Shown here piece after piece: positions 1 to 64,000 of a DNA stretch of 64,000 nucleotides. The DNA is from a phage. The stretch lies in sequence record PQ478073.1; one strand, written 5' to 3'. The notes beneath the pieces were generated by a model. It had not been told where the DNA came from. It saw only the letters and a list, made by a program, of their open reading frames with translations, and ran no database searches. Both the position numbers and the translations under genes were made by a program. How positions within the stretch are numbered: the stretch's first letter is position 1; every line of letters begins with the position of its first letter.

Positions 1-36
1 ACGGATTCTACTATAGTATCGCTGTCCAATAAATCA

Positions 37-252
37 ATGGATACTTTCCAATTCATCTATACCAGTACTGATAACATTGAAGAAATTGAATTTCAAAACA
101 ATACATTAAGTCCATGTAGTAGTGTTATAACCTTTATGTCATATCTATGGTCAACTAAAACAAGTGCTGTTGTATATAGTTCAAATTATACACAAGATAG
201 TATTGTTGAATCATATAAAGTTCTAAAGGAATACTATGAAAATAACAAATGA
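37..252 (+). CDS. hypothetical protein; frame is open to position 1, so the gene may start upstream of the window
   Basis: ORF track; ATG at 37; frame open from window edge. Confidence 0.45.
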   Translation: MDTFQFIYTSTDNIEEIEFQNNTLSPCSSVITFMSYLWSTKTSAVVYSSNYTQDSIVESYKVLKEYYENNK

Positions 253-817
253 TTTTATTAAAAGTGTAGTACACCCTATGCTTAGTATTATGAAAAAAAT
301 ACAGAATCTACCGGAAGATAACGATTACAAGTTTAATCGTTTTGATTCAGATGTGTTTTGTATTGAAATTGAAATTAATAACAATCGCAATTTACATTTA
401 AAATTCAAAGAATCTTCGAGTCCGTACTACAACTTTGATATGAATTTTAAAATAGATACTGACATTGAAGAAAACATAATATCAAATCATACTAGCAAAA
501 ATGGTTTTATGCATAGAACTACTATGTACAATAATAAAAATAGTATTATATCTAAATGGAATCAACAATTCACTAAAATTTGTGAAATTGAATATAATGA
601 TTTTGGTGAAGAACATTACTTTCAGTTAAGTACAATTCATGAACTTCCACCATATGATTATGTTAAAACATGGTTTGATATTCATAATATAATTGATGAT
701 GCAATCAAACTTCCATTTGGTGTGTCAATATCATATACTGCTCCTAAAACATTTGTTTTTACTGAAGATATGATTATGAAAAAGATATGGGCAATTATCC
801 CACTTATGATGGATTAA
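236..817 (+). CDS. hypothetical protein, dispersed paralog family F (shared EEHxFQLSTxHxL motif)
   Basis: ORF track; AAAGGA RBS before ATG; motif EEHYFQLSTIHELPPYDY. Confidence 0.65.
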   Translation: MKITNDFIKSVVHPMLSIMKKIQNLPEDNDYKFNRFDSDVFCIEIEINNNRNLHLKFKESSSPYYNFDMNFKIDTDIEENIISNHTSKNGFMHRTTMYNNKNSIISKWNQQFTKICEIEYNDFGEEHYFQLSTIHELPPYDYVKTWFDIHNIIDDAIKLPFGVSISYTAPKTFVFTEDMIMKKIWAIIPLMMD

Positions 818-823
818 ATTCGT

Positions 824-848
824 ACCAGGGGTTGACTCTGGTATTTTT
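824..848 (+). terminator. putative rho-independent terminator
   Basis: short stem ACCAG/CTGGT followed by T-run. Confidence 0.35.
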
Positions 849-878
849 GTATGATACATTGTCCTAAAGGAGAATTTT

Positions 879-1430
879 ATGAACTACAATCATGATCTTT
901 TTACATTATGTGCATCCAAATGTGTTGATGGATGGACAGATAAAATCAATACCATAATTCATCGATATCTGGTCTTTAGTTCTCGTGCACGAAGTGAGGG
1001 GGCTATGGATTTCAAATATACACTATCTATTGATGGTGTAACTATCCATGCAGACGAAGAACGTCTGAGCATTAATTTGTATGATTCCTGTGTATTTGCT
1101 ATTCACCAAAAGATGGGGAAAGGATGGGGTTGTAATAACATTAACTCAAAAGCTATCTTTTGGGTTGGTCACCACCAGACAGTACTTGATCCTTCAATCA
1201 AATCTAATCTTTTATCCGATAATATGGTTTATGATTTATTGTACTCCGAAGAACAACATTTTCAGTTAAGTACATTACATGATCTGGCACAGTACGAGGA
1301 TTGTTACAAAACATTAGAACTATGCCATTCCCTTGAACTTAAAGATAAATTGATACAAGTTTACCCTTCATTCTTTCATGAAGAAGTACAAAGTACACTA
1401 GATCATATTTTATATGGATACGATAAATGA
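879..1430 (+). CDS. hypothetical protein, paralog family F
   Basis: ORF track; AAGGAG RBS; motif EEQHFQLSTLHDLAQYED. Confidence 0.7.
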   Translation: MNYNHDLFTLCASKCVDGWTDKINTIIHRYLVFSSRARSEGAMDFKYTLSIDGVTIHADEERLSINLYDSCVFAIHQKMGKGWGCNNINSKAIFWVGHHQTVLDPSIKSNLLSDNMVYDLLYSEEQHFQLSTLHDLAQYEDCYKTLELCHSLELKDKLIQVYPSFFHEEVQSTLDHILYGYDK

Positions 1431-2029
1431 GAAAAAGTTATCAAGAAGCTATTGACTTAATTCGTGAAGTTATCAAGGTGGCTCCTGCTGCTATTGAGTT
1501 CAAGAAGTCCATATACAAGAAGTATGGGTCAATGTCGAGTATGTGCTTTCAAAAGAAACGTAGAGCATTCACTACCCAGTACTGGAATGATTCTATCATC
1601 CTGAGCAATGAGACTCAGCGTATTTTAACACTAGAATCTGAACCTAATGAGTACGGGGAAGGGAACATTTGTGTACCTGATTATGATGAAATTAACTTCA
1701 ACTGCGGTGATTTTGAAACAACATTATTACTTCATGAGGGTTATCCAGAAGGTGATGTATTAGCTGAGTACAATCCAAAAACTAAAATTCTCAAAAGAGG
1801 AATCCAGTTCACTATTAATAACAAAGATGATGTTCAAGCAGCACTGATGCAACTGAGTACAAGTGAACCTATCACTATTAGTGTAGAAGAGTTATGGGGA
1901 ATTATTTCGGTACTCAATGAGTGCTACAAAGTAAAATCATTGCGTAAACACAGCATTATATTACATACCAATATGGCAAATATAAAATGTAAGCACATTC
2001 AAGAAATGGTGGTTCCAGATGGACTTTAA
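1427..2029 (+). CDS. hypothetical protein
   Basis: ORF track; ATGA start/stop overlap with upstream gene. Confidence 0.65.
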   Translation: MRKSYQEAIDLIREVIKVAPAAIEFKKSIYKKYGSMSSMCFQKKRRAFTTQYWNDSIILSNETQRILTLESEPNEYGEGNICVPDYDEINFNCGDFETTLLLHEGYPEGDVLAEYNPKTKILKRGIQFTINNKDDVQAALMQLSTSEPITISVEELWGIISVLNECYKVKSLRKHSIILHTNMANIKCKHIQEMVVPDGL

Positions 2030-2603
2030 AGAAATTGAAAGTAAATTAAAGTACTTCAAAGATATCAAACTTCTTTGGAAAAAGTATAAAGTTGATTACA
2101 ATTTCAGTGATGATGAGACAATAAAATACATTGAGATTAATATCAAAATCAAGTTCAAGAATAATAATTATGGTGAAGTAACCTTAAATCATACTGGTAT
2201 ATCACTCAAGGACTATGATGGTACAACACTCGCATATTTTGACTTCACACCAGAACCAGGTGAAACACTACTTAGTGAGATAAATTCCTATGACATGGAA
2301 GTGTTCGGCGGGAATCCGTTACTGTTCCGACTTTCTGAAGAGTGGAGTGAAGAGTACTACACTTACAAAGATGGTGTAGTACTTGACATTCATGGAGAAG
2401 TTGTGAATGACTTGGAAGAACGTTTGTTCCAAGAATTGTGTGTTTCAAATACTTCATATGCATACAATCATATCCTTGACATGTTTGATTTATATAGTAA
2501 AATAGATGCTGAAATGAAGGCACATGGTATTCATTACCTTACAATTAACGACTATGCTCAACTCGAAACCGCTGTGAAAGCATTGACTAAAGTACTGAAA
2601 TAG
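2019..2603 (+). CDS. hypothetical protein
   Basis: ORF track; + strand tiling. Confidence 0.6.
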   Translation: MDFKEIESKLKYFKDIKLLWKKYKVDYNFSDDETIKYIEINIKIKFKNNNYGEVTLNHTGISLKDYDGTTLAYFDFTPEPGETLLSEINSYDMEVFGGNPLLFRLSEEWSEEYYTYKDGVVLDIHGEVVNDLEERLFQELCVSNTSYAYNHILDMFDLYSKIDAEMKAHGIHYLTINDYAQLETAVKALTKVLK

Positions 2604-2612
2604 GAATGAAAT

Positions 2613-3026
2613 ATGAAACTGTATCATGCGAGTACTGTAAAAATTGATAACTTTTATATCCCGTATGGTGGTCTTCATATGGGAGGTAAACACAGTGCTT
2701 TGGAAGCTGCATTACGCAAGCTGAGAAGCCCACTGAACGTAGTAGACGCATGTACAGTATACTTGCATACCTTAGAAGTTGATGTTGATAACGTGCTTCT
2801 GTGTGAAGATTTAGGCAGTGATGATGAGTGGCGTTCACTTATTGAGAATTGCACTGCTCAAGGTTATGATGCTGTTCAGTACAAAAATGACTACGAGCCT
2901 GATAATGTTCCTAGTTATATGATTTGGGATGCATCTAAAGTTCGCATCATTGAAGTTGATGCTATGCATATGGATGAAGCTGAAATGATTATCGAAGATT
3001 TTCTTGATGAATATGAAGGTGTATAA
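2613..3026 (+). CDS. hypothetical protein
   Basis: ORF track; + strand tiling. Confidence 0.6.
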   Translation: MKLYHASTVKIDNFYIPYGGLHMGGKHSALEAALRKLRSPLNVVDACTVYLHTLEVDVDNVLLCEDLGSDDEWRSLIENCTAQGYDAVQYKNDYEPDNVPSYMIWDASKVRIIEVDAMHMDEAEMIIEDFLDEYEGV

Positions 3027-3562
3027 TGACTGACCCGATGGTAGCACTGGCACGTACTAAGTTACTATTAAAGATTGGTGAGATTTTTACGGTTCTTCTG
3101 TCCAATAATATTGATATTACTGAGCTAGATATTAAGCAACCGTGGGAAGTGACTATGTTCTCGGCGTTCCACCGATTGTCATATAAAGGTGAAAGTGTTC
3201 TTGATTTTAACCCTAAAGCAAAATTCATAGATTATGCTGCGTTGTACAGAGAGTTGCACCGAAATATTTATTCCGGTTGTATAACCAATAACTTCAAAGA
3301 AATTAAAGTTCAAACTGCATCACATGAGTTCAATGATTTACTTTATCCAGAATTTAATCTAACTGAAGAATTACTCTTTCAGTACTCGTTAATTCTCACA
3401 AATCTCGAAACGTTAGAGTACTACAAAGAGTTAGTAGATATTTTTATGAATACACGACTTTCAAAAGATATTGTGATATTCTGGTATACAGAGCATGTTA
3501 CGGAGGAATTGCTTACTGAATTTCTTCTAAATATGACAGCTATAAAGGAGAAGTTATGTTAG
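3026..3562 (+). CDS. hypothetical protein (possible distant family F member)
   Basis: ORF track; start overlaps upstream stop. Confidence 0.6.
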   Translation: MTDPMVALARTKLLLKIGEIFTVLLSNNIDITELDIKQPWEVTMFSAFHRLSYKGESVLDFNPKAKFIDYAALYRELHRNIYSGCITNNFKEIKVQTASHEFNDLLYPEFNLTEELLFQYSLILTNLETLEYYKELVDIFMNTRLSKDIVIFWYTEHVTEELLTEFLLNMTAIKEKLC

Positions 3563-4029
3563 ATATTTTAGGAAACATTGATACTGCAAATTATTTTATC
3601 CAGGACGCACTGTTCAATACAGTTCAACATGGATTAGAAGTTCGTCATAACGTTTACCAAGGTGATGGTTATTTCGTTGATATTGTTGAGGCACGAAAGA
3701 ATACGTTTAATGTTAACATTACAACACTGGGTAGACAGAACATTGCACGAATTTTAGTAAGTAAAGATGAAATTGTATTGAGATACAGTGCTAAGTTTAT
3801 GTTGACTTATAAGAAAAAAACTGATATGTTCAGTACTAATTTATTTGATGAGCCATTTGACCTTGAAGATATTGAAGCTACTTTCTTTACTCAAAGTACT
3901 ATGGTAAAATACACTGATGTTCAATTTTCTGCTGATGTAATGTCAGAAACATTACAAATGATCAAGGTATTATTTTATGCATTTGAGCAATTTAGAGAAG
4001 AAAGAAACAAGGTTAACAACCACAGATGA
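3556..4029 (+). CDS. hypothetical protein
   Basis: ORF track. Confidence 0.6.
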   Translation: MLDILGNIDTANYFIQDALFNTVQHGLEVRHNVYQGDGYFVDIVEARKNTFNVNITTLGRQNIARILVSKDEIVLRYSAKFMLTYKKKTDMFSTNLFDEPFDLEDIEATFFTQSTMVKYTDVQFSADVMSETLQMIKVLFYAFEQFREERNKVNNHR

Positions 4030-4390
4030 ACTAATAGAGGCGATCACTAAGGAGTCAAAATACCACAAAGGGATTCGTCTATATTTTATAGATATTGGTT
4101 CAATGGAAGGCATATACATTTATGGTTCACAATCTTTATCTTATGATGTAATGCCAAAAAAACATGTAAAAATCTTTTTAGGTTCAGATAAAAAAACTTT
4201 CTTGACAATTAATGATAAAAACGTTATTATGAATTCGTTGGGTCATGATAAGGTGGAAATTGATCTAAACACACTGGAGGATATTGATTTTTTTCAATAC
4301 GAGTGTTTAGGTGTTGACTTACATGGCATTAGTAGCGATATGATAAAATCATTAATCAAATATTTCGAAGGTGTTCATAAATGTATCTAA
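3977..4390 (+). CDS. hypothetical protein (start uncertain; 53-nt overlap with upstream ORF)
   Basis: ORF track. Confidence 0.45.
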   Translation: MHLSNLEKKETRLTTTDELIEAITKESKYHKGIRLYFIDIGSMEGIYIYGSQSLSYDVMPKKHVKIFLGSDKKTFLTINDKNVIMNSLGHDKVEIDLNTLEDIDFFQYECLGVDLHGISSDMIKSLIKYFEGVHKCI

Positions 4391-4878
4391 CTAAATCAAT
4401 GAAAAATTCATTTGATAAAATCAAGAGTTGTCTTGATGGGGAAAATATTACAAGTGTTACACAAACTGCTGACCAAATTCAAAGCAGTTCAAGTGATTGT
4501 ACTGTTATTTTAGGTTTACATAGTCTACGTTTATCAATAGTAAATAATATTGACAACACTGCTATTGTAATCACACCATGCCATATTCAAAATGAGAATG
4601 GTGTATATCTTCATCACATGGGAACAGTATTTCATATTTTCAATACAAACGAAAACATTGTTAAGGAATACAAATCTCTTAATATTGATTCAGGTGAATT
4701 ATTTCAAATGAGTACTTTGTACTCATGTAATTTTACAGATACTTCATGTATTTTGCCATTTTTCTTGGAAATTATTAAGAAAATGGAAAATTTAAAACGT
4801 GAATACAATAAAGAAATGGTTCCTGAAGCTATATTAAATATTACTAATGCTATAGAGAAGTATAATGCAGTGACTTAA
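4381..4878 (+). CDS. hypothetical protein, paralog family F-like (ELFQMSTLY motif)
   Basis: ORF track. Confidence 0.6.
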   Translation: MYLTKSMKNSFDKIKSCLDGENITSVTQTADQIQSSSSDCTVILGLHSLRLSIVNNIDNTAIVITPCHIQNENGVYLHHMGTVFHIFNTNENIVKEYKSLNIDSGELFQMSTLYSCNFTDTSCILPFFLEIIKKMENLKREYNKEMVPEAILNITNAIEKYNAVT

Positions 4879-4920
4879 TAAAAACGCACATGGAGTGCAT
4901 TAGAAGATCAAGGATAGATC

Positions 4921-5394
4921 ATGGAGATTAAAACTGTTGAAAATGGGAAAATTGATGACATTTTAGAGTTGGACGCATTCAAAGTTCATGATATAATGTT
5001 TAATGTGAAGGACATTATTCAATGTCTATTTTTGTGTAGCAAGACAATGCATGATTTTTTTCACAACCCAAATACTAACGTTTTTATACTAACAATCAGT
5101 ACTGAAAACTCGTTTATCATGGGTATGCCTATGAGTACAAATGAACAATATATTGATTGTGTTATTCGTAATAACGATAGTATTACGCCACAATCTGAAG
5201 TACGTAAAAAGAAAAACACCTACACAATCAAAGATGATAAAATTATGATGTGCTGTAGTAAAGGGTTTATATTAGATAATTTTATCGTCAAAGACAGTTA
5301 TCACGACTTTAAAGTGTCTGAAAATCAATCCAATGTAGTTCTTTATGCGAGTGACATAGAAAGTCTAACAGTTAAAGATCCCAGTTTGGAGTAA
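4921..5394 (+). CDS. hypothetical protein
   Basis: ORF track; GGA RBS. Confidence 0.6.
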   Translation: MEIKTVENGKIDDILELDAFKVHDIMFNVKDIIQCLFLCSKTMHDFFHNPNTNVFILTISTENSFIMGMPMSTNEQYIDCVIRNNDSITPQSEVRKKKNTYTIKDDKIMMCCSKGFILDNFIVKDSYHDFKVSENQSNVVLYASDIESLTVKDPSLE

Positions 5395-5396
5395 GT

Positions 5397-5528
5397 ATGG
5401 CTAAAAATGTAAACAACTTTGTACAAAAGCATATGAATGAGTTTAATAAACCTCAAACACATGTGGACCGTAAAAAAGCAATGAAGAATGGTAAAGTAAA
5501 ACACAAGTCGAGATTTATTCTCGACTAA
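5397..5528 (+). CDS. small basic protein (about 43 aa), below ORF-track size cutoff
   Basis: hand-read ORF MAKNVNNFVQKHMNEF...; GGAG 6 nt upstream; terminator follows. Confidence 0.4.
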   Translation: MAKNVNNFVQKHMNEFNKPQTHVDRKKAMKNGKVKHKSRFILD

Positions 5529-5536
5529 TTTTTTAT
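5507..5536 (+). terminator. rho-independent terminator
   Basis: stem GTCGAGA/TCTCGAC, loop TTTAT, then T-run. Confidence 0.6.
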
Positions 5537-5561
5537 CCGAAATTTAGGAGATTGTATTACT

Positions 5562-6410
5562 ATGGATACAACAGATTTTCTTAATTTTAAAAAGTATTCA
5601 GTACTTGAACATATCAACGAATTTCTGAATTCCCCAACACCATTTGGTATCAGTACATCAGATACATACGATGGATATAGAATCTTCCCATGCAATGACT
5701 TTCAAATTTCTGTCAAAAAAGGTACTTCAAAAGAAGTTGCAATTCGTGATGTAGTACTGTATAGCGATTCTTCTATTTATTACTGTCATGATGTGAACAA
5801 TTTTGAATCTCTTTCAACACCTAATTGTTCATACTACAAATCCAATGACACAATGATGTACAAAGAAGAACACATCAATGGGGTTTCGTTTTATAAAACC
5901 GCCAGCGATAAATCATATACATCTAGAGATGATTTTGGAAAATATACATGCACTATGTATACGGATGATGAAAAATCAAATCGTATTCATTCATTCGAAT
6001 CCAAATTCAAAGAGAGTGAAGTTTCAAATATCACTATACAAGAAAAGGTTACCGAAGATGGTGTTGTGTATCGTAGTACTGCATTCTTCCGAATGAAAGA
6101 TATTGCAACTGGTCGCCCAATGATGTATAATATTGACATATTCATGAAAGGTGAATCATCGGAAGTGGTGATTAGTACTGGTTATCGTGAAAAATATACA
6201 GTTACAATGGAATCACCAGATGCATCATTAGTTCATCTCTTTAACAATTTATATACATTCCAATTCGAACTTAGTTTCGTTCCAAATGAATATCAAATAT
6301 TTGATATATTAAAAAGTAATATTATTAATAAGTTAGAATATTACTACAAGTTAGGTGGTAAGATGTGCATAGTTAATACTATGTTACATAACATAAAAGA
6401 AACATTATAA
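5562..6410 (+). CDS. hypothetical protein
   Basis: ORF track; GGAG RBS. Confidence 0.7.
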   Translation: MDTTDFLNFKKYSVLEHINEFLNSPTPFGISTSDTYDGYRIFPCNDFQISVKKGTSKEVAIRDVVLYSDSSIYYCHDVNNFESLSTPNCSYYKSNDTMMYKEEHINGVSFYKTASDKSYTSRDDFGKYTCTMYTDDEKSNRIHSFESKFKESEVSNITIQEKVTEDGVVYRSTAFFRMKDIATGRPMMYNIDIFMKGESSEVVISTGYREKYTVTMESPDASLVHLFNNLYTFQFELSFVPNEYQIFDILKSNIINKLEYYYKLGGKMCIVNTMLHNIKETL

Positions 6411-6426
6411 ATCTGGAGGATTTGGT

Positions 6427-6720
6427 ATGGATACTAAATTCAAAATTATTTTTAAAACTAAGCCGTATATTCCACATACAGCAGAACGTTTTATACCACA
6501 TGGTGCTGAGGAAATTATTCACCAAGATGGTACTAAGTTATACCTTGTTCCTTGTTCTTATGAACGTGCAGTAGAAATGTTACTAATGAATGCTAGACTA
6601 TGCAAAAACAAGTACATTAGTTACCTATACAATGAACATATTTTAGATTTCAATGATGAAAATATGTTCATTCTAGCAATTGAGGATTTTGATAACTGGT
6701 ACAATATTATTAAAATCTAA
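6427..6720 (+). CDS. hypothetical protein
   Basis: ORF track; GGAGGA RBS. Confidence 0.6.
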   Translation: MDTKFKIIFKTKPYIPHTAERFIPHGAEEIIHQDGTKLYLVPCSYERAVEMLLMNARLCKNKYISYLYNEHILDFNDENMFILAIEDFDNWYNIIKI

Positions 6721-6728
6721 TGAAAATA

Positions 6729-6775
6729 ATGTGAACATATTAGATTCTTGTGATATAATGTTCACATCTTTTTTT
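6729..6775 (+). terminator. hairpin terminator whose loop carries a -10 element
   Basis: 10-bp inverted repeat ATGTGAACAT / ATGTTCACAT followed by T-run. Confidence 0.5.
6731..6759 (+). promoter_or_regulatory. sigma70-like promoter with extended -10 (TGaTATAAT)
   Basis: TGATATAAT about 35 nt upstream of gene start at 6792; weak -35. Confidence 0.45.
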
Positions 6776-6791
6776 GATAACGGAGATATAG

Positions 6792-7178
6792 ATGAATACA
6801 AGTTCAATCCTAAAAGCAATTGGTGGTGTTTTACTCATTGAAGTAAAAGGTGAACCAAAGCTATGCTGTTTAGAAGATATGAAGAATACAAAACACTTCA
6901 GTACTGGTCAGATTTTCAATGCCATTCGTATTCTAAATGACAAATCCATTGCTGATTATGGAAAAGTTTGGCCTGTATATCAAAATGCTGATGGTGATAT
7001 CAGTACTGATTGGAAAACAATTGAGGCGGTACGACAAAGTTGTGAGAGTGATTGGGACTTCATTGTTGAAGTTTGTGATCAACTACAAGAAGATGTTCCA
7101 GAAATTGTCGAACGAAAAGAAGTCCTAGCACGACTTGAAAAATTCCGTCACGGAACACTACAGTATGACACAATCTAA
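6792..7178 (+). CDS. hypothetical protein
   Basis: ORF track; GGAG RBS. Confidence 0.65.
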   Translation: MNTSSILKAIGGVLLIEVKGEPKLCCLEDMKNTKHFSTGQIFNAIRILNDKSIADYGKVWPVYQNADGDISTDWKTIEAVRQSCESDWDFIVEVCDQLQEDVPEIVERKEVLARLEKFRHGTLQYDTI

Positions 7179-7227
7179 TCTGCTTATTAAAAATATCTAA
7201 TTAACATTATATAAAAGGAATTTAAAA

Positions 7228-7533
7228 ATGGAAGACAATGGAATGAAATTTGATATGTTTGAAGGTGTACCAGAGTTCGATTTCAATAAACTTGAAAATG
7301 GTGAAGAATCAGAACTAGTAAGTGTTACACTAAAATCAGATACCAAAAAGAAATATTCCCCATCAGTTCGTTCACGTTCTCAAGAAGAATATGAAACCTT
7401 CATTGAGAGTATTCATTACGAAACGTTCCATCATGCAGATGGTACTCCGTATGAAGTTCGTGTTACAGTACTGAAGCCTGAAGTAAACCCAATGGAAAAT
7501 CTACGTCCTGTTTACTGCTGGGCAAGCCACTAA
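7228..7533 (+). CDS. hypothetical protein
   Basis: ORF track; AAGGAA RBS. Confidence 0.6.
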   Translation: MEDNGMKFDMFEGVPEFDFNKLENGEESELVSVTLKSDTKKKYSPSVRSRSQEEYETFIESIHYETFHHADGTPYEVRVTVLKPEVNPMENLRPVYCWASH

Positions 7534-7542
7534 TAAACCAAA

Positions 7543-7574
7543 GGACGGGATATAATATCTCGTCTTTTTTTTTG
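7543..7574 (+). terminator. rho-independent terminator
   Basis: stem GGACGGGATAT/ATATCTCGTCT then 9-T run. Confidence 0.6.
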
Positions 7575-7585
7575 TCTGGAGATAT

Positions 7586-8434
7586 ATGAAACTTTATCTA
7601 ATCGTTGACTACAGTAAGGGTTATTATGACTACGCAGAAGAATCTGAAGGGTATTGCTCGTCTACTAATGTCAATGTACGCACCAGTAGTACACATGAGC
7701 ATGAATCTATTACAAACCTAAAAGATTTCATCGCATATCGAGCATTTGAAAAGAATTTCTGTCGTAGTAGATATTCGAAGTTTGAGTACCCGTTAATTGA
7801 TGTTCCTGATGAATTGATGTTCCAGTTAATGCTCACTGGAGTACAAGATTATGATTACATCGCGTACAATCACATTACTAAGAAAATTTATATCGGTACG
7901 TCAACACATGACATTTCTATGTATGCATCATGCCCCGATGATCGAATGAATGATAGAAAATCATACTATAGTGGATCAGTTGGTTCAAATGATTCATTAA
8001 ATAAAAATTTATTCTTTGAGTACGAGTTTGATAATCATCGAGGGAAAAAAGACCGAGAAGATTATTGTACTGAAATTGATAGTACCAATGGATATGAAGA
8101 AGTGAAAGAAGCGATAATGCCATATATCCTTGACAAGTACTACAAAGATTTTCAGTACTGTAGTAATTTTCTAATCCGAAATTCTATCATAATCGGTCGT
8201 CAAAGTACTGCATTCTCTAAGTACTACAATGATTCCCCTGTTGCTGAAAATGAAAACTGTAATATTCTCTCAATCCCACGTGAAGATATGGTATTCATGT
8301 TCACATCTTTCATTGAAGATGATGAGTTGTATGTAAAAAACAAGCACAGGTTCATGCCAAGTAAGATTGAGGTTATGAGAAGCTTAAGTGCAGATATCTT
8401 AACTAATTTCACTGAAAAAACAGAATACAACTGA
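7586..8434 (+). CDS. hypothetical protein
   Basis: ORF track; GGAG RBS. Confidence 0.7.
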   Translation: MKLYLIVDYSKGYYDYAEESEGYCSSTNVNVRTSSTHEHESITNLKDFIAYRAFEKNFCRSRYSKFEYPLIDVPDELMFQLMLTGVQDYDYIAYNHITKKIYIGTSTHDISMYASCPDDRMNDRKSYYSGSVGSNDSLNKNLFFEYEFDNHRGKKDREDYCTEIDSTNGYEEVKEAIMPYILDKYYKDFQYCSNFLIRNSIIIGRQSTAFSKYYNDSPVAENENCNILSIPREDMVFMFTSFIEDDELYVKNKHRFMPSKIEVMRSLSADILTNFTEKTEYN

Positions 8435-8460
8435 GACATACCATAAGTTTATGATATAAT
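8432..8460 (+). promoter_or_regulatory. sigma70-like promoter TGAGAC-17-TATAAT with TGn extension
   Basis: same -35/-10 pair as at 22284; faces the ORF-free region. Confidence 0.45.
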
Positions 8461-8464
8461 GTAA

Positions 8465-8497
8465 GGTGACAGCAGAATATGTTGTCGCCTTTTTTTT
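8465..8497 (+). terminator. rho-independent terminator
   Basis: 9-bp stem with G-U pairs then 8-T run. Confidence 0.6.
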
Positions 8498-8498
8498 A

Positions 8499-9034
8499 AT
8501 CCTGAAAGGTTCCATATGGAAATGATTAAAGCCTAATCCACTCGAAAAGTAGAGGGTAGATGAGTAGTCCTTTCAGTACGAACAGCAAATGAAACCCGTT
8601 AGATGATGGCATAGTTTGAACCACTCACGGCAATGCGGCTGTATAAAGAACTCCAATAGGATAAAGAGAGTTCCTCGATAGACATATAAGGATCGCACCT
8701 TACCAATTATCTAAGGGAGATTTCATAAGAAATATGCGGTCGGAATTATACAATATAGTTGCGTCCAAATTTTGTGAAATCAAATACAAGTACTGGTCAT
8801 ATGGTATTTGTATTATGTGTCGGGATGTTTAAGACCGACGACCGTTGCTACAAGAACCGCGATAGAGAGAAACAGAGCAACCCGCTTTCGTCTCGTAAGA
8901 GAATTCGTGATATGAACTATGTGAAGGCCACCAGCGTCAAATTTTTTTGTTCTTTCCCCTGCGGGGGGATGAAATATGCTCAAGCAAACCCCGTCAATAT
9001 TAATTAAAAGAAAATAGTACTTGTAGAATTAGAC
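8499..9034 (+). other. ORF-poor, GC-richer, hairpin-rich intergenic region; candidate structured RNA or regulatory/origin region
   Basis: no RBS-supported ORF; several inverted repeats (TTCCATATGGAA, GTTGCT...AGCAAC, CCCCTGCGGGG). Confidence 0.3.
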
Positions 9035-9109
9035 ATGCGTAGCATGGTAATTCTACTGATGTTGATGGAATCAACGTCACGTATATTCATTGATGTTTCC
9101 ATAGGAATA

Positions 9110-9655
9110 ATGATGGCATTTATTAGAAAACAAAAAACTTTTACCTATAAGACTTTGGATTTTGTTGATTGTGAAAACCAATTACAAGATGAAGATAACT
9201 TTACAGGATTTGTTGTTATTAAAGAAAAAGGATGCATTTCGTATATAAAGGAATTACAAAATGGAATTGAAGTGACTTCAGTTAAATTACTTCCTACTCA
9301 AAAACCAACAATATCAAAAGCCCAGTATGGTAATTATTTTGAAGAAAGATATAGTAATAATTCAATAAGTGTTAAGGCTCATATTATTAAAGGAGAACTA
9401 GAAGGAGAATATAGAAAATACAACCCACAAGGAAAATGTGTTTGGGTTAAATACTTCAATTCAGGATATGATGTAACATCTGAAATTATAGAATTCTTGG
9501 GTTTAAAATGTACCCCTGAGACTATTCATGATTACAAGTTCAATACTGAAGAAGAGTTTAATCTGATGATGCGTTACGGTTCACATTTTAAATTTTTATA
9601 TGAATATAACATTGACAGTAGTACTTTTGATAAGATAGTACACAACTGTCTCTAA
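9110..9655 (+). CDS. hypothetical protein (start uncertain; ORF opens at 9035)
   Basis: ORF track; AGGA RBS before internal ATG. Confidence 0.5.
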   Translation: MMAFIRKQKTFTYKTLDFVDCENQLQDEDNFTGFVVIKEKGCISYIKELQNGIEVTSVKLLPTQKPTISKAQYGNYFEERYSNNSISVKAHIIKGELEGEYRKYNPQGKCVWVKYFNSGYDVTSEIIEFLGLKCTPETIHDYKFNTEEEFNLMMRYGSHFKFLYEYNIDSSTFDKIVHNCL

Positions 9656-9671
9656 CAAAAGGAATTATATA

Positions 9672-10193
9672 ATGTCGAAGAAGGATGCTTCGAAAAAACA
9701 TTCAGTACATTTCAGTACTGGAAAAGATAACTGGACAACTCCCAAAGATTTCTTTGAAGATTTGGATGAGTTATGGGGATTTACACTTGATGCTGCTTGT
9801 GTAGATGAGACTGCATTGTGTGATAATTTTTTCACTCCAGAAGATGATTCACTATCACAGGATTGGGGAAATAATATAGTTTGGTTGAATCCACCATACA
9901 GTGACTTGAAAACTTGGTTATCTAAAGCAGTAGATGCATATAATAACGGGGCAACTGTAGTTATTCTTGTACCCTCAAGAACCGACACAATTGCTTTTCA
10001 GGATTATGCTGCTAAAATATGTGATTGTATTTGTTTTATTAAGGGAAGATTACGATTTGGTATACCAGAAGAACCCGATAAGAAAACAGATTCAGCACCA
10101 TTTCCTTCGTGTCTGATAGTACTGGATAAGTACTTAACCACTGCTAAAATCAATTATCTTAAATCTCTTGGGTTGGTGATGAAGAATTTATGA
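9672..10193 (+). CDS. phage-type DNA N6-adenine methyltransferase
   Basis: WTTP ... LDAAC ... WLNPPYS motif pattern; AAGGAA RBS. Confidence 0.8.
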   Translation: MSKKDASKKHSVHFSTGKDNWTTPKDFFEDLDELWGFTLDAACVDETALCDNFFTPEDDSLSQDWGNNIVWLNPPYSDLKTWLSKAVDAYNNGATVVILVPSRTDTIAFQDYAAKICDCICFIKGRLRFGIPEEPDKKTDSAPFPSCLIVLDKYLTTAKINYLKSLGLVMKNL

Positions 10194-10723
10194 AAGAAAC
10201 ATGTGTATTAACGTTTGGTCGTATTAATCCTGTACATCGTGGACATGGTTTAGTTTTTGAAAAGGCCAAAACATTACAAGAACAGTACAATGCTGATTTA
10301 AAAATATATCTAAGCACCAGTACTGACAATATAAAAAACCCACTCCCACCTGAACTAAAAATGTATTATACAGAGGGATTCTATCCTTCAGTGCAAGAGA
10401 ACATCTACACAGAAGACAATCTATTTGATATAATGAGAGAACTGGATGGAAAGTACTTAGATGTTCTTTTCATTTGTGGTTCTGACCGTATTGATTCTTT
10501 TCAAAAAACTCTTGACATGTACAATGGTAAGTTGTATAATTTTTGTAGTATAAAAGCAATTCAGGCAGGTATTGACCGTAATGTAAGTCAATATAGCTCA
10601 ACACAAATGCGTAACTTCGCAAAAAATGAAGATTTTGATAGTTTTCGTGAGTTTTTACCTGGAAATGACGAGGACTTAAAAATACAATTATTTGAAGACG
10701 TTATAAAATACATGAGGAAATAA
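10190..10723 (+). CDS. NadM-type nucleotidyltransferase (NMN adenylyltransferase-like)
   Basis: FGRINPVHRGH (HxGH) and ISST..R motifs; ATGA coupling to methyltransferase gene. Confidence 0.6.
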   Translation: MKETCVLTFGRINPVHRGHGLVFEKAKTLQEQYNADLKIYLSTSTDNIKNPLPPELKMYYTEGFYPSVQENIYTEDNLFDIMRELDGKYLDVLFICGSDRIDSFQKTLDMYNGKLYNFCSIKAIQAGIDRNVSQYSSTQMRNFAKNEDFDSFREFLPGNDEDLKIQLFEDVIKYMRK

Positions 10724-10725
10724 TT

Positions 10726-11019
10726 ATGTCAGTACTGTTCAAAACCAATCCAGTACTTTGGGATCAAAATGAGCAATCAGGATTTCGTTCCATCCATGTT
10801 GAATACAAAGGTAATACTGTAGTTGCAATTATTGCTAACAAAACTCTAGGAAACTGGACTGCACAGGTTGTTCCTATGGGATATTCTTACACATCTGATG
10901 AGGTACAATTCTTGGCTGAACTATATCGCCAAGTGCCGTTTATCATTAATGTACTAGAAGGTAATGATACATTATCACATGCAGATGTGATTAATTTTCT
11001 TGGAAACTTGCATGTGTGA
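10726..11019 (+). CDS. hypothetical protein
   Basis: ORF track. Confidence 0.6.
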   Translation: MSVLFKTNPVLWDQNEQSGFRSIHVEYKGNTVVAIIANKTLGNWTAQVVPMGYSYTSDEVQFLAELYRQVPFIINVLEGNDTLSHADVINFLGNLHV

Positions 11020-11299
11020 TGAAATAAATCTTACAGGATATTTTTTACAAGAATCAATGATTAAATTTAGTGAAAAATTTTCAGTACTGGATGGTATCGA
11101 AATGTGGCATGTCAAACCACTGTTCCACACTTTCAGTAAAGAGCACAAAATGTTATTGACTGAAGCGAGTAAATCAAATAACATATGTGAAATCAAAATT
11201 GGTGTAAATGTCTATAAAGGGATGGTTATCTTTTTTGACAATAACAGCAACTACTTTTATATTGTTAAGGAGCATTACGTTGACAAATACAAATACTAA
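11012..11299 (+). CDS. hypothetical protein (start uncertain)
   Basis: ORF track opens with TTG at 11000; first ATG at 11012. Confidence 0.4.
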   Translation: MCDEINLTGYFLQESMIKFSEKFSVLDGIEMWHVKPLFHTFSKEHKMLLTEASKSNNICEIKIGVNVYKGMVIFFDNNSNYFYIVKEHYVDKYKY

Positions 11300-11894
11300 T
11301 ACATACTTCCGTTATCTTCGCTTAGGTCTTTCCCTACGTCCGATCCGTGGAAAGTGCGATTCACTCGCTGACCTTGACTATGCATATGCATTACATCATG
11401 AAGGTGTACAGTATGTATTGGGTGATTATGGTGAATTTGAAGAAACAAATGACAGTACTGGAATTAATGCTGGTGTAGAAAATCTTAACAACATTGCTAA
11501 CAGTTCTCGCCATGACATTGTGTTACAGATTCAAAACTTTATTGAGCAGCACACAGGTAAACGTGTTTGGTGCTATGTCGGTACTGATGCACAAATGTCA
11601 ATTTCATTCGGTAACGATGAAGGATATGTTGCACAGCTTATTATGGATTTTGAATCTGAAGAGAAGTTTTTAGAATTCAAAGAAAAGATTATTCAGTCAC
11701 TTGTTGATATGGGTATCCCCGAAGATAAAATGCCAGAAGTTCAAAACATTGATGAATTTGTTTTGATTCCATCTGATGAGAAATATGATGCAATGTTTAC
11801 TGCCCTTAATATTCCAGGAGTTATTGTGGAGTACTTTGATGATGGTGATGATAGTATCTATATCGATCTAGATGACGATGACGACGATGAATAA
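11208..11894 (+). CDS. hypothetical protein with poly-Asp C-terminal tail (start uncertain)
   Basis: ORF track; C-terminus DLDDDDDDE; 5' part overlaps upstream ORF. Confidence 0.5.
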   Translation: MSIKGWLSFLTITATTFILLRSITLTNTNTNTYFRYLRLGLSLRPIRGKCDSLADLDYAYALHHEGVQYVLGDYGEFEETNDSTGINAGVENLNNIANSSRHDIVLQIQNFIEQHTGKRVWCYVGTDAQMSISFGNDEGYVAQLIMDFESEEKFLEFKEKIIQSLVDMGIPEDKMPEVQNIDEFVLIPSDEKYDAMFTALNIPGVIVEYFDDGDDSIYIDLDDDDDDE

Positions 11895-11900
11895 TGTACA

Positions 11901-11929
11901 TAGCCCGACATAAGTTCGGGCTATTTTTG
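11901..11929 (+). terminator. rho-independent terminator
   Basis: stem AGCCCGA/TCGGGCT then T-run. Confidence 0.65.
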
Positions 11930-11940
11930 TAAGGGGATAT

Positions 11941-12216
11941 ATGAATTATAAAGTTCTACAATATACATACAGTGTTTTGTTTGATTTACATCACAATGGA
12001 AGATATCTCAATACAATACGAGAAAACACATTCACTCATACTATCTGGATTAATCACTTAATAATGATACGTGAATATTTTGTTAATAGTGAGATAATCA
12101 TTCGTGGTAAAAAACAGAAGATAGAACAAGTTAATAGTTTTGGTGGTAAATTAGTACTATCATTTATAGATAGTAATACTAATGAAAGATATAGTATAGA
12201 TTTGGTGGACATATGA
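11941..12216 (+). CDS. hypothetical small protein, tandem paralog array A (member 1)
   Basis: ORF track; N-terminus MNYKVLQYTYSVLFDL. Confidence 0.6.
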   Translation: MNYKVLQYTYSVLFDLHHNGRYLNTIRENTFTHTIWINHLIMIREYFVNSEIIIRGKKQKIEQVNSFGGKLVLSFIDSNTNERYSIDLVDI

Positions 12217-12479
12217 ATTATAAAGATTTCCTACTAACATACAAGATTATTCGAGATTTAGCACACGACAATGATAGCCCTAGTCTAGAAGACACATGCA
12301 CTGAAATGATTCATACAATTCGTGGTAAGATTAAAAAAAAATTCAGTACTGTTATTATTGGTGATGACCATGCAGAATTTTCTGATATAATCATTAGACG
12401 TGATGGTAAAGTTGAGGTTCAGTACTACACTGATTTTGGATTTACCAGTATTCCGTTGGAGATATTCCCTTGGGATTAA
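12213..12479 (+). CDS. hypothetical small protein, array A (member 2)
   Basis: ORF track; MNYKDFLLTYKIIRDL; ATGA coupling. Confidence 0.6.
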   Translation: MNYKDFLLTYKIIRDLAHDNDSPSLEDTCTEMIHTIRGKIKKKFSTVIIGDDHAEFSDIIIRRDGKVEVQYYTDFGFTSIPLEIFPWD

Positions 12480-12781
12480 ATTTAAATGATATACAATTCA
12501 CTTATAAGATCCTATATGATTTGTATGATGTATACCTTGTTAGTAACAAAATAGGTTCACATAACCCATACAAAGAACAACCATTTATTGATTTATATAT
12601 TGAGTACTTAGATTCAGTAGGTGAATATATAAAAAAGAATTACAGTACTTTTATCGATGGAAATGATATATTCGAGTTCTCTGGAGTTAAATCATACAAT
12701 GGGATTATCCATGTTGAATTTCTTGAAATAACTGATAGGGGATTTATCGAGATTAAAGTTGTGAAGTTGGTGAATTTATAA
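12470..12781 (+). CDS. hypothetical small protein, array A (member 3), apparent TTG start
   Basis: ORF has no in-frame ATG; N-terminus LNDIQFTYKILYDLY parallels member 4. Confidence 0.5.
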   Translation: MGLNLNDIQFTYKILYDLYDVYLVSNKIGSHNPYKEQPFIDLYIEYLDSVGEYIKKNYSTFIDGNDIFEFSGVKSYNGIIHVEFLEITDRGFIEIKVVKLVNL

Positions 12782-12791
12782 GAGGTTACAT

Positions 12792-13103
12792 ATGTTATTA
12801 AATGATATACAATTCACATACAAATTTTTGTATATCCAATACGCTACGGTTGATGCTGGTGAATATCTCTACGATGAAATCTATCGTTCGCTATGGATAA
12901 AGTTTTTGGATGAATTACATGAATATTACCATGATTTGTGTATAGTTCGTGATAATAAAATATACAAATTCCGCGATATTGTTAGTCATAGCGGTAAGCT
13001 ACGATTGGAATTAAGTACTGATAGTGATGTTGATTGGATTGGTGTAAATTTACTGGAGTTGGAGAATGAAAAACAACTTAAAGGAAATACAAGTATTTTA
13101 TAA
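12792..13103 (+). CDS. hypothetical small protein, array A (member 4)
   Basis: ORF track; MLLNDIQFTYKFLYIQY. Confidence 0.6.
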   Translation: MLLNDIQFTYKFLYIQYATVDAGEYLYDEIYRSLWIKFLDELHEYYHDLCIVRDNKIYKFRDIVSHSGKLRLELSTDSDVDWIGVNLLELENEKQLKGNTSIL

Positions 13104-13350
13104 ATTCTTATACTTATCATATGTAAAAGATGAGTACTATGAAAGTGTGTATTATTTTTTATGGCAACATTACCGTACTATAGTAAGAGATTTATATATA
13201 GGAAAATCTATCATATCCAATGGTGAAAAATGTACCTGTACGGATGTAGTTAGTTTTAATGGTTCTTTAACACTGTGTTTCAGATGCGATAATAATAGTG
13301 GGTCATTTTCATTAAACGTATATCAGTTAGAAGGAATAAATTTTGAATAA
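13066..13350 (+). CDS. hypothetical small protein, array A (member 5)
   Basis: ORF track; GGAG RBS; MKNNLKEIQVFYKFLYLSY. Confidence 0.6.
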   Translation: MKNNLKEIQVFYKFLYLSYVKDEYYESVYYFLWQHYRTIVRDLYIGKSIISNGEKCTCTDVVSFNGSLTLCFRCDNNSGSFSLNVYQLEGINFE

Positions 13351-13543
13351 ATGTCCATATTGTAACAGTACTCAATTAGCTCGTTTCCGTTTAGATTCAG
13401 ACTGGGCGACTGGTGCTGGTGATTTCTTCCCTATTAATGATGATGCGGAATACACCGAAGAACAGCACAAAGATTTTGATAAATCATGGCGACCTGACAT
13501 TGAGTGCATTTATTGCCTTAATTGTGAGCGTGTTCATGACTAA
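13343..13543 (+). CDS. small zinc-ribbon protein (CPYC ... CLNC)
   Basis: ORF track; two Cys pairs. Confidence 0.55.
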   Translation: MNKCPYCNSTQLARFRLDSDWATGAGDFFPINDDAEYTEEQHKDFDKSWRPDIECIYCLNCERVHD

Positions 13544-13799
13544 AGCTGAACTAATAGTTCATACATATAAAATGATATCAAGTACTGAGTTATCATATAG
13601 TGCAGATAATCCAGTACTGGATTATTTTGTTGAATTATTGAAAGAGCATTATATTGGTAAATCACTGAATATTAATAATATTAATTTCACTATAACGGAT
13701 GTGGGACCAGGAAAAAACGTACTAATTGTATGTATTACTTCAACTGGTAACCCATTATACCCAATATCAGTAATTTTTGAGGTATTAGGTGATTTATGA
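13536..13799 (+). CDS. hypothetical protein (start moved from 13413 to internal ATG)
   Basis: track ORF overlaps upstream gene; ATG at 13536 overlaps upstream stop. Confidence 0.45.
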   Translation: MTKAELIVHTYKMISSTELSYSADNPVLDYFVELLKEHYIGKSLNINNINFTITDVGPGKNVLIVCITSTGNPLYPISVIFEVLGDL

Positions 13800-14086
13800 A
13801 TATCATATTAATACAAAAAACATATACTCTACTGATGAAAGAATATACTAATACTTATGATGAAAAGTGCAGTGCAAATCATAATATGTATGAATTCATT
13901 ACTCAAGAGTACAGGGATTATATATATGCTGTGTTAGTGGGTAGATATTTCAGTACTAGAAAATACACAAAACTTCAAATAGTTGATGTTTCTTTTTATT
14001 TCAATGGTCATATTACTATTCATAGTTTAGACCAAGATTCAACAACGTACTTAAACTTTTCATTTGATGAGGTAACATTTTTATGA
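13796..14086 (+). CDS. hypothetical small protein, array A-like
   Basis: ORF track; MNIILIQKTYTLLMKEY. Confidence 0.6.
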   Translation: MNIILIQKTYTLLMKEYTNTYDEKCSANHNMYEFITQEYRDYIYAVLVGRYFSTRKYTKLQIVDVSFYFNGHITIHSLDQDSTTYLNFSFDEVTFL

Positions 14087-14259
14087 GAACAGTATTTTTT
14101 ATCTGGAGTCTTTTTTCATTGGCAGTACTGACAGTATGTGGGATTTGTTTCCTTTCATCAATTAATACTTGGTATATCAATTTACTATTTCCATTTGTCG
14201 GTGTTGGTTTAGGGTTTACTTTGCATAGTGTATGTAAGGATTACAATGAGAACAAATGA
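14083..14259 (+). CDS. small hydrophobic membrane protein (about 58 aa), below ORF-track cutoff
   Basis: hand-read ORF MRTVFFIWSLFSLAVLTVCGICFLSS...; ATGA coupling. Confidence 0.4.
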   Translation: MRTVFFIWSLFSLAVLTVCGICFLSSINTWYINLLFPFVGVGLGFTLHSVCKDYNENK

Positions 14260-14524
14260 AGTACTTATTGCTGAAACAATGAAGATGATTTACAATATCA
14301 CGTCAGCACAGAATATGCCCTATCCAACTAAGTCTTTATTGAGGACTGTGTATCTGGGGATAGTACAGGAGTACTACAAATCCAAGCACCGAAGCATTAT
14401 TAGTGTTTATCGTGATTATGAAAGGATTCGTATTTTATTCTGGAACAAGAATCGAGTACGTTCTGAATGTGACCTAGTGGACTTTAAATTAGAGAATCTT
14501 TATTGCTATAAACAGGGACAATAG
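14246..14524 (+). CDS. hypothetical protein
   Basis: ORF track frame; AAGGA RBS before ATG at 14246. Confidence 0.55.
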   Translation: MRTNEVLIAETMKMIYNITSAQNMPYPTKSLLRTVYLGIVQEYYKSKHRSIISVYRDYERIRILFWNKNRVRSECDLVDFKLENLYCYKQGQ

Positions 14525-14542
14525 TTTAATTCATGATATAAT
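14514..14542 (+). promoter_or_regulatory. sigma70-like promoter GGGACA-16/17-TGaTATAAT
   Basis: extended -10 about 40 nt upstream of start at 14583. Confidence 0.45.
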
Positions 14543-14582
14543 AATGGGTAAGGAACAATAATTAACACAAGGAGTGTGTGAA

Positions 14583-15311
14583 ATGCTTGACCGTATCCGT
14601 TTCGCTACAGAGATGGCGAATGAATTAAACATGGCAAATTTCCAAATGTTAACATCAGTAATGGCTGAACATGCATGTGCTTATTCTGTAAGTGGTGTGC
14701 AGTGTGGTCAGGAGAATATGTTAGCAGATGTTTATAGTGAAGTGCAAAGTAAGCAATATAGTGTAAAGACATATAAGGATAAGTTTGTTAGTCTTTATAT
14801 GAACGAAGATATTGCCGAAGACCGTAAATTCACTGATTTTATTATTGAACGCCGAGTATCAGGTGTATCTAATCCTAATGCATCAAGCGAGGAAGTTTTT
14901 GCAGAAGTACTGAAAGATATATACGAAAATGAATTAAAAAGTAAGAATCATTACAATGTACGTGAAACGAACACAGTGCTCTTGGGATATGATGAAGACG
15001 AAGAATACTATTATTTTCGTATGACTGAAGTTCCTTTTGAATACAAATCTCCATATACAACTACAGTGAAAGAATTTACTGAAAAAAGTAAAAACTTCAT
15101 GAAGCATGAAGGAAATCGTTGTAGTATAAATGGTTATGACGAAAATGGCATTCACATTTATGAATGGGTTCACCCAAATTGTCAGACATACACTCGTTGC
15201 TTGAAAAAACGTTATAATTTAGAAGAGCATGAATCATTCTATTTTAAAGTTAAGAAGCAAGGTTATACTCGCCCCGCCGATTCTGAATTGATGGGTATGA
15301 TATATTTCTAA
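14583..15311 (+). CDS. hypothetical protein
   Basis: ORF track (GTG at 14574); AAGGAG RBS before ATG at 14583. Confidence 0.65.
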   Translation: MLDRIRFATEMANELNMANFQMLTSVMAEHACAYSVSGVQCGQENMLADVYSEVQSKQYSVKTYKDKFVSLYMNEDIAEDRKFTDFIIERRVSGVSNPNASSEEVFAEVLKDIYENELKSKNHYNVRETNTVLLGYDEDEEYYYFRMTEVPFEYKSPYTTTVKEFTEKSKNFMKHEGNRCSINGYDENGIHIYEWVHPNCQTYTRCLKKRYNLEEHESFYFKVKKQGYTRPADSELMGMIYF

Positions 15312-15321
15312 GGAAACTTCT

Positions 15322-15603
15322 ATGGATTTTTATCTACACACATGGACATACGAACAATATATTACATTATATCTTGAAATTATTAACACAGAACCTAGGT
15401 GTGGTTGTAGGTTCGCAGATATCATAAAAGAGTATGCTGACGAGTTCGAGTTTGTGTATCTTGGGTCTGATATATTTGTAAAAAGTGTAGGTAAAACCGG
15501 ACGAATCACTGATATAGATTACGACACTGTTAGTGTGAATTTCTATGTTGATTTTCCTGATGCTGGCGTTGATGGTGTATATTGTCTTTATGAAATAATT
15601 TAA
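15322..15603 (+). CDS. hypothetical protein
   Basis: ORF track. Confidence 0.55.
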   Translation: MDFYLHTWTYEQYITLYLEIINTEPRCGCRFADIIKEYADEFEFVYLGSDIFVKSVGKTGRITDIDYDTVSVNFYVDFPDAGVDGVYCLYEII

Positions 15604-15610
15604 ATTCTTA

Positions 15611-15635
15611 GGCCAGCGTTTGCTGGTCTTTTTTC
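15611..15635 (+). terminator. rho-independent terminator
   Basis: stem GCCAGC/GCTGGT then T-run. Confidence 0.6.
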
Positions 15636-15647
15636 GCAGGTACAAAG

Positions 15648-15950
15648 ATGTTCAGTATAGATTTAATTAACAGTACTATCAAAATGTTGGCTGATTTGGT
15701 GAGACAATCCAATGGAACTTTATATCCATCAATGTATAAAATGTTTGACCGATACATCAAGGATTGTAACATATCATTATATGGACTTGCTGTTGATATA
15801 GACGATTACTATGGAATTAATACTTCATATAAAACAGGAATTTTAATTGGTATTAATATAAAGATGGGGTATTTACCTTATTACTGTATAGGATTACCAG
15901 ATAATACTTTTGTAGAATATCCAGCCAGTACTATTAAATTAAGAGGATAA
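15648..15950 (+). CDS. hypothetical protein
   Basis: ORF track. Confidence 0.55.
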   Translation: MFSIDLINSTIKMLADLVRQSNGTLYPSMYKMFDRYIKDCNISLYGLAVDIDDYYGINTSYKTGILIGINIKMGYLPYYCIGLPDNTFVEYPASTIKLRG

Positions 15951-15957
15951 AACTAAA

Positions 15958-16536
15958 ATGAATGTATTAGAATTAAGTACTAAGCTGATTAGTATGCGTA
16001 ATGAGTGGTACGATTGGTTTTATAATGGTACTGATATGGATTTTTCAAAATATCCATTTATGGAATCAGGATGTGATGCAAGATACCGCTGGTTGAGCAA
16101 AGATTGTTCTGGTTTACATATTCTAGTTGACGATAGTGGTCAGGGAATTATAAAAGATTTACTTCAAGTTGAACAACTCGTCCATGATAATTGGTGTGAT
16201 AACGATCCATACCTTGGAAATATGATTTATGTAAGTGAAGATGATTGCATATTCGTTATCCAGCGTCATGGTAATTCTATGTTTTATGTAGCAGATAGCA
16301 GTACTCCAGAAGGTGCAGCAGCCGATGGACTTATGCCTAAGATTGATATATTGGAATTTGGATTACCTGAGCACTTCCAGATTAGTACTTTATACGATAT
16401 TCCACCACTTGAGTTCTTTGAAGAATTTAAATTGTACTACAATGATCTTCAAAAATTGAGTACTGATCGACGCATTGAAATAACTGTTAAGTACATGGAC
16501 GGAACGAAATTAACTGATACGGGGATAGAATTTTGA
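15958..16536 (+). CDS. hypothetical protein, paralog family F (PEHFQISTLYDIPPLEFF)
   Basis: ORF track; shared motif. Confidence 0.65.
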   Translation: MNVLELSTKLISMRNEWYDWFYNGTDMDFSKYPFMESGCDARYRWLSKDCSGLHILVDDSGQGIIKDLLQVEQLVHDNWCDNDPYLGNMIYVSEDDCIFVIQRHGNSMFYVADSSTPEGAAADGLMPKIDILEFGLPEHFQISTLYDIPPLEFFEEFKLYYNDLQKLSTDRRIEITVKYMDGTKLTDTGIEF

Positions 16537-17222
16537 TTAAAGATTTAGATAGAATTTTATATGTACTAAGGGGTGTAATTACATTACATCCACAAATCAA
16601 TCGAATTGAAAGTACATTTCAGTTGGAGTCAAGAGAAACTCCATATTCACATATATCAAATGTAGTTGGTTCACTCAGTACTGAAGACTCGTCTTACGAT
16701 ATTTGTGTATGTGAAGTACAACCAAGTTCGGATCTTGGATTTGCTATTTTTGATAAAGATCAAAATCTCATTAGTATGTTTCAGTGCAATAATCCTTTTT
16801 GGAAAACATGCCTGTATCCAGAGTGGGCTATGCTTGATCCAACCAAGAGTACCATTAAAGTTTATGACTCTAAAAATGATGAAGTCGTTATTGATTTGGA
16901 TGAGTCAATGTCAGAGGAAGAACACTTTCAGCTAATGATGATGCGTGCTATGCCGGAATACAATGCAATGATTAACACTGTGCAATACATTAAGGATACC
17001 ATGCCAGCGTTGCGTACACATGAGTTTTGTCATCCGGTATTGTATGAACATCTAGATTTAGACTTCAGTACTATTAAATTTAAAGATAGTGTTAAAAAAT
17101 ATATTCAAGAGAATGTTAAATTTGATTTTATTAGTACTATGAACAATAATCCAAAAACTAATTTTAGGCATCAGTACAATGAATCTTTGTCTAATGGACG
17201 TGATACCAGTTGGTGGAAATAA
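16533..17222 (+). CDS. hypothetical protein, paralog family F-like (EEHFQLMMMRAMPEY)
   Basis: ORF track; ATGA coupling. Confidence 0.65.
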   Translation: MIKDLDRILYVLRGVITLHPQINRIESTFQLESRETPYSHISNVVGSLSTEDSSYDICVCEVQPSSDLGFAIFDKDQNLISMFQCNNPFWKTCLYPEWAMLDPTKSTIKVYDSKNDEVVIDLDESMSEEEHFQLMMMRAMPEYNAMINTVQYIKDTMPALRTHEFCHPVLYEHLDLDFSTIKFKDSVKKYIQENVKFDFISTMNNNPKTNFRHQYNESLSNGRDTSWWK

Positions 17223-17223
17223 T

Positions 17224-17487
17224 ATGAATATTCAAGATAGATTACAATTACTGTACACACTTGAACAGGCTGCTTATGATCTTGTTCGAAAAATCTCAGA
17301 TGAACTACCTAAAGGAACTAAAGTTCGTGTACGTGAGATGAATTATTTTTCTGGAGTAATTGAAGAACAAGTACTAACAGTGAATAAAGTAACATACTAT
17401 GAATCTGAGTTGTCTATTCAGTGTGAATCGGATGATGGATTAATATCATATTATGGAACTGATGTAGATATAGAGGTAATAAAATGA
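17224..17487 (+). CDS. hypothetical small protein
   Basis: track ORF from 17179; ATG at 17224 follows upstream stop. Confidence 0.5.
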   Translation: MNIQDRLQLLYTLEQAAYDLVRKISDELPKGTKVRVREMNYFSGVIEEQVLTVNKVTYYESELSIQCESDDGLISYYGTDVDIEVIK

Positions 17488-18626
17488 CCCTTTTACAAAT
17501 ATATGAAGATTTAATGCACTTATGTAATACAAACGATGCATTCTTTTATGTGGATCATAAAAGTCCTGCTGGTGGCACGTATCGTGTATTCAGTTATCGT
17601 CTAGCATCATACACTGATTTCATGCAACCAAATGCGTTGGAAACCCGTGGCTCTATGTGGGAAATTGATGAAGAAGGTGAAATGATACGTTGTGCAGCAC
17701 GTACAATGAAAAAGTTCTTCAATGCTTACGAGAATCCTGCTACAATGTTCCCTGCTAACACCACATGCGATGACATTGCGGTAGTGATGCCTAAGTTGGA
17801 TGGTTCGATTATCAGTACTTACCGTGATAATGATGGTGAGATTCGTTGTAAATCACATACTGCATTGTATTCTGACCATGCGATTAACAGTACTCGACTT
17901 ATTAACGAGAACCAGAATTTGTATCAGTACATCGACGAAGCGGAACGTTTAGGTTACACAGTTAATATGGAGTATACAAGCCCAGAGTACCGAATTGTAT
18001 TACCATATCAGGTAGAACAACTGTTTGTACTGAACGTTCGTCATCGTGTGAGTGGTGAGTTGCTATGTGGTAAAGCACTACGTGATAAGTTTCCATGTCT
18101 TGCACAGTACAGTACTAATATGACTGGAAAAGATATTCATCACACTTTTCCGGTACGAAATACCTTCCGTGAAAGCGTGGAGGAAGTTCATAAAATGCTT
18201 GATATTGAGGGTTTTGTGTGCATCCTAAATAATGGGACAATGTGTAAAATAAAGACTGACTGGTACAGTTCATTACATCTTACAAAAGATAGTATTATTA
18301 TTGATTCTCATTTATATGAAGCAGTATTAAATGGTTCAAGTGATGATTTAAAACAATTGTTCAGTACTGATGAATATGCTATGCAAAAGATATTAAGAAT
18401 GGAACAATTGGTATTTTCGTGCTATAATGCATTACAAGATGAAGTAGAAAGCTTCGTCAAGGAACACAAGCACTTGGAGCGAAAGGAATTCGCAATGAAG
18501 GTTCAGGAGTGTTTAACTAATGAACTGAATCGTCAGGGCTTGGCCTTTGCAATGTATAACAATAAGAAAGTTGATTACAAAGAGACTCTTATAAAATACA
18601 TGAAAATTGTACTAAAGGATTTTTAG
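17484..18626 (+). CDS. rnlA: RNA ligase 1 (T4 RnlA type)
   Basis: KLDGS nucleotidyl-lysine motif; N-terminal region aligns by eye with T4 Rnl1; ATGA coupling. Confidence 0.85.
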   Translation: MTLLQIYEDLMHLCNTNDAFFYVDHKSPAGGTYRVFSYRLASYTDFMQPNALETRGSMWEIDEEGEMIRCAARTMKKFFNAYENPATMFPANTTCDDIAVVMPKLDGSIISTYRDNDGEIRCKSHTALYSDHAINSTRLINENQNLYQYIDEAERLGYTVNMEYTSPEYRIVLPYQVEQLFVLNVRHRVSGELLCGKALRDKFPCLAQYSTNMTGKDIHHTFPVRNTFRESVEEVHKMLDIEGFVCILNNGTMCKIKTDWYSSLHLTKDSIIIDSHLYEAVLNGSSDDLKQLFSTDEYAMQKILRMEQLVFSCYNALQDEVESFVKEHKHLERKEFAMKVQECLTNELNRQGLAFAMYNNKKVDYKETLIKYMKIVLKDF

Positions 18627-18656
18627 TACTATCTAGCCTAAGCACAAGGAGAAGTG

Positions 18657-18911
18657 ATGGCTAAACCTAAGTATAAAAATGACGGTTCCCTTTCTCCGAC
18701 TGAGTTCAGGAAAATACAAGAAGAAATCGATGAATTACAGCACAAACGCTCAATGAAAGGTGTGAAGATAAGTAAGAAACGAATCGAGAATACCTTCGGA
18801 TGTAGTAGTACTGAATACAAGAAGAAAAGGAAACCAAAAGGTGTTAAGCCGAGAATACATGATGTAACTCGCTATACATCGAAACGTGAAAATAAATTTG
18901 ATCCACTATAA
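18657..18911 (+). CDS. small highly basic protein
   Basis: ORF track; AAGGAG RBS; Lys/Arg-rich. Confidence 0.55.
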   Translation: MAKPKYKNDGSLSPTEFRKIQEEIDELQHKRSMKGVKISKKRIENTFGCSSTEYKKKRKPKGVKPRIHDVTRYTSKRENKFDPL

Positions 18912-18920
18912 GGAGTTCAT

Positions 18921-19151
18921 ATGAAAGTTGAAGTTCAGCATAGTATTGTTCAGGATATGTCAGTAGTTAAATTTCTTTCTCTGAAAGATTACTTCAGATG
19001 TATCAAGTTCCTAGAAGAATCTCAATTACAGTGGACCCCATTAAAGTACAGTTCATCCAATGATACTGCTAGTATTCGTTGTGATGAATCTGTACTTGTG
19101 AAAATCTCCAAGCGATTTGGAGTAGGAAAAGTTAATGAGCACAGTAAGTGA
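18921..19151 (+). CDS. hypothetical protein
   Basis: ORF track; AAGGAG RBS. Confidence 0.5.
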   Translation: MKVEVQHSIVQDMSVVKFLSLKDYFRCIKFLEESQLQWTPLKYSSSNDTASIRCDESVLVKISKRFGVGKVNEHSK

Positions 19152-19389
19152 CCTAAAATACTACAACAAAACTGCGGATACGTTTATTACTCATTTATAT
19201 GAAGAATTTAGTCGTATCCGTGAGGAATATACAGGTAAATGTATTTTATATAGTTCTTATCATAGTGGTGGAATTGAAAGTGCTTACATTACTAAAGTGA
19301 AGTTTTCTGATGACTATCAATTACTCTTTGAATTAGATGATTGTTTCGTTATTGAAGCTTGTTTGATAGTGGATGTTCTAGATAATTGA
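19135..19389 (+). CDS. hypothetical protein
   Basis: ORF track. Confidence 0.5.
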   Translation: MSTVSDLKYYNKTADTFITHLYEEFSRIREEYTGKCILYSSYHSGGIESAYITKVKFSDDYQLLFELDDCFVIEACLIVDVLDN

Positions 19390-19395
19390 GGACAT

Positions 19396-19710
19396 ATGAA
19401 TAAAGAACTTGCATTTGAGAGGATCGAAAAGTTAAAGTACATTGAAAAGGAACTAATAGAATCTGTCGAATCAATGGTCGAAGATTACGTTTTCGATTTT
19501 AAGAAAACATTGATTGGATGTAAAGTTAAATGCTGGGATCATACAATCAGAGAATGGTTCAGTACTATAATTCTTGATGTTAAAGTATCGCGTACTGCTA
19601 TTGGTAATTTAGTAAATGGTGAATGCTTTGTATACACTGAATACAATAACGGAACAAGAAACCTTTCAAGAGGATGGCACAAACTCGAAGATGTAGAATT
19701 CATTGAGTAA
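19396..19710 (+). CDS. hypothetical protein
   Basis: ORF track; GAGGA RBS. Confidence 0.55.
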   Translation: MNKELAFERIEKLKYIEKELIESVESMVEDYVFDFKKTLIGCKVKCWDHTIREWFSTIILDVKVSRTAIGNLVNGECFVYTEYNNGTRNLSRGWHKLEDVEFIE

Positions 19711-19722
19711 CAAGGAGTAATA

Positions 19723-20655
19723 ATGCCAACTATTACACTAACAGTTGGATTACCTGGGTGTGGTAAAACCACATGGGCAGTTCAAGAAATTAAAAATGCC
19801 AAATCCAAGACTATCAACATCAACCGTGATGATATTCGTGAATCTATGGCTGGGTCACATGATGCTTACAAATTCAACGATGCTAATGAGCAGTACGTAA
19901 CTAATTTACAGTTCAGTGCAGCAAATTCAGCAGCAGAGAATGGTTGGAACATCATCATATCCGATACAAACCTTAAACAACATTTCCGTAATCTCTGGAA
20001 AGTATGGGCTAAAGATAATGGTTATGATTACAAAGAAAAGAACTTCTATGATGATTTTGTACCTAATGAAGACCGTGGTGCAGATGTTCATGAATTCTTT
20101 AAGATTAAAGAGTTCGTAAAACTTTGTAAGAAATATAACCTCCAGCGTGAGCGTTCAGTACAAGATGATATCATTGACACAATGGCAGATACGTACTATT
20201 ATAGTAAGGCATTGCACATTGGTTACTATGGTAATTCACGAGAAGCTGCTGTTATCGTTGATATTGACGGTACTCTTGCTCATAAATGGGGTCGTAATCC
20301 TTACGATGAAAGTACTGTTCTTCAGGATACACCTGATGAAGAAGTTATTTTGTCTATTATCGCTGAAGCAGTTTTTCATAAACGCAAGATTATCGTCATG
20401 AGTGGGCGTACTGAAGGGTGTCGTGCTGATACCGAACAGTGGCTTAAGAATTGGGGTGTTCCTTACGATGCATTGTTTATGCGAGATATCGATGATAAAC
20501 GTCCTGATGATGTTGTAAAATTCGACCTGTACATGAAAAATGTGGTTGATCATTACGATGTTAAAAAGGTATATGATGACCGAGCACAAGTCGTATTCAT
20601 GTGGCGTAAGCTACTTGGCTTGAAAGTTTTTCAAGTTGCAGAAGGAAATTTCTAA
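19723..20655 (+). CDS. pnk: polynucleotide 5'-kinase / 3'-phosphatase (T4 Pnk type)
   Basis: Walker A GLPGCGKTT; HAD-phosphatase motif DIDGTL; ends QVAEGNF like T4 Pnk. Confidence 0.88.
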   Translation: MPTITLTVGLPGCGKTTWAVQEIKNAKSKTININRDDIRESMAGSHDAYKFNDANEQYVTNLQFSAANSAAENGWNIIISDTNLKQHFRNLWKVWAKDNGYDYKEKNFYDDFVPNEDRGADVHEFFKIKEFVKLCKKYNLQRERSVQDDIIDTMADTYYYSKALHIGYYGNSREAAVIVDIDGTLAHKWGRNPYDESTVLQDTPDEEVILSIIAEAVFHKRKIIVMSGRTEGCRADTEQWLKNWGVPYDALFMRDIDDKRPDDVVKFDLYMKNVVDHYDVKKVYDDRAQVVFMWRKLLGLKVFQVAEGNF

Positions 20656-20660
20656 TACAA

Positions 20661-20690
20661 AAGGGATCATATGTTGGTCCCTTTTTCTTT
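20661..20690 (+). terminator. rho-independent terminator
   Basis: stem AGGGA/TCCCT then T-run. Confidence 0.55.
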
Positions 20691-20704
20691 TAAGGAATAT
20701 TATA

Positions 20705-20881
20705 ATGAATGTAAAAACACAGATGTTATTACAAAAAGAATACTTAGAAAATATAGAAATGTTCTATAGATTGTCTTTATACGAAAATAAACATAAAAAA
20801 TATAGCTTTTCTAAACATCTAAACACAAGTACTGATGATTATCTATTTTCATCAATGTTTTATGTGAGAGGTTTATTATAA
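20705..20881 (+). CDS. hypothetical small protein (start moved from 20636)
   Basis: AAGGA RBS before ATG at 20705. Confidence 0.4.
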   Translation: MNVKTQMLLQKEYLENIEMFYRLSLYENKHKKYSFSKHLNTSTDDYLFSSMFYVRGLL

Positions 20882-21141
20882 TGGATAAATTTCACACAGA
20901 TATAACACAGATAGGTAATCTTATCAATAGTCTAATTACTGATTTAGAAGAAAAGTATTTAGGTCGAAATGTATACGTAGAAATGTATGAAACATATGGT
21001 GTTATTGATATGATTTATTACAGTGCATTGAAGTGTGAAATACGTTTAACAGTATGTTTGTTTGAAAAAAATACATTCAACAGAAGTACTGCAATTCGCC
21101 AAGTTGGAGTTGATGATATAGAATTATACGAGGAACAATGA
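20881..21141 (+). CDS. hypothetical small protein, loose family B
   Basis: ORF track. Confidence 0.55.
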   Translation: MDKFHTDITQIGNLINSLITDLEEKYLGRNVYVEMYETYGVIDMIYYSALKCEIRLTVCLFEKNTFNRSTAIRQVGVDDIELYEEQ

Positions 21142-21392
21142 TGTTTGAGCAGGACTTAGAGATATTCAAAAGTCATATTGATTACTTGACTATATTAGAA
21201 AATGATTTAACTACAAAGTACAAAGGTATTCGTGTTCTGTGCTGGTATGATGATTGGGATTATAAACGTGAACTCACTATTGATCGAATTTATTTCAGTG
21301 ACGGTGTACTAAATGTACATGGTGTAAATGATTTTGGTCATTCATATACATATTCTAATAATGCTAAATTTAAAAGGATCTACAATGAATGA
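21138..21392 (+). CDS. hypothetical small protein, loose family B
   Basis: ORF track; ATGA coupling. Confidence 0.55.
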   Translation: MMFEQDLEIFKSHIDYLTILENDLTTKYKGIRVLCWYDDWDYKRELTIDRIYFSDGVLNVHGVNDFGHSYTYSNNAKFKRIYNE

Positions 21393-21687
21393 ATATTATC
21401 ATAATTTATTCGATTACATAAAACTAATAGATGATCTTTCTTTTGAATTTCTCAGTACTGAAAAAGTTCTTGAACCTCTCTATTATGATTGTATTAGTTC
21501 ACTATGTTTAGATGAAAAAGAGATATTAGCAAACAACTTACCATCCACGGTCTGTACAATCAATGGTTCCAAGGCATTAGTGTGCGAGGTTAATTTTCAT
21601 AAATCACTTAATACAATTGTTTACAAGTTCGATAACACTTGGGTAAATCATGTAACCAGTAATATTAAATCTGTGAGATTTTTATGA
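21385..21687 (+). CDS. hypothetical protein (start moved from 21328)
   Basis: AAAGGA RBS before ATG at 21385. Confidence 0.5.
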   Translation: MNEYYHNLFDYIKLIDDLSFEFLSTEKVLEPLYYDCISSLCLDEKEILANNLPSTVCTINGSKALVCEVNFHKSLNTIVYKFDNTWVNHVTSNIKSVRFL

Positions 21688-21980
21688 ATATAAAAAAATT
21701 ATTTGAACAAGTAAATTTATTGTACTGGTGTTCAGACGGTTCAGATAAGGAATATAGTGAAGTTTATTTAGAAATGTTTAGAACTGAAATTCATCAAATT
21801 CGAAGATACCTAATTGATAACAAAACTAAAGTACAAGTAAGATACCATAACGGTACTTTAAAGAATGGTGTAATTATTGGATTGATAGTTACACGAATGT
21901 CTAATAATATTAAAGTTGCAGTTAGATTAATGACTGATGATGGTGTCTACACAATAGAAGCTAGTGAGATTATATATTAA
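21684..21980 (+). CDS. hypothetical small protein
   Basis: ORF track; ATGA coupling. Confidence 0.55.
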   Translation: MNIKKLFEQVNLLYWCSDGSDKEYSEVYLEMFRTEIHQIRRYLIDNKTKVQVRYHNGTLKNGVIIGLIVTRMSNNIKVAVRLMTDDGVYTIEASEIIY

Positions 21981-22286
21981 ATGGATATACAAACATTCAA
22001 TAAACTTAAGTACTATGATGATGGTTTTGCATTAATAATTAACGAACTTGATGGAATACCATACGAATATCATAATCAAGTAATGAAGATAATAAAATGT
22101 ATATGTGAAGAATTAAAAAGTATATTTAAAAATGAATATGTTTATGATTTAGGTAATAATAGCAAAAAACTATACATAAAGAAATTCTGGGGAACGCATT
22201 GCGGTTTGATGGTCGATTTAGGTTTAAGTTTAGACGATAATTCTGAATCATGTTCATTATATATAGATGAAATGCGAATATCATGA
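21981..22286 (+). CDS. hypothetical small protein
   Basis: ORF track. Confidence 0.55.
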   Translation: MDIQTFNKLKYYDDGFALIINELDGIPYEYHNQVMKIIKCICEELKSIFKNEYVYDLGNNSKKLYIKKFWGTHCGLMVDLGLSLDDNSESCSLYIDEMRIS

Positions 22287-22312
22287 GACGTATCAGAATT
22301 CGGTGATATAAT
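22284..22312 (+). promoter_or_regulatory. sigma70-like promoter TGAGAC-17-TATAAT with TGn extension
   Basis: same architecture as at 8432; -10 flanked by inverted repeat GGTGAT/ATCACC. Confidence 0.5.
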
Positions 22313-22343
22313 TTGATTACATCACCAATAGGGAGAAGTTGAA

Positions 22344-22670
22344 GTGAATGGTTCGTTTTTAACAATATTAGAAAAGACAACCGAGATGCTTTCTAGCTCG
22401 TTAATGCAGATTTTCAGTACTAATAATTTATACAATACCCAGGTGTTAGATTCAATTAATAATAACTATGTGGTAAGTATATCTGATGAAATATGTCCAT
22501 TTAACGCGTATTCAATTTATAGTGTAGAAGAGTTTCATATATCCGAGATTCGATGTGGTTTTGGTGCTTGGTTAGTTCTAAATGAACGTTCAGGGTTGTC
22601 TTTATACATCGAAGAAGTTAGTAAATTTATATACAAAGGAGTAGAATATGTTAACCCCAATTATTCTTAG
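22344..22670 (+). CDS. hypothetical protein, apparent GTG start
   Basis: ORF track; GGGAG RBS 8 nt upstream of GTG. Confidence 0.5.
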   Translation: MNGSFLTILEKTTEMLSSSLMQIFSTNNLYNTQVLDSINNNYVVSISDEICPFNAYSIYSVEEFHISEIRCGFGAWLVLNERSGLSLYIEEVSKFIYKGVEYVNPNYS

Positions 22671-23289
22671 CAGTGCATATGTAATCGGTATTATTATTTC
22701 TGGTATGCTTGCATATAACTATAACCGAAGTGTTCTAGGTTATGTAGTACTTGGTACAGTACTAAGTCCAGTGATTGCCATTGGTCTTCTTGTTATGCTA
22801 GGTGAGAAAAATACAAGCTTCTTTATTACTAAAGAACTTGATAAAATCACTCCAGCACCAGAAACAGTTATTCCAGAAGTTAAAGAAGAAGTTAAAGAAG
22901 AAGTTAAAGAAGTTGAAGTTCAAATGCAAGTTAAAGTGTATAATACACTTGAAGAAACTGATCCTAAAGTTGTAGTGAATGTAGTTCCAGTCGTTGAAGA
23001 TGTGAAACCAAAAGCTCCTAAAGTACAGAAAAATACTAAAACTGCAAAGAAAGCTCGTTACACTAAAGGTAAGAACAAAGGTAAATCTAAGGATGAACCA
23101 CAACTAGGTGTTCATGACCATACTGCACAAATTGCAACGGCAGCGACCGCAGCAGCAATCGTAACATCACCAATCTACAACAATGATGATTACAGTGATT
23201 ATAGCCGTCACAGCAGTTCTTCCTCTGATTCTTGTTCCTATGATAGCTCTAGTTCTGATTCAAGTTCATCGTCTGGAAGTTGTGATTAA
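22648..23289 (+). CDS. membrane-anchored protein with KEEVKEEVKE repeats and Ser-rich C-terminal tail
   Basis: ORF track; two N-terminal hydrophobic segments; low-complexity C-terminal half. Confidence 0.55.
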   Translation: MLTPIILSSAYVIGIIISGMLAYNYNRSVLGYVVLGTVLSPVIAIGLLVMLGEKNTSFFITKELDKITPAPETVIPEVKEEVKEEVKEVEVQMQVKVYNTLEETDPKVVVNVVPVVEDVKPKAPKVQKNTKTAKKARYTKGKNKGKSKDEPQLGVHDHTAQIATAATAAAIVTSPIYNNDDYSDYSRHSSSSSDSCSYDSSSSDSSSSSGSCD

Positions 23290-23618
23290 TGTCAATGAAA
23301 CCACTAATTCAACATAATATTTTTTATAGGTCATTATTCAAAATTCAAGATGATTTTTATCAGACGTTGAGTAATGATCTTATAGGTAAAACTGTACGAT
23401 ATTCGGAACAATACATCAAACGTATGACAAGTGAGTATATTGACCCTGAATACGAATACGACATTGAACACATTAATCCCAATACTAGAATGAAAATCAT
23501 TGAGATATTTAAGAATGGGAGAACTATAGGTGCTGAAATTGAGTACTTGAATTGTGATTGTTACATAGATACCGAGTTGAGTTTGGATTATCTTGTTTTA
23601 GTGGATGATGAGGAATAA
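23289..23618 (+). CDS. hypothetical small protein, loose family B
   Basis: ORF track. Confidence 0.55.
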   Translation: MSMKPLIQHNIFYRSLFKIQDDFYQTLSNDLIGKTVRYSEQYIKRMTSEYIDPEYEYDIEHINPNTRMKIIEIFKNGRTIGAEIEYLNCDCYIDTELSLDYLVLVDDEE

Positions 23619-23620
23619 TT

Positions 23621-23836
23621 ATGATAACATTTTTTGCAATATATGGATTTGTAGCATTTGTTACATTTATAACCAACTTTCTAGTACTCAATTGGGGTTG
23701 TTTTAAAGATGAAATCATGATTATCATGAATCTCCAAACAGCAGCACTGATGGCTATTATTTGGCCTGTAACATTAGTATATATTTTTATTTCACTTACC
23801 CAAGATATTATTAACAAATATAAGAGAAAGAAATAA
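23621..23836 (+). CDS. small two-TM membrane protein
   Basis: ORF track; hydrophobic segments. Confidence 0.5.
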   Translation: MITFFAIYGFVAFVTFITNFLVLNWGCFKDEIMIIMNLQTAALMAIIWPVTLVYIFISLTQDIINKYKRKK

Positions 23837-24087
23837 TGTTCAACACTGACTTATCACATCTGCGATATCTTATGTCTTTGGCTGATGATTTTATAAATGA
23901 TCTGAAGCCAAAATATATTGGTCAAGAAGTACGATTAATAAACTCCAGAGGGTATGGAAAGTATATTATTACTGATATGTATATTAGTGGTGGTGAATGG
24001 CGTTTTAAAATTAATACTTATCTTAAAGATGGTTCTTTTGCTGGAACACAAGTTACTAAACACACTAATATTATATGGTTGGAGTAA
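23836..24087 (+). CDS. hypothetical small protein, loose family B
   Basis: ORF track. Confidence 0.55.
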   Translation: MFNTDLSHLRYLMSLADDFINDLKPKYIGQEVRLINSRGYGKYIITDMYISGGEWRFKINTYLKDGSFAGTQVTKHTNIIWLE

Positions 24088-24089
24088 TA

Positions 24090-24833
24090 ATGAAACACTT
24101 CTTAGAAGTAACCGTACCTGATGATAAAGATTTATACATTGTAGGTGATTTGCATGGTAATGGTAAACTATGGGATGCTACAGTGAAAGAATTTGGTATT
24201 ACACACAATGATTATGTTTTCAGTGTAGGTGATATTATCGACCGTGGAGAACAAAATTCAAAGCTCCTTTTTGAATTTTTGTTCGGAGAAAATCGTTACA
24301 TGATTGCGGGTAATCATGAGATGATGTGCGTTGATTCGGAAACACTTCGAGATTGGTATCATTGTTGGATAAGTAATGGTGGTGATAAATTCCTTGATGA
24401 AGTTGGAGGAACAGGCATTCAATTCTTTCGTCAGTACTTAAAGGATCTCCCTATGATTATCCAAATCAATCACCGAGGATTGAAGATTGGGTTAGTTCAT
24501 GCTGGAGTTCCGTTGGAATATACAACATGGGAACGATTTGTTAATGGGACAAAATCACTTAGTGCTGATATAATTGATAAGTGCTTGTGGGATAGAAAAA
24601 CATTCGATTATTGTAGAACTAATAATACATATTATGCACCTAAGTTAGATGGAGTGCATTGTGTCTTTAGTGGACATACAGCAGTTACAGATCCACTAAT
24701 TTACGGTAATCGCATTTGGATTGATAGTCAGTTCTTGACGGGTGACTTAACTCTCGCTACTCCACAAAGTGGTGGAATGAGATACTTACGTAAAGAAAAA
24801 GATGAGTACTCATTCAATCGTTTCAAAAGGTAA
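24090..24833 (+). CDS. Ser/Thr protein phosphatase (PPP-family metallophosphatase)
   Basis: GDLHG, GDIIDRG, GNHE motifs; GGAG RBS before ATG at 24090. Confidence 0.8.
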   Translation: MKHFLEVTVPDDKDLYIVGDLHGNGKLWDATVKEFGITHNDYVFSVGDIIDRGEQNSKLLFEFLFGENRYMIAGNHEMMCVDSETLRDWYHCWISNGGDKFLDEVGGTGIQFFRQYLKDLPMIIQINHRGLKIGLVHAGVPLEYTTWERFVNGTKSLSADIIDKCLWDRKTFDYCRTNNTYYAPKLDGVHCVFSGHTAVTDPLIYGNRIWIDSQFLTGDLTLATPQSGGMRYLRKEKDEYSFNRFKR

Positions 24834-24838
24834 TAATT

Positions 24839-25108
24839 ATGCATGATGTAGTTAAAAAATATTTGAATGATAGATATATTATGAAAAAATCTATTAATTC
24901 TATCCTAAAAGACCATGCTAATCAAATACGTGAGATTCTATCAAATAAACTTATTGGTTGTTCAGTTGAGTTCAACTACAAAAAGAATGTCGTGAAGATT
25001 GGAGTTATTAAACGTGTAGTTGCTGTTTATGACCAAAATGTATATGTTGAAATTGAATATGATGGTAAATTATCACAATTAAGTACTGAAGATTTAACAT
25101 TTTTATAA
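24839..25108 (+). CDS. hypothetical small protein, loose family B
   Basis: ORF track. Confidence 0.55.
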   Translation: MHDVVKKYLNDRYIMKKSINSILKDHANQIREILSNKLIGCSVEFNYKKNVVKIGVIKRVVAVYDQNVYVEIEYDGKLSQLSTEDLTFL

Positions 25109-25118
25109 GGAAATAGAA

Positions 25119-25346
25119 ATGAAAGTAATTCAAGTTATGGTAGAAAAATACCAAACTGAAGATGGTCGTATTTTTGATTCAGCTAAACAAGCTGAACACC
25201 ATGAACGTATTATTTCGGGTGCACGTAAAGTATGTCCTACATGTAATGGAACACAACAAGTACCGTCAGAAGATTACCGCAGCTTTTATGCTTGTCCACA
25301 CTGTGATGGGAAAGGCTACGTAGAAAAACAAGAGGTATGGAAATGA
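25119..25346 (+). CDS. small zinc-ribbon protein (CPTC ... CPHC)
   Basis: ORF track; two CxxC pairs. Confidence 0.55.
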   Translation: MKVIQVMVEKYQTEDGRIFDSAKQAEHHERIISGARKVCPTCNGTQQVPSEDYRSFYACPHCDGKGYVEKQEVWK

Positions 25347-25756
25347 AATTGTATTGTTTAACTAATATGTACTGCCAAGGTGTCCAAGCTGGTATTCAAG
25401 CATTCCATGCTGGTGTTAAACTAATTAAAGAATATGAAGGTACTGCTTTCAGTACTATTATTGATGAATGGTACTATGAACACGAAACTATTGTAGTACT
25501 AAATGCTGGTGGACATGATAAGTTAAATTTTTATTATAACAACCTTAGCAAACAGGGAAAAGTTCCGTTTGCCAAATTCAATGAAGCTGGATTGAATGAT
25601 GCTATTACCTGTGTAGCAGTACTGTGTACGTCTGAAATGATTGAAGACATGGCTGTTATGCGTATGAATCTTCCTGCTGGTGATCAACTAATGCAAGTAA
25701 AATATGGTGCATTGTTTGACACATTAAAAGCAATCAGCACAATGAGGACTATTTGA
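25343..25756 (+). CDS. hypothetical protein
   Basis: ORF track; ATGA coupling. Confidence 0.55.
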   Translation: MKLYCLTNMYCQGVQAGIQAFHAGVKLIKEYEGTAFSTIIDEWYYEHETIVVLNAGGHDKLNFYYNNLSKQGKVPFAKFNEAGLNDAITCVAVLCTSEMIEDMAVMRMNLPAGDQLMQVKYGALFDTLKAISTMRTI

Positions 25757-26955
25757 TGGATTTTCCAGAGAAGTTATTTGTTGCACGTTCCTATGTAAAC
25801 CACAACCAAGTTGATGGTTTTATTATCGATGCAACAAAATCACATACAAAAGCGTTTGAAACAAAGAAAGAGAGAGCAGAGTACTGGGCAAAGAAGAACA
25901 ATCTTCCATCGTTATATATTGACAACGTTCCAACTACGGGATTTTGTGTAGTTGATAAATTAACAACTCATGCACGAGAAACATATTTCACGATCCGTCA
26001 CCCAGAAGGATTTGAATTTATGATTAGTGCCAAAAACATGAATGATTTAATTATCAATAACGATATAATCAAAGGTGTTTTTGTAGACCCAATGTTTTTC
26101 AACAATAACTTAGAATTAATTAATGGTAAAACAAAAACGTTTGCTAAGTTAGTTGAAAAAGAAAATAAAAAAGAACAACAAAAAGAAACTGTAGCAGGTC
26201 TTAAAGTTGGTGATGGTTTCACTTATCTCAAAGAAGATTACTATTACTGCGGTAAAGTTCATGCAATTTGTATAAAGAAAACTAAAGAATTTGCATACCC
26301 CGACAAAAGTTCTGTTTATCATTTACTTTTCAACAGTACTCGTGGAACTTATGCATTGAATCAACGTTTGGATAATTACAATCTGGAACCTCGTGCACTC
26401 TTGAATAAGAAGACTACGGCAGATGAAGAAATTAAACTTGCTAATGATTTTTGGCAAAGCTATAGAACAAACAGACATAACCCATTAGGTGAATCTAACA
26501 TTCCAGTACTGGTACACAATAAATCATTTAAAGCAAAAGACCTAAAAATTAAATATGAAGAAATAAATGTTGATGATCTTATGAATAATGGACGTTTCAA
26601 CGAGAACGTACCATTTATGACTAAAGATAATGAACAAACATATCGCGTATTTTTTGGTGTAAGTAATAATACAACGCGTAGTTATTATGGGCGTAGTGGA
26701 GATTATAATATCCATTATAATGATAAATTTGAACGCTTTAGTGCATATCCAGTTCAAATTGATGATAATGGGATTATGGTAATGGATGTTGATATTAATG
26801 AACACTCATCATTTAGTACATGGAATGGCTATCGTTCCCCATTCTTCCCACCAAATGAACGCAAAACATCAAGTTCTCGTTACTACCAAGATAAGCCGTG
26901 TCACGTTCAACTATCAATTAGTAATCCACTTTATATTGGAAAGTATTATCTATAA
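25753..26955 (+). CDS. hypothetical protein (400 aa)
   Basis: ORF track; ATGA coupling. Confidence 0.7.
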   Translation: MMDFPEKLFVARSYVNHNQVDGFIIDATKSHTKAFETKKERAEYWAKKNNLPSLYIDNVPTTGFCVVDKLTTHARETYFTIRHPEGFEFMISAKNMNDLIINNDIIKGVFVDPMFFNNNLELINGKTKTFAKLVEKENKKEQQKETVAGLKVGDGFTYLKEDYYYCGKVHAICIKKTKEFAYPDKSSVYHLLFNSTRGTYALNQRLDNYNLEPRALLNKKTTADEEIKLANDFWQSYRTNRHNPLGESNIPVLVHNKSFKAKDLKIKYEEINVDDLMNNGRFNENVPFMTKDNEQTYRVFFGVSNNTTRSYYGRSGDYNIHYNDKFERFSAYPVQIDDNGIMVMDVDINEHSSFSTWNGYRSPFFPPNERKTSSSRYYQDKPCHVQLSISNPLYIGKYYL

Positions 26956-26966
26956 AGGAATATACA

Positions 26967-28385
26967 ATGAGCATTTTAGCAATTCTTGAAAGCATTAAAA
27001 ATACTAGCAGTACACTAGGCAAAAAAGCTATTCTTGAACAAAATAAAGATAATGTAACTTTACAAAAAGTACTGAAATATACTCTAGACCCTTCTATCGT
27101 TAGTGGCTATAAGAAGCTCCCTGCCGCTGATGACGTATATCAACATATGACGTTAGATGAAGCAATTGATAAGCTAGAATGCATTTACAAGCGTGATGTG
27201 ACAGGAAATGCGGGGCGTGATTTCATTGCTTCAGTACTGGGTTCTGTATCTGAAGATGATCAGGAAGTTCTCCGTAAAATGCTTACTAAAAACCTTGATT
27301 GTGGTATTCAAGAAAAGAACTGCAATGATGTATTTGGTAAAGGCTTTATTAAAGACGAACCATATATGCGTTGTTCTTTGATTGACAAAAAGACTGCAAA
27401 GAACATCAACTTCAAAGATTATGGTTACGCTATATCAGAAGTGAAAATGGATGGTCAGTACTTGAACCACGTTGTTATTAATGGTTCATTAACTTCTACA
27501 TCCCGTAATGGTAAACTATACGACTTCCTGGGTTGTCGTGATGGTGAGATGGCAGGTCTTGCTCACATCATCCAAAGTAAAGATGAACGTTTTAGTAGTG
27601 GTGTGGTCTTTATGGGGGAAGGTGTAGTACTGGACAATGATGGGGAAACAATTCTCCCACGCACTACTGGCAACGGTATAATTCAGAAAGCTGGAAAAGA
27701 TAGCATCAGTCAGAATGAAGCAATGCGTACTGTATTCGTTCTATGGGATGTTGTTCCATATGATGCATTTTGTGAAGGTGTATGGGATGTAAAACGTAAA
27801 GAACGTCGCGAGATCTTAGTAGATGCAATTAACGAACTCAATAGTGATTTTGTTCGTATGGTTGGATTCCGTAAAGTTCTAAACATCAAAGAAGCATTTG
27901 AGTACAATAGTGAACTAATGAACGAAGGTGAAGAGGGTTCAGTACTGAAATGTGAAGATGGTATCTGGAAATCTCACACTTCTCCGAAGCAGTTGAAAAT
28001 GAAATTGAAAATGCAACTAGACTTGCGTATTGTTGGTTTCAATGAAGGTGAAGGTAAACGTAAAGGAAGCCTAGGTTCTTTACAACTGGAAAGTGCTTGT
28101 GGTTCATTGAAAGTTAATGTGGGTACTGGTATCAAAGAGAAAGATGCTGAATGGACATTTAAAACCATTTGGGAAAGAATGCAAGAACTTATTGGTAAAG
28201 TGGTTACAGTTGAGTGTAATGACATTGTATTCGAGAAGCGTACTGGTGAGCCATCACTGTTCTTACCAGTGTTTATTGAATTTAGATTTGACAAAAACAC
28301 TTGTGACGACTATACTCGTATTTTAGAAATTCGTGATAGTGCTGTTGAGGTGTTCTCAAACAGTATCATTGAATCACTTGGCTAA
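26967..28385 (+). CDS. ATP-dependent DNA ligase (T4 gp30 type)
   Basis: adenylation motif EVKMDG; N-terminus parallels T4 ligase; AAAGGA RBS. Confidence 0.88.
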   Translation: MSILAILESIKNTSSTLGKKAILEQNKDNVTLQKVLKYTLDPSIVSGYKKLPAADDVYQHMTLDEAIDKLECIYKRDVTGNAGRDFIASVLGSVSEDDQEVLRKMLTKNLDCGIQEKNCNDVFGKGFIKDEPYMRCSLIDKKTAKNINFKDYGYAISEVKMDGQYLNHVVINGSLTSTSRNGKLYDFLGCRDGEMAGLAHIIQSKDERFSSGVVFMGEGVVLDNDGETILPRTTGNGIIQKAGKDSISQNEAMRTVFVLWDVVPYDAFCEGVWDVKRKERREILVDAINELNSDFVRMVGFRKVLNIKEAFEYNSELMNEGEEGSVLKCEDGIWKSHTSPKQLKMKLKMQLDLRIVGFNEGEGKRKGSLGSLQLESACGSLKVNVGTGIKEKDAEWTFKTIWERMQELIGKVVTVECNDIVFEKRTGEPSLFLPVFIEFRFDKNTCDDYTRILEIRDSAVEVFSNSIIESLG

Positions 28386-28404
28386 ACACTTATAGGAGGT
28401 AATT

Positions 28405-29196
28405 ATGAAATTTGTTGTAACGTCTGACGTACACGGTGGTACTGATTACCTCCATAGTGGTGATTACAGTGATACAGTACTGATTATTGCTGGGGACTTC
28501 GATGAAGTTAAACGCAGTCGTTACCGTACTGGTATAGAATCACTATGTAAGCAGTTTAAGAATGTAGTACTGGTTCCTGGCAATCATGAATATTATGGTT
28601 CCAATATCCACAAAACGCATAAAGTACTGTCCGATATGCAAGATGAGATTCCTAATTTCATCTTTTTGCAAAACAAATTTGTATGGCTGGATGGAGTACT
28701 GCTTGTTGGTAGTACTCTGTGGACAGACTTCGATAAAGGTAATTCTTTGACGAAGTTTGATGCTCGTCAGAAGATGAACGATTACAAACATATCCGTCAT
28801 GGAACAACATCAGAGCCTTGGCGTAAGAAACTGACACCAGATGATACTGAGTTTATGCATCACAAAGATAAACAATTTATCAAAAATTCTATTGACACAG
28901 TTCGCTTTATGCATGATAATGATTTCAAGGTCATCGTGGTTACCCATCACGCACCAAGTTATCAAAGTGTTTCACCAAAATATAAAAATGATTCACTGAA
29001 TGGTTGTTACTGTTCCGATATGGATCAGTACATTGAAGATTTGGGTGCTGATGTTTGGATTCATGGTCATGTTCATAGTAGCTTTGACTACCACATTGGT
29101 AAGACACGTATCATTTGTAATCCACGAGGCTATGAATCATACAGTGGAGCTTGTGAGAATTTTGATTACAATCCTAAATTTGTATTTGAAATTTAA
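28405..29196 (+). CDS. calcineurin-like metallophosphoesterase
   Basis: DVHGG, AGDFD, GNHEYYG motifs; AGGAGG RBS. Confidence 0.75.
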   Translation: MKFVVTSDVHGGTDYLHSGDYSDTVLIIAGDFDEVKRSRYRTGIESLCKQFKNVVLVPGNHEYYGSNIHKTHKVLSDMQDEIPNFIFLQNKFVWLDGVLLVGSTLWTDFDKGNSLTKFDARQKMNDYKHIRHGTTSEPWRKKLTPDDTEFMHHKDKQFIKNSIDTVRFMHDNDFKVIVVTHHAPSYQSVSPKYKNDSLNGCYCSDMDQYIEDLGADVWIHGHVHSSFDYHIGKTRIICNPRGYESYSGACENFDYNPKFVFEI

Positions 29197-29208
29197 TGAG
29201 AGGATATT

Positions 29209-29592
29209 GTGTCATTAATTTATTTTGAACTACCAGAATATACCAATTATCCAAGCCGAGTTATTTGCTCAGTTTATAGTAATGCATATCATCACTTGTT
29301 AGTGAATAGTAATAAAGCTGTGCATTATTATCGAAATAAAGAACCACGTACATTAAAGAATCGTTATGGGTTTGACCCAACTAACACTGAAGTTGAACTC
29401 TGTGATCTGTTCGGGGAAGTAATGGTGGTGTTGAAACGAGATATTCATCTTTTCCATACATACAAACTTAATCAGTACTTTATGGAAACACTGTCTATAC
29501 GTTCCCATGCTCCGATGATTAAAGTTGATTTGAATTATGTTGATGATAAATTGAAATATGATTTCATTAATTCACTTGTTTATTTGGAGTAA
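29209..29592 (+). CDS. hypothetical protein, apparent GTG start
   Basis: ORF track; GAGAGGA RBS. Confidence 0.5.
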   Translation: MSLIYFELPEYTNYPSRVICSVYSNAYHHLLVNSNKAVHYYRNKEPRTLKNRYGFDPTNTEVELCDLFGEVMVVLKRDIHLFHTYKLNQYFMETLSIRSHAPMIKVDLNYVDDKLKYDFINSLVYLE

Positions 29593-29593
29593 T

Positions 29594-29998
29594 ATGAATA
29601 TACGTTCAGTACGAATATTTTCATTTGTTGATATGAATAAAAAACACTCTTATGTGTTTGAAAATGTCAATAAGTTAAATCCTCATACGGCAAAAATGAT
29701 TGAAACCATGAAGAACTTGAGTTTACATATAGAAGTTTACTATCTTCATGACGATTCTGTTTATGTATATGATGATGGATGGTATGACGGTGTGTTTTAT
29801 GATGACATTAGCACTACTGCTGATTACTACTTTCTAGTGAGTAATCCACTATTCAGTACTAAAACTTTGTTTGACATTACCGATACAAGCGTGTATGATA
29901 CAAGTCATGTTGAGTTACTTAAGTTTGATCCAGTATTATTCAACAAAGAAACGGCGTATTGGATGACTGATTTCTTTTCAAATATTCCAGTAAAATAG
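29594..29998 (+). CDS. hypothetical protein (start moved from 29558)
   Basis: GGAG RBS before ATG at 29594. Confidence 0.5.
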   Translation: MNIRSVRIFSFVDMNKKHSYVFENVNKLNPHTAKMIETMKNLSLHIEVYYLHDDSVYVYDDGWYDGVFYDDISTTADYYFLVSNPLFSTKTLFDITDTSVYDTSHVELLKFDPVLFNKETAYWMTDFFSNIPVK

Positions 29999-30000
29999 TT

Positions 30001-30028
30001 TGGACATTTTAAATCTTAGTGATATAAT
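30001..30028 (+). promoter_or_regulatory. sigma70-like promoter TGGACA-16-TATAAT with TGn extension
   Basis: about 35 nt upstream of ClpP-like gene; -10 lies in AGTGA/TCACT dyad. Confidence 0.5.
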
Positions 30029-30062
30029 ACTCACTACAACGAAATAATAGAGGAAATTAACA

Positions 30063-30758
30063 ATGGTTGAACAATTCATGTTTGGTGGTTATGCTAATGG
30101 CGAAGTACGTAACATTTCTATTCCTTACGTAGTTGAGAAAGTTAATGGTTCAGAACGTACATATGATCTAGCATCTCGTATGATGCAAGACCGTATCATT
30201 TTCCTTGATACTGATTTCAATGATCAAATGGCACATATCATCAAACAACAATTGGTGTGGTTAGACTCACAAGGTGATTCCCCTATTACATTCTACATTA
30301 GTTCACCTGGTGGTTCAGTACACGCAGGTTTGGGTATTGCAGACGTTGCTAAGTCTTGTATTTCCCCAATCCGCACTGTAGTTATGGGTTATGCGGCATC
30401 AATGGGTTGCTATACACAATCTGTTATTGGAACTAAAGGTTTCCGTTTAGGTGGTAAACGCTCATACTTCATGTGTCACCAAGTAAGTTCTGGTACACAA
30501 GGTCTAATTACAGACCAGAAGATTTCCCTACAACATTCTGATGCACTGAATACATTGTTGACCAAAGAAATTGCAGAAGCAGTAGGCGTATCACATGAAC
30601 AATTACTAAAAGATGCTGACCGCGATTTGTGGTTAAATGCAGAAGAAGCACTTGAATATGGTGAACATGGTTTCATTGATGGTATTATTCTTGGACCGCG
30701 TAACGAAGAAGGCAAGTACTTAGTTAAGCGTCGCGGCGGTGTGGAAGAGTGGGTGTAA
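30063..30758 (+). CDS. ClpP-family serine protease
   Basis: SSPGGSV, GYAASMG (Ser), CHQ (His) pattern typical of ClpP. Confidence 0.8.
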   Translation: MVEQFMFGGYANGEVRNISIPYVVEKVNGSERTYDLASRMMQDRIIFLDTDFNDQMAHIIKQQLVWLDSQGDSPITFYISSPGGSVHAGLGIADVAKSCISPIRTVVMGYAASMGCYTQSVIGTKGFRLGGKRSYFMCHQVSSGTQGLITDQKISLQHSDALNTLLTKEIAEAVGVSHEQLLKDADRDLWLNAEEALEYGEHGFIDGIILGPRNEEGKYLVKRRGGVEEWV

Positions 30759-30806
30759 GATAGATTTTGATGCCTCAATATGGGGCATCATCTTTGTGGA
30801 GATTAT

Positions 30807-31097
30807 ATGAAAGTACTAGTACGTAATAATACGGAAGTAGCAAATGTATTAGAAGATTCCGATTTTATTAATGTTGCGTTCGATCAAATTAGTGCAGTAG
30901 CACTTGAGTTAAAAAATGTGGATGAATCTGAGCGTGTACTAAATGGTTTTGCAATTGTACTTGAATTAATGAAAGAAGTACTAATTAAAAAGAACATTAA
31001 TCCAGTTGATGCGGTTCAACATGCAGAAGCTGTGCGTAAAGAACACGGTACATTCTCTGACAAAAAATACATTCAAACTGATGAGGTAAAAGAATAA
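30807..31097 (+). CDS. hypothetical protein (start moved from 30780)
   Basis: GGAG RBS before ATG at 30807. Confidence 0.5.
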   Translation: MKVLVRNNTEVANVLEDSDFINVAFDQISAVALELKNVDESERVLNGFAIVLELMKEVLIKKNINPVDAVQHAEAVRKEHGTFSDKKYIQTDEVKE

Positions 31098-31098
31098 T

Positions 31099-31545
31099 AT
31101 GTCCAATGCACAATATAAAGATGGTTATGACGCATACAAAGCAAAAGTAGTTCTAAGTGCTGAACAGCTAAAAATGCAGCATCCATTATATCGTCAGGGC
31201 TATCGTGCAGCACAAGCAGAAGCAATGAAGAAAAATAATGTAACTTTCCCTACTACGCTATATGATATTCCAAAACGTCCACACATTTTTAAAGCTGAAT
31301 GGACTGATATTATGGCAGCGACAAAGCGTCCACGTTTTGCTAAATTACACACCGATGAAGGTCGCTGGTTGCTAATGGGGATTATGAAAGCAGTTGAGAA
31401 TCAATCTCATAAGATTGTTCGATATAAAGATGTTGTTGCTATGGTTGATAAAGCATTTGACCTTGTACTTCAATATGGTTATGATGAAGGTGTCCTAACT
31501 GTTTCTGATTGTGAAAAATATCAGTACACCCCATATCAAAAATAA
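31099..31545 (+). CDS. hypothetical protein
   Basis: ORF track. Confidence 0.6.
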   Translation: MSNAQYKDGYDAYKAKVVLSAEQLKMQHPLYRQGYRAAQAEAMKKNNVTFPTTLYDIPKRPHIFKAEWTDIMAATKRPRFAKLHTDEGRWLLMGIMKAVENQSHKIVRYKDVVAMVDKAFDLVLQYGYDEGVLTVSDCEKYQYTPYQK

Positions 31546-31555
31546 TATTACAAAT

Positions 31556-31584
31556 AGGAATCCAGTACTGGATTCCTCTTTTTA
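31556..31584 (+). terminator. rho-independent terminator built on a perfect palindrome containing AGTACT
   Basis: AGGAATCCAGTACTGGATTCCT then T-run. Confidence 0.7.
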
Positions 31585-31669
31585 TTGCTGTATATCAATT
31601 TTCATCGATCAAAAAATGATCTATATAAGCTAAATACCCAAGGAATCATTGTTACTAGGGTAGGTGAAT

Positions 31670-32218
31670 ATGCAGCAATATAATTTAACTGAAGAACAAA
31701 GTGATATTTTTTATCATCATATGTTTTTAATTGATGAGTTTGCTTTGAAAATTAATTCTGAAGCAATTGATATATTGAAGAAATGGTATTCATGTTATAA
31801 TAAAAACAAAAAGTGGTATTGGTTTAATAGAAATTTAAAGTCATTTTTAAAAACAATAACACAAGTTGATAGTGTAGAAATGATACATAGTTCAATTGGA
31901 TATAGTTATTTGACTAAACACAATAATACTATGATATTATCCGGTTTTAAAGTTGAAAGAATTTCAAAGCTTACAGGTTTATCATTAAAAACAATTTTAT
32001 ATGATATAGAAAAGATTTGGAAAACTATAGAATTCATGCACAAAAATATGTCATTCATATATAGAAATTATGATATATTCACTGATGTACGTCAATATCA
32101 TAATAAACCTTATGTATTGAATGAAAAGTACTATAATCATATGGAAGTTTGTTCTAAACTCGTTGATGATTGGAATCTAGAGGGACATAATGAAATACAC
32201 ACACCTAAGTATAGATGA
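31670..32218 (+). CDS. hypothetical protein
   Basis: ORF track (GTG at 31664); ATG at 31670 after AGGTG. Confidence 0.55.
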   Translation: MQQYNLTEEQSDIFYHHMFLIDEFALKINSEAIDILKKWYSCYNKNKKWYWFNRNLKSFLKTITQVDSVEMIHSSIGYSYLTKHNNTMILSGFKVERISKLTGLSLKTILYDIEKIWKTIEFMHKNMSFIYRNYDIFTDVRQYHNKPYVLNEKYYNHMEVCSKLVDDWNLEGHNEIHTPKYR

Positions 32219-32714
32219 TACTAATATCTGGTTAGATAACATAATCAAGACATTAGAATTAATTAAACTTACATTACAAAAAACTACTGATATTGAAATT
32301 AATATTAAACAAGAAATATTAAACTATTATCATAGAAACAAATATAGCACTTTTATCTCTAAATTAATTTATGGATTATATGATATTGAAGATATTTGCA
32401 TCGGTTACAGTACTGGTATTTGCTTCACTGTTAATGGTTTAAAAAATGATTTAAATTTCAGACTTTCCGATGAAGAGCAAGATTTTCGTAGATTTTGTGA
32501 TAATATTATGGATACAGACAAAATTACATTTGTGATTGAATTAAATCAAACATGGTCTACATATGCAGATAAACCATTTGAAATTAATGAAACAGATGTG
32601 TTAAACTATATTCGAGTTATGAAAATTCATGATTTGTGTAAAAACGCATTGTTAAGTATTGGAGCTTATAATGAAACATACGACTTGGTTGAAGATAGCA
32701 GAAGTAGTTGCTGA
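32190..32714 (+). CDS. hypothetical protein
   Basis: ORF track; GAGGGA RBS. Confidence 0.55.
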   Translation: MKYTHLSIDDTNIWLDNIIKTLELIKLTLQKTTDIEINIKQEILNYYHRNKYSTFISKLIYGLYDIEDICIGYSTGICFTVNGLKNDLNFRLSDEEQDFRRFCDNIMDTDKITFVIELNQTWSTYADKPFEINETDVLNYIRVMKIHDLCKNALLSIGAYNETYDLVEDSRSSC

Positions 32715-33150
32715 GGAAAGTAAATGTATTTCACAAAAAGTTGGTTGTGTTATTGTTAAAAATAATAGAGTATTGAGTACTGGATACAATGGAACGCCAT
32801 CTAAGCAGCCAAACTGTTGTGATGTAAATCAACATTTAGTGAACGATGGTCGTTTTCAAGACTGGGTTGATGATGCAGCAAAACATGAACATCATGAGTG
32901 GAGTAATATTCATGAGATCCATGCAGAGATGAACGCTTTACTGTATAGTTCTCCTACTGAACGCCAAGGAGCAACTCTTTACACAACTCTACAACCATGC
33001 TATACTTGTTCTAAGTTAATCGCAGGTAGTGGGATTACCCGTGTAATTTATCACAAAAGTTATCCACGAACACCACCTGAAGCGATTAAAGTACTGGAAG
33101 ATGCTGGGATTATTGTTAACTGCATTTATGACAAGGGTATGAATCAATGA
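32671..33150 (+). CDS. cd: dCMP deaminase
   Basis: zinc-binding HAEMNAL ... PCYTCSKLI; GGAG RBS before ATG at 32671. Confidence 0.8.
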   Translation: MKHTTWLKIAEVVAEESKCISQKVGCVIVKNNRVLSTGYNGTPSKQPNCCDVNQHLVNDGRFQDWVDDAAKHEHHEWSNIHEIHAEMNALLYSSPTERQGATLYTTLQPCYTCSKLIAGSGITRVIYHKSYPRTPPEAIKVLEDAGIIVNCIYDKGMNQ

Positions 33151-33401
33151 CATTTATGATTGTTGGATTACTATCAATATTAGTATTATTTTTTATAACA
33201 GTAATGTTTGTTATTGATGATAATGACATTTCTCAACGAAACTATGAAGTGCGTTTTTCTGCACAAAATAATAAGTACTATATTGTAAACTGTATACACC
33301 GTAGTGAGAAAAGGGTAACAAGTAGATTTGGATTTACCATTTATTATAAAGACCGAGTAGAAGCTGACATGATTTGTCAGAAGCTTAATACTGTAGAATA
33401 A
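33147..33401 (+). CDS. small membrane protein
   Basis: ORF track; hydrophobic N-terminus; ATGA coupling. Confidence 0.5.
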   Translation: MTFMIVGLLSILVLFFITVMFVIDDNDISQRNYEVRFSAQNNKYYIVNCIHRSEKRVTSRFGFTIYYKDRVEADMICQKLNTVE

Positions 33402-33429
33402 AAAAAGGAGCCAGAAGGCTCCTTTTTTG
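33399..33429. terminator. bidirectional rho-independent terminator between convergent genes
   Basis: A-run, stem GGAGCC/GGCTCC, T-run. Confidence 0.75.
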
Positions 33430-33807
33430 TTAACCAGGGATGTTACAATAATACAAATCCCAAGGGTGATATTTCATTTCTCCAGTACTCAATTTAATTT
33501 TATGAAACTGGAATGATTCGGCAAATGCACTATCATCAATCTTAATACAAAAAGTATTTTTTGCTAAAGTTGGTGCAATCTCTAGTGCAGTTTTAGTTGC
33601 ATCTAATCTGATTTTATCTTTATCAAAACTTGTTATAGTTACAAAACGATAAACATTAAAATCAGTGTCGATAAGATCGTAAACACAACTAGAACGTTGA
33701 TTAAAGATGTTCAAGTTATATTTCAATTCACCGTTTATATTAGCGGCGGTTACACAAAAGCCGCCGATATTGAATGGTAATTTACCTTGTGCTGCTATAG
33801 CTTTCAT
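33430..33807 (-). CDS. hypothetical protein (125 aa), the only clear reverse-strand gene
   Basis: ORF track; AGAGGA RBS on - strand; N-terminus GKLPFNIGGF. Confidence 0.65.
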   Translation of the reverse strand: MKAIAAQGKLPFNIGGFCVTAANINGELKYNLNIFNQRSSCVYDLIDTDFNVYRFVTITSFDKDKIRLDATKTALEIAPTLAKNTFCIKIDDSAFAESFQFHKIKLSTGEMKYHPWDLYYCNIPG

Positions 33808-33935
33808 ATTTTATTTCCTCTTATTAATAAACAACTACTTTTACAGATTGTTGTACCTTTTATATTTACACCGTCAACTAAATATCCACCTAAAGTGAAT
33901 GGAAATTGGTCTTGTCCTGCGATTGGTTCCCCCAT
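33804..33935 (-). CDS. short ORF (43 aa) sharing the N-terminal motif of the downstream - strand gene
   Basis: hand-read MGEPIAGQDQFPFTLGGYLVDGVNIKG...; AGGAG RBS; stop overlaps next start (ATGA). Confidence 0.4.
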   Translation of the reverse strand: MGEPIAGQDQFPFTLGGYLVDGVNIKGTTICKSSCLLIRGNKI

Positions 33936-33960
33936 TAAGGGCACTCCTTATAAAAAAGCT

Positions 33961-33989
33961 TTACATTTGGTATGGGTTTGTGATAGAAT
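33961..33989 (+). promoter_or_regulatory. sigma70-like promoter TTACAT-17-TAGAAT
   Basis: about 130 nt upstream of gene at 34117. Confidence 0.4.
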
Positions 33990-34116
33990 CTTCACAGTGA
34001 TTGTACTAAGGGGATTATCAGATGAGGGAAATTTGAGTTAAGTACAGAAAAAGTTTGACTTAAGTGTTTAAGTACTATATTATTTATATCTTCCTAACCA
34101 AAATTAAGGATTTGTT

Positions 34117-34725
34117 ATGAAAAGACTATGGCTTGAGGTAGTACAAGCAGTAATGCTTCTGATGTTGATAAATTTTCCAGCCAGTGCTGGTGTTGAAAGT
34201 AAAAATGTGATAAAGTACAATCCTGAAACACGTAATGTATATTTCATCTCAGATATTACGGATGGGTCACTAAAGCGTATGATGGAGTTGTATGATAAAG
34301 AACACTATGATACCATTACCATCACATCGCCAGGTGGTGATTTTGATGCTGGGATTAAAATGGCAAACTTCGTTAGAGACAATGGTATAAATTTAATTGT
34401 TTCTAGGTATTGCAACTCAGCATGTACTGTGGTATTCTTCAGTGTAGCTTTTGAAAAGCGATACATGATAAATCGCTCAGTACTGGGACTTCATAACATT
34501 TCTATTAAAAGTAATGTTAAAGACGGTGATAATTCTTTTGTATCAGTTAGGCAGCTATCAACTTTTACTGAAGAAATGGCAACTAAAGTAGGTTTTCTAT
34601 TTACACTATATTCTGCAAATGGAATTCCACCAGACGTTCTATATAAAGTTAGCCGTTCGCGTGGTGAAGATGTTGTAATATTAACAAAACCAGAACTGGT
34701 TTTTTACGGTTCAGTCAAACAATAA
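34117..34725 (+). CDS. signal-peptide ClpP-fold serine protease-like protein
   Basis: N-terminal signal-like segment; ITITSPGGDFDAG and NSAC/GLHN resemble ClpP core. Confidence 0.55.
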   Translation: MKRLWLEVVQAVMLLMLINFPASAGVESKNVIKYNPETRNVYFISDITDGSLKRMMELYDKEHYDTITITSPGGDFDAGIKMANFVRDNGINLIVSRYCNSACTVVFFSVAFEKRYMINRSVLGLHNISIKSNVKDGDNSFVSVRQLSTFTEEMATKVGFLFTLYSANGIPPDVLYKVSRSRGEDVVILTKPELVFYGSVKQ

Positions 34726-34795
34726 AAATAATTAAAATAACAGGATGATTATGATGTACTTCCTTTGTTATTAATTATATTGAGATTATATAACT

Positions 34796-35056
34796 ATGAC
34801 AAACATCCAAAATTTGACATCTATTATTTTTTATGCTACAGTAGTGATGTATATTACTGTACTTTTCCTAACAGTTTTCATTTACAAAGATTACAAAAAT
34901 GGCTTTATTGATAACACAACAATGAAGTTCAATTCAAAGTTTGAAGCAATAATTTATTATGTTCTGGCAACATCATATTTGGTGTGTCTAATGTTATTAG
35001 GTACATTGATTTATATTTTATATACAACTTTATTTGCAATTGGAGCTATTTTATGA
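34796..35056 (+). CDS. small membrane protein
   Basis: ORF track; two hydrophobic segments. Confidence 0.5.
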   Translation: MTNIQNLTSIIFYATVVMYITVLFLTVFIYKDYKNGFIDNTTMKFNSKFEAIIYYVLATSYLVCLMLLGTLIYILYTTLFAIGAIL

Positions 35057-35649
35057 CATGTATCATTGCACACACTGATGGTGTAACTTCTTTTATTGCA
35101 GGGGACAAACTGGGAAGTAACGGGTTCACAAAGTCCGTTCAAACTGAGCCTAAAGTATTTGAGAAAGAATTCATTAAAATCAATGATGATGCTGGTTTGA
35201 CCCGTACAAAAGAAATTATGGCGATTGGTTACACCACATCATTCCGTATGGGTCAACTTCTTACTTACAGTTTGAATCTACCACAGCAAGATGCAAATGA
35301 GACGTTTCCACAGTACTTAGTACTGAAAGTTATTCCTATTATTCGTCAAATGTTCAAAGAGGAATGGGGTTCTCGTGATCCTTCACAAGAAGTAGGTGGT
35401 GGACAGTTCATCATTCTTCACAATCATACAATTTATGAAGTTCAAGAAGATTTTTCAGTTCTTCAACCGAAAACACGAATCACCGCCGTAGGTAGCGGAA
35501 CATATCATGCTATTGCAGCAATGCAAGCATATATTGAAGTTGAAAATGAATCAAAAGTGCCACTACATGAACGCATCAAATCAATTTTTAAAATTGTCAG
35601 TGATAATGTAACTAGTGTAAGTGCCGAGTTTGATGTTTTAAAGTATTAA
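35053..35649 (+). CDS. HslV / proteasome beta-subunit-like hydrolase
   Basis: Thr after initiator Met; IAGDKLGSNG and TAVGSGTYHAIAA parallel HslV; GGAG RBS before ATG at 35053. Confidence 0.6.
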   Translation: MTCIIAHTDGVTSFIAGDKLGSNGFTKSVQTEPKVFEKEFIKINDDAGLTRTKEIMAIGYTTSFRMGQLLTYSLNLPQQDANETFPQYLVLKVIPIIRQMFKEEWGSRDPSQEVGGGQFIILHNHTIYEVQEDFSVLQPKTRITAVGSGTYHAIAAMQAYIEVENESKVPLHERIKSIFKIVSDNVTSVSAEFDVLKY

Positions 35650-35667
35650 AATTATAAGAGAGAATAG

Positions 35668-35862
35668 ATGATGGCATACACAATTTATGAATGGGTTTTG
35701 AGTTTTTTTATAGTTTTTTCTATTGTTGTAATTTATAACAATGCTAAATGCTTATACAGGGACTTGAAATCCAATGGTTATCACAAAGATAATAATTTTA
35801 TGTATGCCTATCATATTGGAATAATTCTGTTATTATCAATATATTTAATTGGTTTTTCATAA
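35668..35862 (+). CDS. small membrane protein
   Basis: ORF track; hydrophobic. Confidence 0.45.
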   Translation: MMAYTIYEWVLSFFIVFSIVVIYNNAKCLYRDLKSNGYHKDNNFMYAYHIGIILLLSIYLIGFS

Positions 35863-35871
35863 GGATTGAAT

Positions 35872-36624
35872 ATGATATCAGAAAAATTTATAAGTAATGA
35901 AGGTAAAAAAAGATTACTGATTATATCTGGTGCAGGACTTTCTGTTGAAAGTGGTATGGAACCTTTTCGATTTGATGATGGTTTGTGGGATACATTTAAA
36001 ATCAATGATGTATGTAACATTGCTAGTTTAACTACGAAATATCACGTTGTTCATTCCTTCTATAATACATTACGTGTAAAATTGGGACAATGCGAACCCA
36101 ATGCAATGCATTATTTTATAAAATCGTTAGAAGATCAATATGGTGATTGCTTCCTTCATATGACTTCTAACATGGATGATCTTTATACTCGTATCGGTGG
36201 TCATGAGCTTAAACTTCATGGAAACTTGTGCGAAGTTATTGAAAATTATAGTATCAATTCCGATGATTATAATGTTATTAACTGCGGATACGAACCATAC
36301 ATACCAAAACATGATGTTTTTGCTAAACCAAATGTAGTAATGATTGGAGAATATCATCGTTATGTTGATGGTATTCGCTTACCAATTTACGAAGAACGAA
36401 ATAATGTGTTGAAATCTCTTAATGAAAATGATACAGTTATTGTAATTGGTAGTAGCGATACAGTACTAGTATGGTCGAGATTAGCAGCAGCATTACCATG
36501 TTATAGTGTTAATGTTAACATTCGTAAAAATGATAATGATTTTTTGTTTAATGAAAAAGTTATCAAGCCAGCAACCAAAGCAATACCACATCTAGAGACT
36601 ATAATTAAGGAACGTATGAAATGA
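35872..36624 (+). CDS. Sir2-family (sirtuin-like) NAD-dependent enzyme
   Basis: GAGLSVESGMEPFR NAD-binding motif; HG catalytic pair; GSS near C-terminus; AAGGA RBS. Confidence 0.75.
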   Translation: MISEKFISNEGKKRLLIISGAGLSVESGMEPFRFDDGLWDTFKINDVCNIASLTTKYHVVHSFYNTLRVKLGQCEPNAMHYFIKSLEDQYGDCFLHMTSNMDDLYTRIGGHELKLHGNLCEVIENYSINSDDYNVINCGYEPYIPKHDVFAKPNVVMIGEYHRYVDGIRLPIYEERNNVLKSLNENDTVIVIGSSDTVLVWSRLAAALPCYSVNVNIRKNDNDFLFNEKVIKPATKAIPHLETIIKERMK

Positions 36625-37172
36625 GTGTTAAAGAAGTTCCCTTTGGTGAATATGGCTCACGTGCAAATTTTGTATTTTGTTATTTCTTTGCAAGAAAATG
36701 TAACCCTTACAAAAACTATGAGTTGAATGATATACCAGAAGTAAATTTAGTTTTACTACAATTACGATGGGATGGTCTTCTTGGTGGATGTGGTGGAACC
36801 GTAGAAAGTACTGATATCTCACTAGAAGATGCGTTGCGTCGTGAAGTTCAAGAAGAAATGGATTACAATATTTTTGTTTCCCATCTTCGACCACTCAAAA
36901 CTTTTGAAATTTACCCAGGTGCAAACAGTCATAGTTTTAGCTATGAAGTAAGCTATGACGAGTTGAAACACATTAGAGATGGATACACTAATGCTAAACA
37001 TGCGAGTGCTGAAGTTGCTGGTGTAAATTTATGTCATATTTCTCGTTATTCTAAGGGACAAAATCGAGAAGCGGGATATAATAATCTTATGACACAGAAC
37101 TTCATTGGTACAGCAAAACAAGAATTGGAGTATCTGGTTCAAAAAGAAAACTTACTAATTAGTTATCTATAG
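36621..37172 (+). CDS. Nudix hydrolase
   Basis: Nudix box GGCGGTVESTDISLEDALRREVQEE; ATGA coupling to Sir2 gene. Confidence 0.7.
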   Translation: MSVKEVPFGEYGSRANFVFCYFFARKCNPYKNYELNDIPEVNLVLLQLRWDGLLGGCGGTVESTDISLEDALRREVQEEMDYNIFVSHLRPLKTFEIYPGANSHSFSYEVSYDELKHIRDGYTNAKHASAEVAGVNLCHISRYSKGQNREAGYNNLMTQNFIGTAKQELEYLVQKENLLISYL

Positions 37173-37181
37173 GAGTTTAAC

Positions 37182-37502
37182 ATGTCTTACGCAATGTTTT
37201 TGGATGATATTCGTGATGCAAATCTATATTATCCAAACCAAGATATGGTGGTATGTCGTGACTTTAAAAGTGCATGTGAATATGTTATTGAAAATGGAAT
37301 TCCAGCATTTGTATCATTCGACCATGACTTGGGTGATGTGAGCGAAGACGAAAAGACTGGATATTCTTTTGCTAAGTTTCTTATTGATTATATGTTTGAT
37401 AATAATATTAAAGAACCGTTTGAGTACTTTGTTCACAGTAGTAATCCTGTTGGTAAAATTAATATTGAAACATACTTAAACAATGGATTTAACGCATTAT
37501 GA
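37182..37502 (+). CDS. hypothetical protein
   Basis: ORF track; GGAG RBS. Confidence 0.55.
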   Translation: MSYAMFLDDIRDANLYYPNQDMVVCRDFKSACEYVIENGIPAFVSFDHDLGDVSEDEKTGYSFAKFLIDYMFDNNIKEPFEYFVHSSNPVGKINIETYLNNGFNAL

Positions 37503-37801
37503 TTCAAACACACATCAAAAGTCTTATTTGTACTGTTCTGTTAGGTGCAGGAGTTCTTTGGTTCGGACAGTATCACGAGAACACTAAGCGTACCAACATT
37601 CACTACAATACCGCAGAAGTTGTTAGTTTAGGACAATGTAGCGAGTCCAAATGTTCATTCATGTATAAAACCCAAAGTGGTGAAGTACGTAATGGACTAT
37701 CAAGAGAACCAGTTTCAATTGGTCAACTTGTTTACCAGGAGTGCTGGGAAGAAAAGGTTCGAGGTTCACGTTGCTATGTTGAATACGAACCAAATATGTA
37801 A
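37499..37801 (+). CDS. membrane-anchored hypothetical protein
   Basis: ORF track; N-terminal hydrophobic segment. Confidence 0.5.
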   Translation: MIQTHIKSLICTVLLGAGVLWFGQYHENTKRTNIHYNTAEVVSLGQCSESKCSFMYKTQSGEVRNGLSREPVSIGQLVYQECWEEKVRGSRCYVEYEPNM

Positions 37802-37861
37802 TAATCCGAGTCAATAACATTAGTCGAGTACAAGGATGTACTCATAACTCAAGGATGTTTT

Positions 37862-39301
37862 ATGAAAAAATATACAATTGACACAAACGTACTACTATCT
37901 GACCCTAATGCATCTATTGCTTTTGATGGTGCTGCAATCATTCTACCATTTACAGTACTGGAAGAATTAGATTCGATTAAGAGTCGTAATGTAGATGTTT
38001 CACGCGATGCTCGTGTTGCTATTCGTAACATTGAAGCAATTATTGCAGATGCATCACATGACGAGATTAGTAGTACTGGTGTTAATATTGCTGATGTTCA
38101 TACCAATATGAATCCTGATAGCAAATTGTTTGTTATTACAAACGAAGAAGCTGAGGCACTAATTCGTACTAAAGGTACAGAAGAGAAAGTTCAAACCCTT
38201 CTCAAAAGTACTGTACCTGATGATAAAATCATTCTGGTAGCTTTAGCAACAGAATCAGTACTGGTAACTCGTGATATCAACATGCGTATCAAAGCACTAA
38301 GTTATGGTGTCGAGGTACAAGATTATCGCCATGATATTGTTATTGGTGATAGTGATTTGATTCACATTGGTCAACACCATCTGGAAATCAATTTTTGGGA
38401 AGTATACAGCAACTTAACCAATACTAATATTCAATCCGAACAAGTTGGTCGTCGTTTGTATCATTACATTTCTAAAAGCTTGATTGAACATCTGCTTCCA
38501 CAAAATCTATGCATCGGTGATTATCTATATGATGATGCTGACGTATTATTTGTGTACGAAGGACAATCAGCAATTGAGGAAGATGATGGAACACTAACAC
38601 CAGAAGATATTTTGGTATTCCAAGACATTGGACAATCAGTGGCTTTACGTGCTAAAGTATGGGATATTAAAGCAAAGAATATCCAACAAGCACTCGCCAT
38701 CAACAGTATTCTCGATCCTGATGTACATCTAACAGTACTACTAGGTTCTGCTGGTACTGGTAAAACACTAATTACAATTGCTACTGCATTAGAATTAGTA
38801 CTGGAAAAACGTAAATACGACCGAATCATCTTCTCTAAAACTCAAGACTCACAGTTTGAAGATATTGGTTTCTTGCCAGGTTCAGAAGCAGAAAAAGTGA
38901 TTCCATTCTGTGGAGCCGCGATTGATGCGTTAGAGTTTCTTCATAAAGATGATGCAAACCCACAAGGTAGTATTGAAGAGATTATGAAACGTAATGTTAT
39001 TCAATTTAAAGCACTAAACTTTGTACGTGGACGTTCATTCACCAACACTATTCTAGTAGTTGATGAATTCCAAAACATTACACCTGCACAAGCAAAAACC
39101 ATCTTGACACGAGCAGGGTTAAACTGTAAAGTAGTAATTATGGGTAACTTGAGTCAGATTGACAGTAAGTTTATTAGTCCTGTTAACAGTGGTTTGACAT
39201 ATGTAACTGAGAAGTTTAAAGACTGGGCAGGTTGTCGTGTCATCGAACTAGAAGGTGTTGTTCGTTCACCACTGGCTGAATTTGCTGAAGAAAATATGTA
39301 A
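37862..39301 (+). CDS. phoH: PhoH-family ATPase with N-terminal PIN domain
   Basis: Walker A LLGSAGTGKT; PIN-like acidic N-terminus (DTN ... EELD). Confidence 0.85.
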   Translation: MKKYTIDTNVLLSDPNASIAFDGAAIILPFTVLEELDSIKSRNVDVSRDARVAIRNIEAIIADASHDEISSTGVNIADVHTNMNPDSKLFVITNEEAEALIRTKGTEEKVQTLLKSTVPDDKIILVALATESVLVTRDINMRIKALSYGVEVQDYRHDIVIGDSDLIHIGQHHLEINFWEVYSNLTNTNIQSEQVGRRLYHYISKSLIEHLLPQNLCIGDYLYDDADVLFVYEGQSAIEEDDGTLTPEDILVFQDIGQSVALRAKVWDIKAKNIQQALAINSILDPDVHLTVLLGSAGTGKTLITIATALELVLEKRKYDRIIFSKTQDSQFEDIGFLPGSEAEKVIPFCGAAIDALEFLHKDDANPQGSIEEIMKRNVIQFKALNFVRGRSFTNTILVVDEFQNITPAQAKTILTRAGLNCKVVIMGNLSQIDSKFISPVNSGLTYVTEKFKDWAGCRVIELEGVVRSPLAEFAEENM

Positions 39302-39305
39302 TATT

Positions 39306-39328
39306 GTATGGGACATTATGTCCCATAC
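39306..39328 (+). repeat. perfect inverted repeat (hairpin) overlapping a promoter -35
   Basis: GTATGGGACAT / ATGTCCCATAC; no T-run. Confidence 0.45.
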
Positions 39329-39338
39329 ATGATATAAT
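39310..39338 (+). promoter_or_regulatory. sigma70-like promoter GGGACA-17-TATAAT with TGn extension
   Basis: about 30 nt upstream of gene at 39370. Confidence 0.5.
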
Positions 39339-39369
39339 GTTGTTATCATAATACAGAAGGAGATATAAA

Positions 39370-39558
39370 ATGGCTAAACAACCTAAGAAACAAGAACCAG
39401 TAGCAAAAGTTAAGAAAGAGAAAGTTATTCAATCCAAAGAACAACGTATGTACGAACAACGTAAGAGTGAAACCCTATCCGGTCTACAAGCTCTACGCAA
39501 GCAAGGTGTACTAACTCGTGCACAGTACCGTGAACTAGTAGCTCAGAAAGGTTTTTGA
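39370..39558 (+). CDS. small Lys-rich basic protein in its own transcription unit
   Basis: ORF track; GAAGGAG RBS; promoter upstream, terminator downstream. Confidence 0.6.
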   Translation: MAKQPKKQEPVAKVKKEKVIQSKEQRMYEQRKSETLSGLQALRKQGVLTRAQYRELVAQKGF

Positions 39559-39663
39559 TTCATTTGAAGCAATATTGTGGAGTTCTTAATAAATACTTTT
39601 ATAAGAATAATAATACTTTTTATTAAATTAAAAAGAACTCCATGTGTTATTTCAGTTTTTCGT

Positions 39664-39690
39664 CCCTGTCTTTTGGCAGGGATTTTTTAT
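39664..39690 (+). terminator. rho-independent terminator
   Basis: stem CCCTG/CAGGG then ATTTTTTAT. Confidence 0.65.
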
Positions 39691-39784
39691 ATCTATATCT
39701 TGACAAAAGGAACAAATCATGAGAACATGTATTAAAGGAAGAATGACTTTCCATTAGGTTATTTTAACTTAAAGGAGATTTCAT

Positions 39785-40342
39785 ATGTTTTTTGACCAAA
39801 CATTTACGTTGTATCACGATTCTGGTAAAGTTGAGATTATTGATAATCTGTTAGAGTACATTGCGGAACATGACGGTATAGACCGTTTCCACAGTAAGAT
39901 GAAATTCGATTTAGCTGAATTCAACAAAAAGAATCGTGAAACATTTTGGAAGAACCGTTTCTATTACGAAATGTTTCCAGAAAAGTTTGTGGGTTATTAT
40001 CTTTGTACTGAAAAAGGATTACTTGTATCTCCTGATTTACTTATGGGTGAATACATGATACTCTATAATGAGTACTGGGAACATAAACGTAAAGCTCGTG
40101 ATACGGAATGGCGACATAAGCGTTCGTATATGTACAAACATAACCACTCCCGATACAAGCGTCCTAAGACTCAACAAGAGCGTCGTATGGCTTGTGCAGT
40201 ACTGAAGGATGAGGGGGAACCTGATATACGTGGAAGACGTAAGATGCGTTCATTACCATCGTATTGGGACGATATCAGAACAAGACATAGTACTGGCTGG
40301 AAATACAGTACAAAACGTAAACATCAATACAAAGGGAGCTAA
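39785..40342 (+). CDS. hypothetical protein with very basic C-terminal half
   Basis: ORF track; AAGGAG RBS. Confidence 0.6.
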   Translation: MFFDQTFTLYHDSGKVEIIDNLLEYIAEHDGIDRFHSKMKFDLAEFNKKNRETFWKNRFYYEMFPEKFVGYYLCTEKGLLVSPDLLMGEYMILYNEYWEHKRKARDTEWRHKRSYMYKHNHSRYKRPKTQQERRMACAVLKDEGEPDIRGRRKMRSLPSYWDDIRTRHSTGWKYSTKRKHQYKGS

Positions 40343-40357
40343 TGCTCCCTAATTTTA
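40334..40357 (+). terminator. putative terminator overlapping gene end
   Basis: stem GGGAGC/GCTCCC, short T-rich tail. Confidence 0.5.
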
Positions 40358-40369
40358 TAGGTGAACTTT

Positions 40370-40699
40370 ATGAACAAAATTGACGTTACTGTAGTGATTG
40401 GTTATATTGAAATTGAACCGTGTGGCATTGATACCTTTATTGACACTCTTAATAAGTATCGTGCTGAATATAACGGTCACATTAGTCTTTCACCAGACAG
40501 TGGTTACGGCGGTTTTCATGGATACAATGTAATTTGGACCAGAGAAGAAACTGACGAAGAATATAATACACGAATTGAAGCTGAATCTAAAAGATGTGAA
40601 GAAATTGAACGTCAAGAAATGAAACACTTAATGAACAAGAAATCATTAAGTACCGAAGAGAAATCTAAACTGCTAAAATACATCAAGGATTACATGTAA
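40370..40699 (+). CDS. hypothetical protein
   Basis: ORF track (GTG at 40361); ATG at 40370. Confidence 0.55.
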   Translation: MNKIDVTVVIGYIEIEPCGIDTFIDTLNKYRAEYNGHISLSPDSGYGGFHGYNVIWTREETDEEYNTRIEAESKRCEEIERQEMKHLMNKKSLSTEEKSKLLKYIKDYM

Positions 40700-41349
40700 T
40701 GAAAAATGTAACTCAAGAAAAGATTCTGTACCTTGCAAAGTACAATGGTGGTTTCAATATCATTAGCCGTGAGTACAGTGGTAATTTGGCTAAGTTGATT
40801 GACAGTTTGTTAGAATTTGATTTCATTAAATGGGAAACTAATGAACTTTGGTACGAATATGCTGGTCAGAAATGGGAAAGTGATTATGATAATGCAATAC
40901 ATTCATACACTATCACCAAAGCAGGTGAAGTTCGATTAGCCATTATGCGTTGTGCATATACTTACAAAAATCATAAAGGTGAAGAAAAACATATTCGCAG
41001 AAATGAAGAGCTATTACTTCTCATGGAAGCAGCAAAAGTTACAATGCATGATTTGTTCCACCACCCACGTTGGTATGAAAATCTAACAAAAGCAGAGTAC
41101 AAAGCTTTACGTTACATTGATGAACAAAACAATACCCCAGTTGTAGTTGATGATGTTTGTGATGGTGAACTAACCATCAAAAACGTATTTGAAAGCACCA
41201 GTACAGAAAGTATTACAGACATTTCTGTACAGATGGCCCTAAAAGCAATGGAACTTTTCAAGACACAATATGAAGGACACAGTGCTGAAGAAGTAGAGCG
41301 TGAGTTCATCACACGCGTACAGATTGCATTGTTCCAATCGAAAAAGTAG
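40699..41349 (+). CDS. hypothetical protein
   Basis: ORF track; ATGA coupling. Confidence 0.6.
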   Translation: MKNVTQEKILYLAKYNGGFNIISREYSGNLAKLIDSLLEFDFIKWETNELWYEYAGQKWESDYDNAIHSYTITKAGEVRLAIMRCAYTYKNHKGEEKHIRRNEELLLLMEAAKVTMHDLFHHPRWYENLTKAEYKALRYIDEQNNTPVVVDDVCDGELTIKNVFESTSTESITDISVQMALKAMELFKTQYEGHSAEEVEREFITRVQIALFQSKK

Positions 41350-41476
41350 GATGATATGAAATATGAACATCCGTGATGGGTTATCATATAAAGAAGCAGG
41401 TAAAGATGGTGTCAAAGGTGAAGCTGTAGATCTTTGCATTTGTGCACTTGACATGTTCGCTTTGTAATGCGATAAT

Positions 41477-41557
41477 ATGAGTTCAGAAGAGATGGAACGT
41501 GAGTTCCTTACTTACATGAATGTTAAACTAGCCAAATGGCGTAAATCAATTCAATAG
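41477..41557 (+). pseudogene. short ORF resembling the C-terminus of the upstream gene (possible duplicated fragment)
   Basis: MSSEEMEREFLTYMNVKLAKWRK versus upstream SAEEVEREFITRVQIALFQSKK; no RBS. Confidence 0.3.
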
Positions 41558-41566
41558 GTATTTTAA

Positions 41567-42538
41567 ATGAAAACTAAAATTATTTCTGAACAAAAAATTG
41601 GCAATACTACAGTACTGAATCTTGAAGTTCAAGGTCTTAGTAATGTTCGTTCTCTTACGGTTTGTACTCAGAGAGATGATTTGACTGATTTCTATAGCTC
41701 AGAATACATGTCAGAAGAACCTTGGGATATGGGATGGTTGGACGGTAGTAGTTATATCAGTTCTCGTTATAGTTTTGGTTCTCATGAAAATATTGAACAA
41801 GTAAAAAATGAGTATATTAAACTCAGTGATACTATTGAAATGGAAGAAGTCGATTGTGTAGAACTTTTCATTTTTGAATTCGATGCCGGAAATGGTAATT
41901 CATTACTAGTAAGTAATATTGAAGAACATTTAATGTATCATGAAATTGAAGATGTAGATTTTGAAAGTATTAAAAATGTTGTTCATATGGTTGGTGGTAG
42001 TATTACGGATGATTCAGATATCGGTCATAATATTTCACTGTGCTTAATTTCTCATCCAAAAACTCGTGGTTTTAAAGTTCCACAAGATGAAACTTACGTG
42101 TTTGAAACTGCTGATGAAGGAATTTATCCTTGGAATGATTATGTAGAATACTATGGTCATTTCTGTTCTGATATAAAAGAACTGAAAAAAGGCGAACAAT
42201 ATTTTGATATGTTTCGTGCTGCACAGCGTTTAGTACTGAATAATACTGAACTATTTCCTGATCGCGGCGAAGAAAATATGATTGATATTATCTTCAAGAA
42301 CTATGATTATGTACAGAACATTCCTGATAATGTACATTTGGAATATGTTCACGGTTCTTCAAACAAATTCTATAATATTGAATTGAATGCTCCAGTGTGT
42401 GAAGTAATTATTGAGTACGGTTCTATTGGTAAAACCAGTACTACAGATGGTGAAGAATTCGAAACTATTGAAGAAGCACGTAAGTTCTTCGAGAAGAAAG
42501 TAATTTCTAAAATTAAAAGTGGTTATAGCCCAAAATGA
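41567..42538 (+). CDS. hypothetical protein; C-terminal segment loosely WGR-domain-like
   Basis: ORF track; C-terminal EYGSIGKTST ... EEARKFFEKK ... KSGY pattern. Confidence 0.6.
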   Translation: MKTKIISEQKIGNTTVLNLEVQGLSNVRSLTVCTQRDDLTDFYSSEYMSEEPWDMGWLDGSSYISSRYSFGSHENIEQVKNEYIKLSDTIEMEEVDCVELFIFEFDAGNGNSLLVSNIEEHLMYHEIEDVDFESIKNVVHMVGGSITDDSDIGHNISLCLISHPKTRGFKVPQDETYVFETADEGIYPWNDYVEYYGHFCSDIKELKKGEQYFDMFRAAQRLVLNNTELFPDRGEENMIDIIFKNYDYVQNIPDNVHLEYVHGSSNKFYNIELNAPVCEVIIEYGSIGKTSTTDGEEFETIEEARKFFEKKVISKIKSGYSPK

Positions 42539-42915
42539 AAATCACACGCTTTGGTAAAACCTTTGAACTAAACATTGTTTCTGTTTATAAAAAAGGAAAA
42601 TCAGGAAAGTTAAGCACTGATAATATTAGATTTGTTATTAGTGATTATTATGATATGTTTAATCAGGCATTTGAAGAAAATAAATTTGGTTTGATTTTAT
42701 GTAAACCACAAAAACCGGAATTAGGTATTTTGGATTTAAGAACTGATAAGTCTGATTTTATTGGTAATCTTGATATTATTGAATTTAAAGTTGATATATC
42801 AAAAGAACATTTTAGAGTTAAAAACTATAATTATTACAAAGTTGATATTAATTCTATCGAAGTACAAAACGTACTTGATGAACTTATCAGTAATAATTCG
42901 TGTTTTACTAAATGA
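42535..42915 (+). CDS. hypothetical protein
   Basis: ORF track; ATGA coupling. Confidence 0.55.
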   Translation: MKITRFGKTFELNIVSVYKKGKSGKLSTDNIRFVISDYYDMFNQAFEENKFGLILCKPQKPELGILDLRTDKSDFIGNLDIIEFKVDISKEHFRVKNYNYYKVDINSIEVQNVLDELISNNSCFTK

Positions 42916-43160
42916 GAAAAAATATCATGAAAAATATATTCATTACATTAACAATATTTGTATCCATTATTCTCTGTGGTTGTGCTCCTAAAGTTGATGA
43001 GATGGATGCTGAAATCATCCGTCAAGGTTTAACAAAACTAAATCATCAAGGAACACTATATGCATGTCATACTATGCGTCATGGGCAAGATCTTAATCTC
43101 ATGTGCAGGAAGATTGTGAATCGCAAACGTCTTAATACTGTTCCGAAGGATGCACAATGA
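42912..43160 (+). CDS. small predicted lipoprotein
   Basis: signal peptide ending in lipobox-like ILCGC. Confidence 0.55.
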   Translation: MRKNIMKNIFITLTIFVSIILCGCAPKVDEMDAEIIRQGLTKLNHQGTLYACHTMRHGQDLNLMCRKIVNRKRLNTVPKDAQ

Positions 43161-43327
43161 AAGAAGTAATTGGCTACAAATGTAAAAATTGTGGCAAAGA
43201 TAAGGGTAAGCATTCAATACAAGGAATGGCTTGTCCAAATCCAGGACGTGGTAATTTCAGAGGGTTCAGTACTGAAAAGTCTTACGAACCGGATCATACC
43301 AAACCTGTAATGGGTTATAAATTATGA
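43157..43327 (+). CDS. small zinc-ribbon-like protein (about 56 aa), below ORF-track cutoff
   Basis: hand-read MKEVIGYKCKNCGK...MACPNPGRGNF...; ATGA coupling at both ends. Confidence 0.4.
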   Translation: MKEVIGYKCKNCGKDKGKHSIQGMACPNPGRGNFRGFSTEKSYEPDHTKPVMGYKL

Positions 43328-43683
43328 GTGATTATGTAGCATTTCTTCATCGCTTTGGAGAAGCTAAAGAAAAACATATTATCCGTATGCCATTATATGG
43401 TGAAAAAGACTGGTACAAAAGTACTATCAGTGTAGGTGCATTTCGTGACCGTGAAGCTGGATTCTTTCTGGGTAAGCAACATGAACGAGAGGTACTTTGC
43501 TCACTTTGGCGTTTAGATGAATGGGATAGTGAGAACGTAAGAACTGCTGAATCAATGATGGCTATTGTTGGTATTGCGAACTATCAGCACCCATATGATC
43601 TATTACCTACATTTGAACATGCTTCTTTGTTTGACTTTTACAAAGCAGTAGGGTATGATTATAAAAAGAAACGTTACGTTTAA
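43324..43683 (+). CDS. hypothetical protein
   Basis: ORF track. Confidence 0.55.
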   Translation: MSDYVAFLHRFGEAKEKHIIRMPLYGEKDWYKSTISVGAFRDREAGFFLGKQHEREVLCSLWRLDEWDSENVRTAESMMAIVGIANYQHPYDLLPTFEHASLFDFYKAVGYDYKKKRYV

Positions 43684-43729
43684 CATCAGTACTGCCACTA
43701 TGGACGGTACTTTTTAATTGGAGATTACT

Positions 43730-44344
43730 ATGACTACATCGGAAAAGTACTGGTGGATTTTGGGTCATCCTAAATTCATAAACAAAGATATGGTTCCAGC
43801 TAGGATTGATATAGAACCTCATGATGTGTGTCCAATGACAAATCGAATTGAAGATTTCAAAGCATTGAATACAAAGACTCAATTTTGGGTAGAATTTCTT
43901 TCACCAATGTATATTGAGCAAGACGACGAATGGGTACAAGCACATGATTATCAATTGGATTGTGGTGGTGATACGTATGAAGAGGCCATTGATGAATTAT
44001 ACAAAAATGTGCTAAGAACATATGGTGATTACACCCAACAAGAAGCGGACGATGAATTTAATAAGATCCATGTAGCTATTTCGACATCATCAATTTATAA
44101 TCCCACTAAAACAGTTTGGGAGGAACGACACAGTTGGTGTTCATGTGTAATCGATGAAGAAACCAAAGAAAAAATCATCGATGACATAAAAAATTTAAAA
44201 AATACAATCCAAGCCTTGCGTGCATTCATAAAGTCTTGTACAATAGAAGAACAGCAAGAGGCAAAGATACATTTGGAGAGTGAAGAATGTAAACTTTGGG
44301 TTCTAGAAAAATCACTTGAAAAGGGTATAGACTTAGACTTATGA
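43730..44344 (+). CDS. hypothetical protein (track ORF opens with TTG at 43718)
   Basis: GGAG RBS before ATG at 43730. Confidence 0.55.
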   Translation: MTTSEKYWWILGHPKFINKDMVPARIDIEPHDVCPMTNRIEDFKALNTKTQFWVEFLSPMYIEQDDEWVQAHDYQLDCGGDTYEEAIDELYKNVLRTYGDYTQQEADDEFNKIHVAISTSSIYNPTKTVWEERHSWCSCVIDEETKEKIIDDIKNLKNTIQALRAFIKSCTIEEQQEAKIHLESEECKLWVLEKSLEKGIDLDL

Positions 44345-44709
44345 ATAGTAAATTGGAGAAACTTGTTGAAGAATTACGCCGGATGCCACCTATTGAGCAA
44401 GTAGGGAACTACAAGCGGTATCGTGTGATTGCTCGTGCACTGGATAAAAAAGGGCGAGTACTGGCAACACGCACAAATTCTTATACACAGACACATCCAG
44501 TACAGAAAGGTTTTGCAATTCGTGCTGGACGTCCACAAGGTGAATTTCTCCATGCTGAAATTTCTTGCTTATTAGCTGCACGTGCTGATGTTCATACTTT
44601 ACTGATTGCACGGATAAGTAAAGATGGTATTCCTGTACCTGCTAAACCATGTGAAATTTGCACATTAGCAATTATGGAATACGGGGTTAAGGAAATTATC
44701 CACACATGA
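44341..44709 (+). CDS. small cytidine-deaminase-fold zinc deaminase
   Basis: HAEISCL ... PCEICTLAI zinc-ligand pattern about 30 aa apart. Confidence 0.6.
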   Translation: MNSKLEKLVEELRRMPPIEQVGNYKRYRVIARALDKKGRVLATRTNSYTQTHPVQKGFAIRAGRPQGEFLHAEISCLLAARADVHTLLIARISKDGIPVPAKPCEICTLAIMEYGVKEIIHT

Positions 44710-44930
44710 AGAAAATCGAGCGTTATACAAACCATACCGTTGTAGTTGAAAATGATATATTTTATTATTATATTTTCAGACCTATACATTGTTGCCAAAT
44801 AACAACATACAATAGTGGAAGGTTTTATGACAAGAACTTTCACATTACTGAGTTAGCAAAATATTCCAGTACTGAACACTTTAGTAATCTAGTATATGTG
44901 TACTGTATACCAAACCCAAATAACAAGTAG
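44706..44930 (+). CDS. hypothetical small protein
   Basis: ORF track; ATGA coupling. Confidence 0.45.
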   Translation: MKKIERYTNHTVVVENDIFYYYIFRPIHCCQITTYNSGRFYDKNFHITELAKYSSTEHFSNLVYVYCIPNPNNK

Positions 44931-44939
44931 GAGATTAAA

Positions 44940-45299
44940 ATGGCTAAAACTATTTCTTTAAAAAATGAAAATGTAGGACAACGCAAAGATGGTTTCTTTG
45001 GATTCTCATGGACAACATTATTCTTTGGACCGTTCCCTGCATTGTTTCGTGGTGACTTTATTACGTTCATCGGTGCATTTGTAATTTACTTCATCCTCAA
45101 CGCAGTGTCATTTTGGATTGTGGGTACAATTGCAATGGTCGTGTGGGCATTTCTTTACAATAAGTACTACACAGTGAATCTCATTAAGAATGGGTATAAA
45201 TTCAATGGCACACATGAAGAAAATGCTGAAGCTGCAATGGCTTTACAAATTGATTTGAATAAAAACAACACAGTTGATAAAAACAAAGATCCAGAATAA
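44940..45299 (+). CDS. two-TM membrane protein
   Basis: ORF track; GGAG RBS. Confidence 0.55.
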   Translation: MAKTISLKNENVGQRKDGFFGFSWTTLFFGPFPALFRGDFITFIGAFVIYFILNAVSFWIVGTIAMVVWAFLYNKYYTVNLIKNGYKFNGTHEENAEAAMALQIDLNKNNTVDKNKDPE

Positions 45300-45515
45300 A
45301 TGGAAAAATATGACATAATTTACGATTATTATGGTAAGGCTTATATGAAGTGTGGGCGTTATGTTGAACTCTCTAATAGAGAATCAATAGATCCCCACAC
45401 TATTATAACAATTCATAATTCGTACTATAAAAAAGTTACAATAGCTAATTTTGCAACATACGTAAATAATCCTTTATTTCCTTACATTATTCAGTACTAC
45501 TGTAACGTTTTGTAG
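45300..45515 (+). CDS. hypothetical small protein
   Basis: ORF track. Confidence 0.45.
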   Translation: MEKYDIIYDYYGKAYMKCGRYVELSNRESIDPHTIITIHNSYYKKVTIANFATYVNNPLFPYIIQYYCNVL

Positions 45516-45528
45516 TAGGAGTTATATT

Positions 45529-45714
45529 ATGGGAAGTGTAATATTTAAAAAAGAATACGATGGTGAAAGTCTCTATGATATTCAGAGAGATGTGCATGAA
45601 GCCTTCGATTCAAGATTTAACCCATTAGCTGAACAAATCCCACAAGATGAGTTTGGTTTTCAAGAAGGGACGTTCACAGTAACTATTACATGGAGTCCAG
45701 ATGAGACTAATTAA
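45529..45714 (+). CDS. hypothetical small protein
   Basis: ORF track; GGAG RBS. Confidence 0.45.
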   Translation: MGSVIFKKEYDGESLYDIQRDVHEAFDSRFNPLAEQIPQDEFGFQEGTFTVTITWSPDETN

Positions 45715-45807
45715 ACTATTCATTGGTTGCAGTGCAATTGCAATTTATATGTTATGCCCAGCACCAATTAACACTGTTATGCTAATTTGGGCAGTTGTTA
45801 TATTAGC

Positions 45808-45833
45808 AGTACTTTAAAAGCACCCTTGTGGTG
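45808..45833 (+). terminator. rho-independent terminator
   Basis: stem AGCACC/GGTGCT then T-run. Confidence 0.65.
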
Positions 45834-45977
45834 CTTTTTCTATTTGTGCAAATAAAAAGCAATGTGACTTTTCCTTGATATAGGTCAAGAGAAATAACCT
45901 GTTCTGACGCTATAATGTTGTCTGGTGATATTAAATATCTTCACCCCCAGATGATTTCAAAATACAAGGAATGTACA

Positions 45978-47783
45978 ATGCAATTAGATAAATTATATAC
46001 CGATGTAACAAATTTCCTAAATCAGAGTAATACTGATCTTACTAATGAAAACGCTAATAAAGATGCAAAATGCGTCAATACACATAGAGATTTACTAGCA
46101 GGTATTCTATCTAAGCATTATTCACAAGATGTTATTCCCACCGAGTTAATGCAATGGCATAATGATGGATATGGTCATATTCATGATTTAGATTACTATA
46201 TTAGCCCATTGACCAATTGTTGCTTGGTTAACTATCCTGATATGCTTAAAAACGGCTTCACTATTGGTTGTGCTAAAATTGAAGAACCAAAAAGTTTCAG
46301 TGTAGCTTGCACAGTACTGACACAAATTGTCCAAGCTGTTGCCAGTTCCCAATATGGTGGTCAATCTTTGGCTCACATTGATGTCGGATTAGAACCTTAC
46401 GTTCAAAAGTCATGGGATAAGCTGTTAGAAAAACAAAAGAAATATAATCTAAGTGATGAATTCATTGAAGAAGAACTACGTAAAGAAGTGTATGATGGCT
46501 GCCAAACATTACTTTACCAAACTAATTCAATGATTAGTACTAATGGTCAAGCTGCATTTATTTCTCTTAGTTTAGGTCTTAACACTTCTAAATTTGGTAA
46601 ATTAATCACTGAACAGTACTTAAAAGTCCATGAGAATGGTTTAGGTAAAGATAAGATTACTCCAGTGTTTCCTAAAGTAATTTTCTTTTTACAAGATGGT
46701 ATAAACATGAATACCAACGATAGTAATTATGACCTTAAACAGTTAGCTATGCGTTGTGCATCAAAACGAATCTACCCTGACTTTGTTTCAGTACCATTAA
46801 ATCACAAAGTGACTGGAAGTAGTAGTACTGCTGTAACACCGATGGGCTGTCGTTCATTCTTAGGAAAATGGGAAGATTCAAATGGAAATGAACAATACAA
46901 CGGTCGTTTCAATTTAGGTGTGGTTTCTATCAATTTACCTCTAATTGCTCTTGAGAGTACTTCTGACGGAGAGTTTTTTGATAAGATAGACGAGCATATG
47001 AATATTGCATATCGTGCTCAGATGAACCGCGTAGAGCGTTTAAAAGGCACTAAAGCAAAGCAAAATCCAATTTTGTTCATGGAAGGTGCATTAGCACGTT
47101 TAGGTGCAGAAGAAACCATTGACAAGCTATTTTACAATGGTTATGCTAGTATTAGTATTGGTTATGTTGGACTTGTTGAATGTTCAGAAATCCTCACTGG
47201 TTCTATCAGTAAGGAGTTTTGTATGTCAGTACTGAATTATATGAAAGTAAAATGCGATGAGTTCAAAAAAGAGAGTAATATAGCTTTTAGTCTATATGGA
47301 ACGCCAGCAGAGTCACTTTGTTATAAATTTGCACGTTGTATTGAAGCAAAATATCCTTCAGTACTAAAACGTGATTACATCACAAATTCCTTCCATCAAC
47401 CAGTATGGGTAGAAAGTTCTCCATTTGATAAATGGAGTTATGAAGAAGGCTTTGCTTACCTAAGTAACGGTGGAAACATCAGTTATGTTGAATCTCCAAA
47501 CTTAGCAAACAACATTCAAGCACTTGAAACATTAGTTAACTATGCTTACACGAAGATACCATATTTTGGTATTAACCAACCAGTTGACCATTGTTATGAA
47601 TGTGGCTTCCAGGGTGAGTTCAGTGTAGATAAACATGGTTTCCACTGTCCGGTATGTGATAATCGTAATGAGAAGACAATCTCAGTGATTCGTCGTGTTT
47701 CTGGTTACTTGGGTAATCCTTCTTCGCGTGGATTCAATAAAGGCAAACAACAAGAGTGTTGTGAGCGTATTCAGCACAAATAA
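45978..47783 (+). CDS. nrdD: anaerobic ribonucleoside-triphosphate reductase
   Basis: NENANKD ... RDLLAGI region, C-terminal Cys cluster and glycyl-radical RVSGYLG parallel T4 NrdD; start set to ATG with AAGGA RBS. Confidence 0.9.
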   Translation: MQLDKLYTDVTNFLNQSNTDLTNENANKDAKCVNTHRDLLAGILSKHYSQDVIPTELMQWHNDGYGHIHDLDYYISPLTNCCLVNYPDMLKNGFTIGCAKIEEPKSFSVACTVLTQIVQAVASSQYGGQSLAHIDVGLEPYVQKSWDKLLEKQKKYNLSDEFIEEELRKEVYDGCQTLLYQTNSMISTNGQAAFISLSLGLNTSKFGKLITEQYLKVHENGLGKDKITPVFPKVIFFLQDGINMNTNDSNYDLKQLAMRCASKRIYPDFVSVPLNHKVTGSSSTAVTPMGCRSFLGKWEDSNGNEQYNGRFNLGVVSINLPLIALESTSDGEFFDKIDEHMNIAYRAQMNRVERLKGTKAKQNPILFMEGALARLGAEETIDKLFYNGYASISIGYVGLVECSEILTGSISKEFCMSVLNYMKVKCDEFKKESNIAFSLYGTPAESLCYKFARCIEAKYPSVLKRDYITNSFHQPVWVESSPFDKWSYEEGFAYLSNGGNISYVESPNLANNIQALETLVNYAYTKIPYFGINQPVDHCYECGFQGEFSVDKHGFHCPVCDNRNEKTISVIRRVSGYLGNPSSRGFNKGKQQECCERIQHK

Positions 47784-47791
47784 GGTAAATT

Positions 47792-48124
47792 ATGGATTTA
47801 AAGCCAATTGTGGTTAACAAATACAAAGAACCGTATGATGTGTATATTGGACGTGGGTCTAAATGGGGAAACCCATTTACCCATATTAAAGATAAACAAA
47901 CTAAAGCCGAATTCATTGTTAGTACAAGAGAAGAATCAATTGAAAAATTCAGAGAATACATTATTGAACGTATTTCTTGTGGAGAAGTTAAGATTGATGA
48001 ATTACTTGAACTCGCAGGGAAACGCCTTGGTTGTTTCTGTAAACCCAAATCATGTCACGGCGATGTTCTTGTCGAAATAGTGAGTGCAATATTAGATGAA
48101 TTACCAGACGATAATCAAGGATGA
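47792..48124 (+). CDS. conserved small Cys-containing protein (GNPF ... CFC ... CHG); family assignment uncertain
   Basis: ORF track; sits between nrdD and nrdG. Confidence 0.5.
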   Translation: MDLKPIVVNKYKEPYDVYIGRGSKWGNPFTHIKDKQTKAEFIVSTREESIEKFREYIIERISCGEVKIDELLELAGKRLGCFCKPKSCHGDVLVEIVSAILDELPDDNQG

Positions 48125-48566
48125 TTTAGTAAATGGAGAGGGCGTTCGCTGCTCTTTATTTGTTAGTGGGTGTTCGCACGGATGTGATGGTTGCTTCAAT
48201 GAAGAAGCATGGGACTACCGAAGTGGACAAGAGTTCAGTACTGAAACAGTTGAGATTATACTACAGGAACTAAAAAAACCATATGTTAGTGGGTTGTCAC
48301 TTCTAGGTGGTGATCCATTAATGAAAAAGAATATAGATGAAGTTTTAAATCTATGCAAAGTAGTTAAAGAAACTTATCCTAGTAAAACTATTTGGTGCTG
48401 GAGTGGGTATACTTTAGATGAGATTATGAAAAATCATTCTAAAGATATACTTCAGTACTTAGATGTATTAGTTGATGGTAAGTTTATTGAGTCCGAAAAG
48501 AATTTAAAATTACCTTTCCGTGGTTCAAATAATCAAAGAATACTATATAAAAATAAAGATTTTTAA
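48096..48566 (+). CDS. nrdG: anaerobic ribonucleotide reductase activating protein (radical SAM)
   Basis: VSGCSHGCDGCFN Cys cluster; N-terminus MNY...DLVNGEGVR parallels T4 NrdG. Confidence 0.85.
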   Translation: MNYQTIIKDDLVNGEGVRCSLFVSGCSHGCDGCFNEEAWDYRSGQEFSTETVEIILQELKKPYVSGLSLLGGDPLMKKNIDEVLNLCKVVKETYPSKTIWCWSGYTLDEIMKNHSKDILQYLDVLVDGKFIESEKNLKLPFRGSNNQRILYKNKDF

Positions 48567-48570
48567 CATA

Positions 48571-48595
48571 AGCACCCGTTGGGTGCTTTTTTGTT
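48571..48595 (+). terminator. rho-independent terminator
   Basis: stem AGCACCC/GGGTGCT then T-run. Confidence 0.7.
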
Positions 48596-48642
48596 ATGTA
48601 TATAAATACATTAACTAATATCTAATTTATAAGGGATATATA

Positions 48643-51339
48643 ATGTCAAAGAAAATATATGGTGGCTTGGATGTCACACATAATGTGACAGTTAATGGTA
48701 AAAGAACAATACAAGGTATCAATGATCAAGTATTTGATGCTAATGGCAATATGGAGCTAGATACTTATTCAAGAGATGAAGTACTAGATATCGTCAGTAT
48801 GATGCCAATTTCCCATTATGGGTCACAAAACTATCTTCCTGCTGGTGTATCTGGTGATTTCAATGGTGCATCTGAAAACCAGTCCCAACGTAGAAATAAA
48901 ATTTTATTAGAAAACGATGGTACACTCGTATTATTACGTAGTGGTACAAACGGTAGTGTTGAGGGATTATATTATTCATATTTGGCTAACGCATTATCAG
49001 TTGATGACATGAGCCGTACAATTAACACCAGTCGTCAATACAAGCCTGGTTTTTTCGGTTCAAATCGCGTCGCAATTGGCTTATACAATACTGATCCAAA
49101 TATTTTACTCGGTAGATATGTAGACACTTCTAACAGTACTAATGGATTGTTTATTTCTATTACTAATGGTACATTAGATGATAAATTACATACTGGTTTT
49201 TTTGTAAATCAAGCAGATATTTGCCCTGAAGGGGGTATAGAATTTGCAATGATGGCTGAAGATGGTTCAATCTATGTCTTTAGTGTTCTTAATGAAAATA
49301 ACCAACTACAGTTAGTTGTTGTCCGAGTTGTATATAATATTAGCAATGGAACATATACGGCAACTCGTATTACAGGATGGACTACAAAAACATTCTATAA
49401 TACAACTTATTCTGCACAGAATAACATGGTTATTACTAATCAAGTAACTTCAACTAATATAGCAGATAAGCCTTATGTGTATGTACCACAAAACCTACGT
49501 GGTATTGGGATTTATATGACATCCATTGATTTGTATGTTGCACAGCAACCAGGAACACAGAACTTTCGTTTTAGAATGAATGGTGATGCATGGTTTACAA
49601 TGGCGACATATAATGTCCGACCACAACATAGCTACAGCTTTGCATTTAATATGAGTACTAAACAATGCACCCTAGACGCTGGGAATGACATAGGTTCATA
49701 TCAAGCACCATTGGTTATAACCAATACTGGCTCTGCATTAGTGCCTACAGGTAACGTTTTAAATAATGATCCATTATATAATCATGCTGGTGCAAGAAAC
49801 ATTTATAGTTCATATTTTTATTTGAATTCTGGTGAAGCTTTTTGTACTGCATGTCCAAACTTAGCAGAACCATTACTTATGCAAAAAGCTAAGTTTCCTA
49901 TTCAAATAGTTTATAGTATGCTGAATGTCCGTGCTGTACTTTCTACTGACTTCAAAGGTGGTATAGTTCGCCCGTCTTTTGGTTCAGCGGTTGGTTCATT
50001 TATTAATGGTGTAGAATTACTACCAGATAACAGTACTAAACAATATTCACGTGCATCAGGTAGTGGTGGATTTAGACCATCATATGCAGTTCATAAAAGT
50101 ACTCCTAATTTTACATTTAAATCATTATCTTTAGGAACAATACAAGGTTATGAACCTACAGTTGAACGTGCTAATGTTGATGATAATGCAAATAATAGAA
50201 TTTTTATTAGTAGTATTTCTGGGTCAACTGTCACAACCAATGGTGGTATTTTTATGGTTGGGCAACGTTATTCACAATCATTATCCTATGATAAAAACTT
50301 AAATGGCACAGGAATTATAAGCGTTACACAATCAGTACTGGACAATTTTAGAAATACTGAATATGCCAAAGTTCTAAGTGACTGGAATTTATCAGCACAA
50401 GCATACCGTGATATGACACTATTTGTTCCACAACAAACAGACATTCCAGCTTTTGTTATGTTGAGTACAATTACTAATGATTATAGAAACTATATTAGAA
50501 TTGCTGAAGTTAATGTCAATACTAGAGTTGGTAATATTACATCTATTACATTTAAGCGTTTAGTACTTGAGAATACGTATGGTGATAACTTTACACCAAC
50601 TGGGAATGGTTCGATTGCATCTTCTTCTGTTGGTTTGACCATATATGATGGTGGTTCATTCTACTTCATTGGTGGTTCTGACCCATTATCACATCCAACA
50701 ATAGGTAATACTGCAACTCATCAATTTAGAGCATATGTAACTAAATCAACTGCACAATTTACAAGTTTTATAATTACTGGTTCTCATGCCAGTTATGAAC
50801 AAGGAAGTCAACCAGCAGCGTTACCTGGTATTGGTTTTGGAATTTTTGAACCAATGGATTACTCAAATAAAATGACATTCAAAAAATATGGAACAACGAT
50901 TGCAGACTATAATAACTGGACTGCACAAGGTAGCCCAATTAACGTAGTATCCCAGGACGTTGCTCAAGGGTTTATTGTATATTTTACAGAGGAAACACCA
51001 GTTATTCTTTCAGGTAAGTCATTTTCACTACCAGTTTCAAATATTGATTTGAGAACTATTAAGTCTAATCCAGCAAATACAACATTTTATGTATATGTTA
51101 AATTGGAACAAGGATTGGCAAACTATTACATAACTACTGATGTTATTTCTGAAACAGGAACAACTGCATATAATATTTTTTGGATAGGTACAATTCAAAC
51201 TAACGCAATTCAAATCGAAACAATTAATATACAAAAACGTTCCCGTTTAGATATATTTGGTGCTTCACTTGAATCAGCAGGTTCATCGTTCCCAGTTAGC
51301 TACGGTCTACCATCACAAACAGGAACCATAAACTGGTAA
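48643..51339 (+). CDS. tail-fibre-like protein 1 (putative receptor-binding protein)
   Basis: 898 aa, Asn/Ser/Thr/Gly-rich; paralogous to 51955 gene; shared C-terminal module. Confidence 0.55.
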   Translation: MSKKIYGGLDVTHNVTVNGKRTIQGINDQVFDANGNMELDTYSRDEVLDIVSMMPISHYGSQNYLPAGVSGDFNGASENQSQRRNKILLENDGTLVLLRSGTNGSVEGLYYSYLANALSVDDMSRTINTSRQYKPGFFGSNRVAIGLYNTDPNILLGRYVDTSNSTNGLFISITNGTLDDKLHTGFFVNQADICPEGGIEFAMMAEDGSIYVFSVLNENNQLQLVVVRVVYNISNGTYTATRITGWTTKTFYNTTYSAQNNMVITNQVTSTNIADKPYVYVPQNLRGIGIYMTSIDLYVAQQPGTQNFRFRMNGDAWFTMATYNVRPQHSYSFAFNMSTKQCTLDAGNDIGSYQAPLVITNTGSALVPTGNVLNNDPLYNHAGARNIYSSYFYLNSGEAFCTACPNLAEPLLMQKAKFPIQIVYSMLNVRAVLSTDFKGGIVRPSFGSAVGSFINGVELLPDNSTKQYSRASGSGGFRPSYAVHKSTPNFTFKSLSLGTIQGYEPTVERANVDDNANNRIFISSISGSTVTTNGGIFMVGQRYSQSLSYDKNLNGTGIISVTQSVLDNFRNTEYAKVLSDWNLSAQAYRDMTLFVPQQTDIPAFVMLSTITNDYRNYIRIAEVNVNTRVGNITSITFKRLVLENTYGDNFTPTGNGSIASSSVGLTIYDGGSFYFIGGSDPLSHPTIGNTATHQFRAYVTKSTAQFTSFIITGSHASYEQGSQPAALPGIGFGIFEPMDYSNKMTFKKYGTTIADYNNWTAQGSPINVVSQDVAQGFIVYFTEETPVILSGKSFSLPVSNIDLRTIKSNPANTTFYVYVKLEQGLANYYITTDVISETGTTAYNIFWIGTIQTNAIQIETINIQKRSRLDIFGASLESAGSSFPVSYGLPSQTGTINW

Positions 51340-51350
51340 AGGATTACATA

Positions 51351-51938
51351 ATGGCATATAAAATAAGAGCAGACCTTAAGGCAATGCAACAAGTTACAGT
51401 ACAGGGTAAAAGTACTGGACTTGGTGTATTAGGTAATAATATGACTTATTACCCAACAAATTCAAATGGGGAATGTACATTCCCCTCTATTACCAAAGAT
51501 GAAGTTAACTTTATTGTCAATGGATTACCACTTACACAATACGGAGAATTGTATGATGACGCTAGTCTAAATATTACTTCATCAGGCTATAGTCTTACAT
51601 TTAATAGACAGATACCATCATTTATTGGTGGTTATCTTTATAAATTTCCAGCAGTTTCTATTTTTGCTTCAACTGTTTCATCTGGAACACAAACACAATA
51701 TGTATATGCAACGTTAGTTCTCGGTGAACCAATTTATAAAATATCACCAACACAAATACAAGAATCTGAAATTATAATGTTTATTGGTACTCTTACTGTA
51801 GGTACAAGTGGTATTACAAATATAAACATTAATAAAGTATCCAGATTTAGTACATATAGACCTAGTGTTACACAAAAAGGTTCTTCATTCCCAGTCAGTA
51901 CTGGAAAACCATCAGAAACTGGTACAATTGGTTGGTAA
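51351..51938 (+). CDS. short tail-fibre-like protein carrying the shared C-terminal module
   Basis: C-terminus GSSFPVSTGKPSETGTIGW matches neighbours. Confidence 0.55.
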   Translation: MAYKIRADLKAMQQVTVQGKSTGLGVLGNNMTYYPTNSNGECTFPSITKDEVNFIVNGLPLTQYGELYDDASLNITSSGYSLTFNRQIPSFIGGYLYKFPAVSIFASTVSSGTQTQYVYATLVLGEPIYKISPTQIQESEIIMFIGTLTVGTSGITNININKVSRFSTYRPSVTQKGSSFPVSTGKPSETGTIGW

Positions 51939-51954
51939 ATTAAGGAAAAGAAAG

Positions 51955-54684
51955 ATGTCATCAAAACGAATTATAGGAAGTGCCGAGATCCTTGGGAACT
52001 TGGCAATTGGACAAAGGTACGCTATGCGTACTTTTAATGGAACCTCACCGAATGCCAATACTGGAATTGTTCAATATCCAATATATAAGCGTTCAGAAGT
52101 TCAAAGTATTTTAGATATGTTGCCTATATCACGTGTAGGAGAAATGGATTACTTACCATTAAACGTAAGTGGGTCGTATGAAGGTGCTACACCTATGTCA
52201 AGTGACCAAGTAGTTCAGCCAACAATTATTGAAGATGATGGAACCGCCGTTGTTCTGCGTAGCGGAACCAATGGTAGTACTAAAGGTTTTTATTATTCAT
52301 TTATACGAGAACTCCGAAATATAACTATGATTTCACAAGAAAGTGTTATTTCAACCAATTCAATGTATAAACCTTCAATTATGAGTAGTACTGAAAATAT
52401 TAAGTATTTTATTGGCTCTAATGGTTATGAGATGCTTGGATGTTTAAGTACTGAAGATAATTATATTTTTACTATAACCAATGGCACATTTAACGAAATA
52501 TCACATATTCATGCTAAAGTGCCAAGTACTTCTTTTGGTAATGATATGCCAATATATACACATATTGTTGGGACAAAGGTTTATATTTGGTGTAAAGATA
52601 AAAGTGTTTCTAATTTAGGATTAGCACTTTCAATTTATACAGTAGAGCTAAGTGATGTGAAAGCAAGCTCAATGGCATCATTAACAAAAGTTACTGGGTT
52701 ATCAGGTCAAACTGTTCGAAACACAAGTTATTCTGCATCTAATAACATAAGAGTGTTCGATAAATTATATAGTGTTGGTACTAGCTCGGATTCATTATTC
52801 GAAGTTACATCACCAGTATCACGTGTAGAATTTTCAGACTATACAGACTTTAACATTCAAGCCAACGTTAGTCCTGATTTATCAAAAATACGTGTAACTT
52901 TATATCCAACACATCGAATGGTTACACCTTTGTATATTTCAACAGTTTATGGTACTGGAATAAGTTTTGTTTATAATATAAACTCAAAATCTATGTCACT
53001 AGATGGTAGTGCTCGTGCACCTGCAACTGTTTCATATAATAATGGATTTCAAGTTTCTAACCCATTTGAAATTAATATGGTCAACTTCACAGGGACAACT
53101 GCTGCTGGTGTATTAGGAAACGCAGGTGGTTTATGTCAAACTAAAGATGGTTTGGTATTTGCATCTAAATTTAGATGGAGTTCAACTGAATTTTATGGTC
53201 TACAACGATATAAGGTTAGTGGTACACCGTTTGATTCATGGGTTGCCAGTACTAGAACCGCAAGTAACGTTATAAATGCAAACGTTTTACCAGTTTTTGG
53301 TAGTGCTGTTGGTGCAAACCTTTTAGGTGTACGTTTCATCGATAATAGAAAAATATTATTAGCATGTTCTGGTACGTATGATGATGTAACATATAATTAT
53401 AATAATACTGTTTTTTCTGAAATAGGTTCACAACCAACATATCAATATAACTCAGTTCAAAATAATACTACATTAAATGGTTTTGCACCACAATCTAATC
53501 GTAAACAAATAGGCGATGATTTTACATACACTGCTATGATTTCTCTTGTTGATACCGATGGTAGTGTTAGATGCTATGGAACATCATTCATTGAAGGTGT
53601 ATATAAAACAAGTGGTGGATTATTAAATCCAGATACTTTAGAATTTGATGAAACATATACAATAGAACCAACGGTATTAGAATCATTAAAACAAGATATT
53701 TTTGCTAATATAGGAAACTCTGGCATTGTTGGTACACTATCTGGACAAATTGTATTATATTATGTACCTGATAATACTTTTTCTAAATCCATCGCAGTAG
53801 TTTCAGCATATAATCTTAACAATAACCAAGGTTATGCAATCTATGCCGAAGTTGATGTTGTATTATCTGGAACTAACATAACTTCAGCTACATTGGTGAG
53901 TACTAGATATGAGACACTTAGTTCTGTTACAGGAATTATTACTGAAGCATATATGAAACGTTGTACTGGTCTAACAGTTGCAAAATATTCAGGATTTGGT
54001 TACATTGGTGTTGATGCTGTTCATCAATTTTCACAACCAGGTAATGCACAATTTAAGATGATGATAGCTAAAACAGTAGATGGTGTCATAACATCAAATC
54101 GTTTTTTATCATCTAGTTACATCCAACTTGGTGCAGCATATCAACATGGTGTTATTCCTGGTGTTGGTTTTGGATATTACAATTTTCAAGATTCTGACTA
54201 TCAAACCAAATCTGTATTCAGCGTTTTTGGTACAACATCTGCTGAAATGGATGGTTTAATTAGCGGAAATGGTAGCGTTAAAGAAAAGATTGTGGTAGTA
54301 TCACAAGACGTTGCACAAGGATTCTCAGTGTACTTTACACGTGAAGTTCCGGTGTTTTTAGGTGGAATTTTCGACAGACTACCTATACAAAGTGTTGATT
54401 TAAGTACTGTAAAAAGTAACCCAGCTAATACTACGTTCTATTTGTATATACAAATGAACAGGAATACTAAGAAAGCGTCATATGTTATTAGTACTGAAAC
54501 AATTGATGAATCTTTAACTAGCACTTACATTGGTAAGATAGTTACTGGAACTTCAGGAATAACTTCAATTGATACAGAAAAAGTAACTCGTTTTTTGACA
54601 TATCGTCCAAGTACAACGAAACGTGGTTCAGCGATACCTGCCAGTACTGGTGTACCATCAGGTCCAGGTACACGTTGGAAATAA
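51955..54684 (+). CDS. tail-fibre-like protein 2 (paralog of 48643 gene)
   Basis: shared segments VVLRSGTNGS and VVSQDVAQGF..YFT...SNPANTTFY; AAGGA RBS before ATG at 51955. Confidence 0.55.
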   Translation: MSSKRIIGSAEILGNLAIGQRYAMRTFNGTSPNANTGIVQYPIYKRSEVQSILDMLPISRVGEMDYLPLNVSGSYEGATPMSSDQVVQPTIIEDDGTAVVLRSGTNGSTKGFYYSFIRELRNITMISQESVISTNSMYKPSIMSSTENIKYFIGSNGYEMLGCLSTEDNYIFTITNGTFNEISHIHAKVPSTSFGNDMPIYTHIVGTKVYIWCKDKSVSNLGLALSIYTVELSDVKASSMASLTKVTGLSGQTVRNTSYSASNNIRVFDKLYSVGTSSDSLFEVTSPVSRVEFSDYTDFNIQANVSPDLSKIRVTLYPTHRMVTPLYISTVYGTGISFVYNINSKSMSLDGSARAPATVSYNNGFQVSNPFEINMVNFTGTTAAGVLGNAGGLCQTKDGLVFASKFRWSSTEFYGLQRYKVSGTPFDSWVASTRTASNVINANVLPVFGSAVGANLLGVRFIDNRKILLACSGTYDDVTYNYNNTVFSEIGSQPTYQYNSVQNNTTLNGFAPQSNRKQIGDDFTYTAMISLVDTDGSVRCYGTSFIEGVYKTSGGLLNPDTLEFDETYTIEPTVLESLKQDIFANIGNSGIVGTLSGQIVLYYVPDNTFSKSIAVVSAYNLNNNQGYAIYAEVDVVLSGTNITSATLVSTRYETLSSVTGIITEAYMKRCTGLTVAKYSGFGYIGVDAVHQFSQPGNAQFKMMIAKTVDGVITSNRFLSSSYIQLGAAYQHGVIPGVGFGYYNFQDSDYQTKSVFSVFGTTSAEMDGLISGNGSVKEKIVVVSQDVAQGFSVYFTREVPVFLGGIFDRLPIQSVDLSTVKSNPANTTFYLYIQMNRNTKKASYVISTETIDESLTSTYIGKIVTGTSGITSIDTEKVTRFLTYRPSTTKRGSAIPASTGVPSGPGTRWK

Positions 54685-54690
54685 ATTTAA

Positions 54691-54719
54691 AGCTCGTCTA
54701 TTGACGGGCTTTTCTTTTA
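54691..54719 (+). terminator. rho-independent terminator overlapping the next promoter
   Basis: stem AGCTCGTC/GACGGGCT then T-run. Confidence 0.6.
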
Positions 54720-54729
54720 TGTGTATAAT
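54701..54729 (+). promoter_or_regulatory. sigma70 consensus-like promoter TTGACG-17-TATAAT
   Basis: near-consensus hexamers about 25 nt upstream of RBS. Confidence 0.6.
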
Positions 54730-54751
54730 TGAATAAAAATAGGAGGAAATT

Positions 54752-55318
54752 ATGGTCAAAACTTTATTACCACCACCAAAACGTCACAAAATCAAAGAAA
54801 TGAAAGAACAACGTACATTAAAGATGTACAACAATTTAGTTAAGTTACTGTGTAAAAGTCCATCGCTCAAAGCAGAGTTTAAAACTGATGATGACCGTAA
54901 AGCACTAATTGAGATGAAATATATGCTCAGTAAAATGTCCTTTTACAAATTTGTAAAAGAATACGCATCTGACCCATTTAGTCCTCGTTGGAGAGCCAAA
55001 CCAAGAGAGTATTTTTACGGTGGTTCATATACAGATCGCATTCAAGACACAGTGATGGGAGTTGAATTTGAAATCGATTATGAGCCGAATGGTGAGGAAA
55101 TCTTGCAGATTGAGAAACGTTTACCAAGTGAAGAAGAAATTTATGTTTATGCAAGAAAACTTTCAACTTACAGTTCAAGAATTACTCTAGGCAATTTAGA
55201 TTCATTAATTATTTTCTATACACGTGTTGGTGTAGATAAGATGGTAACTAAACTCAATGAACTTTCATTACAACAAAAACAGATTAATGCATACAAAGAC
55301 ATTACTGATTTATACTAA
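54752..55318 (+). CDS. hypothetical protein, tandem triplet family C (member 1)
   Basis: ORF track; AGGAGG RBS; motif KSPSLKAEFKTDDDRKALIEMKYMLSK. Confidence 0.6.
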   Translation: MVKTLLPPPKRHKIKEMKEQRTLKMYNNLVKLLCKSPSLKAEFKTDDDRKALIEMKYMLSKMSFYKFVKEYASDPFSPRWRAKPREYFYGGSYTDRIQDTVMGVEFEIDYEPNGEEILQIEKRLPSEEEIYVYARKLSTYSSRITLGNLDSLIIFYTRVGVDKMVTKLNELSLQQKQINAYKDITDLY

Positions 55319-55324
55319 TGAGGA

Positions 55325-55846
55325 ATGGATATGTTTTTTGGATCAGTTGGAAAACAAAACAGTACTTTAATTTGGCATGAAATTATCTTTAAAATTATAT
55401 CTAAAAGCTACTCACTAAAGGATATTATCACCACAGATAATGATAGACGTATCCTGTTAGATGCAAAATATAAATTGAGCAAACACCCTTTACTTTCTTT
55501 AATCATTGATTACGTTAATGATTATGAATCTAGTCGTTGGAAGTGGGAAGACGGCGGTTTATTTCGTGGAAAAACATTCTACGGTGCGGAACGATATGTT
55601 TTCAGTGATGCATCAAATGGCGTTAAGTTTGTTATTAGAAACTTTAACTCCAAAGAAAATGATTATCTTGAAAGTGGAGTGAAAGTATATATCGATAATA
55701 ATAGCAATGTCCTAACATATGACGAATCACTAATTATGTTACAAATAATGCGTGGTGTTGAAGGTGTAAGAAACAACCTTACTAAATTGAAAATCCAGCA
55801 AAATGATATACATAATAGACAGAAAATTAAGGGTTTATATAAATGA
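55325..55846 (+). CDS. hypothetical protein, family C (member 2)
   Basis: motif KSYSLKDIITTDNDRRILLDAKYKLSK. Confidence 0.6.
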   Translation: MDMFFGSVGKQNSTLIWHEIIFKIISKSYSLKDIITTDNDRRILLDAKYKLSKHPLLSLIIDYVNDYESSRWKWEDGGLFRGKTFYGAERYVFSDASNGVKFVIRNFNSKENDYLESGVKVYIDNNSNVLTYDESLIMLQIMRGVEGVRNNLTKLKIQQNDIHNRQKIKGLYK

Positions 55847-56352
55847 TTTCATTTTTCAAAAAGAAACAAAAAGTTGATGAAACAGGATTAGAATCGTTTC
55901 TATGGACTCTTATCATCAAAAAAAGTCCATTGATAAAAGAATATGCTATCAATGATGCTAATAGAAAAACTATCATTGAATACAAATACGAATTATCAAA
56001 ATGTGATCCAATCGTTTATCACTTTGCGAAGTACTGTTCAAAAAATTTATCGGATATCACAATAGACCATGAGTCAGTTCCAATGAGCTTTCCTTATGGT
56101 GATTGGGTAGATACTTTTGATATTTTTGATGGGTCCAATGGATTCAGTTTCTTTTACTCGTCAAATAAAGCAAATGTTCGTATTAAAACAGAGATAGGTT
56201 GGGCACAGCATAGCTCAAATAAAGAAGATTATAATTTACTAGCTGACGTATACCGAAGTGTGAAGAATTCAAAGGATATTGATGAAAGAATTAAAAAGCA
56301 AAATCGTATTTCTTTATCACTTGAAACATACAAGTCAAAGTATGGTGGTTAA
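55843..56352 (+). CDS. hypothetical protein, family C (member 3)
   Basis: motif KSPLIKEYAINDANRKTIIEYKYELSK; ATGA coupling. Confidence 0.6.
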   Translation: MISFFKKKQKVDETGLESFLWTLIIKKSPLIKEYAINDANRKTIIEYKYELSKCDPIVYHFAKYCSKNLSDITIDHESVPMSFPYGDWVDTFDIFDGSNGFSFFYSSNKANVRIKTEIGWAQHSSNKEDYNLLADVYRSVKNSKDIDERIKKQNRISLSLETYKSKYGG

Positions 56353-56354
56353 CG

Positions 56355-56756
56355 ATGACTACAGTTGATGATATCTACAGCACTATACGCAATATGAGTA
56401 CAGATAGAAAAGTATTTGGTGATAAAGAAAAATCTAAGTGTTATGGTATTGATTCTTTTGATATAATTTCTTATGAGTACAACACGAGTGGAAATAGTTC
56501 ACTGAATATCGTCTGCCCTCGTGACCCAGAAAATAATTTTATGTATGTTGAAATTAATAATGATGGAATATTTTTTACAAAAGTTTTTAAAGGTGGAATT
56601 AATTACGAACCAATTGAATGTATGAATGAAGAAACTTTCTTTCAAGAAGATACAATTATCAATTTAGGTTTTAGTTTTGATGATTATAAAACATTAGAAC
56701 ATGACTTTAATCGTTATTATAACGGTTTCTTAAAGGAGTTAACAATTTATCTATGA
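56355..56756 (+). CDS. hypothetical protein
   Basis: ORF track. Confidence 0.55.
   Translation: MTTVDDIYSTIRNMSTDRKVFGDKEKSKCYGIDSFDIISYEYNTSGNSSLNIVCPRDPENNFMYVEINNDGIFFTKVFKGGINYEPIECMNEETFFQEDTIINLGFSFDDYKTLEHDFNRYYNGFLKELTIYL

Positions 56757-64000: not shown

What the first reader, a model, noticed from the sequence alone, without database searches (positions are those of the whole stretch)
30063..31545. ClpP-family protease gene far from any capsid genes
A canonical ClpP-like sequence (Ser and His positions preserved) is driven by its own extended -10 promoter and followed by two coupled small genes. ClpP-fold prohead proteases normally sit beside portal and capsid genes, which are not in this window, so this copy may target host or phage regulatory proteins.
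Basis: inference. Interest (0 to 1): 0.45.

Follow-up and report, generated by a model that had tools for sequence, protein, structure and literature searches.

The report
Jumbo-phage ClpP, not the capsid protease
This gene encodes a genuine ClpP-type protease core in a 348-kb E. coli phage that also encodes its own ClpA-like motor and ClpS-like adaptor, so it most likely degrades proteins in the infected cell instead of trimming the capsid; the gene itself was already annotated.

Summary
Window 30063-30758 (+) encodes a 231-aa ClpP (Pfam PF00574, E=4e-41). It has the Ser113/His139/Asp188 triad and the N-terminal axial-loop motif, and is 36% identical to E. coli ClpP.

The window is Escherichia phage 121Q or a near-identical Asteriusvirus. 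The capsid module of 121Q lies about 116 kb away and has its own T4 gp21-type (Peptidase_S77) prohead protease. The RefSeq label "head maturation protease" for this gene is therefore almost certainly wrong.

The same genome encodes two likely partners:
- A ClpA-like AAA+ protein, whose best solved-structure match is E. coli ClpA at 2e-180. It carries an IGM tripeptide where ClpA has its ClpP-docking IGL loop.
- A ClpS-like adaptor.

All three genes occur in the same roughly 70 Rak2-like jumbo phages. clpP and the clpA-like gene share a strand-specific promoter class (GGACA-N13-TGATATAAT). That class also precedes replication genes and the late sigma factor gene.

The two downstream genes (30807-31097, 31099-31545) stay next to clpP across five genera. 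Their function remains unknown.

Best reading: the proteolytic core of a phage-encoded ClpS/ClpA/ClpP machine expressed before late genes, with unknown substrates. The gene is already annotated and has been discussed in comparative papers, so interest is modest.

The parts
30001..30028 (+). Sigma-70-type promoter with extended -10 (TGGACA-16-TATAAT, TG at -15/-14). It is a member of a repeated, + strand-only phage promoter class.
   Evidence: 11 of 12 matches, TG present. (shared GGACA...TGATATAAT context at 9 sites in the window). (16 on +, 0 on -, 0.57 expected in 164 kb). Identical in phAPEC6, and TTGACA-N13-TGTTACAAT sits at the same place in Klebsiella phage Muenster.
30063..30758 (+). 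clpP-type serine protease gene (121Q gene 464), 231 aa. Catalytic Ser113/His139/Asp188, N-terminal axial-loop motif IPYVVEK..GER, about 17-aa N-terminal leader and a 22-aa conserved C-terminal extension.
30768..30790 (+). Stable hairpin just after the clpP stop codon, followed by a weak U-tract (UCUUUGUGG). Possible partial terminator or 3' stabiliser.
   Evidence: -15.5 kcal/mol, z=-2.6. A terminator is annotated at the same junction in phage Muenster. It is absent in GAP32, BF, XbC2 and XaC1, where the genes abut.
30807..31097 (+). Gene 465, 96 aa, helical, function unknown (phrog_16159). Always immediately downstream of clpP in Rak2-like phages.
31099..31545 (+). Gene 466, 148 aa, all-alpha, function unknown (phrog_16190). 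Translationally coupled to gene 465. Carries an invariant FPTxLxDxP motif in a low-confidence linker.
31556..31586 (+). Intrinsic-terminator-like hairpin plus U-tract that closes the clpP-465-466 unit.
   Evidence: -12.5 kcal/mol, z=-3.4, 0 of 200 shuffles fold as well.

Best explanation
Gene 464 encodes the proteolytic core (ClpP) of a phage-encoded ATP-dependent Clp protease. It is not a capsid-maturation enzyme.

**Shown here**
- It is a ClpP-family protein with an intact Ser-His-Asp triad and the N-terminal axial-loop motif of chambered, unfoldase-dependent ClpPs.
- The phage has a separate T4 gp21-type prohead protease inside its capsid module, about 116 kb away.
- The same genome encodes a ClpA-type double-ring AAA+ protein with intact Walker and pore-loop motifs. 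It has an [ILV]-G-[MF] tripeptide exactly where E. coli ClpA has its ClpP-docking IGL loop.
- The genome also encodes a ClpS-domain protein.
- All three genes are kept together across the Rak2-like jumbo phages.

**Inferred**
- The protein forms a ClpP-like tetradecamer that the phage ClpA-like hexamer docks onto through its IGM loops. The hexamer then unfolds and feeds substrates in, and the ClpS-like protein delivers some of them.
- Host RNA polymerase transcribes the gene before late genes, from a GGACA-N13-TGATATAAT promoter. The clpA-like gene, replication genes and the late sigma factor gene have the same promoter type.
- The enzyme therefore acts in the cytoplasm of the infected cell on host and/or phage proteins. 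The substrates are unknown.
- Genes 465 and 466, which are always attached, may be accessory factors. Nothing here shows what they do.
For: **ClpP identity**
- Pfam E=4e-41.
- All 60 listed solved-structure matches are cellular or organellar ClpPs, aligned from the IPYV motif onward.
- The triad and axial-loop residues P4, V6, E8, E14 and R15 are conserved in 7 of 7 phage orthologues.
- Cellular ClpP models score 152-155 bits; the ClpP-related head-maturation model scores 51 bits.

**Separate capsid protease**
- Portal_T4, Peptidase_S77 (E=1e-20) and Gp23 lie in one block at record 330755-336820.
- phrog_207 "head maturation protease" matches that gene at 1e-58.
- It is detected in phAPEC6 virions. 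ClpP gp353c and gp352c/gp351c are not listed (PMC7247149).
- RaK2 likewise assigns capsid protein cleavage to its gp21-like gp092 (PMC3622015).

**Partner genes**
- Gene 581 matches E. coli ClpA at 2e-180 in a single stretch with no M-domain.
- IGM at residues 626-628 aligns with the IGL of ClpA. The equivalents are LGM, VGM, IGF and IGF in GAP32, BF, PA5oct and Atu_ph07. Walker A/B, KYRG and GYVG motifs are intact.
- Gene 48 has a ClpS domain above the Pfam cut-off.

**Co-occurrence**
- 70 records hold ClpP at 60% identity or more.
- 71 records hold the ClpA-like protein at 60% identity or more.
- 72 records hold the ClpS-like protein.
- The main genera are the same in all three searches (Escherichia 33-34, Klebsiella 10-11, Salmonella 8-10, Erwinia 8).

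**Shared promoter class**
- Present upstream of genes 464, 581 and 591 (late sigma), and of the ssDNA-binding, primase and exonuclease genes.
- The clpA-like genes of GAP32 and Serratia BF have the same motif about 60 nt upstream.
Against: - No biochemical or expression data exist for this phage. Assembly, docking and activity are inferred from sequence alone.
- The protein scores below the NCBIfam ClpP equivalog cut-offs (152 against 309 bits), so it is a divergent ClpP.
- Of the residues I recall as lining the E. coli ClpP docking pocket, three differ: Y60 to T, F82 to S and L114 to G. Docking geometry may differ, or docking may be weak.
- The clpA-like and clpS-like genes are 83 kb and 179 kb away, not in an operon with clpP.
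- The PA5oct ClpP orthologue carries an "ESI-MS/MS" note, meaning it was seen in a virion preparation. That study, however, lists seven enzymes it regards as unrelated to the virion.
- Promoter timing is inferred from which genes share the motif, not measured.
- I did not read the annotation of record 100,001-184,301, so another unfoldase gene there is not excluded.
Confidence: 0.7

Rival explanations
1. The phage ClpP works mainly with the host unfoldases ClpX or ClpA, or mixes into host ClpP rings. This would boost or redirect host Clp proteolysis. The phage ClpA-like protein would then act on its own as a chaperone or translocase, for instance in virion assembly.
For: - The axial-loop motif and several docking-pocket positions (Y62, I90/V, M92, L189/I) resemble E. 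coli ClpP.
- Iyer et al. 2021 treat the components separately. They describe ClpP as probably host-directed, ClpS as bringing targets to the host ClpAP, and ClpA/ClpX as possible translocases or assembly aids (PMC7824862).
- The clpA-like gene lies among tail and virion genes.
Against: - The phage ClpA-like protein keeps a docking tripeptide at the ClpA IGL position in five lineages. A stand-alone chaperone such as ClpB lacks this loop (general knowledge).
- ClpP, the ClpA-like protein and the ClpS-like protein co-occur in the same roughly 70 genomes, and clpP and the clpA-like gene share a promoter class.
- The phage ClpP is only 36% identical to host ClpP, which makes mixed rings less likely.
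- The ClpA-like protein is not in the phAPEC6 virion list.
Confidence: 0.2
2. Gene 464 is a head-maturation (prohead) protease, as the RefSeq record and PHROG 94 label it.
For: - The best PHROG hit is phrog_94 "head maturation protease" at 4.6e-44.
- RefSeq gives the product name "head maturation protease".
- The PA5oct orthologue was flagged as detected in a virion preparation.
Against: - A dedicated Peptidase_S77 protease sits between portal and scaffold, about 116 kb away, and is the one found in virions.
- The NCBIfam head-maturation model scores 51 bits against a cut-off of 120, while the cellular ClpP model scores 155 bits.
- The match to phrog_94 covers only positions 56-262 of a 622-position profile, i.e. 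the shared ClpP fold.
- The flanking genes are DNA ligase, phosphoesterase and dCMP deaminase, not head genes.
- The original GenBank record says only "protease (ClpP-like)".
Confidence: 0.05
3. The gene is a decaying or catalytically irrelevant copy acquired from a bacterium.
For: It scores below the curated ClpP equivalog cut-offs, and several docking-pocket residues are altered.
Against: - The triad and axial-loop residues are invariant from 33% to 100% identity across seven phage genera.
- The protein is 100% identical in many independent isolates.
- A large, distinct phage clade appears on contigs of about 350 kb.
- Synteny with genes 465 and 466 is conserved.
Confidence: 0.03

Closest known systems
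E. coli ClpAPS protease (ClpP tetradecamer, ClpA hexamer, ClpS adaptor)
   Same: - All three component types are encoded by the phage.
- ClpP has the Ser-His-Asp triad, the axial-loop motif and a short N-terminal leader similar in length to the E. coli 14-aa propeptide.
- The ClpA-like protein aligns over its full length (17-741 against 20-734) with both AAA+ modules and the docking loop.
- A ClpS domain is present.
   Different: - Identity is only 36% for ClpP.
- The docking tripeptide is IGM, not IGL.
- Three recalled pocket residues are changed (Y60T, F82S, L114G).
- A conserved 22-aa C-terminal extension is present (LGPRNEEGKYLVKRRGGVEEWV).
- The ClpS-like protein is 181 aa with a 70-aa N-terminal extension.
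- The three genes are dispersed over 264 kb.
- Two phage-only small genes are attached to clpP.
- No biochemistry is available.
Clp-family genes described in other Rak2-like and other jumbo phages (Agrobacterium phage Atu_ph07; Iyer et al. 2021 survey)
   Same: - Atu_ph07 is reported to encode ClpX, ClpA, ClpB, ClpS and ClpP-type proteins, and ClpA is described as conserved in most Rak2-like phages (PMC6102473).
- ClpP in some jumbo phages is proposed to be deployed against the host (PMC7824862).
- Atu_ph07 and PA5oct orthologues of both ClpP and ClpA were recovered here.
   Different: - Those papers list the genes but do not link ClpP, ClpA and ClpS into one machine. They also do not note the docking loop, the shared promoter class or the conserved clpP-465-466 cassette.
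- PA5oct lacks genes 465 and 466 next to clpP.
ClpP-fold prohead proteases of tailed phages (NCBIfam NF045542; protease-capsid fusions NF045540; PHROG 94/2976/133)
   Same: They share the ClpP/crotonase-type fold and the serine nucleophile region. This is why the PHROG and RefSeq labels were transferred.
   Different: - Those enzymes are encoded next to the portal, scaffold or capsid genes, or are fused to them.
- This gene is 116 kb from the capsid module, scores far below the family cut-off and retains the N-terminal axial loop.
- The phage already has an S77 protease.
T4 gp21 prohead protease (Peptidase_S77)
   Same: 121Q has such a gene (gene 601).
   Different: It is a different fold and family. 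Gene 464 does not match it.

Membership tests
ClpP (MEROPS S14, Pfam PF00574), chambered ATP-dependent Clp protease core | Sequence match to the family model above the curated threshold | tested here: met
   PF00574 gives 141.3 bits against a cut-off of 20.2, covering model positions 2-179 of 182.
ClpP (MEROPS S14, Pfam PF00574), chambered ATP-dependent Clp protease core | Catalytic Ser-His-Asp triad at the family positions | tested here: met
   Ser113, His139 and Asp188 align with E. coli Ser111, His136 and Asp185 (precursor numbering). They are invariant in 7 phage orthologues.
ClpP (MEROPS S14, Pfam PF00574), chambered ATP-dependent Clp protease core | N-terminal axial-loop (pore) motif needed for coupling to the unfoldase | tested here: met
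   IPYVVEKVNGSERTYD aligns with VPMVIEQTSRGERSFD of E. coli. P4, V6, E8, E14 and R15 are conserved in all orthologues.
ClpP (MEROPS S14, Pfam PF00574), chambered ATP-dependent Clp protease core | Orthology with bacterial ClpP (NCBIfam equivalog thresholds) | tested here: not met
   TIGR00493 scores 151.6 bits against 308.6, and NF001368 scores 155.2 against 249. It is a divergent, phage-specific branch, about 45% identical to the nearest typical ClpPs of 193-200 aa.
ClpP (MEROPS S14, Pfam PF00574), chambered ATP-dependent Clp protease core | Hydrophobic pocket that receives the IGF/IGL loop of the unfoldase | tested here: inconclusive
   The pocket positions were recalled from memory. Y62, I90(V), M92, F112(L) and L189(I) are kept; Y60T, F82S and L114G are changed. 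No complex model could be made.
ClpP (MEROPS S14, Pfam PF00574), chambered ATP-dependent Clp protease core | A cognate AAA+ unfoldase with a docking tripeptide | tested here: met
   A gene for one exists in the same genome. Gene 581 is ClpA-like, with IGM aligned to the ClpA IGL. Physical interaction was not tested.
ClpP (MEROPS S14, Pfam PF00574), chambered ATP-dependent Clp protease core | Tetradecameric barrel and peptidase activity | not testable with these tools
   This requires purified protein or a multimer prediction.
ClpP-related phage head-maturation protease (NCBIfam NF045542; the RefSeq/PHROG 94 label) | Score above the family cut-off | tested here: not met
   51.3 bits against a cut-off of 120.
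ClpP-related phage head-maturation protease (NCBIfam NF045542; the RefSeq/PHROG 94 label) | Encoded in the head module next to portal, scaffold and major capsid protein | tested here: not met
   The head module is at record 330755-336820 and gene 464 at 214364-215059. Its neighbours are ligase, phosphoesterase and dCMP deaminase genes.
ClpP-related phage head-maturation protease (NCBIfam NF045542; the RefSeq/PHROG 94 label) | Being the phage's only or assigned prohead protease, found in proheads or virions | tested here: not met
   A Peptidase_S77 gene occupies that role. The phAPEC6 virion proteome lists gp227c but not gp353c (PMC7247149). Caveat: the PA5oct orthologue was flagged by ESI-MS/MS.
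ClpA-type unfoldase (for the partner gene 581, outside the window) | Two AAA+ modules, no ClpB/ClpC M-domain, and a ClpP-docking loop in D2 | tested here: met
   It aligns to E. coli ClpA in a single stretch at 2e-180, whereas ClpB and ClpC align in two stretches. GEAGVGKT and GPSGTGKT, DE Walker B motifs, KYRG, GYVG and IGM are all present.

The most novel reading that the evidence does not exclude
The Rak2-like jumbo phages carry a self-contained, orthogonal Clp degradation machine made of their own ClpP, ClpA-like motor and ClpS-like adaptor. Its docking interface has diverged from the host's: IGM/LGM/VGM loops on the motor, paired with a remodelled ClpP pocket and a conserved C-terminal tail. 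This would insulate it from host ClpX and ClpA. The two phage-only proteins always encoded next to clpP (465 and 466, the latter with an invariant FPTxLxDxP linear motif) would be dedicated regulators or substrate selectors. They would aim the machine at host defence or regulatory proteins, or time the removal of early phage proteins.
Probability: 0.2. Interest if true: 0.55.

Novelty: already known. Interest (0 to 1): 0.28.

Why it matters
Viruses of bacteria are usually thought to borrow the host's proteolytic machines. A phage that brings a full ClpS/ClpA/ClpP set could remodel the infected cell's proteome on its own terms. It could, for example, remove defence proteins or recycle amino acids. 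Such a system would also be a compact, naturally orthogonal degradation module for synthetic biology.

In practical terms, the result corrects a database label ("head maturation protease") that is spreading through RefSeq and Pharokka-style annotations of jumbo phages.

The gene itself and the presence of Clp genes in these phages are already on record, so the advance here is a synthesis and not a discovery.

Tried and rejected
**Function of gene 466**
- The AlphaFold model was acceptable (pLDDT 82).
- Foldseek against viral models returned only an orthologue.
- An exhaustive profile search found 27 clusters, nearly all stand-alone proteins of similar size.
- No function was assigned.

**Function of gene 465**
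- Only five close homologues were available, so the model was poor (pLDDT 59).
- A profile of 10 orthologues against PDB sequences hit only designed helical repeats at E of 0.09 or worse.
- The acidic catalytic residues of MazG are not conserved. I keep this as a weak lead only.

**Other dead ends**
- The afdb50 fold library was not available.
- A literature search for "phage-encoded ClpP", "phage ClpP" or "viral ClpP" returned no papers. No experimental study of a phage ClpP, ClpA or ClpS turned up.
- I considered that the second ClpP-fold gene (34117-34725) might form a ClpP1/P2-type mixed ring with gene 464. I rejected this because that gene has an N-terminal signal-peptide-like segment, matches CLP_protease only marginally (E=0.007, below cut-off), and is absent from GAP32 and Serratia BF.
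- I considered a late (gp55-type) promoter. No TATAAATA is present upstream of gene 464.
Full report
**Source of the window.** Window 29500-32500 matches Escherichia phage 121Q at 99.5% identity over all 3001 bases (NC_025447 / KM507819). 121Q is a 348,532-bp jumbo myovirus of the genus Asteriusvirus, in the Rak2-like group. About twenty other Asteriusvirus genomes match at 96-97%. Window position equals record position minus 184,301, with small indels. The encoded ClpP is 100% identical to that of 121Q, PBECO4, SP27 and others.

**The observation.**
- ORF 30063-30758 (+) encodes 231 aa.
- It matches Pfam CLP_protease at E=4.2e-41 over nearly the whole model.
- All of the top 60 solved-structure matches are cellular or organellar ClpPs, aligned from the N-terminal IPYV motif onward.
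- Against E. coli ClpP it is 36% identical. I verified that sequence as identical to PDB 3mt6.
- Ser113, His139 and Asp188 fall on the catalytic triad. Arg187 falls on the conserved Arg next to the catalytic Asp.
- The axial-loop segment is retained. These residues are invariant in orthologues from Klebsiella phage Muenster, Cronobacter phage GAP32, Serratia phage BF, Xanthomonas phages XbC2 and XaC1, and Pseudomonas phage PA5oct.
- A variable N-terminal leader of about 17 aa is present. Its length recalls the 14-aa E. coli propeptide.
- A 22-aa C-terminal extension is conserved in the enterobacterial and xanthomonad phages.

**Transcription signals.**
- The 64-nt gap upstream holds TGGACA-16-TATAAT with an extended -10 TG.
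- A single such site is not evidence in this AT-rich DNA (49 sites found, 43.6 expected).
- The context is shared, however. Nine TGNTATAAT sites in the window carry G[GA]AC[AG] at the same distance.
- In 164 kb of 121Q, the pattern [AG][AG]AC[AG]-N12-14-TGNTATAAT occurs 16 times on the + strand and never on the - strand. Shuffles give 0.57.
- Members of this class precede gene 464 (clpP), gene 581 (clpA-like; sequence read) and gene 591 (gp55-like late sigma factor).
- In the first 50 kb they also precede the ssDNA-binding protein, primase and exonuclease genes.
- The clpA-like genes of GAP32 and Serratia BF have the same motif about 60 nt upstream. Phage Muenster has TTGACA-N13-TGTTACAAT in front of its clpP.
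- Because the late sigma factor and replication genes must be made before late genes, I infer that this is a pre-late promoter class read by host RNA polymerase. This is inference, not measurement.

**The operon.**
- A stable hairpin follows clpP at 30768-30790.
- Gene 465 then starts at 30807 behind a GGAG. An upstream ATG at 30780 lies inside the hairpin and is not supported by the orthologues.
- Gene 466 starts one base after the stop codon of gene 465.
- A hairpin plus U-tract at 31556-31577 ends the unit.
- The clpP-465-466 order is conserved in Muenster, GAP32, BF, XbC2 and XaC1, where ClpP identity falls as low as 45%. In several of these the genes abut directly. It is not conserved in PA5oct.

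**Where the capsid genes are.** I read the 121Q annotation for record 1-100,000 and 184,302-348,199.
- The head module lies at 330755-336820: portal (Portal_T4, 4e-112), a structural protein, a Peptidase_S77 gp21-like protease (1e-20; phrog_207 at 1e-58), scaffold, and the Gp23-type major capsid protein (1e-89).
- That is about 116 kb from gene 464.
- In the closely related phage phAPEC6, virion mass spectrometry lists the gp21-like protease, scaffold, capsid protein and portal. It does not list gp353c (ClpP), gp352c or gp351c (PMC7247149 Table 1; numbering).
- The RaK2 paper also assigns capsid cleavage to its gp21-like gp092 (PMC3622015).
- NCBIfam scores the protein at 152-155 bits on cellular ClpP models. 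It scores 51 bits on the ClpP-related head-maturation model, whose cut-off is 120.
- The RefSeq name "head maturation protease" comes from the PHROG 94 label. That match covers only the ClpP-fold part of a 622-position profile.
- One caveat: the PA5oct orthologue carries an ESI-MS/MS note. That study itself counts seven "virion-unrelated enzymes" among its detections.

**Partners.**
- *Gene 581* (record 298257-300545, 762 aa) is ClpA-like. E. coli ClpA is its best solved match (2e-180), aligned in one stretch over residues 17-741. ClpB and ClpC align in two stretches, so there is no M-domain.
- Both of its Walker A/B pairs, the D1 KYRG loop and the D2 GYVG loop are present.
- The tripeptide IGM (626-628) aligns with the IGL loop that docks E. 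coli ClpA onto ClpP. The equivalents are LGM (GAP32), VGM (BF), IGF (PA5oct) and IGF (Atu_ph07). The role of the IGL loop is established knowledge of the family; its function here is inferred.
- *Gene 48* (record 34461-35006, 181 aa) has a ClpS domain above the Pfam cut-off.
- tblastn finds the ClpS-like protein in 72 phage records, all of them Rak2-like enterobacterial or xanthomonad jumbo phages.
- ClpP at 60% identity or more occurs in 70 records, and the ClpA-like protein at 60% or more in 71. The main genera are the same in all three searches (Escherichia 33-34, Klebsiella 10-11, Salmonella 8-10, Erwinia 8). The three genes travel together.

**Docking pocket.** I recalled the pocket residues of E. 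coli ClpP from memory. Y62, I90, M92, F112 and L189 are conserved in character. Y60, F82 and L114 are replaced by T, S/N and G in the phage proteins. This may reflect co-adaptation with the IGM/LGM/VGM loops, or a weaker interface. I could not test which.

**Genes 465 and 466.** Both families are confined to these phages. Word-based searches found 5 and 18 clusters, and an exhaustive profile search found 27 clusters for gene 466.
- Gene 466 is all-alpha (pLDDT 82). Its most conserved stretch, FPTxLxDxP, lies in a low-confidence linker. No fold match was informative.
- Gene 465 is a small helical protein with a weak pointer to the MazG/HisE fold and without the catalytic acidic motif.
- Their constant attachment to clpP suggests a functional link. 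I cannot say what it is.

**Mechanism proposed.** See the best explanation: a phage-encoded ClpS/ClpA/ClpP protease expressed before late genes, acting on cytoplasmic proteins.
- *Shown:* family membership, active-site and pore motifs, a separate capsid protease, partner genes with a docking loop, co-occurrence, and a shared promoter motif.
- *Inferred:* oligomer assembly, docking, timing and substrates.
- *Main rival:* the phage ClpP serves host ClpX or ClpA.

**Comparison with what is known.**
- The GenBank record already calls gene 464 "protease (ClpP-like)" and gene 581 "ClpA-like".
- Attai et al. 2018 list Clp-family genes in Atu_ph07 and note that ClpA is conserved in Rak2-like phages (PMC6102473).
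- Iyer et al. 2021 propose that jumbo-phage ClpP is deployed against the host. They discuss ClpS and ClpA separately (PMC7824862).
- I found no experimental work on any of these proteins.
- The finding is therefore already known as a gene and as an idea.
- What is added here: the explicit exclusion of the capsid role, the docking-loop and co-occurrence evidence that ties the three components together, the shared promoter class, and the conserved clpP-465-466 cassette.

**Verdict.** The gene is already known, and interest is modest (0.28). The remaining open question is experimental: what a phage-owned Clp machine degrades, and whether it is insulated from the host's.

Noticed in passing
window 34117-34725 (+): A second ClpP-fold gene (121Q gene 473, 202 aa, phrog_26024 "protease"). 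Its N-terminus looks like a signal peptide (MKRLWLEVVQAVMLLMLINFPASAG). It matches CLP_protease only marginally (E=0.007, below cut-off). Orthologues exist in Muenster and XaC1 but not in GAP32 or Serratia BF. It may be an exported serine protease, not a partner of gene 464.
   Followed up: partly
window 35053-35649 (+): An HslV-like N-terminal-nucleophile peptidase (gene 475, 198 aa, begins MT...; phrog_1040 at 1e-23). Similarity to E. coli HslV is weak and local, around the GSG motif. No HslU-like gene appeared in the parts of the genome I read.
   Followed up: partly
window 4989, 6751, 8452, 14534, 18420, 22304, 24566, 30020, 39330 (+ strand); also 121Q record 1-50,000 and 184,302-348,199: A repeated promoter-like motif found only on the + strand: G[GA]AC[AG]-N13-TG[AC]TATAAT. 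There are 16 copies in 164 kb against 0.57 expected, plus 6 more in the first 50 kb. It sits upstream of replication genes, the late sigma factor gene, clpP and the clpA-like gene. It is probably the early/middle promoter class of this phage.
   Followed up: partly
121Q record 34461-35006 and 298257-300545 (outside the window): A ClpS-domain gene (gene 48) and a ClpA-like gene (gene 581) complete a Clp system with the window's clpP. In PA5oct and Atu_ph07 a DnaJ-like gene sits immediately upstream of the clpA-like gene. PA5oct also encodes FtsH near its clpP.
   Followed up: yes
window 30063-30758; database records NC_025447, NC_027364, NC_019401 and others: RefSeq and Pharokka-style records name this ClpP "head maturation protease". 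The label is transferred from PHROG 94 and conflicts with the presence of a Peptidase_S77 protease in the capsid module.
   Followed up: yes
window 31246-31272 (residues 50-58 of gene 466): The most conserved stretch of gene 466 (F50 P51 T52 x L54 x D56 x P58, invariant in 19 sequences) lies in the only low-confidence, apparently unstructured part of the model. It looks like a short linear docking motif.
   Followed up: no
window 32190-32714 (+): Gene 468 is labelled "virion structural protein" (phrog_19307). Its phAPEC6 orthologue gp349c is not in that phage's published virion proteome list.
   Followed up: partly
window 35866-37172 (+): A Sir2-family gene and a Nudt16-like Nudix gene lie side by side. 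At the corresponding place, relatives carry NMN adenylyltransferase/ADP-ribose pyrophosphatase and nicotinamide phosphoribosyltransferase genes. This looks like an NAD-metabolism cluster.
   Followed up: no
window 25119-25346 (+): Gene 457 (75 aa) has a DnaJ-type CXXCXGXG zinc-finger segment (matches below Pfam cut-offs). Together with GroES-like and chaperonin-like genes elsewhere in the genome, it points to a broader phage proteostasis toolkit.
   Followed up: no

Follow-up and report, generated by a model that had tools for sequence, protein, structure and literature searches.

What is a pair of short, coupled reverse-strand genes doing in a jumbo phage genome, when nearly everything around it is read in the opposite direction? 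In the 64-kb stretch of DNA analysed here (hereafter the window), 70 open reading frames (ORFs) are at least 110 aa long, and only one non-nested ORF among them lies on the - strand. The original prediction had described this 125-aa ORF and a second one of 43 aa as a coupled cassette in a neighborhood almost entirely on the + strand, flanked by a bidirectional terminator and a + strand promoter, with both ORFs starting with the same N-terminal motif. That description proved accurate in each of these respects. Its interpretation was that the short ORF could be a truncated paralog or a leader peptide of the long one, and that the pair could be a moron-like insertion or a separately timed gene. 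Here, we favor an account that we regard as very probable, in which the cassette consists of a conserved virion gene and the scar of a 636/637-aa sister gene that suffered a deletion of about 1.8 kb, both placed in an ancient and variable slot and probably transcribed from a late promoter box to a terminator.

The 1.4 kb around the cassette is 99.5% identical to Escherichia phage 121Q and about 90% identical to some 20 PBECO4-like phages. Elsewhere in the window, an 898-aa ORF (48643-51339) is 97.0% identical to 121Q gp499 and 99.0% identical to phage CRJP21. These similarities indicate that the window belongs to a 121Q-like Asteriusvirus, a Rak2-like jumbo myovirus, which is distinct from 121Q and departs from it in spacing by about 1 kb. 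The longer ORF of the cassette (33430-33807, - strand, 125 aa) is 100% identical to 121Q gp471, which occupies the same slot on the same strand and shares the terminator. The shorter one (33804-33935, - strand) equals 121Q gp472 and encodes 43 aa from its ATG, or 46 aa from an alternative GTG start at 33944. In the 121Q record, gp471 is annotated as "virion structural protein; Ig domain" and gp472 as "hypothetical protein".

The TGA of gp472 overlaps the ATG of gp471 (ATGA), so that the two ORFs are physically coupled. Reading of the sequence places a Shine-Dalgarno motif 8 nt before each ATG: AAGGAG for gp472 (33944-33949, - strand) and AGAGGA for gp471 (33816-33821, - strand), the latter within the 3' end of gp472. 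The stretch that carries the gp471 ribosome-binding site, AGGAAATAAAATATG, is common to phages PBECO4 and G17, both of which are devoid of gp472.

The motif common to gp472 and gp471 (11 identities in 25 positions; pairwise BLASTP E 2e-6) exceeds chance, and a tblastn search of the entire window, translated in all six frames, recovered it as well (E 8e-5 and 1e-3). At the DNA level, blastn of gp472 against gp471 gave no match. The N-terminal 29 residues of gp472 have their closest counterparts in two large genes of metagenomic relatives, L007_637 and L012_636 (MGKPIAGQNQFPYTIGGFLVDGAKINGVT...), with 20 of 29 residues (69%) identical to each. The corresponding figures are 16/27 for L012_629, 14/25 for the stub found in phage A4, and 11/23 (48%) for gp471. 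The proposal that gp472 is a truncated paralog was thus right as to its nature and wrong as to its parent, which is to be sought in the 636/637-aa lineage and not in the adjacent 125-aa gene.

Both ends of such a large gene can be recognized in gp472. Its 5' part (MGEPIAGQDQFPFTLGGYLVDGVNIKG; 33856-33935, - strand) corresponds in frame to codons 1 to ~27 of the large paralog. At the DNA level, 80 nt are 76% identical to the start of L007_637 (E 1e-11) and 116 nt are 77% identical to L012_636 (E 5e-20). Its 3' part (33822-33852, - strand) corresponds to the last ~9-11 codons and the stop of the large paralog, out of frame. This part matches the 3' end of L012_636 in 26 of 31 nt (0 of 5000 shuffles as good) and that of L007_637 in 15 of 18 (80 of 5000 shuffles as good). 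When read in frame +1, it yields QQSVKVVVY followed by two stops, to be compared with QTSFKIIVY and QTSFKVIVY, each followed by one. In an alternative alignment, which was weaker (60 of 5000 shuffles as good) and not significant against L007, the 3' part was paired, allowing a 2-nt indel, with codons 30-38 of L012_636. The exact deletion junction is ambiguous, and more than 90% of the gene is gone under either alignment to the intact reference genes, which come from metagenomic contigs and offer only ~76% DNA identity.

The most economical account of these observations is the following. Rak2-like jumbo phages hold from one to four tandem reverse-strand genes of the family in this slot, and a gene of the 636/637-aa type, the second member of the array, once stood upstream of gp471. 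The gene order of 121Q is found in L007, where the gp471 ortholog comes immediately after the 637-aa gene. An internal, out-of-frame deletion of ~1.8 kb then joined codon ~27-29 of the upstream gene to its last ~10 codons, and its promoter region, ribosome-binding site and start codon outlived the event. An AAGGAG homologous to the Shine-Dalgarno motif of gp472 is present upstream of L007_637, and the motif was in all likelihood inherited from the large paralog. Translation, if any, would pass the old stop in the wrong frame and run on to the TGA that overlaps the start of gp471, and the ATGA overlap can be understood as a product of the frameshift made by the deletion. A repeat-mediated deletion was considered and rejected, as the intact gene shows no above-chance similarity between its 5' and 3' regions. 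A programmed frameshift fusing gp472 to gp471 was rejected as well; it has nothing in its favor, and its product would carry two tandem N-terminal motifs.

Distribution of gp472 is restricted to the 121Q lineage, and the ORF is missing in PBECO4, G17 and phAPEC6. Upstream of gp471, PBECO4 and G17 have, in place of the ~220 bp of the window (~33808-34027), ~135 bp of unrelated sequence that contains no ORF and in which blastn found no significant match to a large-gene remnant. The gp472 junction is present in 121Q and also in an independent metagenome contig, OEQX01000020.1, which shares 95.1% identity with the window across 12.9 kb. The gp472 copy of this contig has two base differences, one synonymous and one causing an E3K change that reverts to the family consensus. 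In all three sources the ORF is intact and stands behind a strong ribosome-binding site, with two substitutions in total, too few to gauge selection. Searched against the protein families PHROG 33171 and PHROG 10468, gp472 reached E values of 0.039 and 0.14, with homology limited to residues 1-29, and it is best described as a fragment of a family member, not itself a member. The remnant nature of gp472 and its origin are new here and are not annotated in public records.

The slot itself lies between dCMP deaminase/gp470 and a ClpP-like protease gene. A family member occupies it on the reverse strand in all relatives for which the surrounding genes were examined, a comparison that covers Asteriusvirus, Alcyoneusvirus, Mimasvirus and two metagenomic relatives. 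The number of tandem paralogs in the slot varies from one to four depending on the relative. A single gene is present in PBECO4 and G17 (125 aa), UE-S1 (633 aa), RaK2 (212 aa) and GAP32 (303 aa). Phage A4 has a 65-aa stub, a 43-aa ORF and genes of 722 and 124 aa. Logan contig L007 has three ORFs (637, 162 and 162 aa), and L012 has four genes (629, 538, 312 and 636 aa). Because every examined relative has a reverse-strand member there, position and orientation of the slot are ancestral to the whole Rak2-like group.

Gene decay in the slot is not limited to gp472. In A4, a decayed first copy (a pseudogene) precedes the intact 722-aa gene, and UE-S1 has lost precisely the coding part of this A4-type pseudogene, ~420 nt, between flanks that are 85-90% identical. 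The two 162-aa ORFs of L007 correspond to the N-terminal 162 and the C-terminal 159 residues of a 538-aa-type protein, so that this gene has been split in two by an internal deletion. gp472 is a further case of paralog turnover. Jumbo phage genome expansion via tandem duplication has been discussed for phAPEC6 (PMC7247149, citing Hua et al.). The slot resembles the tandem paralog arrays of jumbo phages in its content of pseudogenes, split genes and deletion scars, but what is seen here is loss rather than gain, and 121Q and PBECO4 represent lineages in which the array is close to minimal.

Other readings of the pair have to be weighed against this evidence. The presence of an N-terminal motif in two adjacent genes could reflect a recent partial tandem duplication of the 5' end of gp471. 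However, the closer identity of gp472 to the 636/637-aa genes, the restriction of its DNA matches to large genes and its large-gene 3' remnant all make this origin highly unlikely. A functional leader peptide or upstream ORF, steering gp471 translation through the ATGA overlap, would fit the strong ribosome-binding site of gp472, the position of its stop codon and its intact reading frame in three sources. Yet about 20 PBECO4-like genomes keep gp471 and the same ribosome-binding site with no ORF upstream, and in one such phage, phAPEC6, the product is found in virions (PMC7247149). In A4 and UE-S1, the remnants at the same position have another length and another sequence, and the overlap on which the steering would depend is itself explained by the deletion frameshift. 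We consider the leader peptide of the original prediction improbable. It has also been contemplated that the 43-aa peptide could be a functional mini-protein that mimics the N-terminal arm of the family and competes for, or caps, a binding site in the virion. The peptide is expressible and still contains PIAGxxxFPFxxGG, the N-terminal motif that is best conserved in the family, but one third of it is out-of-frame sequence and it is missing from most relatives. Residues 1-29 of the gp471 AlphaFold2 model, which match the homologous part of gp472, comprise only the N-terminal arm and the first hairpin of a larger beta domain, and autonomous folding of the gp472 peptide is for this reason unlikely. 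A conserved small peptide is further disfavored because remnants vary in length and sequence among lineages. Such a mini-protein is very unlikely, and the gp472 peptide is most likely non-functional.

The suggestion of a moron, i.e., a horizontally acquired and independently transcribed insertion, is understandable, since the cassette opposes all of its neighbors and does have, at the sequence level, the promoter-like sites and terminator of its own that are used to recognize morons. This reading fails because slot and orientation are conserved in every relative examined, across three genera and the metagenomic relatives. Comparison of related genomes for presence or absence had been proposed as a check, with universal conservation at this position as the outcome that would speak against an insertion, and a family member was never missing from the slot in the relatives examined. 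Composition of the cassette is unremarkable (GC 0.32-0.33, compared to 0.24-0.39 in the flanks), a PADLOC scan with defense-system models found no match in it, and gp471 encodes a virion protein under purifying selection. The only lineage-specific part of the cassette is the gp472 segment, which is a loss scar. A moron is, in our judgment, extremely unlikely.

Along its entire length, gp471 matches PHROG 33171 (E 3e-88), and it also matches the first 125 of the 384 positions of the broader PHROG 10468, "virion structural protein" (E 2e-12). It is 96-97% identical to its PBECO4-like orthologs and 97% identical to phAPEC6 gp347. The latter, a protein of 14.1 kDa, was detected in purified phAPEC6 virions by ESI-MS/MS, where 8 peptides covered 75% of it (PMC7247149), and the CBB homolog, CBB_112, was likewise detected by MS (PMC5259590). 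By analogy to these orthologs, the gp471 product is expected to be present in virions. Comparison to PBECO4, G17 and phAPEC6 revealed 24-26 nucleotide differences but only 4 amino-acid differences, and dN/dS values of 0.036-0.041 point to strong purifying selection on gp471.

A word-index homology search with gp471 returned two proteins only, and it was an exhaustive phmmer search of 1.8 billion representatives that revealed its family, with 75 representatives at 50% identity. With the exception of P0066 and P0076, which are weak multi-stretch matches, the matched stretch begins at residue 1 or close to it, and the proteins of the family are between 76 and 1,859 aa long in total. The general architecture is an N-domain of ~120 aa followed by 0 to >1,500 aa, often with Big_2 Ig-like repeats, of which there is one in RaK2 gp496 and six in UE-S1 gp422. 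A Pfam scan of the C-terminal region of the 636/637-aa type gave no match. GAP32 gp111 and CBB_112 also belong to the family, as does a second gene, also conserved and located beyond the window elsewhere in the genome, the 380-aa gp155 of 121Q.

gp471 carries the signature of the N-domain family (M-G-K-P-I-A ... P-F ... G-G ... KQRS ... DL) and aligns end to end with 34 relatives. It ends (CNIPG-stop) at the N-domain boundary, 3 nt short of the terminator. Its AlphaFold2 model, obtained with 35 family sequences, is confident and mostly beta (pLDDT 84.7, pTM 0.79), with the N-terminal arm as the lower-confidence part. gp471 is the N-domain of a jumbo phage family, standing alone. A Pfam scan of gp471 and gp472 found no match, hence no Big_2/Ig-like domain. 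The "Ig domain" note of the 121Q public records is inapplicable to gp471 because this protein is a bare N-domain, whereas the Ig-like domain was found here only in its longer relatives.

The longer members of the family resemble T4 Hoc-type proteins, in which a virion-associated anchor displays Big_2 modules. Indeed, the family profile matches the Big_2 parts of solved phage proteins. Big_2 Ig-like domains set on an anchoring domain occur in T4 Hoc and Hoc-like proteins, T5 pb10, "decoration protein gp29" (PDB 9kmh), and the C-terminal domains of lambda gpV and T5 pb6. A role in host adhesion has been proposed for RaK2 gp496 (PMC3622015). Because a bare N-domain protein is present in virions, we infer that the N-domain may serve as a virion-attachment module and that the C-terminal modules of its relatives may be displayed cargo. 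One can go further and imagine an undescribed docking module for interchangeable surface modules such as Ig-like arrays, perhaps at the base of the fibers seen at hexamer centers or of the tail "hairs" of phAPEC6 and CBB. Under this view, the array beside dCMP deaminase would undergo birth and death of genes and thereby tune what the particle displays, and bare gp471 would fill docking sites without adding cargo. This extended version is tentative, and we would not expect it to hold in full. The phAPEC6 reconstruction does contain several surface densities without an assigned protein (PMC7247149), and the phiKp24 cryo-EM paper gives no assignment for the gp471 family.

Searches of the PDB by single sequence and by profile never matched the N-domain, and hits were confined to the Big_2 part of its relatives. 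High scores in BFVD were limited to family members. The weaker BFVD matches (E >= 1.2e-3) were unannotated phage proteins, for example from Agrobacterium phage Atu_ph07 and uncultured Caudovirales, and gave no functional lead. A scan of IMG/VR with gp471 returned 121Q alone. The profile and structure searches that had been suggested for the 125-aa protein therefore succeeded in placing it in a PHROG family, but they yielded no solved structural relative of its N-domain. New here is the view of gp471 as the bare, probably virion-docking N-domain of a surface-protein family that has neither a Pfam family nor a solved structural relative.

Taken together, the pair is a known and annotated virion gene plus the scar of a sister gene, a case of ordinary gene-family decay, and current understanding is not overturned by it. 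Importantly, the findings have consequences for annotation: 121Q gp472 and its copies should be labeled as gene remnants, and the "Ig domain" note of gp471 should be dropped. Being compact, conserved and present alone in virions, the N-domain is a good candidate attachment module for Ig-bearing surface proteins in Rak2-like phages. In addition, the slot illustrates clearly, on a small scale, how paralogs turn over in jumbo phage genomes.

The timing of the cassette was also addressed, as the original prediction had contemplated a separately timed gene. The cassette is bounded on one side by a bidirectional intrinsic terminator (33401-33426, both strands) with the structure GGAGCC-AGAA-GGCTCC flanked by an A-run and a T-run. 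This hairpin folds on either strand (-17.6/-17.7 kcal/mol; z -5 to -6), with 0 of 200 shuffles as stable, and the record of phage G17 lists a terminator at the homologous site. The hairpin is predicted to terminate transcription of the + strand dCMP-deaminase/gp470 unit as well as that of the - strand cassette. A simple terminator scan of the region missed it, probably because the A and T runs pair and use up the T tail. An Rfam scan of the region had no match above threshold, and its sub-threshold matches were mostly driven by the terminator hairpin.

On the other side of the cassette, the anticipated + strand promoter corresponds to two sigma-70-like sites, each matching consensus at 10 of 12 positions. 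TTTACA-18-TAGAAT with a TG (33960-33989, + strand) lies in the segment that only the 121Q lineage has. TTGACT-17-TATTAT (34055-34083, + strand) is conserved, precedes the ClpP-like protease gene (34117-34725) and belongs to the neighboring context, outside the cassette. Directed toward the cassette are a weak sigma-70-like site, TTAACT-16-GATAAT (34014-34041, - strand; 9/12, a consensus match only), and a T4-type late-promoter motif, TATAAATA (34081-34088, - strand). The latter lies 146 nt from the gp472 ATG and ~275 nt from the gp471 ATG. The TATAAATA box is rare, with 2 copies in the AT-rich window versus 12.6 +/- 3.4 expected. It is kept at the homologous place in 121Q, PBECO4, G17, phAPEC6 and L007, although the conservation of the box could be explained solely by its overlap with the -10 region of the + strand protease promoter. 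In L012 and A4, the same place reads ATAAATA, and an exact box was not found upstream in RaK2, GAP32 and L012. A second exact box is present in A4 and UE-S1, 37 nt before the intact large gene. The ATAAATA motif upstream of structural genes has been proposed as the late promoter of the Rak2-like phages CBB and GAP32 (PMC5259590).

The presence of a rare box facing the cassette suggests separate late transcription, which would probably begin at this box and end at the bidirectional terminator and would place a virion gene on its own schedule amid + strand genes. The idea of a separately timed gene is therefore upheld as far as its own signals are concerned, box and terminator, and late timing is plausible from sequence. 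The likeness to T4-type late promoters lies in an exact box that points into the cassette and is depleted elsewhere in the window. Differences are the unusually long distance from the box to the first start codon (146-188 nt here, versus 35-37 nt for other genes) and the fact that CBB yielded no homologs of T4 gp33 and gp45 (PMC5259590). The other copy in the window (48601-48608, + strand) is located just past a terminator and 35 nt before the 898-aa ORF, whose phAPEC6 ortholog, gp323c, is an MS-detected virion protein (PMC7247149). That the rare TATAAATA boxes are so closely tied to virion-protein genes is, like the origin of gp472, an observation new to this study.

The window holds far fewer copies of the box TATAAATA than expected, with 2 observed against 12.6 ± 3.4. 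One copy lies on the reverse strand at 34081-34088, upstream of the gene whose phAPEC6 ortholog is gp347 (the 125-aa gp471), and the other on the forward strand at 48601-48608, upstream of the gene with phAPEC6 ortholog gp323c. Both of these phAPEC6 orthologs were identified as virion proteins by mass spectrometry. The rarity of TATAAATA, together with the position of both copies before virion-protein genes, therefore suggests that it is a T4-type late promoter avoided in the rest of the genome. In phages UE-S1 and A4, another TATAAATA box, the second there, lies ahead of the intact gene, as does a hairpin resembling a terminator.

The top-scoring sigma-70-like site among those of the forward strand (TTTACA-18-TAGAAT with TG, 33960-33989) lies within a segment exclusive to the 121Q lineage, back to back with the ribosome-binding site of the stub, gp472. 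A conserved promoter-like site at 34055-34083 already lies in front of the protease gene.

Signs of gene decay were found in the same slot of relatives. The metagenomic Logan contig ERR11558579_12390 carries a pair of overlapping 162-aa ORFs (5001-5974) that match the 538-aa protein of another metagenomic relative (L012) at residues 3-162 and 380-538. This pair is a gp471-lineage gene broken in two by an internal deletion. The 374-bp intergenic region of UE-S1 (3127-3500) is 85-90% identical to the flanks of the first-copy pseudogene of A4 (compared over A4 3303-4117) and lacks the ~420 nt containing A4_466. UE-S1 represents one more decay step at the position of the A4 pseudogene.

The metagenome contig OEQX01000020.1 is 95.1% identical to window 25525-38453 across 12.9 kb, whereas in the ~750-bp cassette no more than 4 substitutions and one 1-nt indel, 5 positions in all, separate the two. 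Because its local identity is far above the 12.9-kb average, the cassette segment may have undergone recent recombination. The cassette region is also 99.5-100% identical to that of 121Q. Elsewhere, the 898-aa protein (48643-51339) is 99.0% identical to its counterpart in phage CRJP21 versus 97.0% to 121Q gp499, and between 33000 and 48643 the spacing departs from that of 121Q by ~1 kb. The window phage is thus distinct from 121Q itself and has the look of a mosaic relative.

At another locus, 121Q (gp155, 83328-84470, outside the window) and Salmonella phage PHA46 (2501-3643) encode a second member of the family, also conserved (~380 aa, PHROG 10468). In PHA46 it is again a lone gene oriented opposite to the adjoining genes.

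The slot is flanked by a cluster of three protease-like genes (window 30063-35649; 121Q gp464, gp473 and gp475). One encodes a ClpP-like head maturation protease, another a protein that resembles ClpP weakly (Pfam E 0.007, below threshold), and the third an HslV-family peptidase. The neighborhood is kept in PBECO4/G17 as well as in UE-S1 and A4 (partly annotated just as "hypothetical protein"); in the stretches of RaK2 and GAP32 that were read, the ClpP-like protease was the sole cluster member seen. Nearby, 121Q gp468 (window 32190-32714) is a 174-aa "virion structural protein". Its PBECO4 ortholog (2189-2714) is annotated as two CDSs, gp101 and gp100, a split that could stem from a frameshift or from an error in sequencing, or could mark a pseudogene.

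Follow-up and report, generated by a model that had tools for sequence, protein, structure and literature searches.

A small gene in the 64,000-nucleotide stretch of phage DNA analyzed here (PQ478073.1, hereafter the window) encodes what is probably a Sec-exported, ATP-independent serine-histidine hydrolase of the ClpP fold that acts in the periplasm; we give this reading a probability of roughly 60%. The initial annotation had pointed to a ClpP-fold gene with a signal-like N-terminus at positions 34117-34725, and the open reading frame, the sequence motifs and the structural model agree in confirming it. Its further proposal, that the product is an exported protease at work in the periplasm or envelope, stands insofar as the signal-like N-terminus, the Ser and His residues and the export signals found throughout the protein family all favor it, export itself being predicted; the roles it suggested, at receptors, in lysis or in superinfection exclusion, are hypothetical. 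The ClpP-likeness of the protein is already public through RefSeq annotation; what is new here is the export signal and the placement of the protein in a family, both absent from the annotations examined. The gene has the following features:

34055..34083 (+): candidate sigma-70-like promoter, TTGACT-17 nt-TATTAT, 34 nt upstream of the ATG, scoring 10/12 in a consensus scan
34106..34110 (+): putative Shine-Dalgarno sequence AAGGA, 6 nt before the ATG, read from the sequence
34117..34725 (+): coding sequence of the 202-amino acid ClpP-fold protein (121Q gp473), stop codon included
34117..34188 (+): predicted Sec (signal peptidase I) signal peptide, residues 1-24, MKRLWLEVVQAVMLLMLINFPASA, by the n/h/c and -3/-1 rules, with the predicted cut between A24 and G25
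34189..34722 (+): predicted mature domain, residues 25-202, of the ClpP/crotonase fold, approximately 20 kDa with a calculated pI of 7.9
34327..34338 (+): S71-P-G-G74, ClpP-type oxyanion-hole motif, with S71, G73 and G74 invariant in 76/76 aligned members
34411..34425 (+): C99-N-S101-A-C103, predicted nucleophile Ser between two invariant Cys, from alignment with ClpP and family conservation
34492..34494 (+): His126 (GLHN), predicted general base, from alignment with the ClpP His and kept in 75/76 members

A conserved gene of jumbo phages

Over positions 33000-36000, the window shares 99.6% identity with Escherichia phage 121Q, a jumbo myovirus (genus Asteriusvirus, genome 348.5 kb), and approximately 89% with other Asteriusvirus phages (PBECO4, phAPEC6, G17, Sharanji and others). 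The protein encoded by 34117..34725 (+) is 100% identical to the product of 121Q gene 473 (YP_009102060), which RefSeq names "protease (ClpP-like)", and we refer to it as gp473. The open reading frame has 202 codons, the ATG is the first possible start, and phrog_26024 ("protease") matches the product over its full length with an E value of 9e-119. Gene 473 is a real, conserved gene. Orthologues are present in all Asteriusvirus genomes, with identities of 92-93% in the PBECO4 group, approximately 68% in UE-S1 and ph0011, and 43-54% in the others. Beyond Asteriusvirus, they are found in the Klebsiella phages RaK2 and K64-1 (approximately 35% identity), in Erwinia phage Hallingskeid (34%) and in EJP2 (33%). 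A search of bacterial genomes with the alignment of this phage clade gave no match, and the same search of IMG/VR returned only 121Q itself and three weak matches.

The neighbors of gene 473 are genes for dCMP deaminase, Sir2 and Nudix proteins, and the orthologues share the same place, right after the dCMP deaminase gene and near genes of NAD metabolism. Downstream of gene 473, positions 35866..37172 (+) hold the Sir2-like deacylase and Nudix hydrolase genes, and the corresponding region of RaK2 and Hallingskeid holds cytidyltransferase and nicotinamide phosphoribosyltransferase genes. This downstream region is an NAD-metabolism cluster, typical of phage countermeasures to NAD depletion. None of the PADLOC defense-system models matched gp473. 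The gene directly downstream varies between phages, and gene 474 does not adjoin the orthologues in RaK2 or Hallingskeid.

The TTGACT-17-TATTAT pattern upstream of gene 473 is unique in the window. It lies inside a block of approximately 70 nt that is 100% identical to phAPEC6, and the rest of the intergenic region, further upstream, has diverged. Judged from the sequence, gene 473 would have its own promoter for the host RNA polymerase and would not be a late structural gene.

The ClpP fold and its Ser-His pair

Profile scores of gp473 against ClpP are low. Pfam CLP_protease matches with an E value of 0.0069 and 16.7 bits, below its gathering score of 20.2; the NCBIfam ClpP models give 18-24 bits, against cutoffs of 228-251; and a profile of ten orthologues gives a weak match to the ClpP chains of the PDB (E 0.018). 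The AlphaFold2 model of the full-length monomer, made with a 76-sequence alignment, has a mean pLDDT of 94.3 and a pTM of 0.83. Foldseek matches this model to M. tuberculosis ClpP1P2 (E 4e-08) and, in BFVD, first to the RaK2 orthologue and then to viral ClpP-like proteins. Despite the weak sequence scores, the AlphaFold2 model and the Foldseek matches settle the ClpP fold of gp473, and the ClpP-like core proposed in the initial annotation is thereby borne out.

The same is true of the catalytic residues that had been picked out by eye, Ser in NSAC and His in GLHN: in the HMMER alignment with Thermus ClpP, Ser101 and His126 fall on the catalytic Ser and His, and neither residue is missing. The two are 25 residues apart, as they are in E. 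coli ClpP (S111 and H136), and the spacing from the SPGG motif to the Ser is 30 residues in gp473 and 32 in E. coli ClpP. In the model, Ser101 is placed between strand 92-100 and helix 102-109, which is the position expected of the nucleophile. Asp185 of gp473 is at most one residue from the aligned ClpP Asp (Asp171 of E. coli ClpP); an acid is present at this site in only 26 of the 76 members, and a search of the 76-member alignment for a conserved third acidic residue found none. The model has a beta-hairpin (31-35, 40-44) following a linker near the N-terminus, and it has neither helix A nor a ClpP axial loop. The long helix after the His (144-167), which is the "handle" of ClpP, is retained, and with it ring assembly is possible, judging from the model.

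C99 and C103, on either side of the predicted nucleophile, are the only two Cys residues of gp473. In the geometry of a nucleophile elbow, Cys residues at -2 and +2 across the strand-turn-helix would be close enough for a disulfide, and a C99-C103 disulfide is predicted. A structural or redox-gating disulfide is the most economical explanation because the Cys pair is invariant in the family and because of the parity statistics of Cys residues described below.

The signal-like N-terminus

The N-terminus of gp473 is laid out as MKR-LWLE-VVQAVMLLMLINF-PASA, followed by G25. The n-region contains the basic residues K2 and R3 and has a net charge of +1. The h-region, V8-F20, consists of 13 uncharged residues with an 11-residue Kyte-Doolittle mean of 2.78. 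The c-region, P21-A22-S23-A24 before G25, has a proline as helix breaker and Ala at both -3 and -1. Our signal test was a hand-written n/h/c plus -3/-1 rule, not a trained predictor. It detects 10/10 E. coli control signal peptides, flags 13 of the 82 window open reading frames of at least 100 amino acids as background (approximately 16%), several of these being genuine membrane or lipoprotein genes, and on a single sequence has moderate specificity only. By this test, the secretion-signal-like segment noticed at the outset does have the n/h/c layout, and its character is kept across the orthologues.

In the AlphaFold2 model, a helix (2-18) is followed by a low-confidence linker (21-30), which coincides with the predicted cut and has a block mean pLDDT of 61, and then by the confident core. 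The core modeled alone, from Gly25, has a pLDDT of 95.1 and a pTM of 0.89, compared with 0.83 for the full-length protein, and because the core alone models at least as confidently, the fold does not depend on the N-terminal helix. The helix itself is modeled with high pLDDT, which we counted against a signal peptide. Within the signal-like segment, Glu7 and Gln10, in the pattern (K/R)-E-h-h-Q, are invariant, a trait confined to the jumbo-phage clade; they are unusual for Sec signals and keep alive the reading of the segment as a signal anchor. Across the phage clade, F20-P21 is kept, and so is the hydrophobic character of the segment. The Hallingskeid segment ends in S-S-A before E, which is a canonical site, and the RaK2 segment ends in F-P-S-H-D, with no good AxA cleavage site. 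A Tat signal was rejected, there being no twin-arginine motif in gp473, and so was a lipoprotein signal, there being no Cys in the first 98 residues. Both the export and the cleavage of gp473 are predictions.

A probably exported family with a Cys-flanked predicted nucleophile

A phmmer search of 1.84 billion representative proteins identified 400 relatives of gp473 at E <= 1e-3. From the 150 listed of these 400 relatives, together with the matches of a profile search, a family signature was drawn. S-x-G-G comes first; the Ser of the C-x-S-x-C that follows is 30 residues beyond the Ser of S-x-G-G, and a His comes 23-25 residues after that second Ser. All of these motifs are present in gp473 behind the N-terminal signal-like segment. 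In the 76-member alignment, C99 and C103 are invariant along with S71, G73 and G74, and S101 and H126 are each found in 75/76; among the single-domain members, C-x-S-x-C is present in 198/199. No invariant Lys was found among the 76 aligned members, and an S49-type Ser-Lys enzyme was rejected on that ground; position 115 is Lys or Arg in 67/76 (K 35, R 32). CLP_protease matches only 19 of the 76 members, all NCBIfam matches are far under their cutoffs, and the C-x-S-x-C family has no Pfam or NCBIfam model of its own.

In the great majority of homologues, the N-terminus has either a textbook signal peptide, such as MKRLLILALVLFGVFTFQSNA before H, or a lipoprotein signal, such as MKPLCLLIVAMLAG before C, in the position that the signal-like segment occupies in gp473. 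The signal rule is positive in 177-197 of 253 homologues (70-78%), compared with 13/82 of the window open reading frames, and 46-49 of the rule-positive homologues have lipoboxes. Counted after residue 30, Cys residues are even in number in 169 of 198 members, with 106 members having exactly two, and an even-Cys bias of this kind is typical of disulfide-bonded exported proteins. One member (P0057) is fused to an OmpA-type peptidoglycan-binding domain (E 2e-17) and another (P0084) to PG_binding_1 (E 2e-4). Such peptidoglycan-binding fusions are few; LprI and Sel1 domains are fused to other multidomain members. Export of the family is supported because of the signals and lipoboxes, the even Cys counts, and the OmpA, PG-binding and LprI fusions.

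Members are encoded on Bradyrhizobium chromosomes and on replicons of Sinorhizobium and Phaeobacter; those of the latter two are named in RefSeq either "ATP-dependent Clp protease proteolytic subunit" or "hypothetical protein". Further members are encoded in a mobile region of Vibrio aestuarianus, in the leading region of a Providencia plasmid and on a Pseudohongiellaceae chromosome. The named hosts are all Proteobacteria, apart from one metagenome bin labeled Blastocatellia. The Vibrio, Providencia and Pseudohongiellaceae neighborhoods are heterogeneous, share no common gene partner and give no functional clue. Cluster look-up of the family returned "hypothetical protein" as the only name, and our literature search found no characterized or experimentally studied member. 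The family, we presume, may be the same as COG3904 ("predicted periplasmic protein").

Relation to known ClpP-fold and clan SK enzymes

With ClpP (MEROPS S14, PF00574), gp473 shares the fold and the Ser-His chemistry. In place of the axial loops and helix A that gate the ClpP pore and dock AAA+ partners, however, gp473 has an export signal, and its family has no conserved Asp and has two invariant Cys residues flanking the Ser. It falls outside ClpP by curated score, by the N-terminal gating and docking elements, and probably by the Asp. The periplasm provides neither ATP nor an AAA+ partner. The signal peptide peptidases SppA/SohB (MEROPS S49) and the membrane proteases NfeD/STOPP use a Ser-Lys dyad, whereas gp473 keeps the His at the ClpP position and has no invariant Lys. 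SppA, SohB and NfeD are tandem or membrane-anchored, whereas gp473 is predicted to be a single small soluble domain. What gp473 has in common with SppA, SohB, NfeD and Prc is membership of clan SK, a location outside the cytoplasm and independence from ATP, the location and the ATP independence being predicted for gp473. Prc/Tsp and CtpA are periplasmic serine peptidases that have a Ser-Lys dyad and a PDZ domain and are much larger, and no sequence match of gp473 to them was seen. Their catalytic domain (MEROPS S41, clan SK) is related to the ClpP/crotonase fold (PMC12419801).

The ClpP-related prohead proteases (NF045542; PHROG 94, 1684) are like gp473 in being phage-encoded, in having the ClpP fold and a Ser-His pair, and in giving weak profile matches. 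They are cytoplasmic, their genes belong to the head module, and fusion to a scaffold or capsid protein is frequent among them, whereas gp473 has a predicted export signal, is encoded outside the structural module, and has an orthologue that is not in the phAPEC6 virion. Within the ClpP/crotonase superfamily, we consider gp473 best placed in a Ser-His branch that is as yet unnamed, is exported and has its Ser flanked by Cys.

Alternative explanations

The phage does encode a canonical ClpP of the cytoplasmic type, the product of 121Q gene 464 (30063..30758, +), which scores 141 bits with Pfam CLP_protease. It has a canonical N-terminus, the motifs G-Y-A-A-S-M-G, M-C-H-Q and D-A-D-R-D, a full Ser-His-Asp set and no signal. 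The products of genes 464 and 473 give only a marginal alignment, and the notion of gp473 as a copy of the phage ClpP was rejected, the CLP_protease scores being 16.7 bits for gp473 and 141 for gene 464. RefSeq labels gene 464 "head maturation protease". This label is doubtful, since the proteomics of phAPEC6 points to a T4-type prohead protease elsewhere: gp227c in the virion table is the T4-type "prohead core scaffold and protease" (PMC7247149). The phAPEC6 orthologue of gp473 is gp346c, which does not appear in the virion mass-spectrometry table, although the product of the neighboring gene, gp347, does (PMC7247149); a head-maturation role for gp473 is thus improbable.

The ClpP fold and the Ser-His pair would also suit a cytoplasmic protein, one option being a second proteolytic subunit partnered with host ClpX or ClpA or with the phage ClpP, the other a protease of head maturation. 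The weak match to NCBIfam Clp_rel_HeadMat (E 5e-4; 49/76 members) and the matches to PHROG head-protease families go in the same direction, as do those homologue records that say "head maturation protease" or "ATP-dependent Clp protease proteolytic subunit". We nevertheless regard a cytoplasmic role as very improbable. A hydrophobic signal-like segment and a beta-hairpin replace the axial loop and helix A, both of which are present in the gene 464 product, and the family scores are far under the cutoffs (20 versus 120 bits). Gene 473 is situated amid genes of nucleotide and NAD metabolism, its product is not in the phAPEC6 virion, and the T4-type prohead protease is in the head module. Family-wide export signals, Cys parity and peptidoglycan-binding fusions likewise argue against a cytoplasmic location. 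Head maturation and a second cytoplasmic ClpP were accordingly rejected as candidates, on the low profile scores, the lack of a virion orthologue and the distinct ClpP gene 464.

Two other possibilities accept that the domain is outside the cytoplasm. In one, the N-terminal helix stays on as an uncleaved anchor that holds the ClpP-fold domain at the inner membrane on its periplasmic side, in the manner of SppA and NfeD; as an extension, a membrane partner might be contacted through the conserved Glu7 and Gln10. We consider this unlikely. The uncharged stretch is just 13 residues long and ends in P-A-S-A before G, a textbook signal peptidase I site. The best 19-residue window has a crude insertion energy of about +4.5 kcal/mol, an approximate, position-independent sum on the Hessa scale, and by this approximate measure the segment is too polar for a stable transmembrane anchor. 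Gene 474, moreover, is not next to the RaK2 or Hallingskeid orthologues, and in most bacterial members the signal is an ordinary cleavable one or a lipobox. The remaining possibility is that gp473 is exported without being a protease, as a hydrolase of the peptidoglycan stem peptide or of a lipid or other acyl ester, or as an inert binding protein. Against this, every one of the top structural matches is a ClpP peptidase, and the near invariance of the Ser, the His and the oxyanion glycines speaks for a working acyl-enzyme mechanism and against an inert protein; we think an exported non-protease decidedly unlikely. The present evidence fits peptide as well as other acyl substrates. By analogy, peptide bonds would be the default substrate of ClpP-like Ser-His enzymes, and the peptidoglycan-binding fusions leave wall-associated substrates possible.

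Proposed mode of action and its significance

If gp473 is a Sec-exported, ATP-independent hydrolase, as we favor, its pre-protein would be made early or in mid-infection from the sigma-70-like promoter of gene 473. The 24-residue signal peptide would take the pre-protein through the Sec translocon, signal peptidase I would cut after A-S-A24, and a ClpP-fold domain of approximately 20 kDa would be released into the periplasm. There, C99 and C103 would probably be joined by DsbA, giving a disulfide across the nucleophile turn. Independently of ATP, the mature domain would then act as a serine hydrolase, in all likelihood a peptidase. Its substrate would be in the envelope or periplasm, catalysis would be by Ser101 and His126, and the S71-x-G-G loop would form the oxyanion hole. 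Its catalytic activity, expression timing and oligomeric state are what we infer from the features described above. The Rak2-like jumbo phages would have acquired their copy from the widespread, exported C-x-S-x-C family of the Proteobacteria.

Among phage proteins with a known periplasmic role, lysis factors and superinfection-exclusion proteins predominate, and we did not find a phage periplasmic protease described in the literature. In a bolder form of our proposal, gp473 would be the first such protease, clamped by the C-x-S-x-C disulfide, active only after export and oxidation, and cutting envelope or periplasmic host proteins early in infection; taken as a whole, this form is speculative and rather unlikely. 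Were it true, candidate targets would include receptors, with superinfection exclusion as the outcome, and periplasmic anti-phage effectors of the HxsA type (PMC13128918), and a large group of ClpP-like proteins of the bacterial periplasm that has gone unstudied would gain a function as well. HxsA is a periplasmic anti-phage effector and marks the periplasm as contested ground (PMC13128918); it has no demonstrated link to gp473. If gp473 is exported and active, envelope proteolysis joins the tools of jumbo phages. The analysis also draws attention to a sizeable Proteobacterial family to which automated pipelines give the label "ATP-dependent Clp protease proteolytic subunit", although its members are almost certainly located where both ATP and a Clp ATPase are absent. 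A structural oddity of the family is its invariant Cys-x-Ser-x-Cys at the nucleophile, which may form a disulfide that couples activity to export. The practical gain is modest pending a substrate.

Other genes of the region and a bacterial neighborhood

Gene 471 (33430..33807, -) is divergent from gene 473 and encodes a virion structural protein of 125 amino acids (phrog_33171), for which RefSeq notes an Ig domain; it is a lone structural gene amid the metabolic region. Its phAPEC6 orthologue, gp347, was detected in the virion at 75% coverage (PMC7247149). On the other side of gene 473, gene 474 (34796..35056, +) encodes a very hydrophobic protein of 86 amino acids with no family match, and gene 475 (35053..35649, +) encodes an HslV-family peptidase (phrog_1040, E 1e-23) with a Thr directly after the initiator Met. 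Gene 474 overlaps the start of gene 475 by 4 nt, a hint that a membrane protein and an Ntn-type peptidase are translated in a coupled manner. Counting genes 464 and 473 along with gene 475, the phage encodes three chambered-protease homologues within 6 kb.

Membership of gene 473 in a lysis cassette is unsupported, the Rz-like spanin pair being at 62029-62708, approximately 27 kb away, a distance that lends no support to a role in lysis. The first gene of this pair (62029..62403, +) encodes an Rz-like i-spanin (phrog_1152, E 7e-29). The second (62400..62708, +) overlaps it by 4 nt and encodes a small lipobox protein (MKKLLVPFISFLIISG before C; phrog_2425) that is probably the o-spanin.

In V. 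aestuarianus (GCA_028858255.1, locus L003, positions 196-6753), the family member is divergent beside a gene for a 61-amino acid peptide. The same region encodes a radical-SAM enzyme, an HlyD-like adaptor, a C39-peptidase ABC exporter and a LuxR regulator, with transposases at its flanks, and it looks like a cluster of the RiPP or bacteriocin type.

Follow-up and report, generated by a model that had tools for sequence, protein, structure and literature searches.

The DNA analyzed here, a window of 64,000 nucleotides, is that of Escherichia phage 121Q or a near-identical Asteriusvirus, a jumbo phage of E. coli. Five genes, 476 to 480, follow one another on its plus strand in the order Sir2, Nudix, cREC, membrane protein and PIN/PhoH2. 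Genes for an RNA ligase and a polynucleotide kinase/phosphatase lie in the same window, away from this cassette, and are possible RNA-repair partners of it. The features are as follows.

17484-18626, plus strand: RNA ligase of the T4 Rnl1 type (PF09511, PF20819; "RNA ligase" in the 121Q annotation)
19723-20655, plus strand: polynucleotide kinase/phosphatase of the T4 Pnkp type (PF25109 HAD_PNKP, E = 1.5e-43; AAA_33 kinase domain)
35872-36624, plus strand: Sir2 protein gp476, 250 aa; TGA stop at 36622-36624
36621-37172, plus strand: predicted NUDT16-type Nudix protein gp477, 183 aa; ATG start at 36621-36623
37182-37502, plus strand: predicted cREC protein gp478, 106 aa
37499-37801, plus strand: small membrane protein gp479, 100 aa (PHROG 14661, E = 4e-44)
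37862-39301, plus strand: PIN + PhoH fusion protein gp480, 479 aa, a predicted PhoH2-like RNA helicase/nuclease

Genes 476 to 478 had already been annotated, and their arrangement has been published. In agreement with the original prediction for this stretch, which placed the Sir2 gene next to protease-fold genes and PhoH, ClpP-like and HslV-like genes lie upstream of the cassette and PhoH, fused to a PIN domain, lies downstream. The ATG of gene 476 is preceded by AAGGA, and the ATG of gene 477 overlaps the stop codon of gene 476 in an ATGA at 36621-36624, just as the predicted stop-start coupling of the two genes required. This overlap carries no special signal. Overlaps of the 4-base ATGA type are commonplace in the genome, occurring in 8 of the 61 adjacent gene pairs in the 121Q annotation table, and 26 of the 61 pairs overlap in some way. 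One good terminator-like hairpin was found at 39662-39683. A promoter scan of this AT-rich DNA was uninformative (43 promoter-like sites, compared with 35 +/- 6 in shuffled sequences), and neither a tRNA scan nor an Rfam scan, run on the window or the region, returned any match. No local anomaly in base composition was detected at the locus, which therefore shows no sign of recent acquisition.

Profile and structure comparisons of the kind that had been proposed as a check support the assignment of gp476 to the sirtuins. The protein matched the Pfam SIR2 family (PF02146) at 73.1 bits, compared with a cut-off of 24, and PHROG 2162 at E = 2e-77. Its AlphaFold model (pLDDT 89.8) points to a sirtuin fold, as the best 50 Foldseek matches in the PDB were all sirtuins. 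E. coli CobB was the first of these (E = 6e-16), and TM-scores with CobB and SIRT5-class structures were 0.75 when normalized to the query and as high as 0.83 when normalized to the target. CobB was also the top PDB match by sequence (phmmer E = 3e-22), together with SIRT5-class sirtuins. The NAD-binding motif and catalytic histidine that had been described as intact are indeed present, as G20-A21-G22-L23-S24 and H116-G117, along with F32-R33, N100 and D102. Gly20, Gly22, Asn100, Asp102, His116 and Gly117 are invariant in 25 homologues. The NAD pocket, the Asn/Asp pair and the catalytic histidine are those of CobB and of class III sirtuins (SIRT5).

In other respects gp476 departs from these enzymes. 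No cysteine occurs at the columns of CobB C155, C174, C176 and C177 in gp476 or the other phage Sir2 proteins (17 sequences), and the small domain is remodeled. Tyr64 aligns with Tyr92 of the CobB acyl pocket. In the class III Y-x-x-R motif, the column of CobB R95 holds leucine throughout the jumbo clade, with an arginine one residue on, whereas it stays arginine in the Sir2 proteins of T5-, rV5- and KVP40-type phages. Similarity to these phage proteins (98–114 bits) is higher than to CobB (82 bits), and the signatures VCNI, H-x-FYN, NVDD and GY are common to them and gp476. Judged by its sequence, gp476 belongs to a phage-specific Sir2 clade that resembles CobB and lacks the zinc site. A relationship to defense sirtuins was not apparent: no PADLOC family matched gp476 at E <= 0.01, and none of the defense Sir2 structures (ThsA, DSR, Sir2-HerA, short pAgo partners) was among its top Foldseek matches.

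The resemblance to CobB leads to one interpretation of the locus, in which gp476 would be a CobB-like NAD-dependent protein lysine deacylase that resets the acylation of host or phage proteins, and the Nudix protein, with cREC, would dispose of the resulting O-acyl-ADP-ribose. The ranking of CobB and SIRT5-class sirtuins as the best matches in both sequence and fold, the retention of all catalytic residues and of the acyl-pocket tyrosine, and the deacetylase label that gp476 carries in RefSeq and PHROGs are all consistent with this proposal. We nevertheless consider it unlikely. gp476 falls far below the CobB equivalog cut-offs (93 vs 318 bits for NF001755; 85 vs 320 for prot_deacyl_CobB). All four cysteines are missing, in each of the phage sequences examined, from the zinc module, the part that shapes the peptide cleft; leucine takes the place of CobB R95 in the jumbo clade, and the phage clade has signature motifs of its own. 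A deacylase role would also not explain why genes for RNA ligase, kinase, HAD_SAK and cREC recur as partners of this clade, as described below.

gp477 was assigned to the NUDT16-like subfamily of Nudix proteins, with predicted catalytic residues that appear intact. It scored 68 bits against the Nudt16-like family PF22327 (cut-off 27) and 30 bits against the general NUDIX family PF00293, and its top PDB matches were X29 and NUDT16 (E = 3e-12). The original prediction of a canonical Nudix box was correct as to the Nudix family and its catalytic residues and incorrect as to the box. The motif in gp477 reads G-x5-E-x11-RE-x2-EE and ends in aspartate rather than glycine; its spacer of 11 residues, compared with 7 in the canonical G-x5-E-x7-REUxEExGU, is that of NUDT16 and X29. 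Arg74, Glu75, Glu78, Glu79 and Glu131 are invariant in 22 phage sequences and align with R75, E76, E79, E80 and E136 of human NUDT16. Alignment therefore revealed no loss of catalytic residues, which had been named as a possible refutation, in either the Sir2 or the Nudix protein. gp477 is alike to the NUDT16 and Xenopus X29 decapping enzymes in Pfam family, box spacing, glutamate triad and distal glutamate. It differs from them in its low overall identity, in an N-terminal extension that is specific to the phage proteins and carries a conserved C-x-PY motif, and in the column of human NUDT16 F57, which is glycine (G56) in the phage protein. Phe57 of NUDT16 lies beside the Nudix box and has a base-stacking role. 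Human NUDT16 cleaves ADP-ribose linked to protein and to RNA, and strips ADP-ribose from phosphorylated RNA ends that have been modified by TRPT1 (PMC6582358).

Nearly all members of this Nudix family that we found came from Rak2-like jumbo phages. A pattern scan of one genome per bacterial and archaeal species yielded no relatives of gp477 outside jumbo phages. Four weak Nudix matches occurred in Aeromonas phages, and the one neighborhood inspected was uninformative.

The 106-aa product of gene 478, which had been called an unknown, proved to be recognizable. It matched PF20274 (cREC_REC) at E = 2e-22, has the receiver-like Rossmannoid fold, and keeps all of the residues that are invariant in 45 cREC sequences (D8, D9, D47, H48, D49, S86 and N88). 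We predict that gp478 is a cREC (cyclic-phosphate processing receiver-like) domain protein and a cyclic-phosphate phosphoesterase. Up to 18% of jumbo phages have such a domain (PMC9503650). The gene is intact in one relative (locus L014), and in Serratia phage BF, GAP32, CBB and Yersinia and Erwinia phages the Nudix and cREC domains form one polypeptide; in 121Q they are separate genes. Our literature search found no experimental work with cREC or with phage sirtuins. Overall, the Sir2, Nudix and cREC genes are real, and their sequences look like those of active proteins.

The start of gene 479 overlaps the cREC stop codon, again as ATGA. Its product has one N-terminal hydrophobic helix and four cysteines. 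gp480 combines a PIN_4 domain (residues 4–156, E = 8e-20) with a PhoH domain (residues 269–473, E = 7e-44), and its translation contains acidic PIN residues, a Walker A motif (GSAGTGKT) and a Walker B motif (VVDEF). Its top NCBIfam match was "RNA 5'-3' helicase PhoH2" at 152 bits, below the equivalog cut-off of 680. This domain order suggests that gp480 is a PhoH2-like RNA helicase/nuclease.

The order Sir2-Nudix-cREC-membrane protein-PIN/PhoH2 was recovered in all 16 Rak2-like loci from IMG/VR, with Sir2 identities as low as 41% and gp479 in the same position in each. The genes on either side are likewise largely syntenic within the Rak2-like group, and the pairing of Sir2 with Nudix is confined to this single phage lineage. 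A pairing within one lineage amounts to one evolutionary event, here in a region of general synteny. The Sir2 and Nudix-cREC genes could be independent accessory genes without functional coupling, held as neighbors by regional synteny. The separation of the Sir2 and Nudix genes by a 122-aa gene in one subgroup of sister phages, and the routine nature of ATGA overlaps in this genome, would be in keeping with such independence. We regard it as very unlikely, however: genes come and go freely in the zone immediately before Sir2, yet the block from Sir2 to PhoH2 is unbroken in 16/16 loci, and linkage of Sir2 with cREC recurs in unrelated rV5-like phages.

The wider distribution of the Sir2 clade provides further context. 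More than 900 phage records contain it without the Nudix gene. In rV5-like phages and Klebsiella phages of 145 kb, genes of this clade occur in Rnl1-cREC-Sir2 and Rnl1-cREC-kinase-Sir2 clusters, and in T5-like phages they adjoin a HAD_SAK_2 RNA-repair phosphatase. Other phage Sir2 genes adjoin NadV or an NMNAT-fold gene, and several Sir2 neighbors in other metagenomic phages had no Pfam match. Among 47 dereplicated non-jumbo groups, the neighbors of cREC include calcineurin-like phosphoesterases (8), Rnl1 (5) and P-loop kinases (4); a scan of 71 loci placed Pnkp close to cREC in 5, and in a bacterial genome cREC adjoins a Metallophos gene.

These observations are in line with an earlier survey. 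Iyer, Burroughs, Anantharaman and Aravind (Viruses 2022, PMC9503650) described three types of phage sirtuin neighborhood, all of which we re-derived independently. Their type-1 neighborhood has Serratia phage BF as its example, and this phage is represented in our set by locus L017, which has the same block. 121Q is alike in phage group, Sir2 clade, Nudix, cREC and PIN-domain partners, the PIN-domain partner being gp480, two genes downstream. It differs in that Nudix and cREC are not fused and a 2H gene is absent from the window. The authors proposed an NAD-dependent removal of RNA 2'-phosphates like that of Tpt1/KptA, with cREC and Nudix clearing the ADP-ribose cyclic phosphate (PMC9503650). 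The proposed chemistry would resemble that of Tpt1/KptA in that it would use up NAD+, set nicotinamide free and leave an ADP-ribose cyclic phosphate as a by-product to be disposed of. The rV5-type cluster has a gene to match each of the ligase, kinase, cyclic phosphodiesterase and Tpt1 steps, namely ligase, kinase, cREC and Sir2. The analogy is one of putative function only: Tpt1/KptA has an ADP-ribosyltransferase fold, to which gp476, a sirtuin by profile and predicted Rossmann fold, has no homology, and 2H and Macro enzymes would be replaced by cREC and Nudix.

The 2H gene deserves separate comment. The 148-aa "2H" partner found in sister jumbo phages matched the Acb1 family of anti-CBASS phosphodiesterases (PF23474, E = 4e-15). 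It lies zero to two genes upstream of Sir2 in these phages, and the NAD-salvage genes NadV/NatV lie three or more genes upstream. No homologues of NadV, NatV or Acb1/2H were found within the 121Q window, and Asteriusvirus was absent among NadV matches at 50% identity or more. To the published description our comparisons thus add that the 2H protein is, by its family match, of the Acb1 type, that NAD-salvage genes flank the cassettes of sister genera and not that of 121Q, and that the Sir2-Nudix pairing is of a single lineage. Acb1 is an experimentally demonstrated anti-CBASS nuclease (PMC9117128). As 2H had formerly been read as an RNA-repair enzyme, its new assignment counts against a role of the cassette in RNA repair.

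The same genes would fit a counter-defense unit, the second of the roles named in the original prediction. Here Nudix-cREC would degrade immune signals that derive from ADPR or contain a cyclic phosphate (cyclic ADPR of the Thoeris type, cyclic oligonucleotides or products of these), and Sir2 would modulate NAD+ or signal precursors. Besides the Acb1-family and NadV/NatV genes upstream of Sir2 in sister jumbo phages, and the NadV or NMNAT-fold genes beside other phage Sir2 genes, this proposal could draw on the view of Iyer et al. that phage Nudix and cREC proteins mostly counter soluble ADPr derivatives (PMC9503650). It appears to us rather improbable, because NadV, NatV and Acb1 are all absent from the 121Q window, a Sir2 that uses up NAD sits oddly with resistance to NAD depletion, and the NUDT16 family is known for acting on RNA ends and macromolecular ADPr, not on cyclic ADPR. 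Nor did the literature yield any anti-Thoeris activity of a Nudix or cREC protein.

A further scenario pairs a writer with an eraser: during takeover, Sir2 would attach ADP-ribose to a protein or nucleic acid of host or phage, and the Nudix protein would trim the mark to phosphoribose, in the role that belongs to Macro in SirTM-Macro operons. ADP-ribosyltransferases are known among sirtuins, as are pairs of a sirtuin with Macro (PMC9503650); NUDT16 is active on ADP-ribose attached to both protein and RNA (PMC6582358), and the two phage genes are adjacent and translationally coupled. The likeness to SirTM lies in the pairing of a sirtuin with an ADP-ribose-acting enzyme. The partner there is Macro, however, and in 121Q it is Nudix plus cREC, with no Macro partner; Iyer et al. 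set the phage sirtuin clade apart from SirTM systems (PMC9503650), and gp476 lacks similarity to defense and toxin Sir2 models. A writer-eraser pair would also have no role for cREC, the obligate partner of Nudix, and >900 phage records have the Sir2 clade and no Nudix. We judge this scenario highly improbable.

Of the models considered, RNA-end repair is the best supported, and we adopt it tentatively. The five genes form a conserved Rak2-like cassette whose most plausible function, though we stop short of calling it probable, is the processing of damaged RNA ends at the cost of NAD+. Several lines of evidence favor this reading: the Sir2 clade adjoins Rnl1, cREC and kinase genes in rV5-like phages and a HAD phosphatase in T5-like phages; the Nudix protein is of the NUDT16 type, which cleaves RNA ends and ADPr adducts; the block ends in a predicted PIN-PhoH2 RNA helicase/nuclease; Rnl1 and Pnkp are encoded in the 121Q window; Nudix and cREC are fused in relatives and the five-gene cassette is conserved in 16/16 loci; and phosphoesterase, Rnl1, kinase, Pnkp and Metallophos genes are among the neighbors of cREC. 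Finally, Iyer et al. reached the same model by their own survey (PMC9503650). The original prediction of an NAD/ADP-ribose processing module, for host takeover or for neutralizing nucleotide-based immune signals, is upheld insofar as a predicted NAD-consuming Sir2 adjoins enzymes that could take apart ADP-ribose-type products, all three catalytically intact by sequence; its surroundings suggest a link with RNA rather more than with free NAD/ADPR metabolism or the neutralizing of immune signals.

In the model, whose substrates, sequence of steps and any roles for gp479 and PhoH2 are all inferred, host ribotoxins would cleave RNA. The resulting ends, 2',3'-cyclic phosphates, would be opened to a 2'-phosphate by a cyclic phosphodiesterase that may be cREC itself, after which RNA ligase would seal the break. 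Sir2 would then act, like Tpt1/KptA, as an ADP-ribosyltransferase on the remaining RNA phosphate. cREC would open the cyclic phosphate of the by-product, and the NUDT16-type Nudix protein would cleave the ADP-ribose pyrophosphate to AMP and a phosphoribose remnant. The outcome would be the clearance of a potentially toxic by-product and the recovery of salvageable nucleotides. The PIN-PhoH2 protein could unwind or trim the RNA substrate.

Several points weigh against RNA-end repair. No sirtuin acting on RNA was found in the literature, and gp476 is closest to the deacylase CobB by sequence and fold and keeps all deacylase catalytic residues. Both enzymes of the T4 Pnkp-Rnl1 tRNA repair pathway are encoded in the 121Q window, and their homologues adjoin the cREC/Sir2 clade in other phages. 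The T4-type route, however, needs no NAD+ and leaves no 2'-phosphate, so a Tpt1-like step is not evidently needed. To our knowledge, PIN nucleases do not make cyclic phosphate ends, and the restriction of the Sir2-Nudix pairing to one lineage is a further argument against RNA-end repair.

An RNA-acting phage sirtuin was already predicted in 2022, and with the genes annotated and the neighborhood published, the value of the present analysis is mainly confirmatory. It is possible, if somewhat doubtful, that the phage Sir2 clade is the first RNA-acting enzyme of sirtuin fold, a non-orthologous replacement of Tpt1/KptA, with cREC as a new receiver-fold cyclic phosphodiesterase and the NUDT16-type Nudix protein finishing by-product clearance. 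If so, RNA would join the substrate range of sirtuins, with terminal phosphates or 2'-phosphates of RNA being either removed or given an ADP-ribose tag, and the cREC domain would have its first activity. Large phages would then have a way to mend ribotoxin-cut RNA and recycle the NAD+ spent.

The 5.4 kb around the Sir2 and Nudix genes matches Escherichia phage 121Q (NC_025447, Asteriusvirus, 348.5 kb) at 99.6% identity, and the same stretch is 95% identical in a set of related jumbo phages of E. coli and Salmonella. The open reading frames originally proposed for Sir2, Nudix and a 106-aa protein were all recovered at their positions, and two further genes complete the cassette:

35872-36624: Sir2 (gp476), ATG with AAGGA before it, TGA stop at 36622-36624; RefSeq "Sir2 (NAD-dependent deacetylase)"
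36621-37172: Nudix (gp477), ATG at 36621-36623; RefSeq "nudix hydrolase"
37182-37502: cREC (gp478), 106 aa; RefSeq "hypothetical protein"
37499-37801: membrane protein (gp479), 100 aa; RefSeq "membrane protein"
37862-39301: PIN+PhoH (gp480); RefSeq "PhoH-like"

The overlap of the Sir2 stop with the Nudix start is as first described, and an ATGA overlap also joins the cREC stop to the gp479 start. Such an overlap is not diagnostic, because, of the 61 adjacent gene pairs that RefSeq lists over the 28 kb upstream, 8 have the same 4-base overlap and 26 an overlap of some kind. That the genes lack any functional coupling has, in our estimate, a slim chance. A terminator-like hairpin at 39662-39683 (9-bp stem, then a T run), the only strong one in the region, follows the small gene downstream of PhoH2 and is consistent with a long single transcription unit through the cassette. 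GC content is about 0.33 throughout the window, with no local anomaly. Upstream of the cassette, at about 15900-20700, window coordinates run 10 bases off the NC_025447 record, so the window may derive from an almost identical isolate and not from the reference itself.

Gene context was surveyed in 69 Sir2 loci and 80 cREC loci from IMG/VR, scanned with profiles that we built. The order Sir2, Nudix, cREC, membrane protein, PIN-PhoH2 is kept in all 16 loci of the Rak2-like jumbo phages, which include 121Q, RaK2, Serratia BF, GAP32, CBB and Yersinia fHe-Yen9-04; among them the identity of Sir2 falls to 41%. The membrane protein gp479, with a single N-terminal hydrophobic helix, four cysteines and no Pfam family, thus holds its place between cREC and PIN-PhoH2 in 16/16. 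Nudix and cREC are fused as one 302-aa polypeptide in 10 of the 16 loci. One subgroup carries a 122-123-aa ORF, without a Pfam match, between Sir2 and Nudix (L012 8750-9118, L014 8750-9115, equivalent position in L015 and L016), and there the start/stop coupling seen in 121Q is broken. The region at large is syntenic across the group; the stretch directly upstream of Sir2 is variable.

Profile and structure comparisons, proposed as checks on the original prediction, both identify gp476 as a sirtuin. It matches Pfam SIR2 at 73 bits, and among solved structures its sequence is closest to E. coli CobB (E = 3e-22), with archaeal Sir2 and SIRT5 next. The AlphaFold model (25 homologues as input; mean pLDDT 89.8) retrieves CobB first in Foldseek, with a TM-score of 0.75 query-normalised and up to 0.83 target-normalised, followed only by other sirtuin deacylases. 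We aligned gp476 with CobB and the Sir2 proteins of eight other phage lineages (17 phage sequences). The NAD-binding motif and catalytic histidine are intact, as had been noted (G20-A21-G22-x-S24, F32-R33, N100, D102, H116). None of the 17 has cysteine at any of the four CobB zinc-ligand positions, and the phage proteins share the motifs VCNI (VATP in CobB), H-x-FYN, NVDD and GY, which are missing from CobB. The class III Tyr is retained; the Arg three residues after it is Leu in the jumbo clade and Arg in T5, rV5 and KVP40 types. Given a score of 93 bits on the CobB equivalog model, against a 318-bit cut-off, and no match to the defence-system Sir2 models in PADLOC, gp476 is a member of the sirtuin superfamily whose clade is specific to phages and near class III; it is not a CobB equivalog, nor is it a defence-type NADase. 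Of 50,697 phage records, 975 contain a homologue from this clade. In one metagenomic orthologue (P0013, 63% identical) GNG replaces GAG and the FR loop is lost, the remainder being conserved; this may be an inactivated copy. gp476 most resembles a protein deacylase and retains everything that such an enzyme needs, which weakens a role on RNA; CobB-like protein deacylation is a rival reading that we consider unlikely.

Pfam places gp477 with Nudt16-like proteins (68 bits; NUDIX, 30 bits), and the solved structures nearest to it are those of Xenopus X29 and human NUDT16 (E = 3e-12 to 1e-11). When 22 phage sequences are aligned with these two, R74, E75, E78, E79 and E131 are invariant and correspond to R75, E76, E79, E80 and E136 of human NUDT16, whose F57 is aligned with a Gly. 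The canonical Nudix box first assigned to this protein therefore stands in its catalytic residues but not in its spacer, which has 11 residues, as in NUDT16, rather than 7. The family is found in 75 phage records (71 Rak2-like jumbo phages and 4 weak Aeromonas matches) and 12 IMG/VR loci, Rak2-like without exception; a pattern scan of bacteria and archaea, one genome per species, found none. Sir2 and Nudix are paired in one lineage only, a second weakness of an RNA role. NUDT16 takes off ADP-ribose that TRPT1 put on phosphorylated RNA ends (PMC6582358). An ADP-ribosylation writer-eraser pair is very unlikely in our view.

The 106-aa protein, previously regarded as an unknown, matches Pfam cREC_REC (PF20274, 80 bits, E = 2e-22), a domain named in a jumbo-phage survey from the Aravind laboratory (PMC7824862) and discussed in the literature only there and in its 2022 successor. 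Phosphoesterase-type activity is predicted. Among 47 dereplicated non-jumbo groups, the commonest neighbouring families are calcineurin-like phosphoesterase (8), Rnl1 (5), P-loop kinase (4) and PhoH (4). Of 71 scanned loci, 5 have Pnkp in the vicinity of cREC, and in the bacterium Malaciobacter a Metallophos gene directly precedes cREC.

Sir2 and cREC are repeatedly linked to RNA-healing and -sealing enzymes in independent phage lineages. rV5-like phages encode Rnl1-type RNA ligase, cREC and Sir2 in order, with tRNA genes close by and polynucleotide kinase and phosphoesterase divergently upstream; their ligase, kinase, cREC and Sir2 correspond one-to-one to the fungal ligase, kinase, cyclic phosphodiesterase and Tpt1 steps (PMC10946426). 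A 145-kb Klebsiella phage has RNA ligase, cREC, P-loop kinase, a small ORF and Sir2. In T5-like phages the gene after Sir2 encodes the HAD_SAK_2 "Swiss Army Knife" RNA-repair phosphatase, and PhoH is on the opposite strand, a few genes upstream. Proteins of 142 and about 130 aa follow this pair in nearly all sampled T5-like loci; in phage SSP1 they are two tandem DUF7415-repeat genes (L005 7309-8136). KVP40 and phAPEC8 have no recognisable Sir2 partner. The window itself contains what appears to be a dispersed RNA-repair toolkit:

17484-18626: T4-type Rnl1 (RNA ligase 1)
19723-20655: T4-type Pnkp
24075-24833, 25337-25756, 28405-29196: two calcineurin-like phosphoesterases and a weak PTH2-like (peptidyl-tRNA hydrolase) match

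The best-supported reading, still a tentative one, is that the cassette processes RNA ends and spends NAD+ in doing so. It is supported by the domain identities, the intact catalytic sites, the Nudix-cREC fusion, the kept gene order and the recurring association of Sir2 and cREC with RNA-healing and -sealing enzymes. Sir2 would perform a Tpt1-like step, cREC would open a cyclic phosphate, Nudix would cleave a pyrophosphate and PIN-PhoH2 would handle RNA. Iyer et al. (PMC9503650) proposed that the sirtuin is KptA-like, taking 2'-phosphates off repaired RNA, and that its partners act either on the cyclic phosphate, by opening it, or on the by-product, ADP-ribose cyclic phosphate, by processing it. 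We re-derived all three of their neighbourhood types from raw sequence, and found no experimental follow-up in the literature. A further weakness is that 121Q's own Pnkp/Rnl1 route leaves no 2'-phosphate.

Upstream of Sir2, most relatives encode NatV, a 173-aa protein, NadV, a small membrane protein, a 148-aa protein and a 72-aa Cys-rich protein. The features of this zone are:

L003 1842-5008, L013 3756-7411, L017 3812-7005 (IMG/VR loci): NatV/NadV, often with the conserved 173-aa protein of unassigned family between
L017 7311-7754 (Serratia phage BF): 148-aa gene, with homologues in L003, L012, L014, L016 and L018-L026
Window 34117-34725 and 35053-35649: ClpP-like and HslV-like protease-fold genes, in the slot of the relatives' NAD-salvage/Acb1 genes

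The protease-fold and PhoH neighbours originally reported are thus present, and the HslV-like protein starts Met-Thr (RefSeq start), fitting an N-terminal Thr nucleophile. Most Rak2-like genera have NatV/NadV directly upstream of the cassette; both are absent from the 121Q window, and among NadV hits at 50% identity or more there was no Asteriusvirus, while every other Rak2-like genus was represented, at 50-56% identity. In other metagenomic phages NadV adjoins Sir2, or a cytidylyltransferase-fold gene directly precedes it (L068 7395-7988, a 340-kb contig). NMN adenylyltransferases belong to this fold. The 148-aa gene lies upstream of Sir2 in sister jumbo phages, with zero to two genes between them; 13 of 16 jumbo loci have a homologue of it, the 121Q window has none. 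Pfam assigns its product to Acb1 (PF23474, E = 3.6e-15), with a weaker match to the 2H superfamily; Iyer et al. (PMC9503650) read it as a 2H RNA-repair enzyme, and anti-CBASS activity is proven for the Acb1 family (PMC9117128). This location of an anti-CBASS-family 2H partner beside NAD-salvage genes weakens the RNA-end reading and keeps alive the original idea of an attack on nucleotide-derived immune signals, with Nudix-cREC as the pair that would destroy them; we judge this quite unlikely. It also suggests a simpler reading, that NAD consumers and NAD suppliers cluster together.

The cassette is real and its genes look functional; they had been annotated before, and their arrangement, too, had been put forward in print as a computational prediction. 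Both parts of the predicted chemistry, RNA as a sirtuin substrate and phosphodiesterase activity in a receiver fold, would be notable if true.
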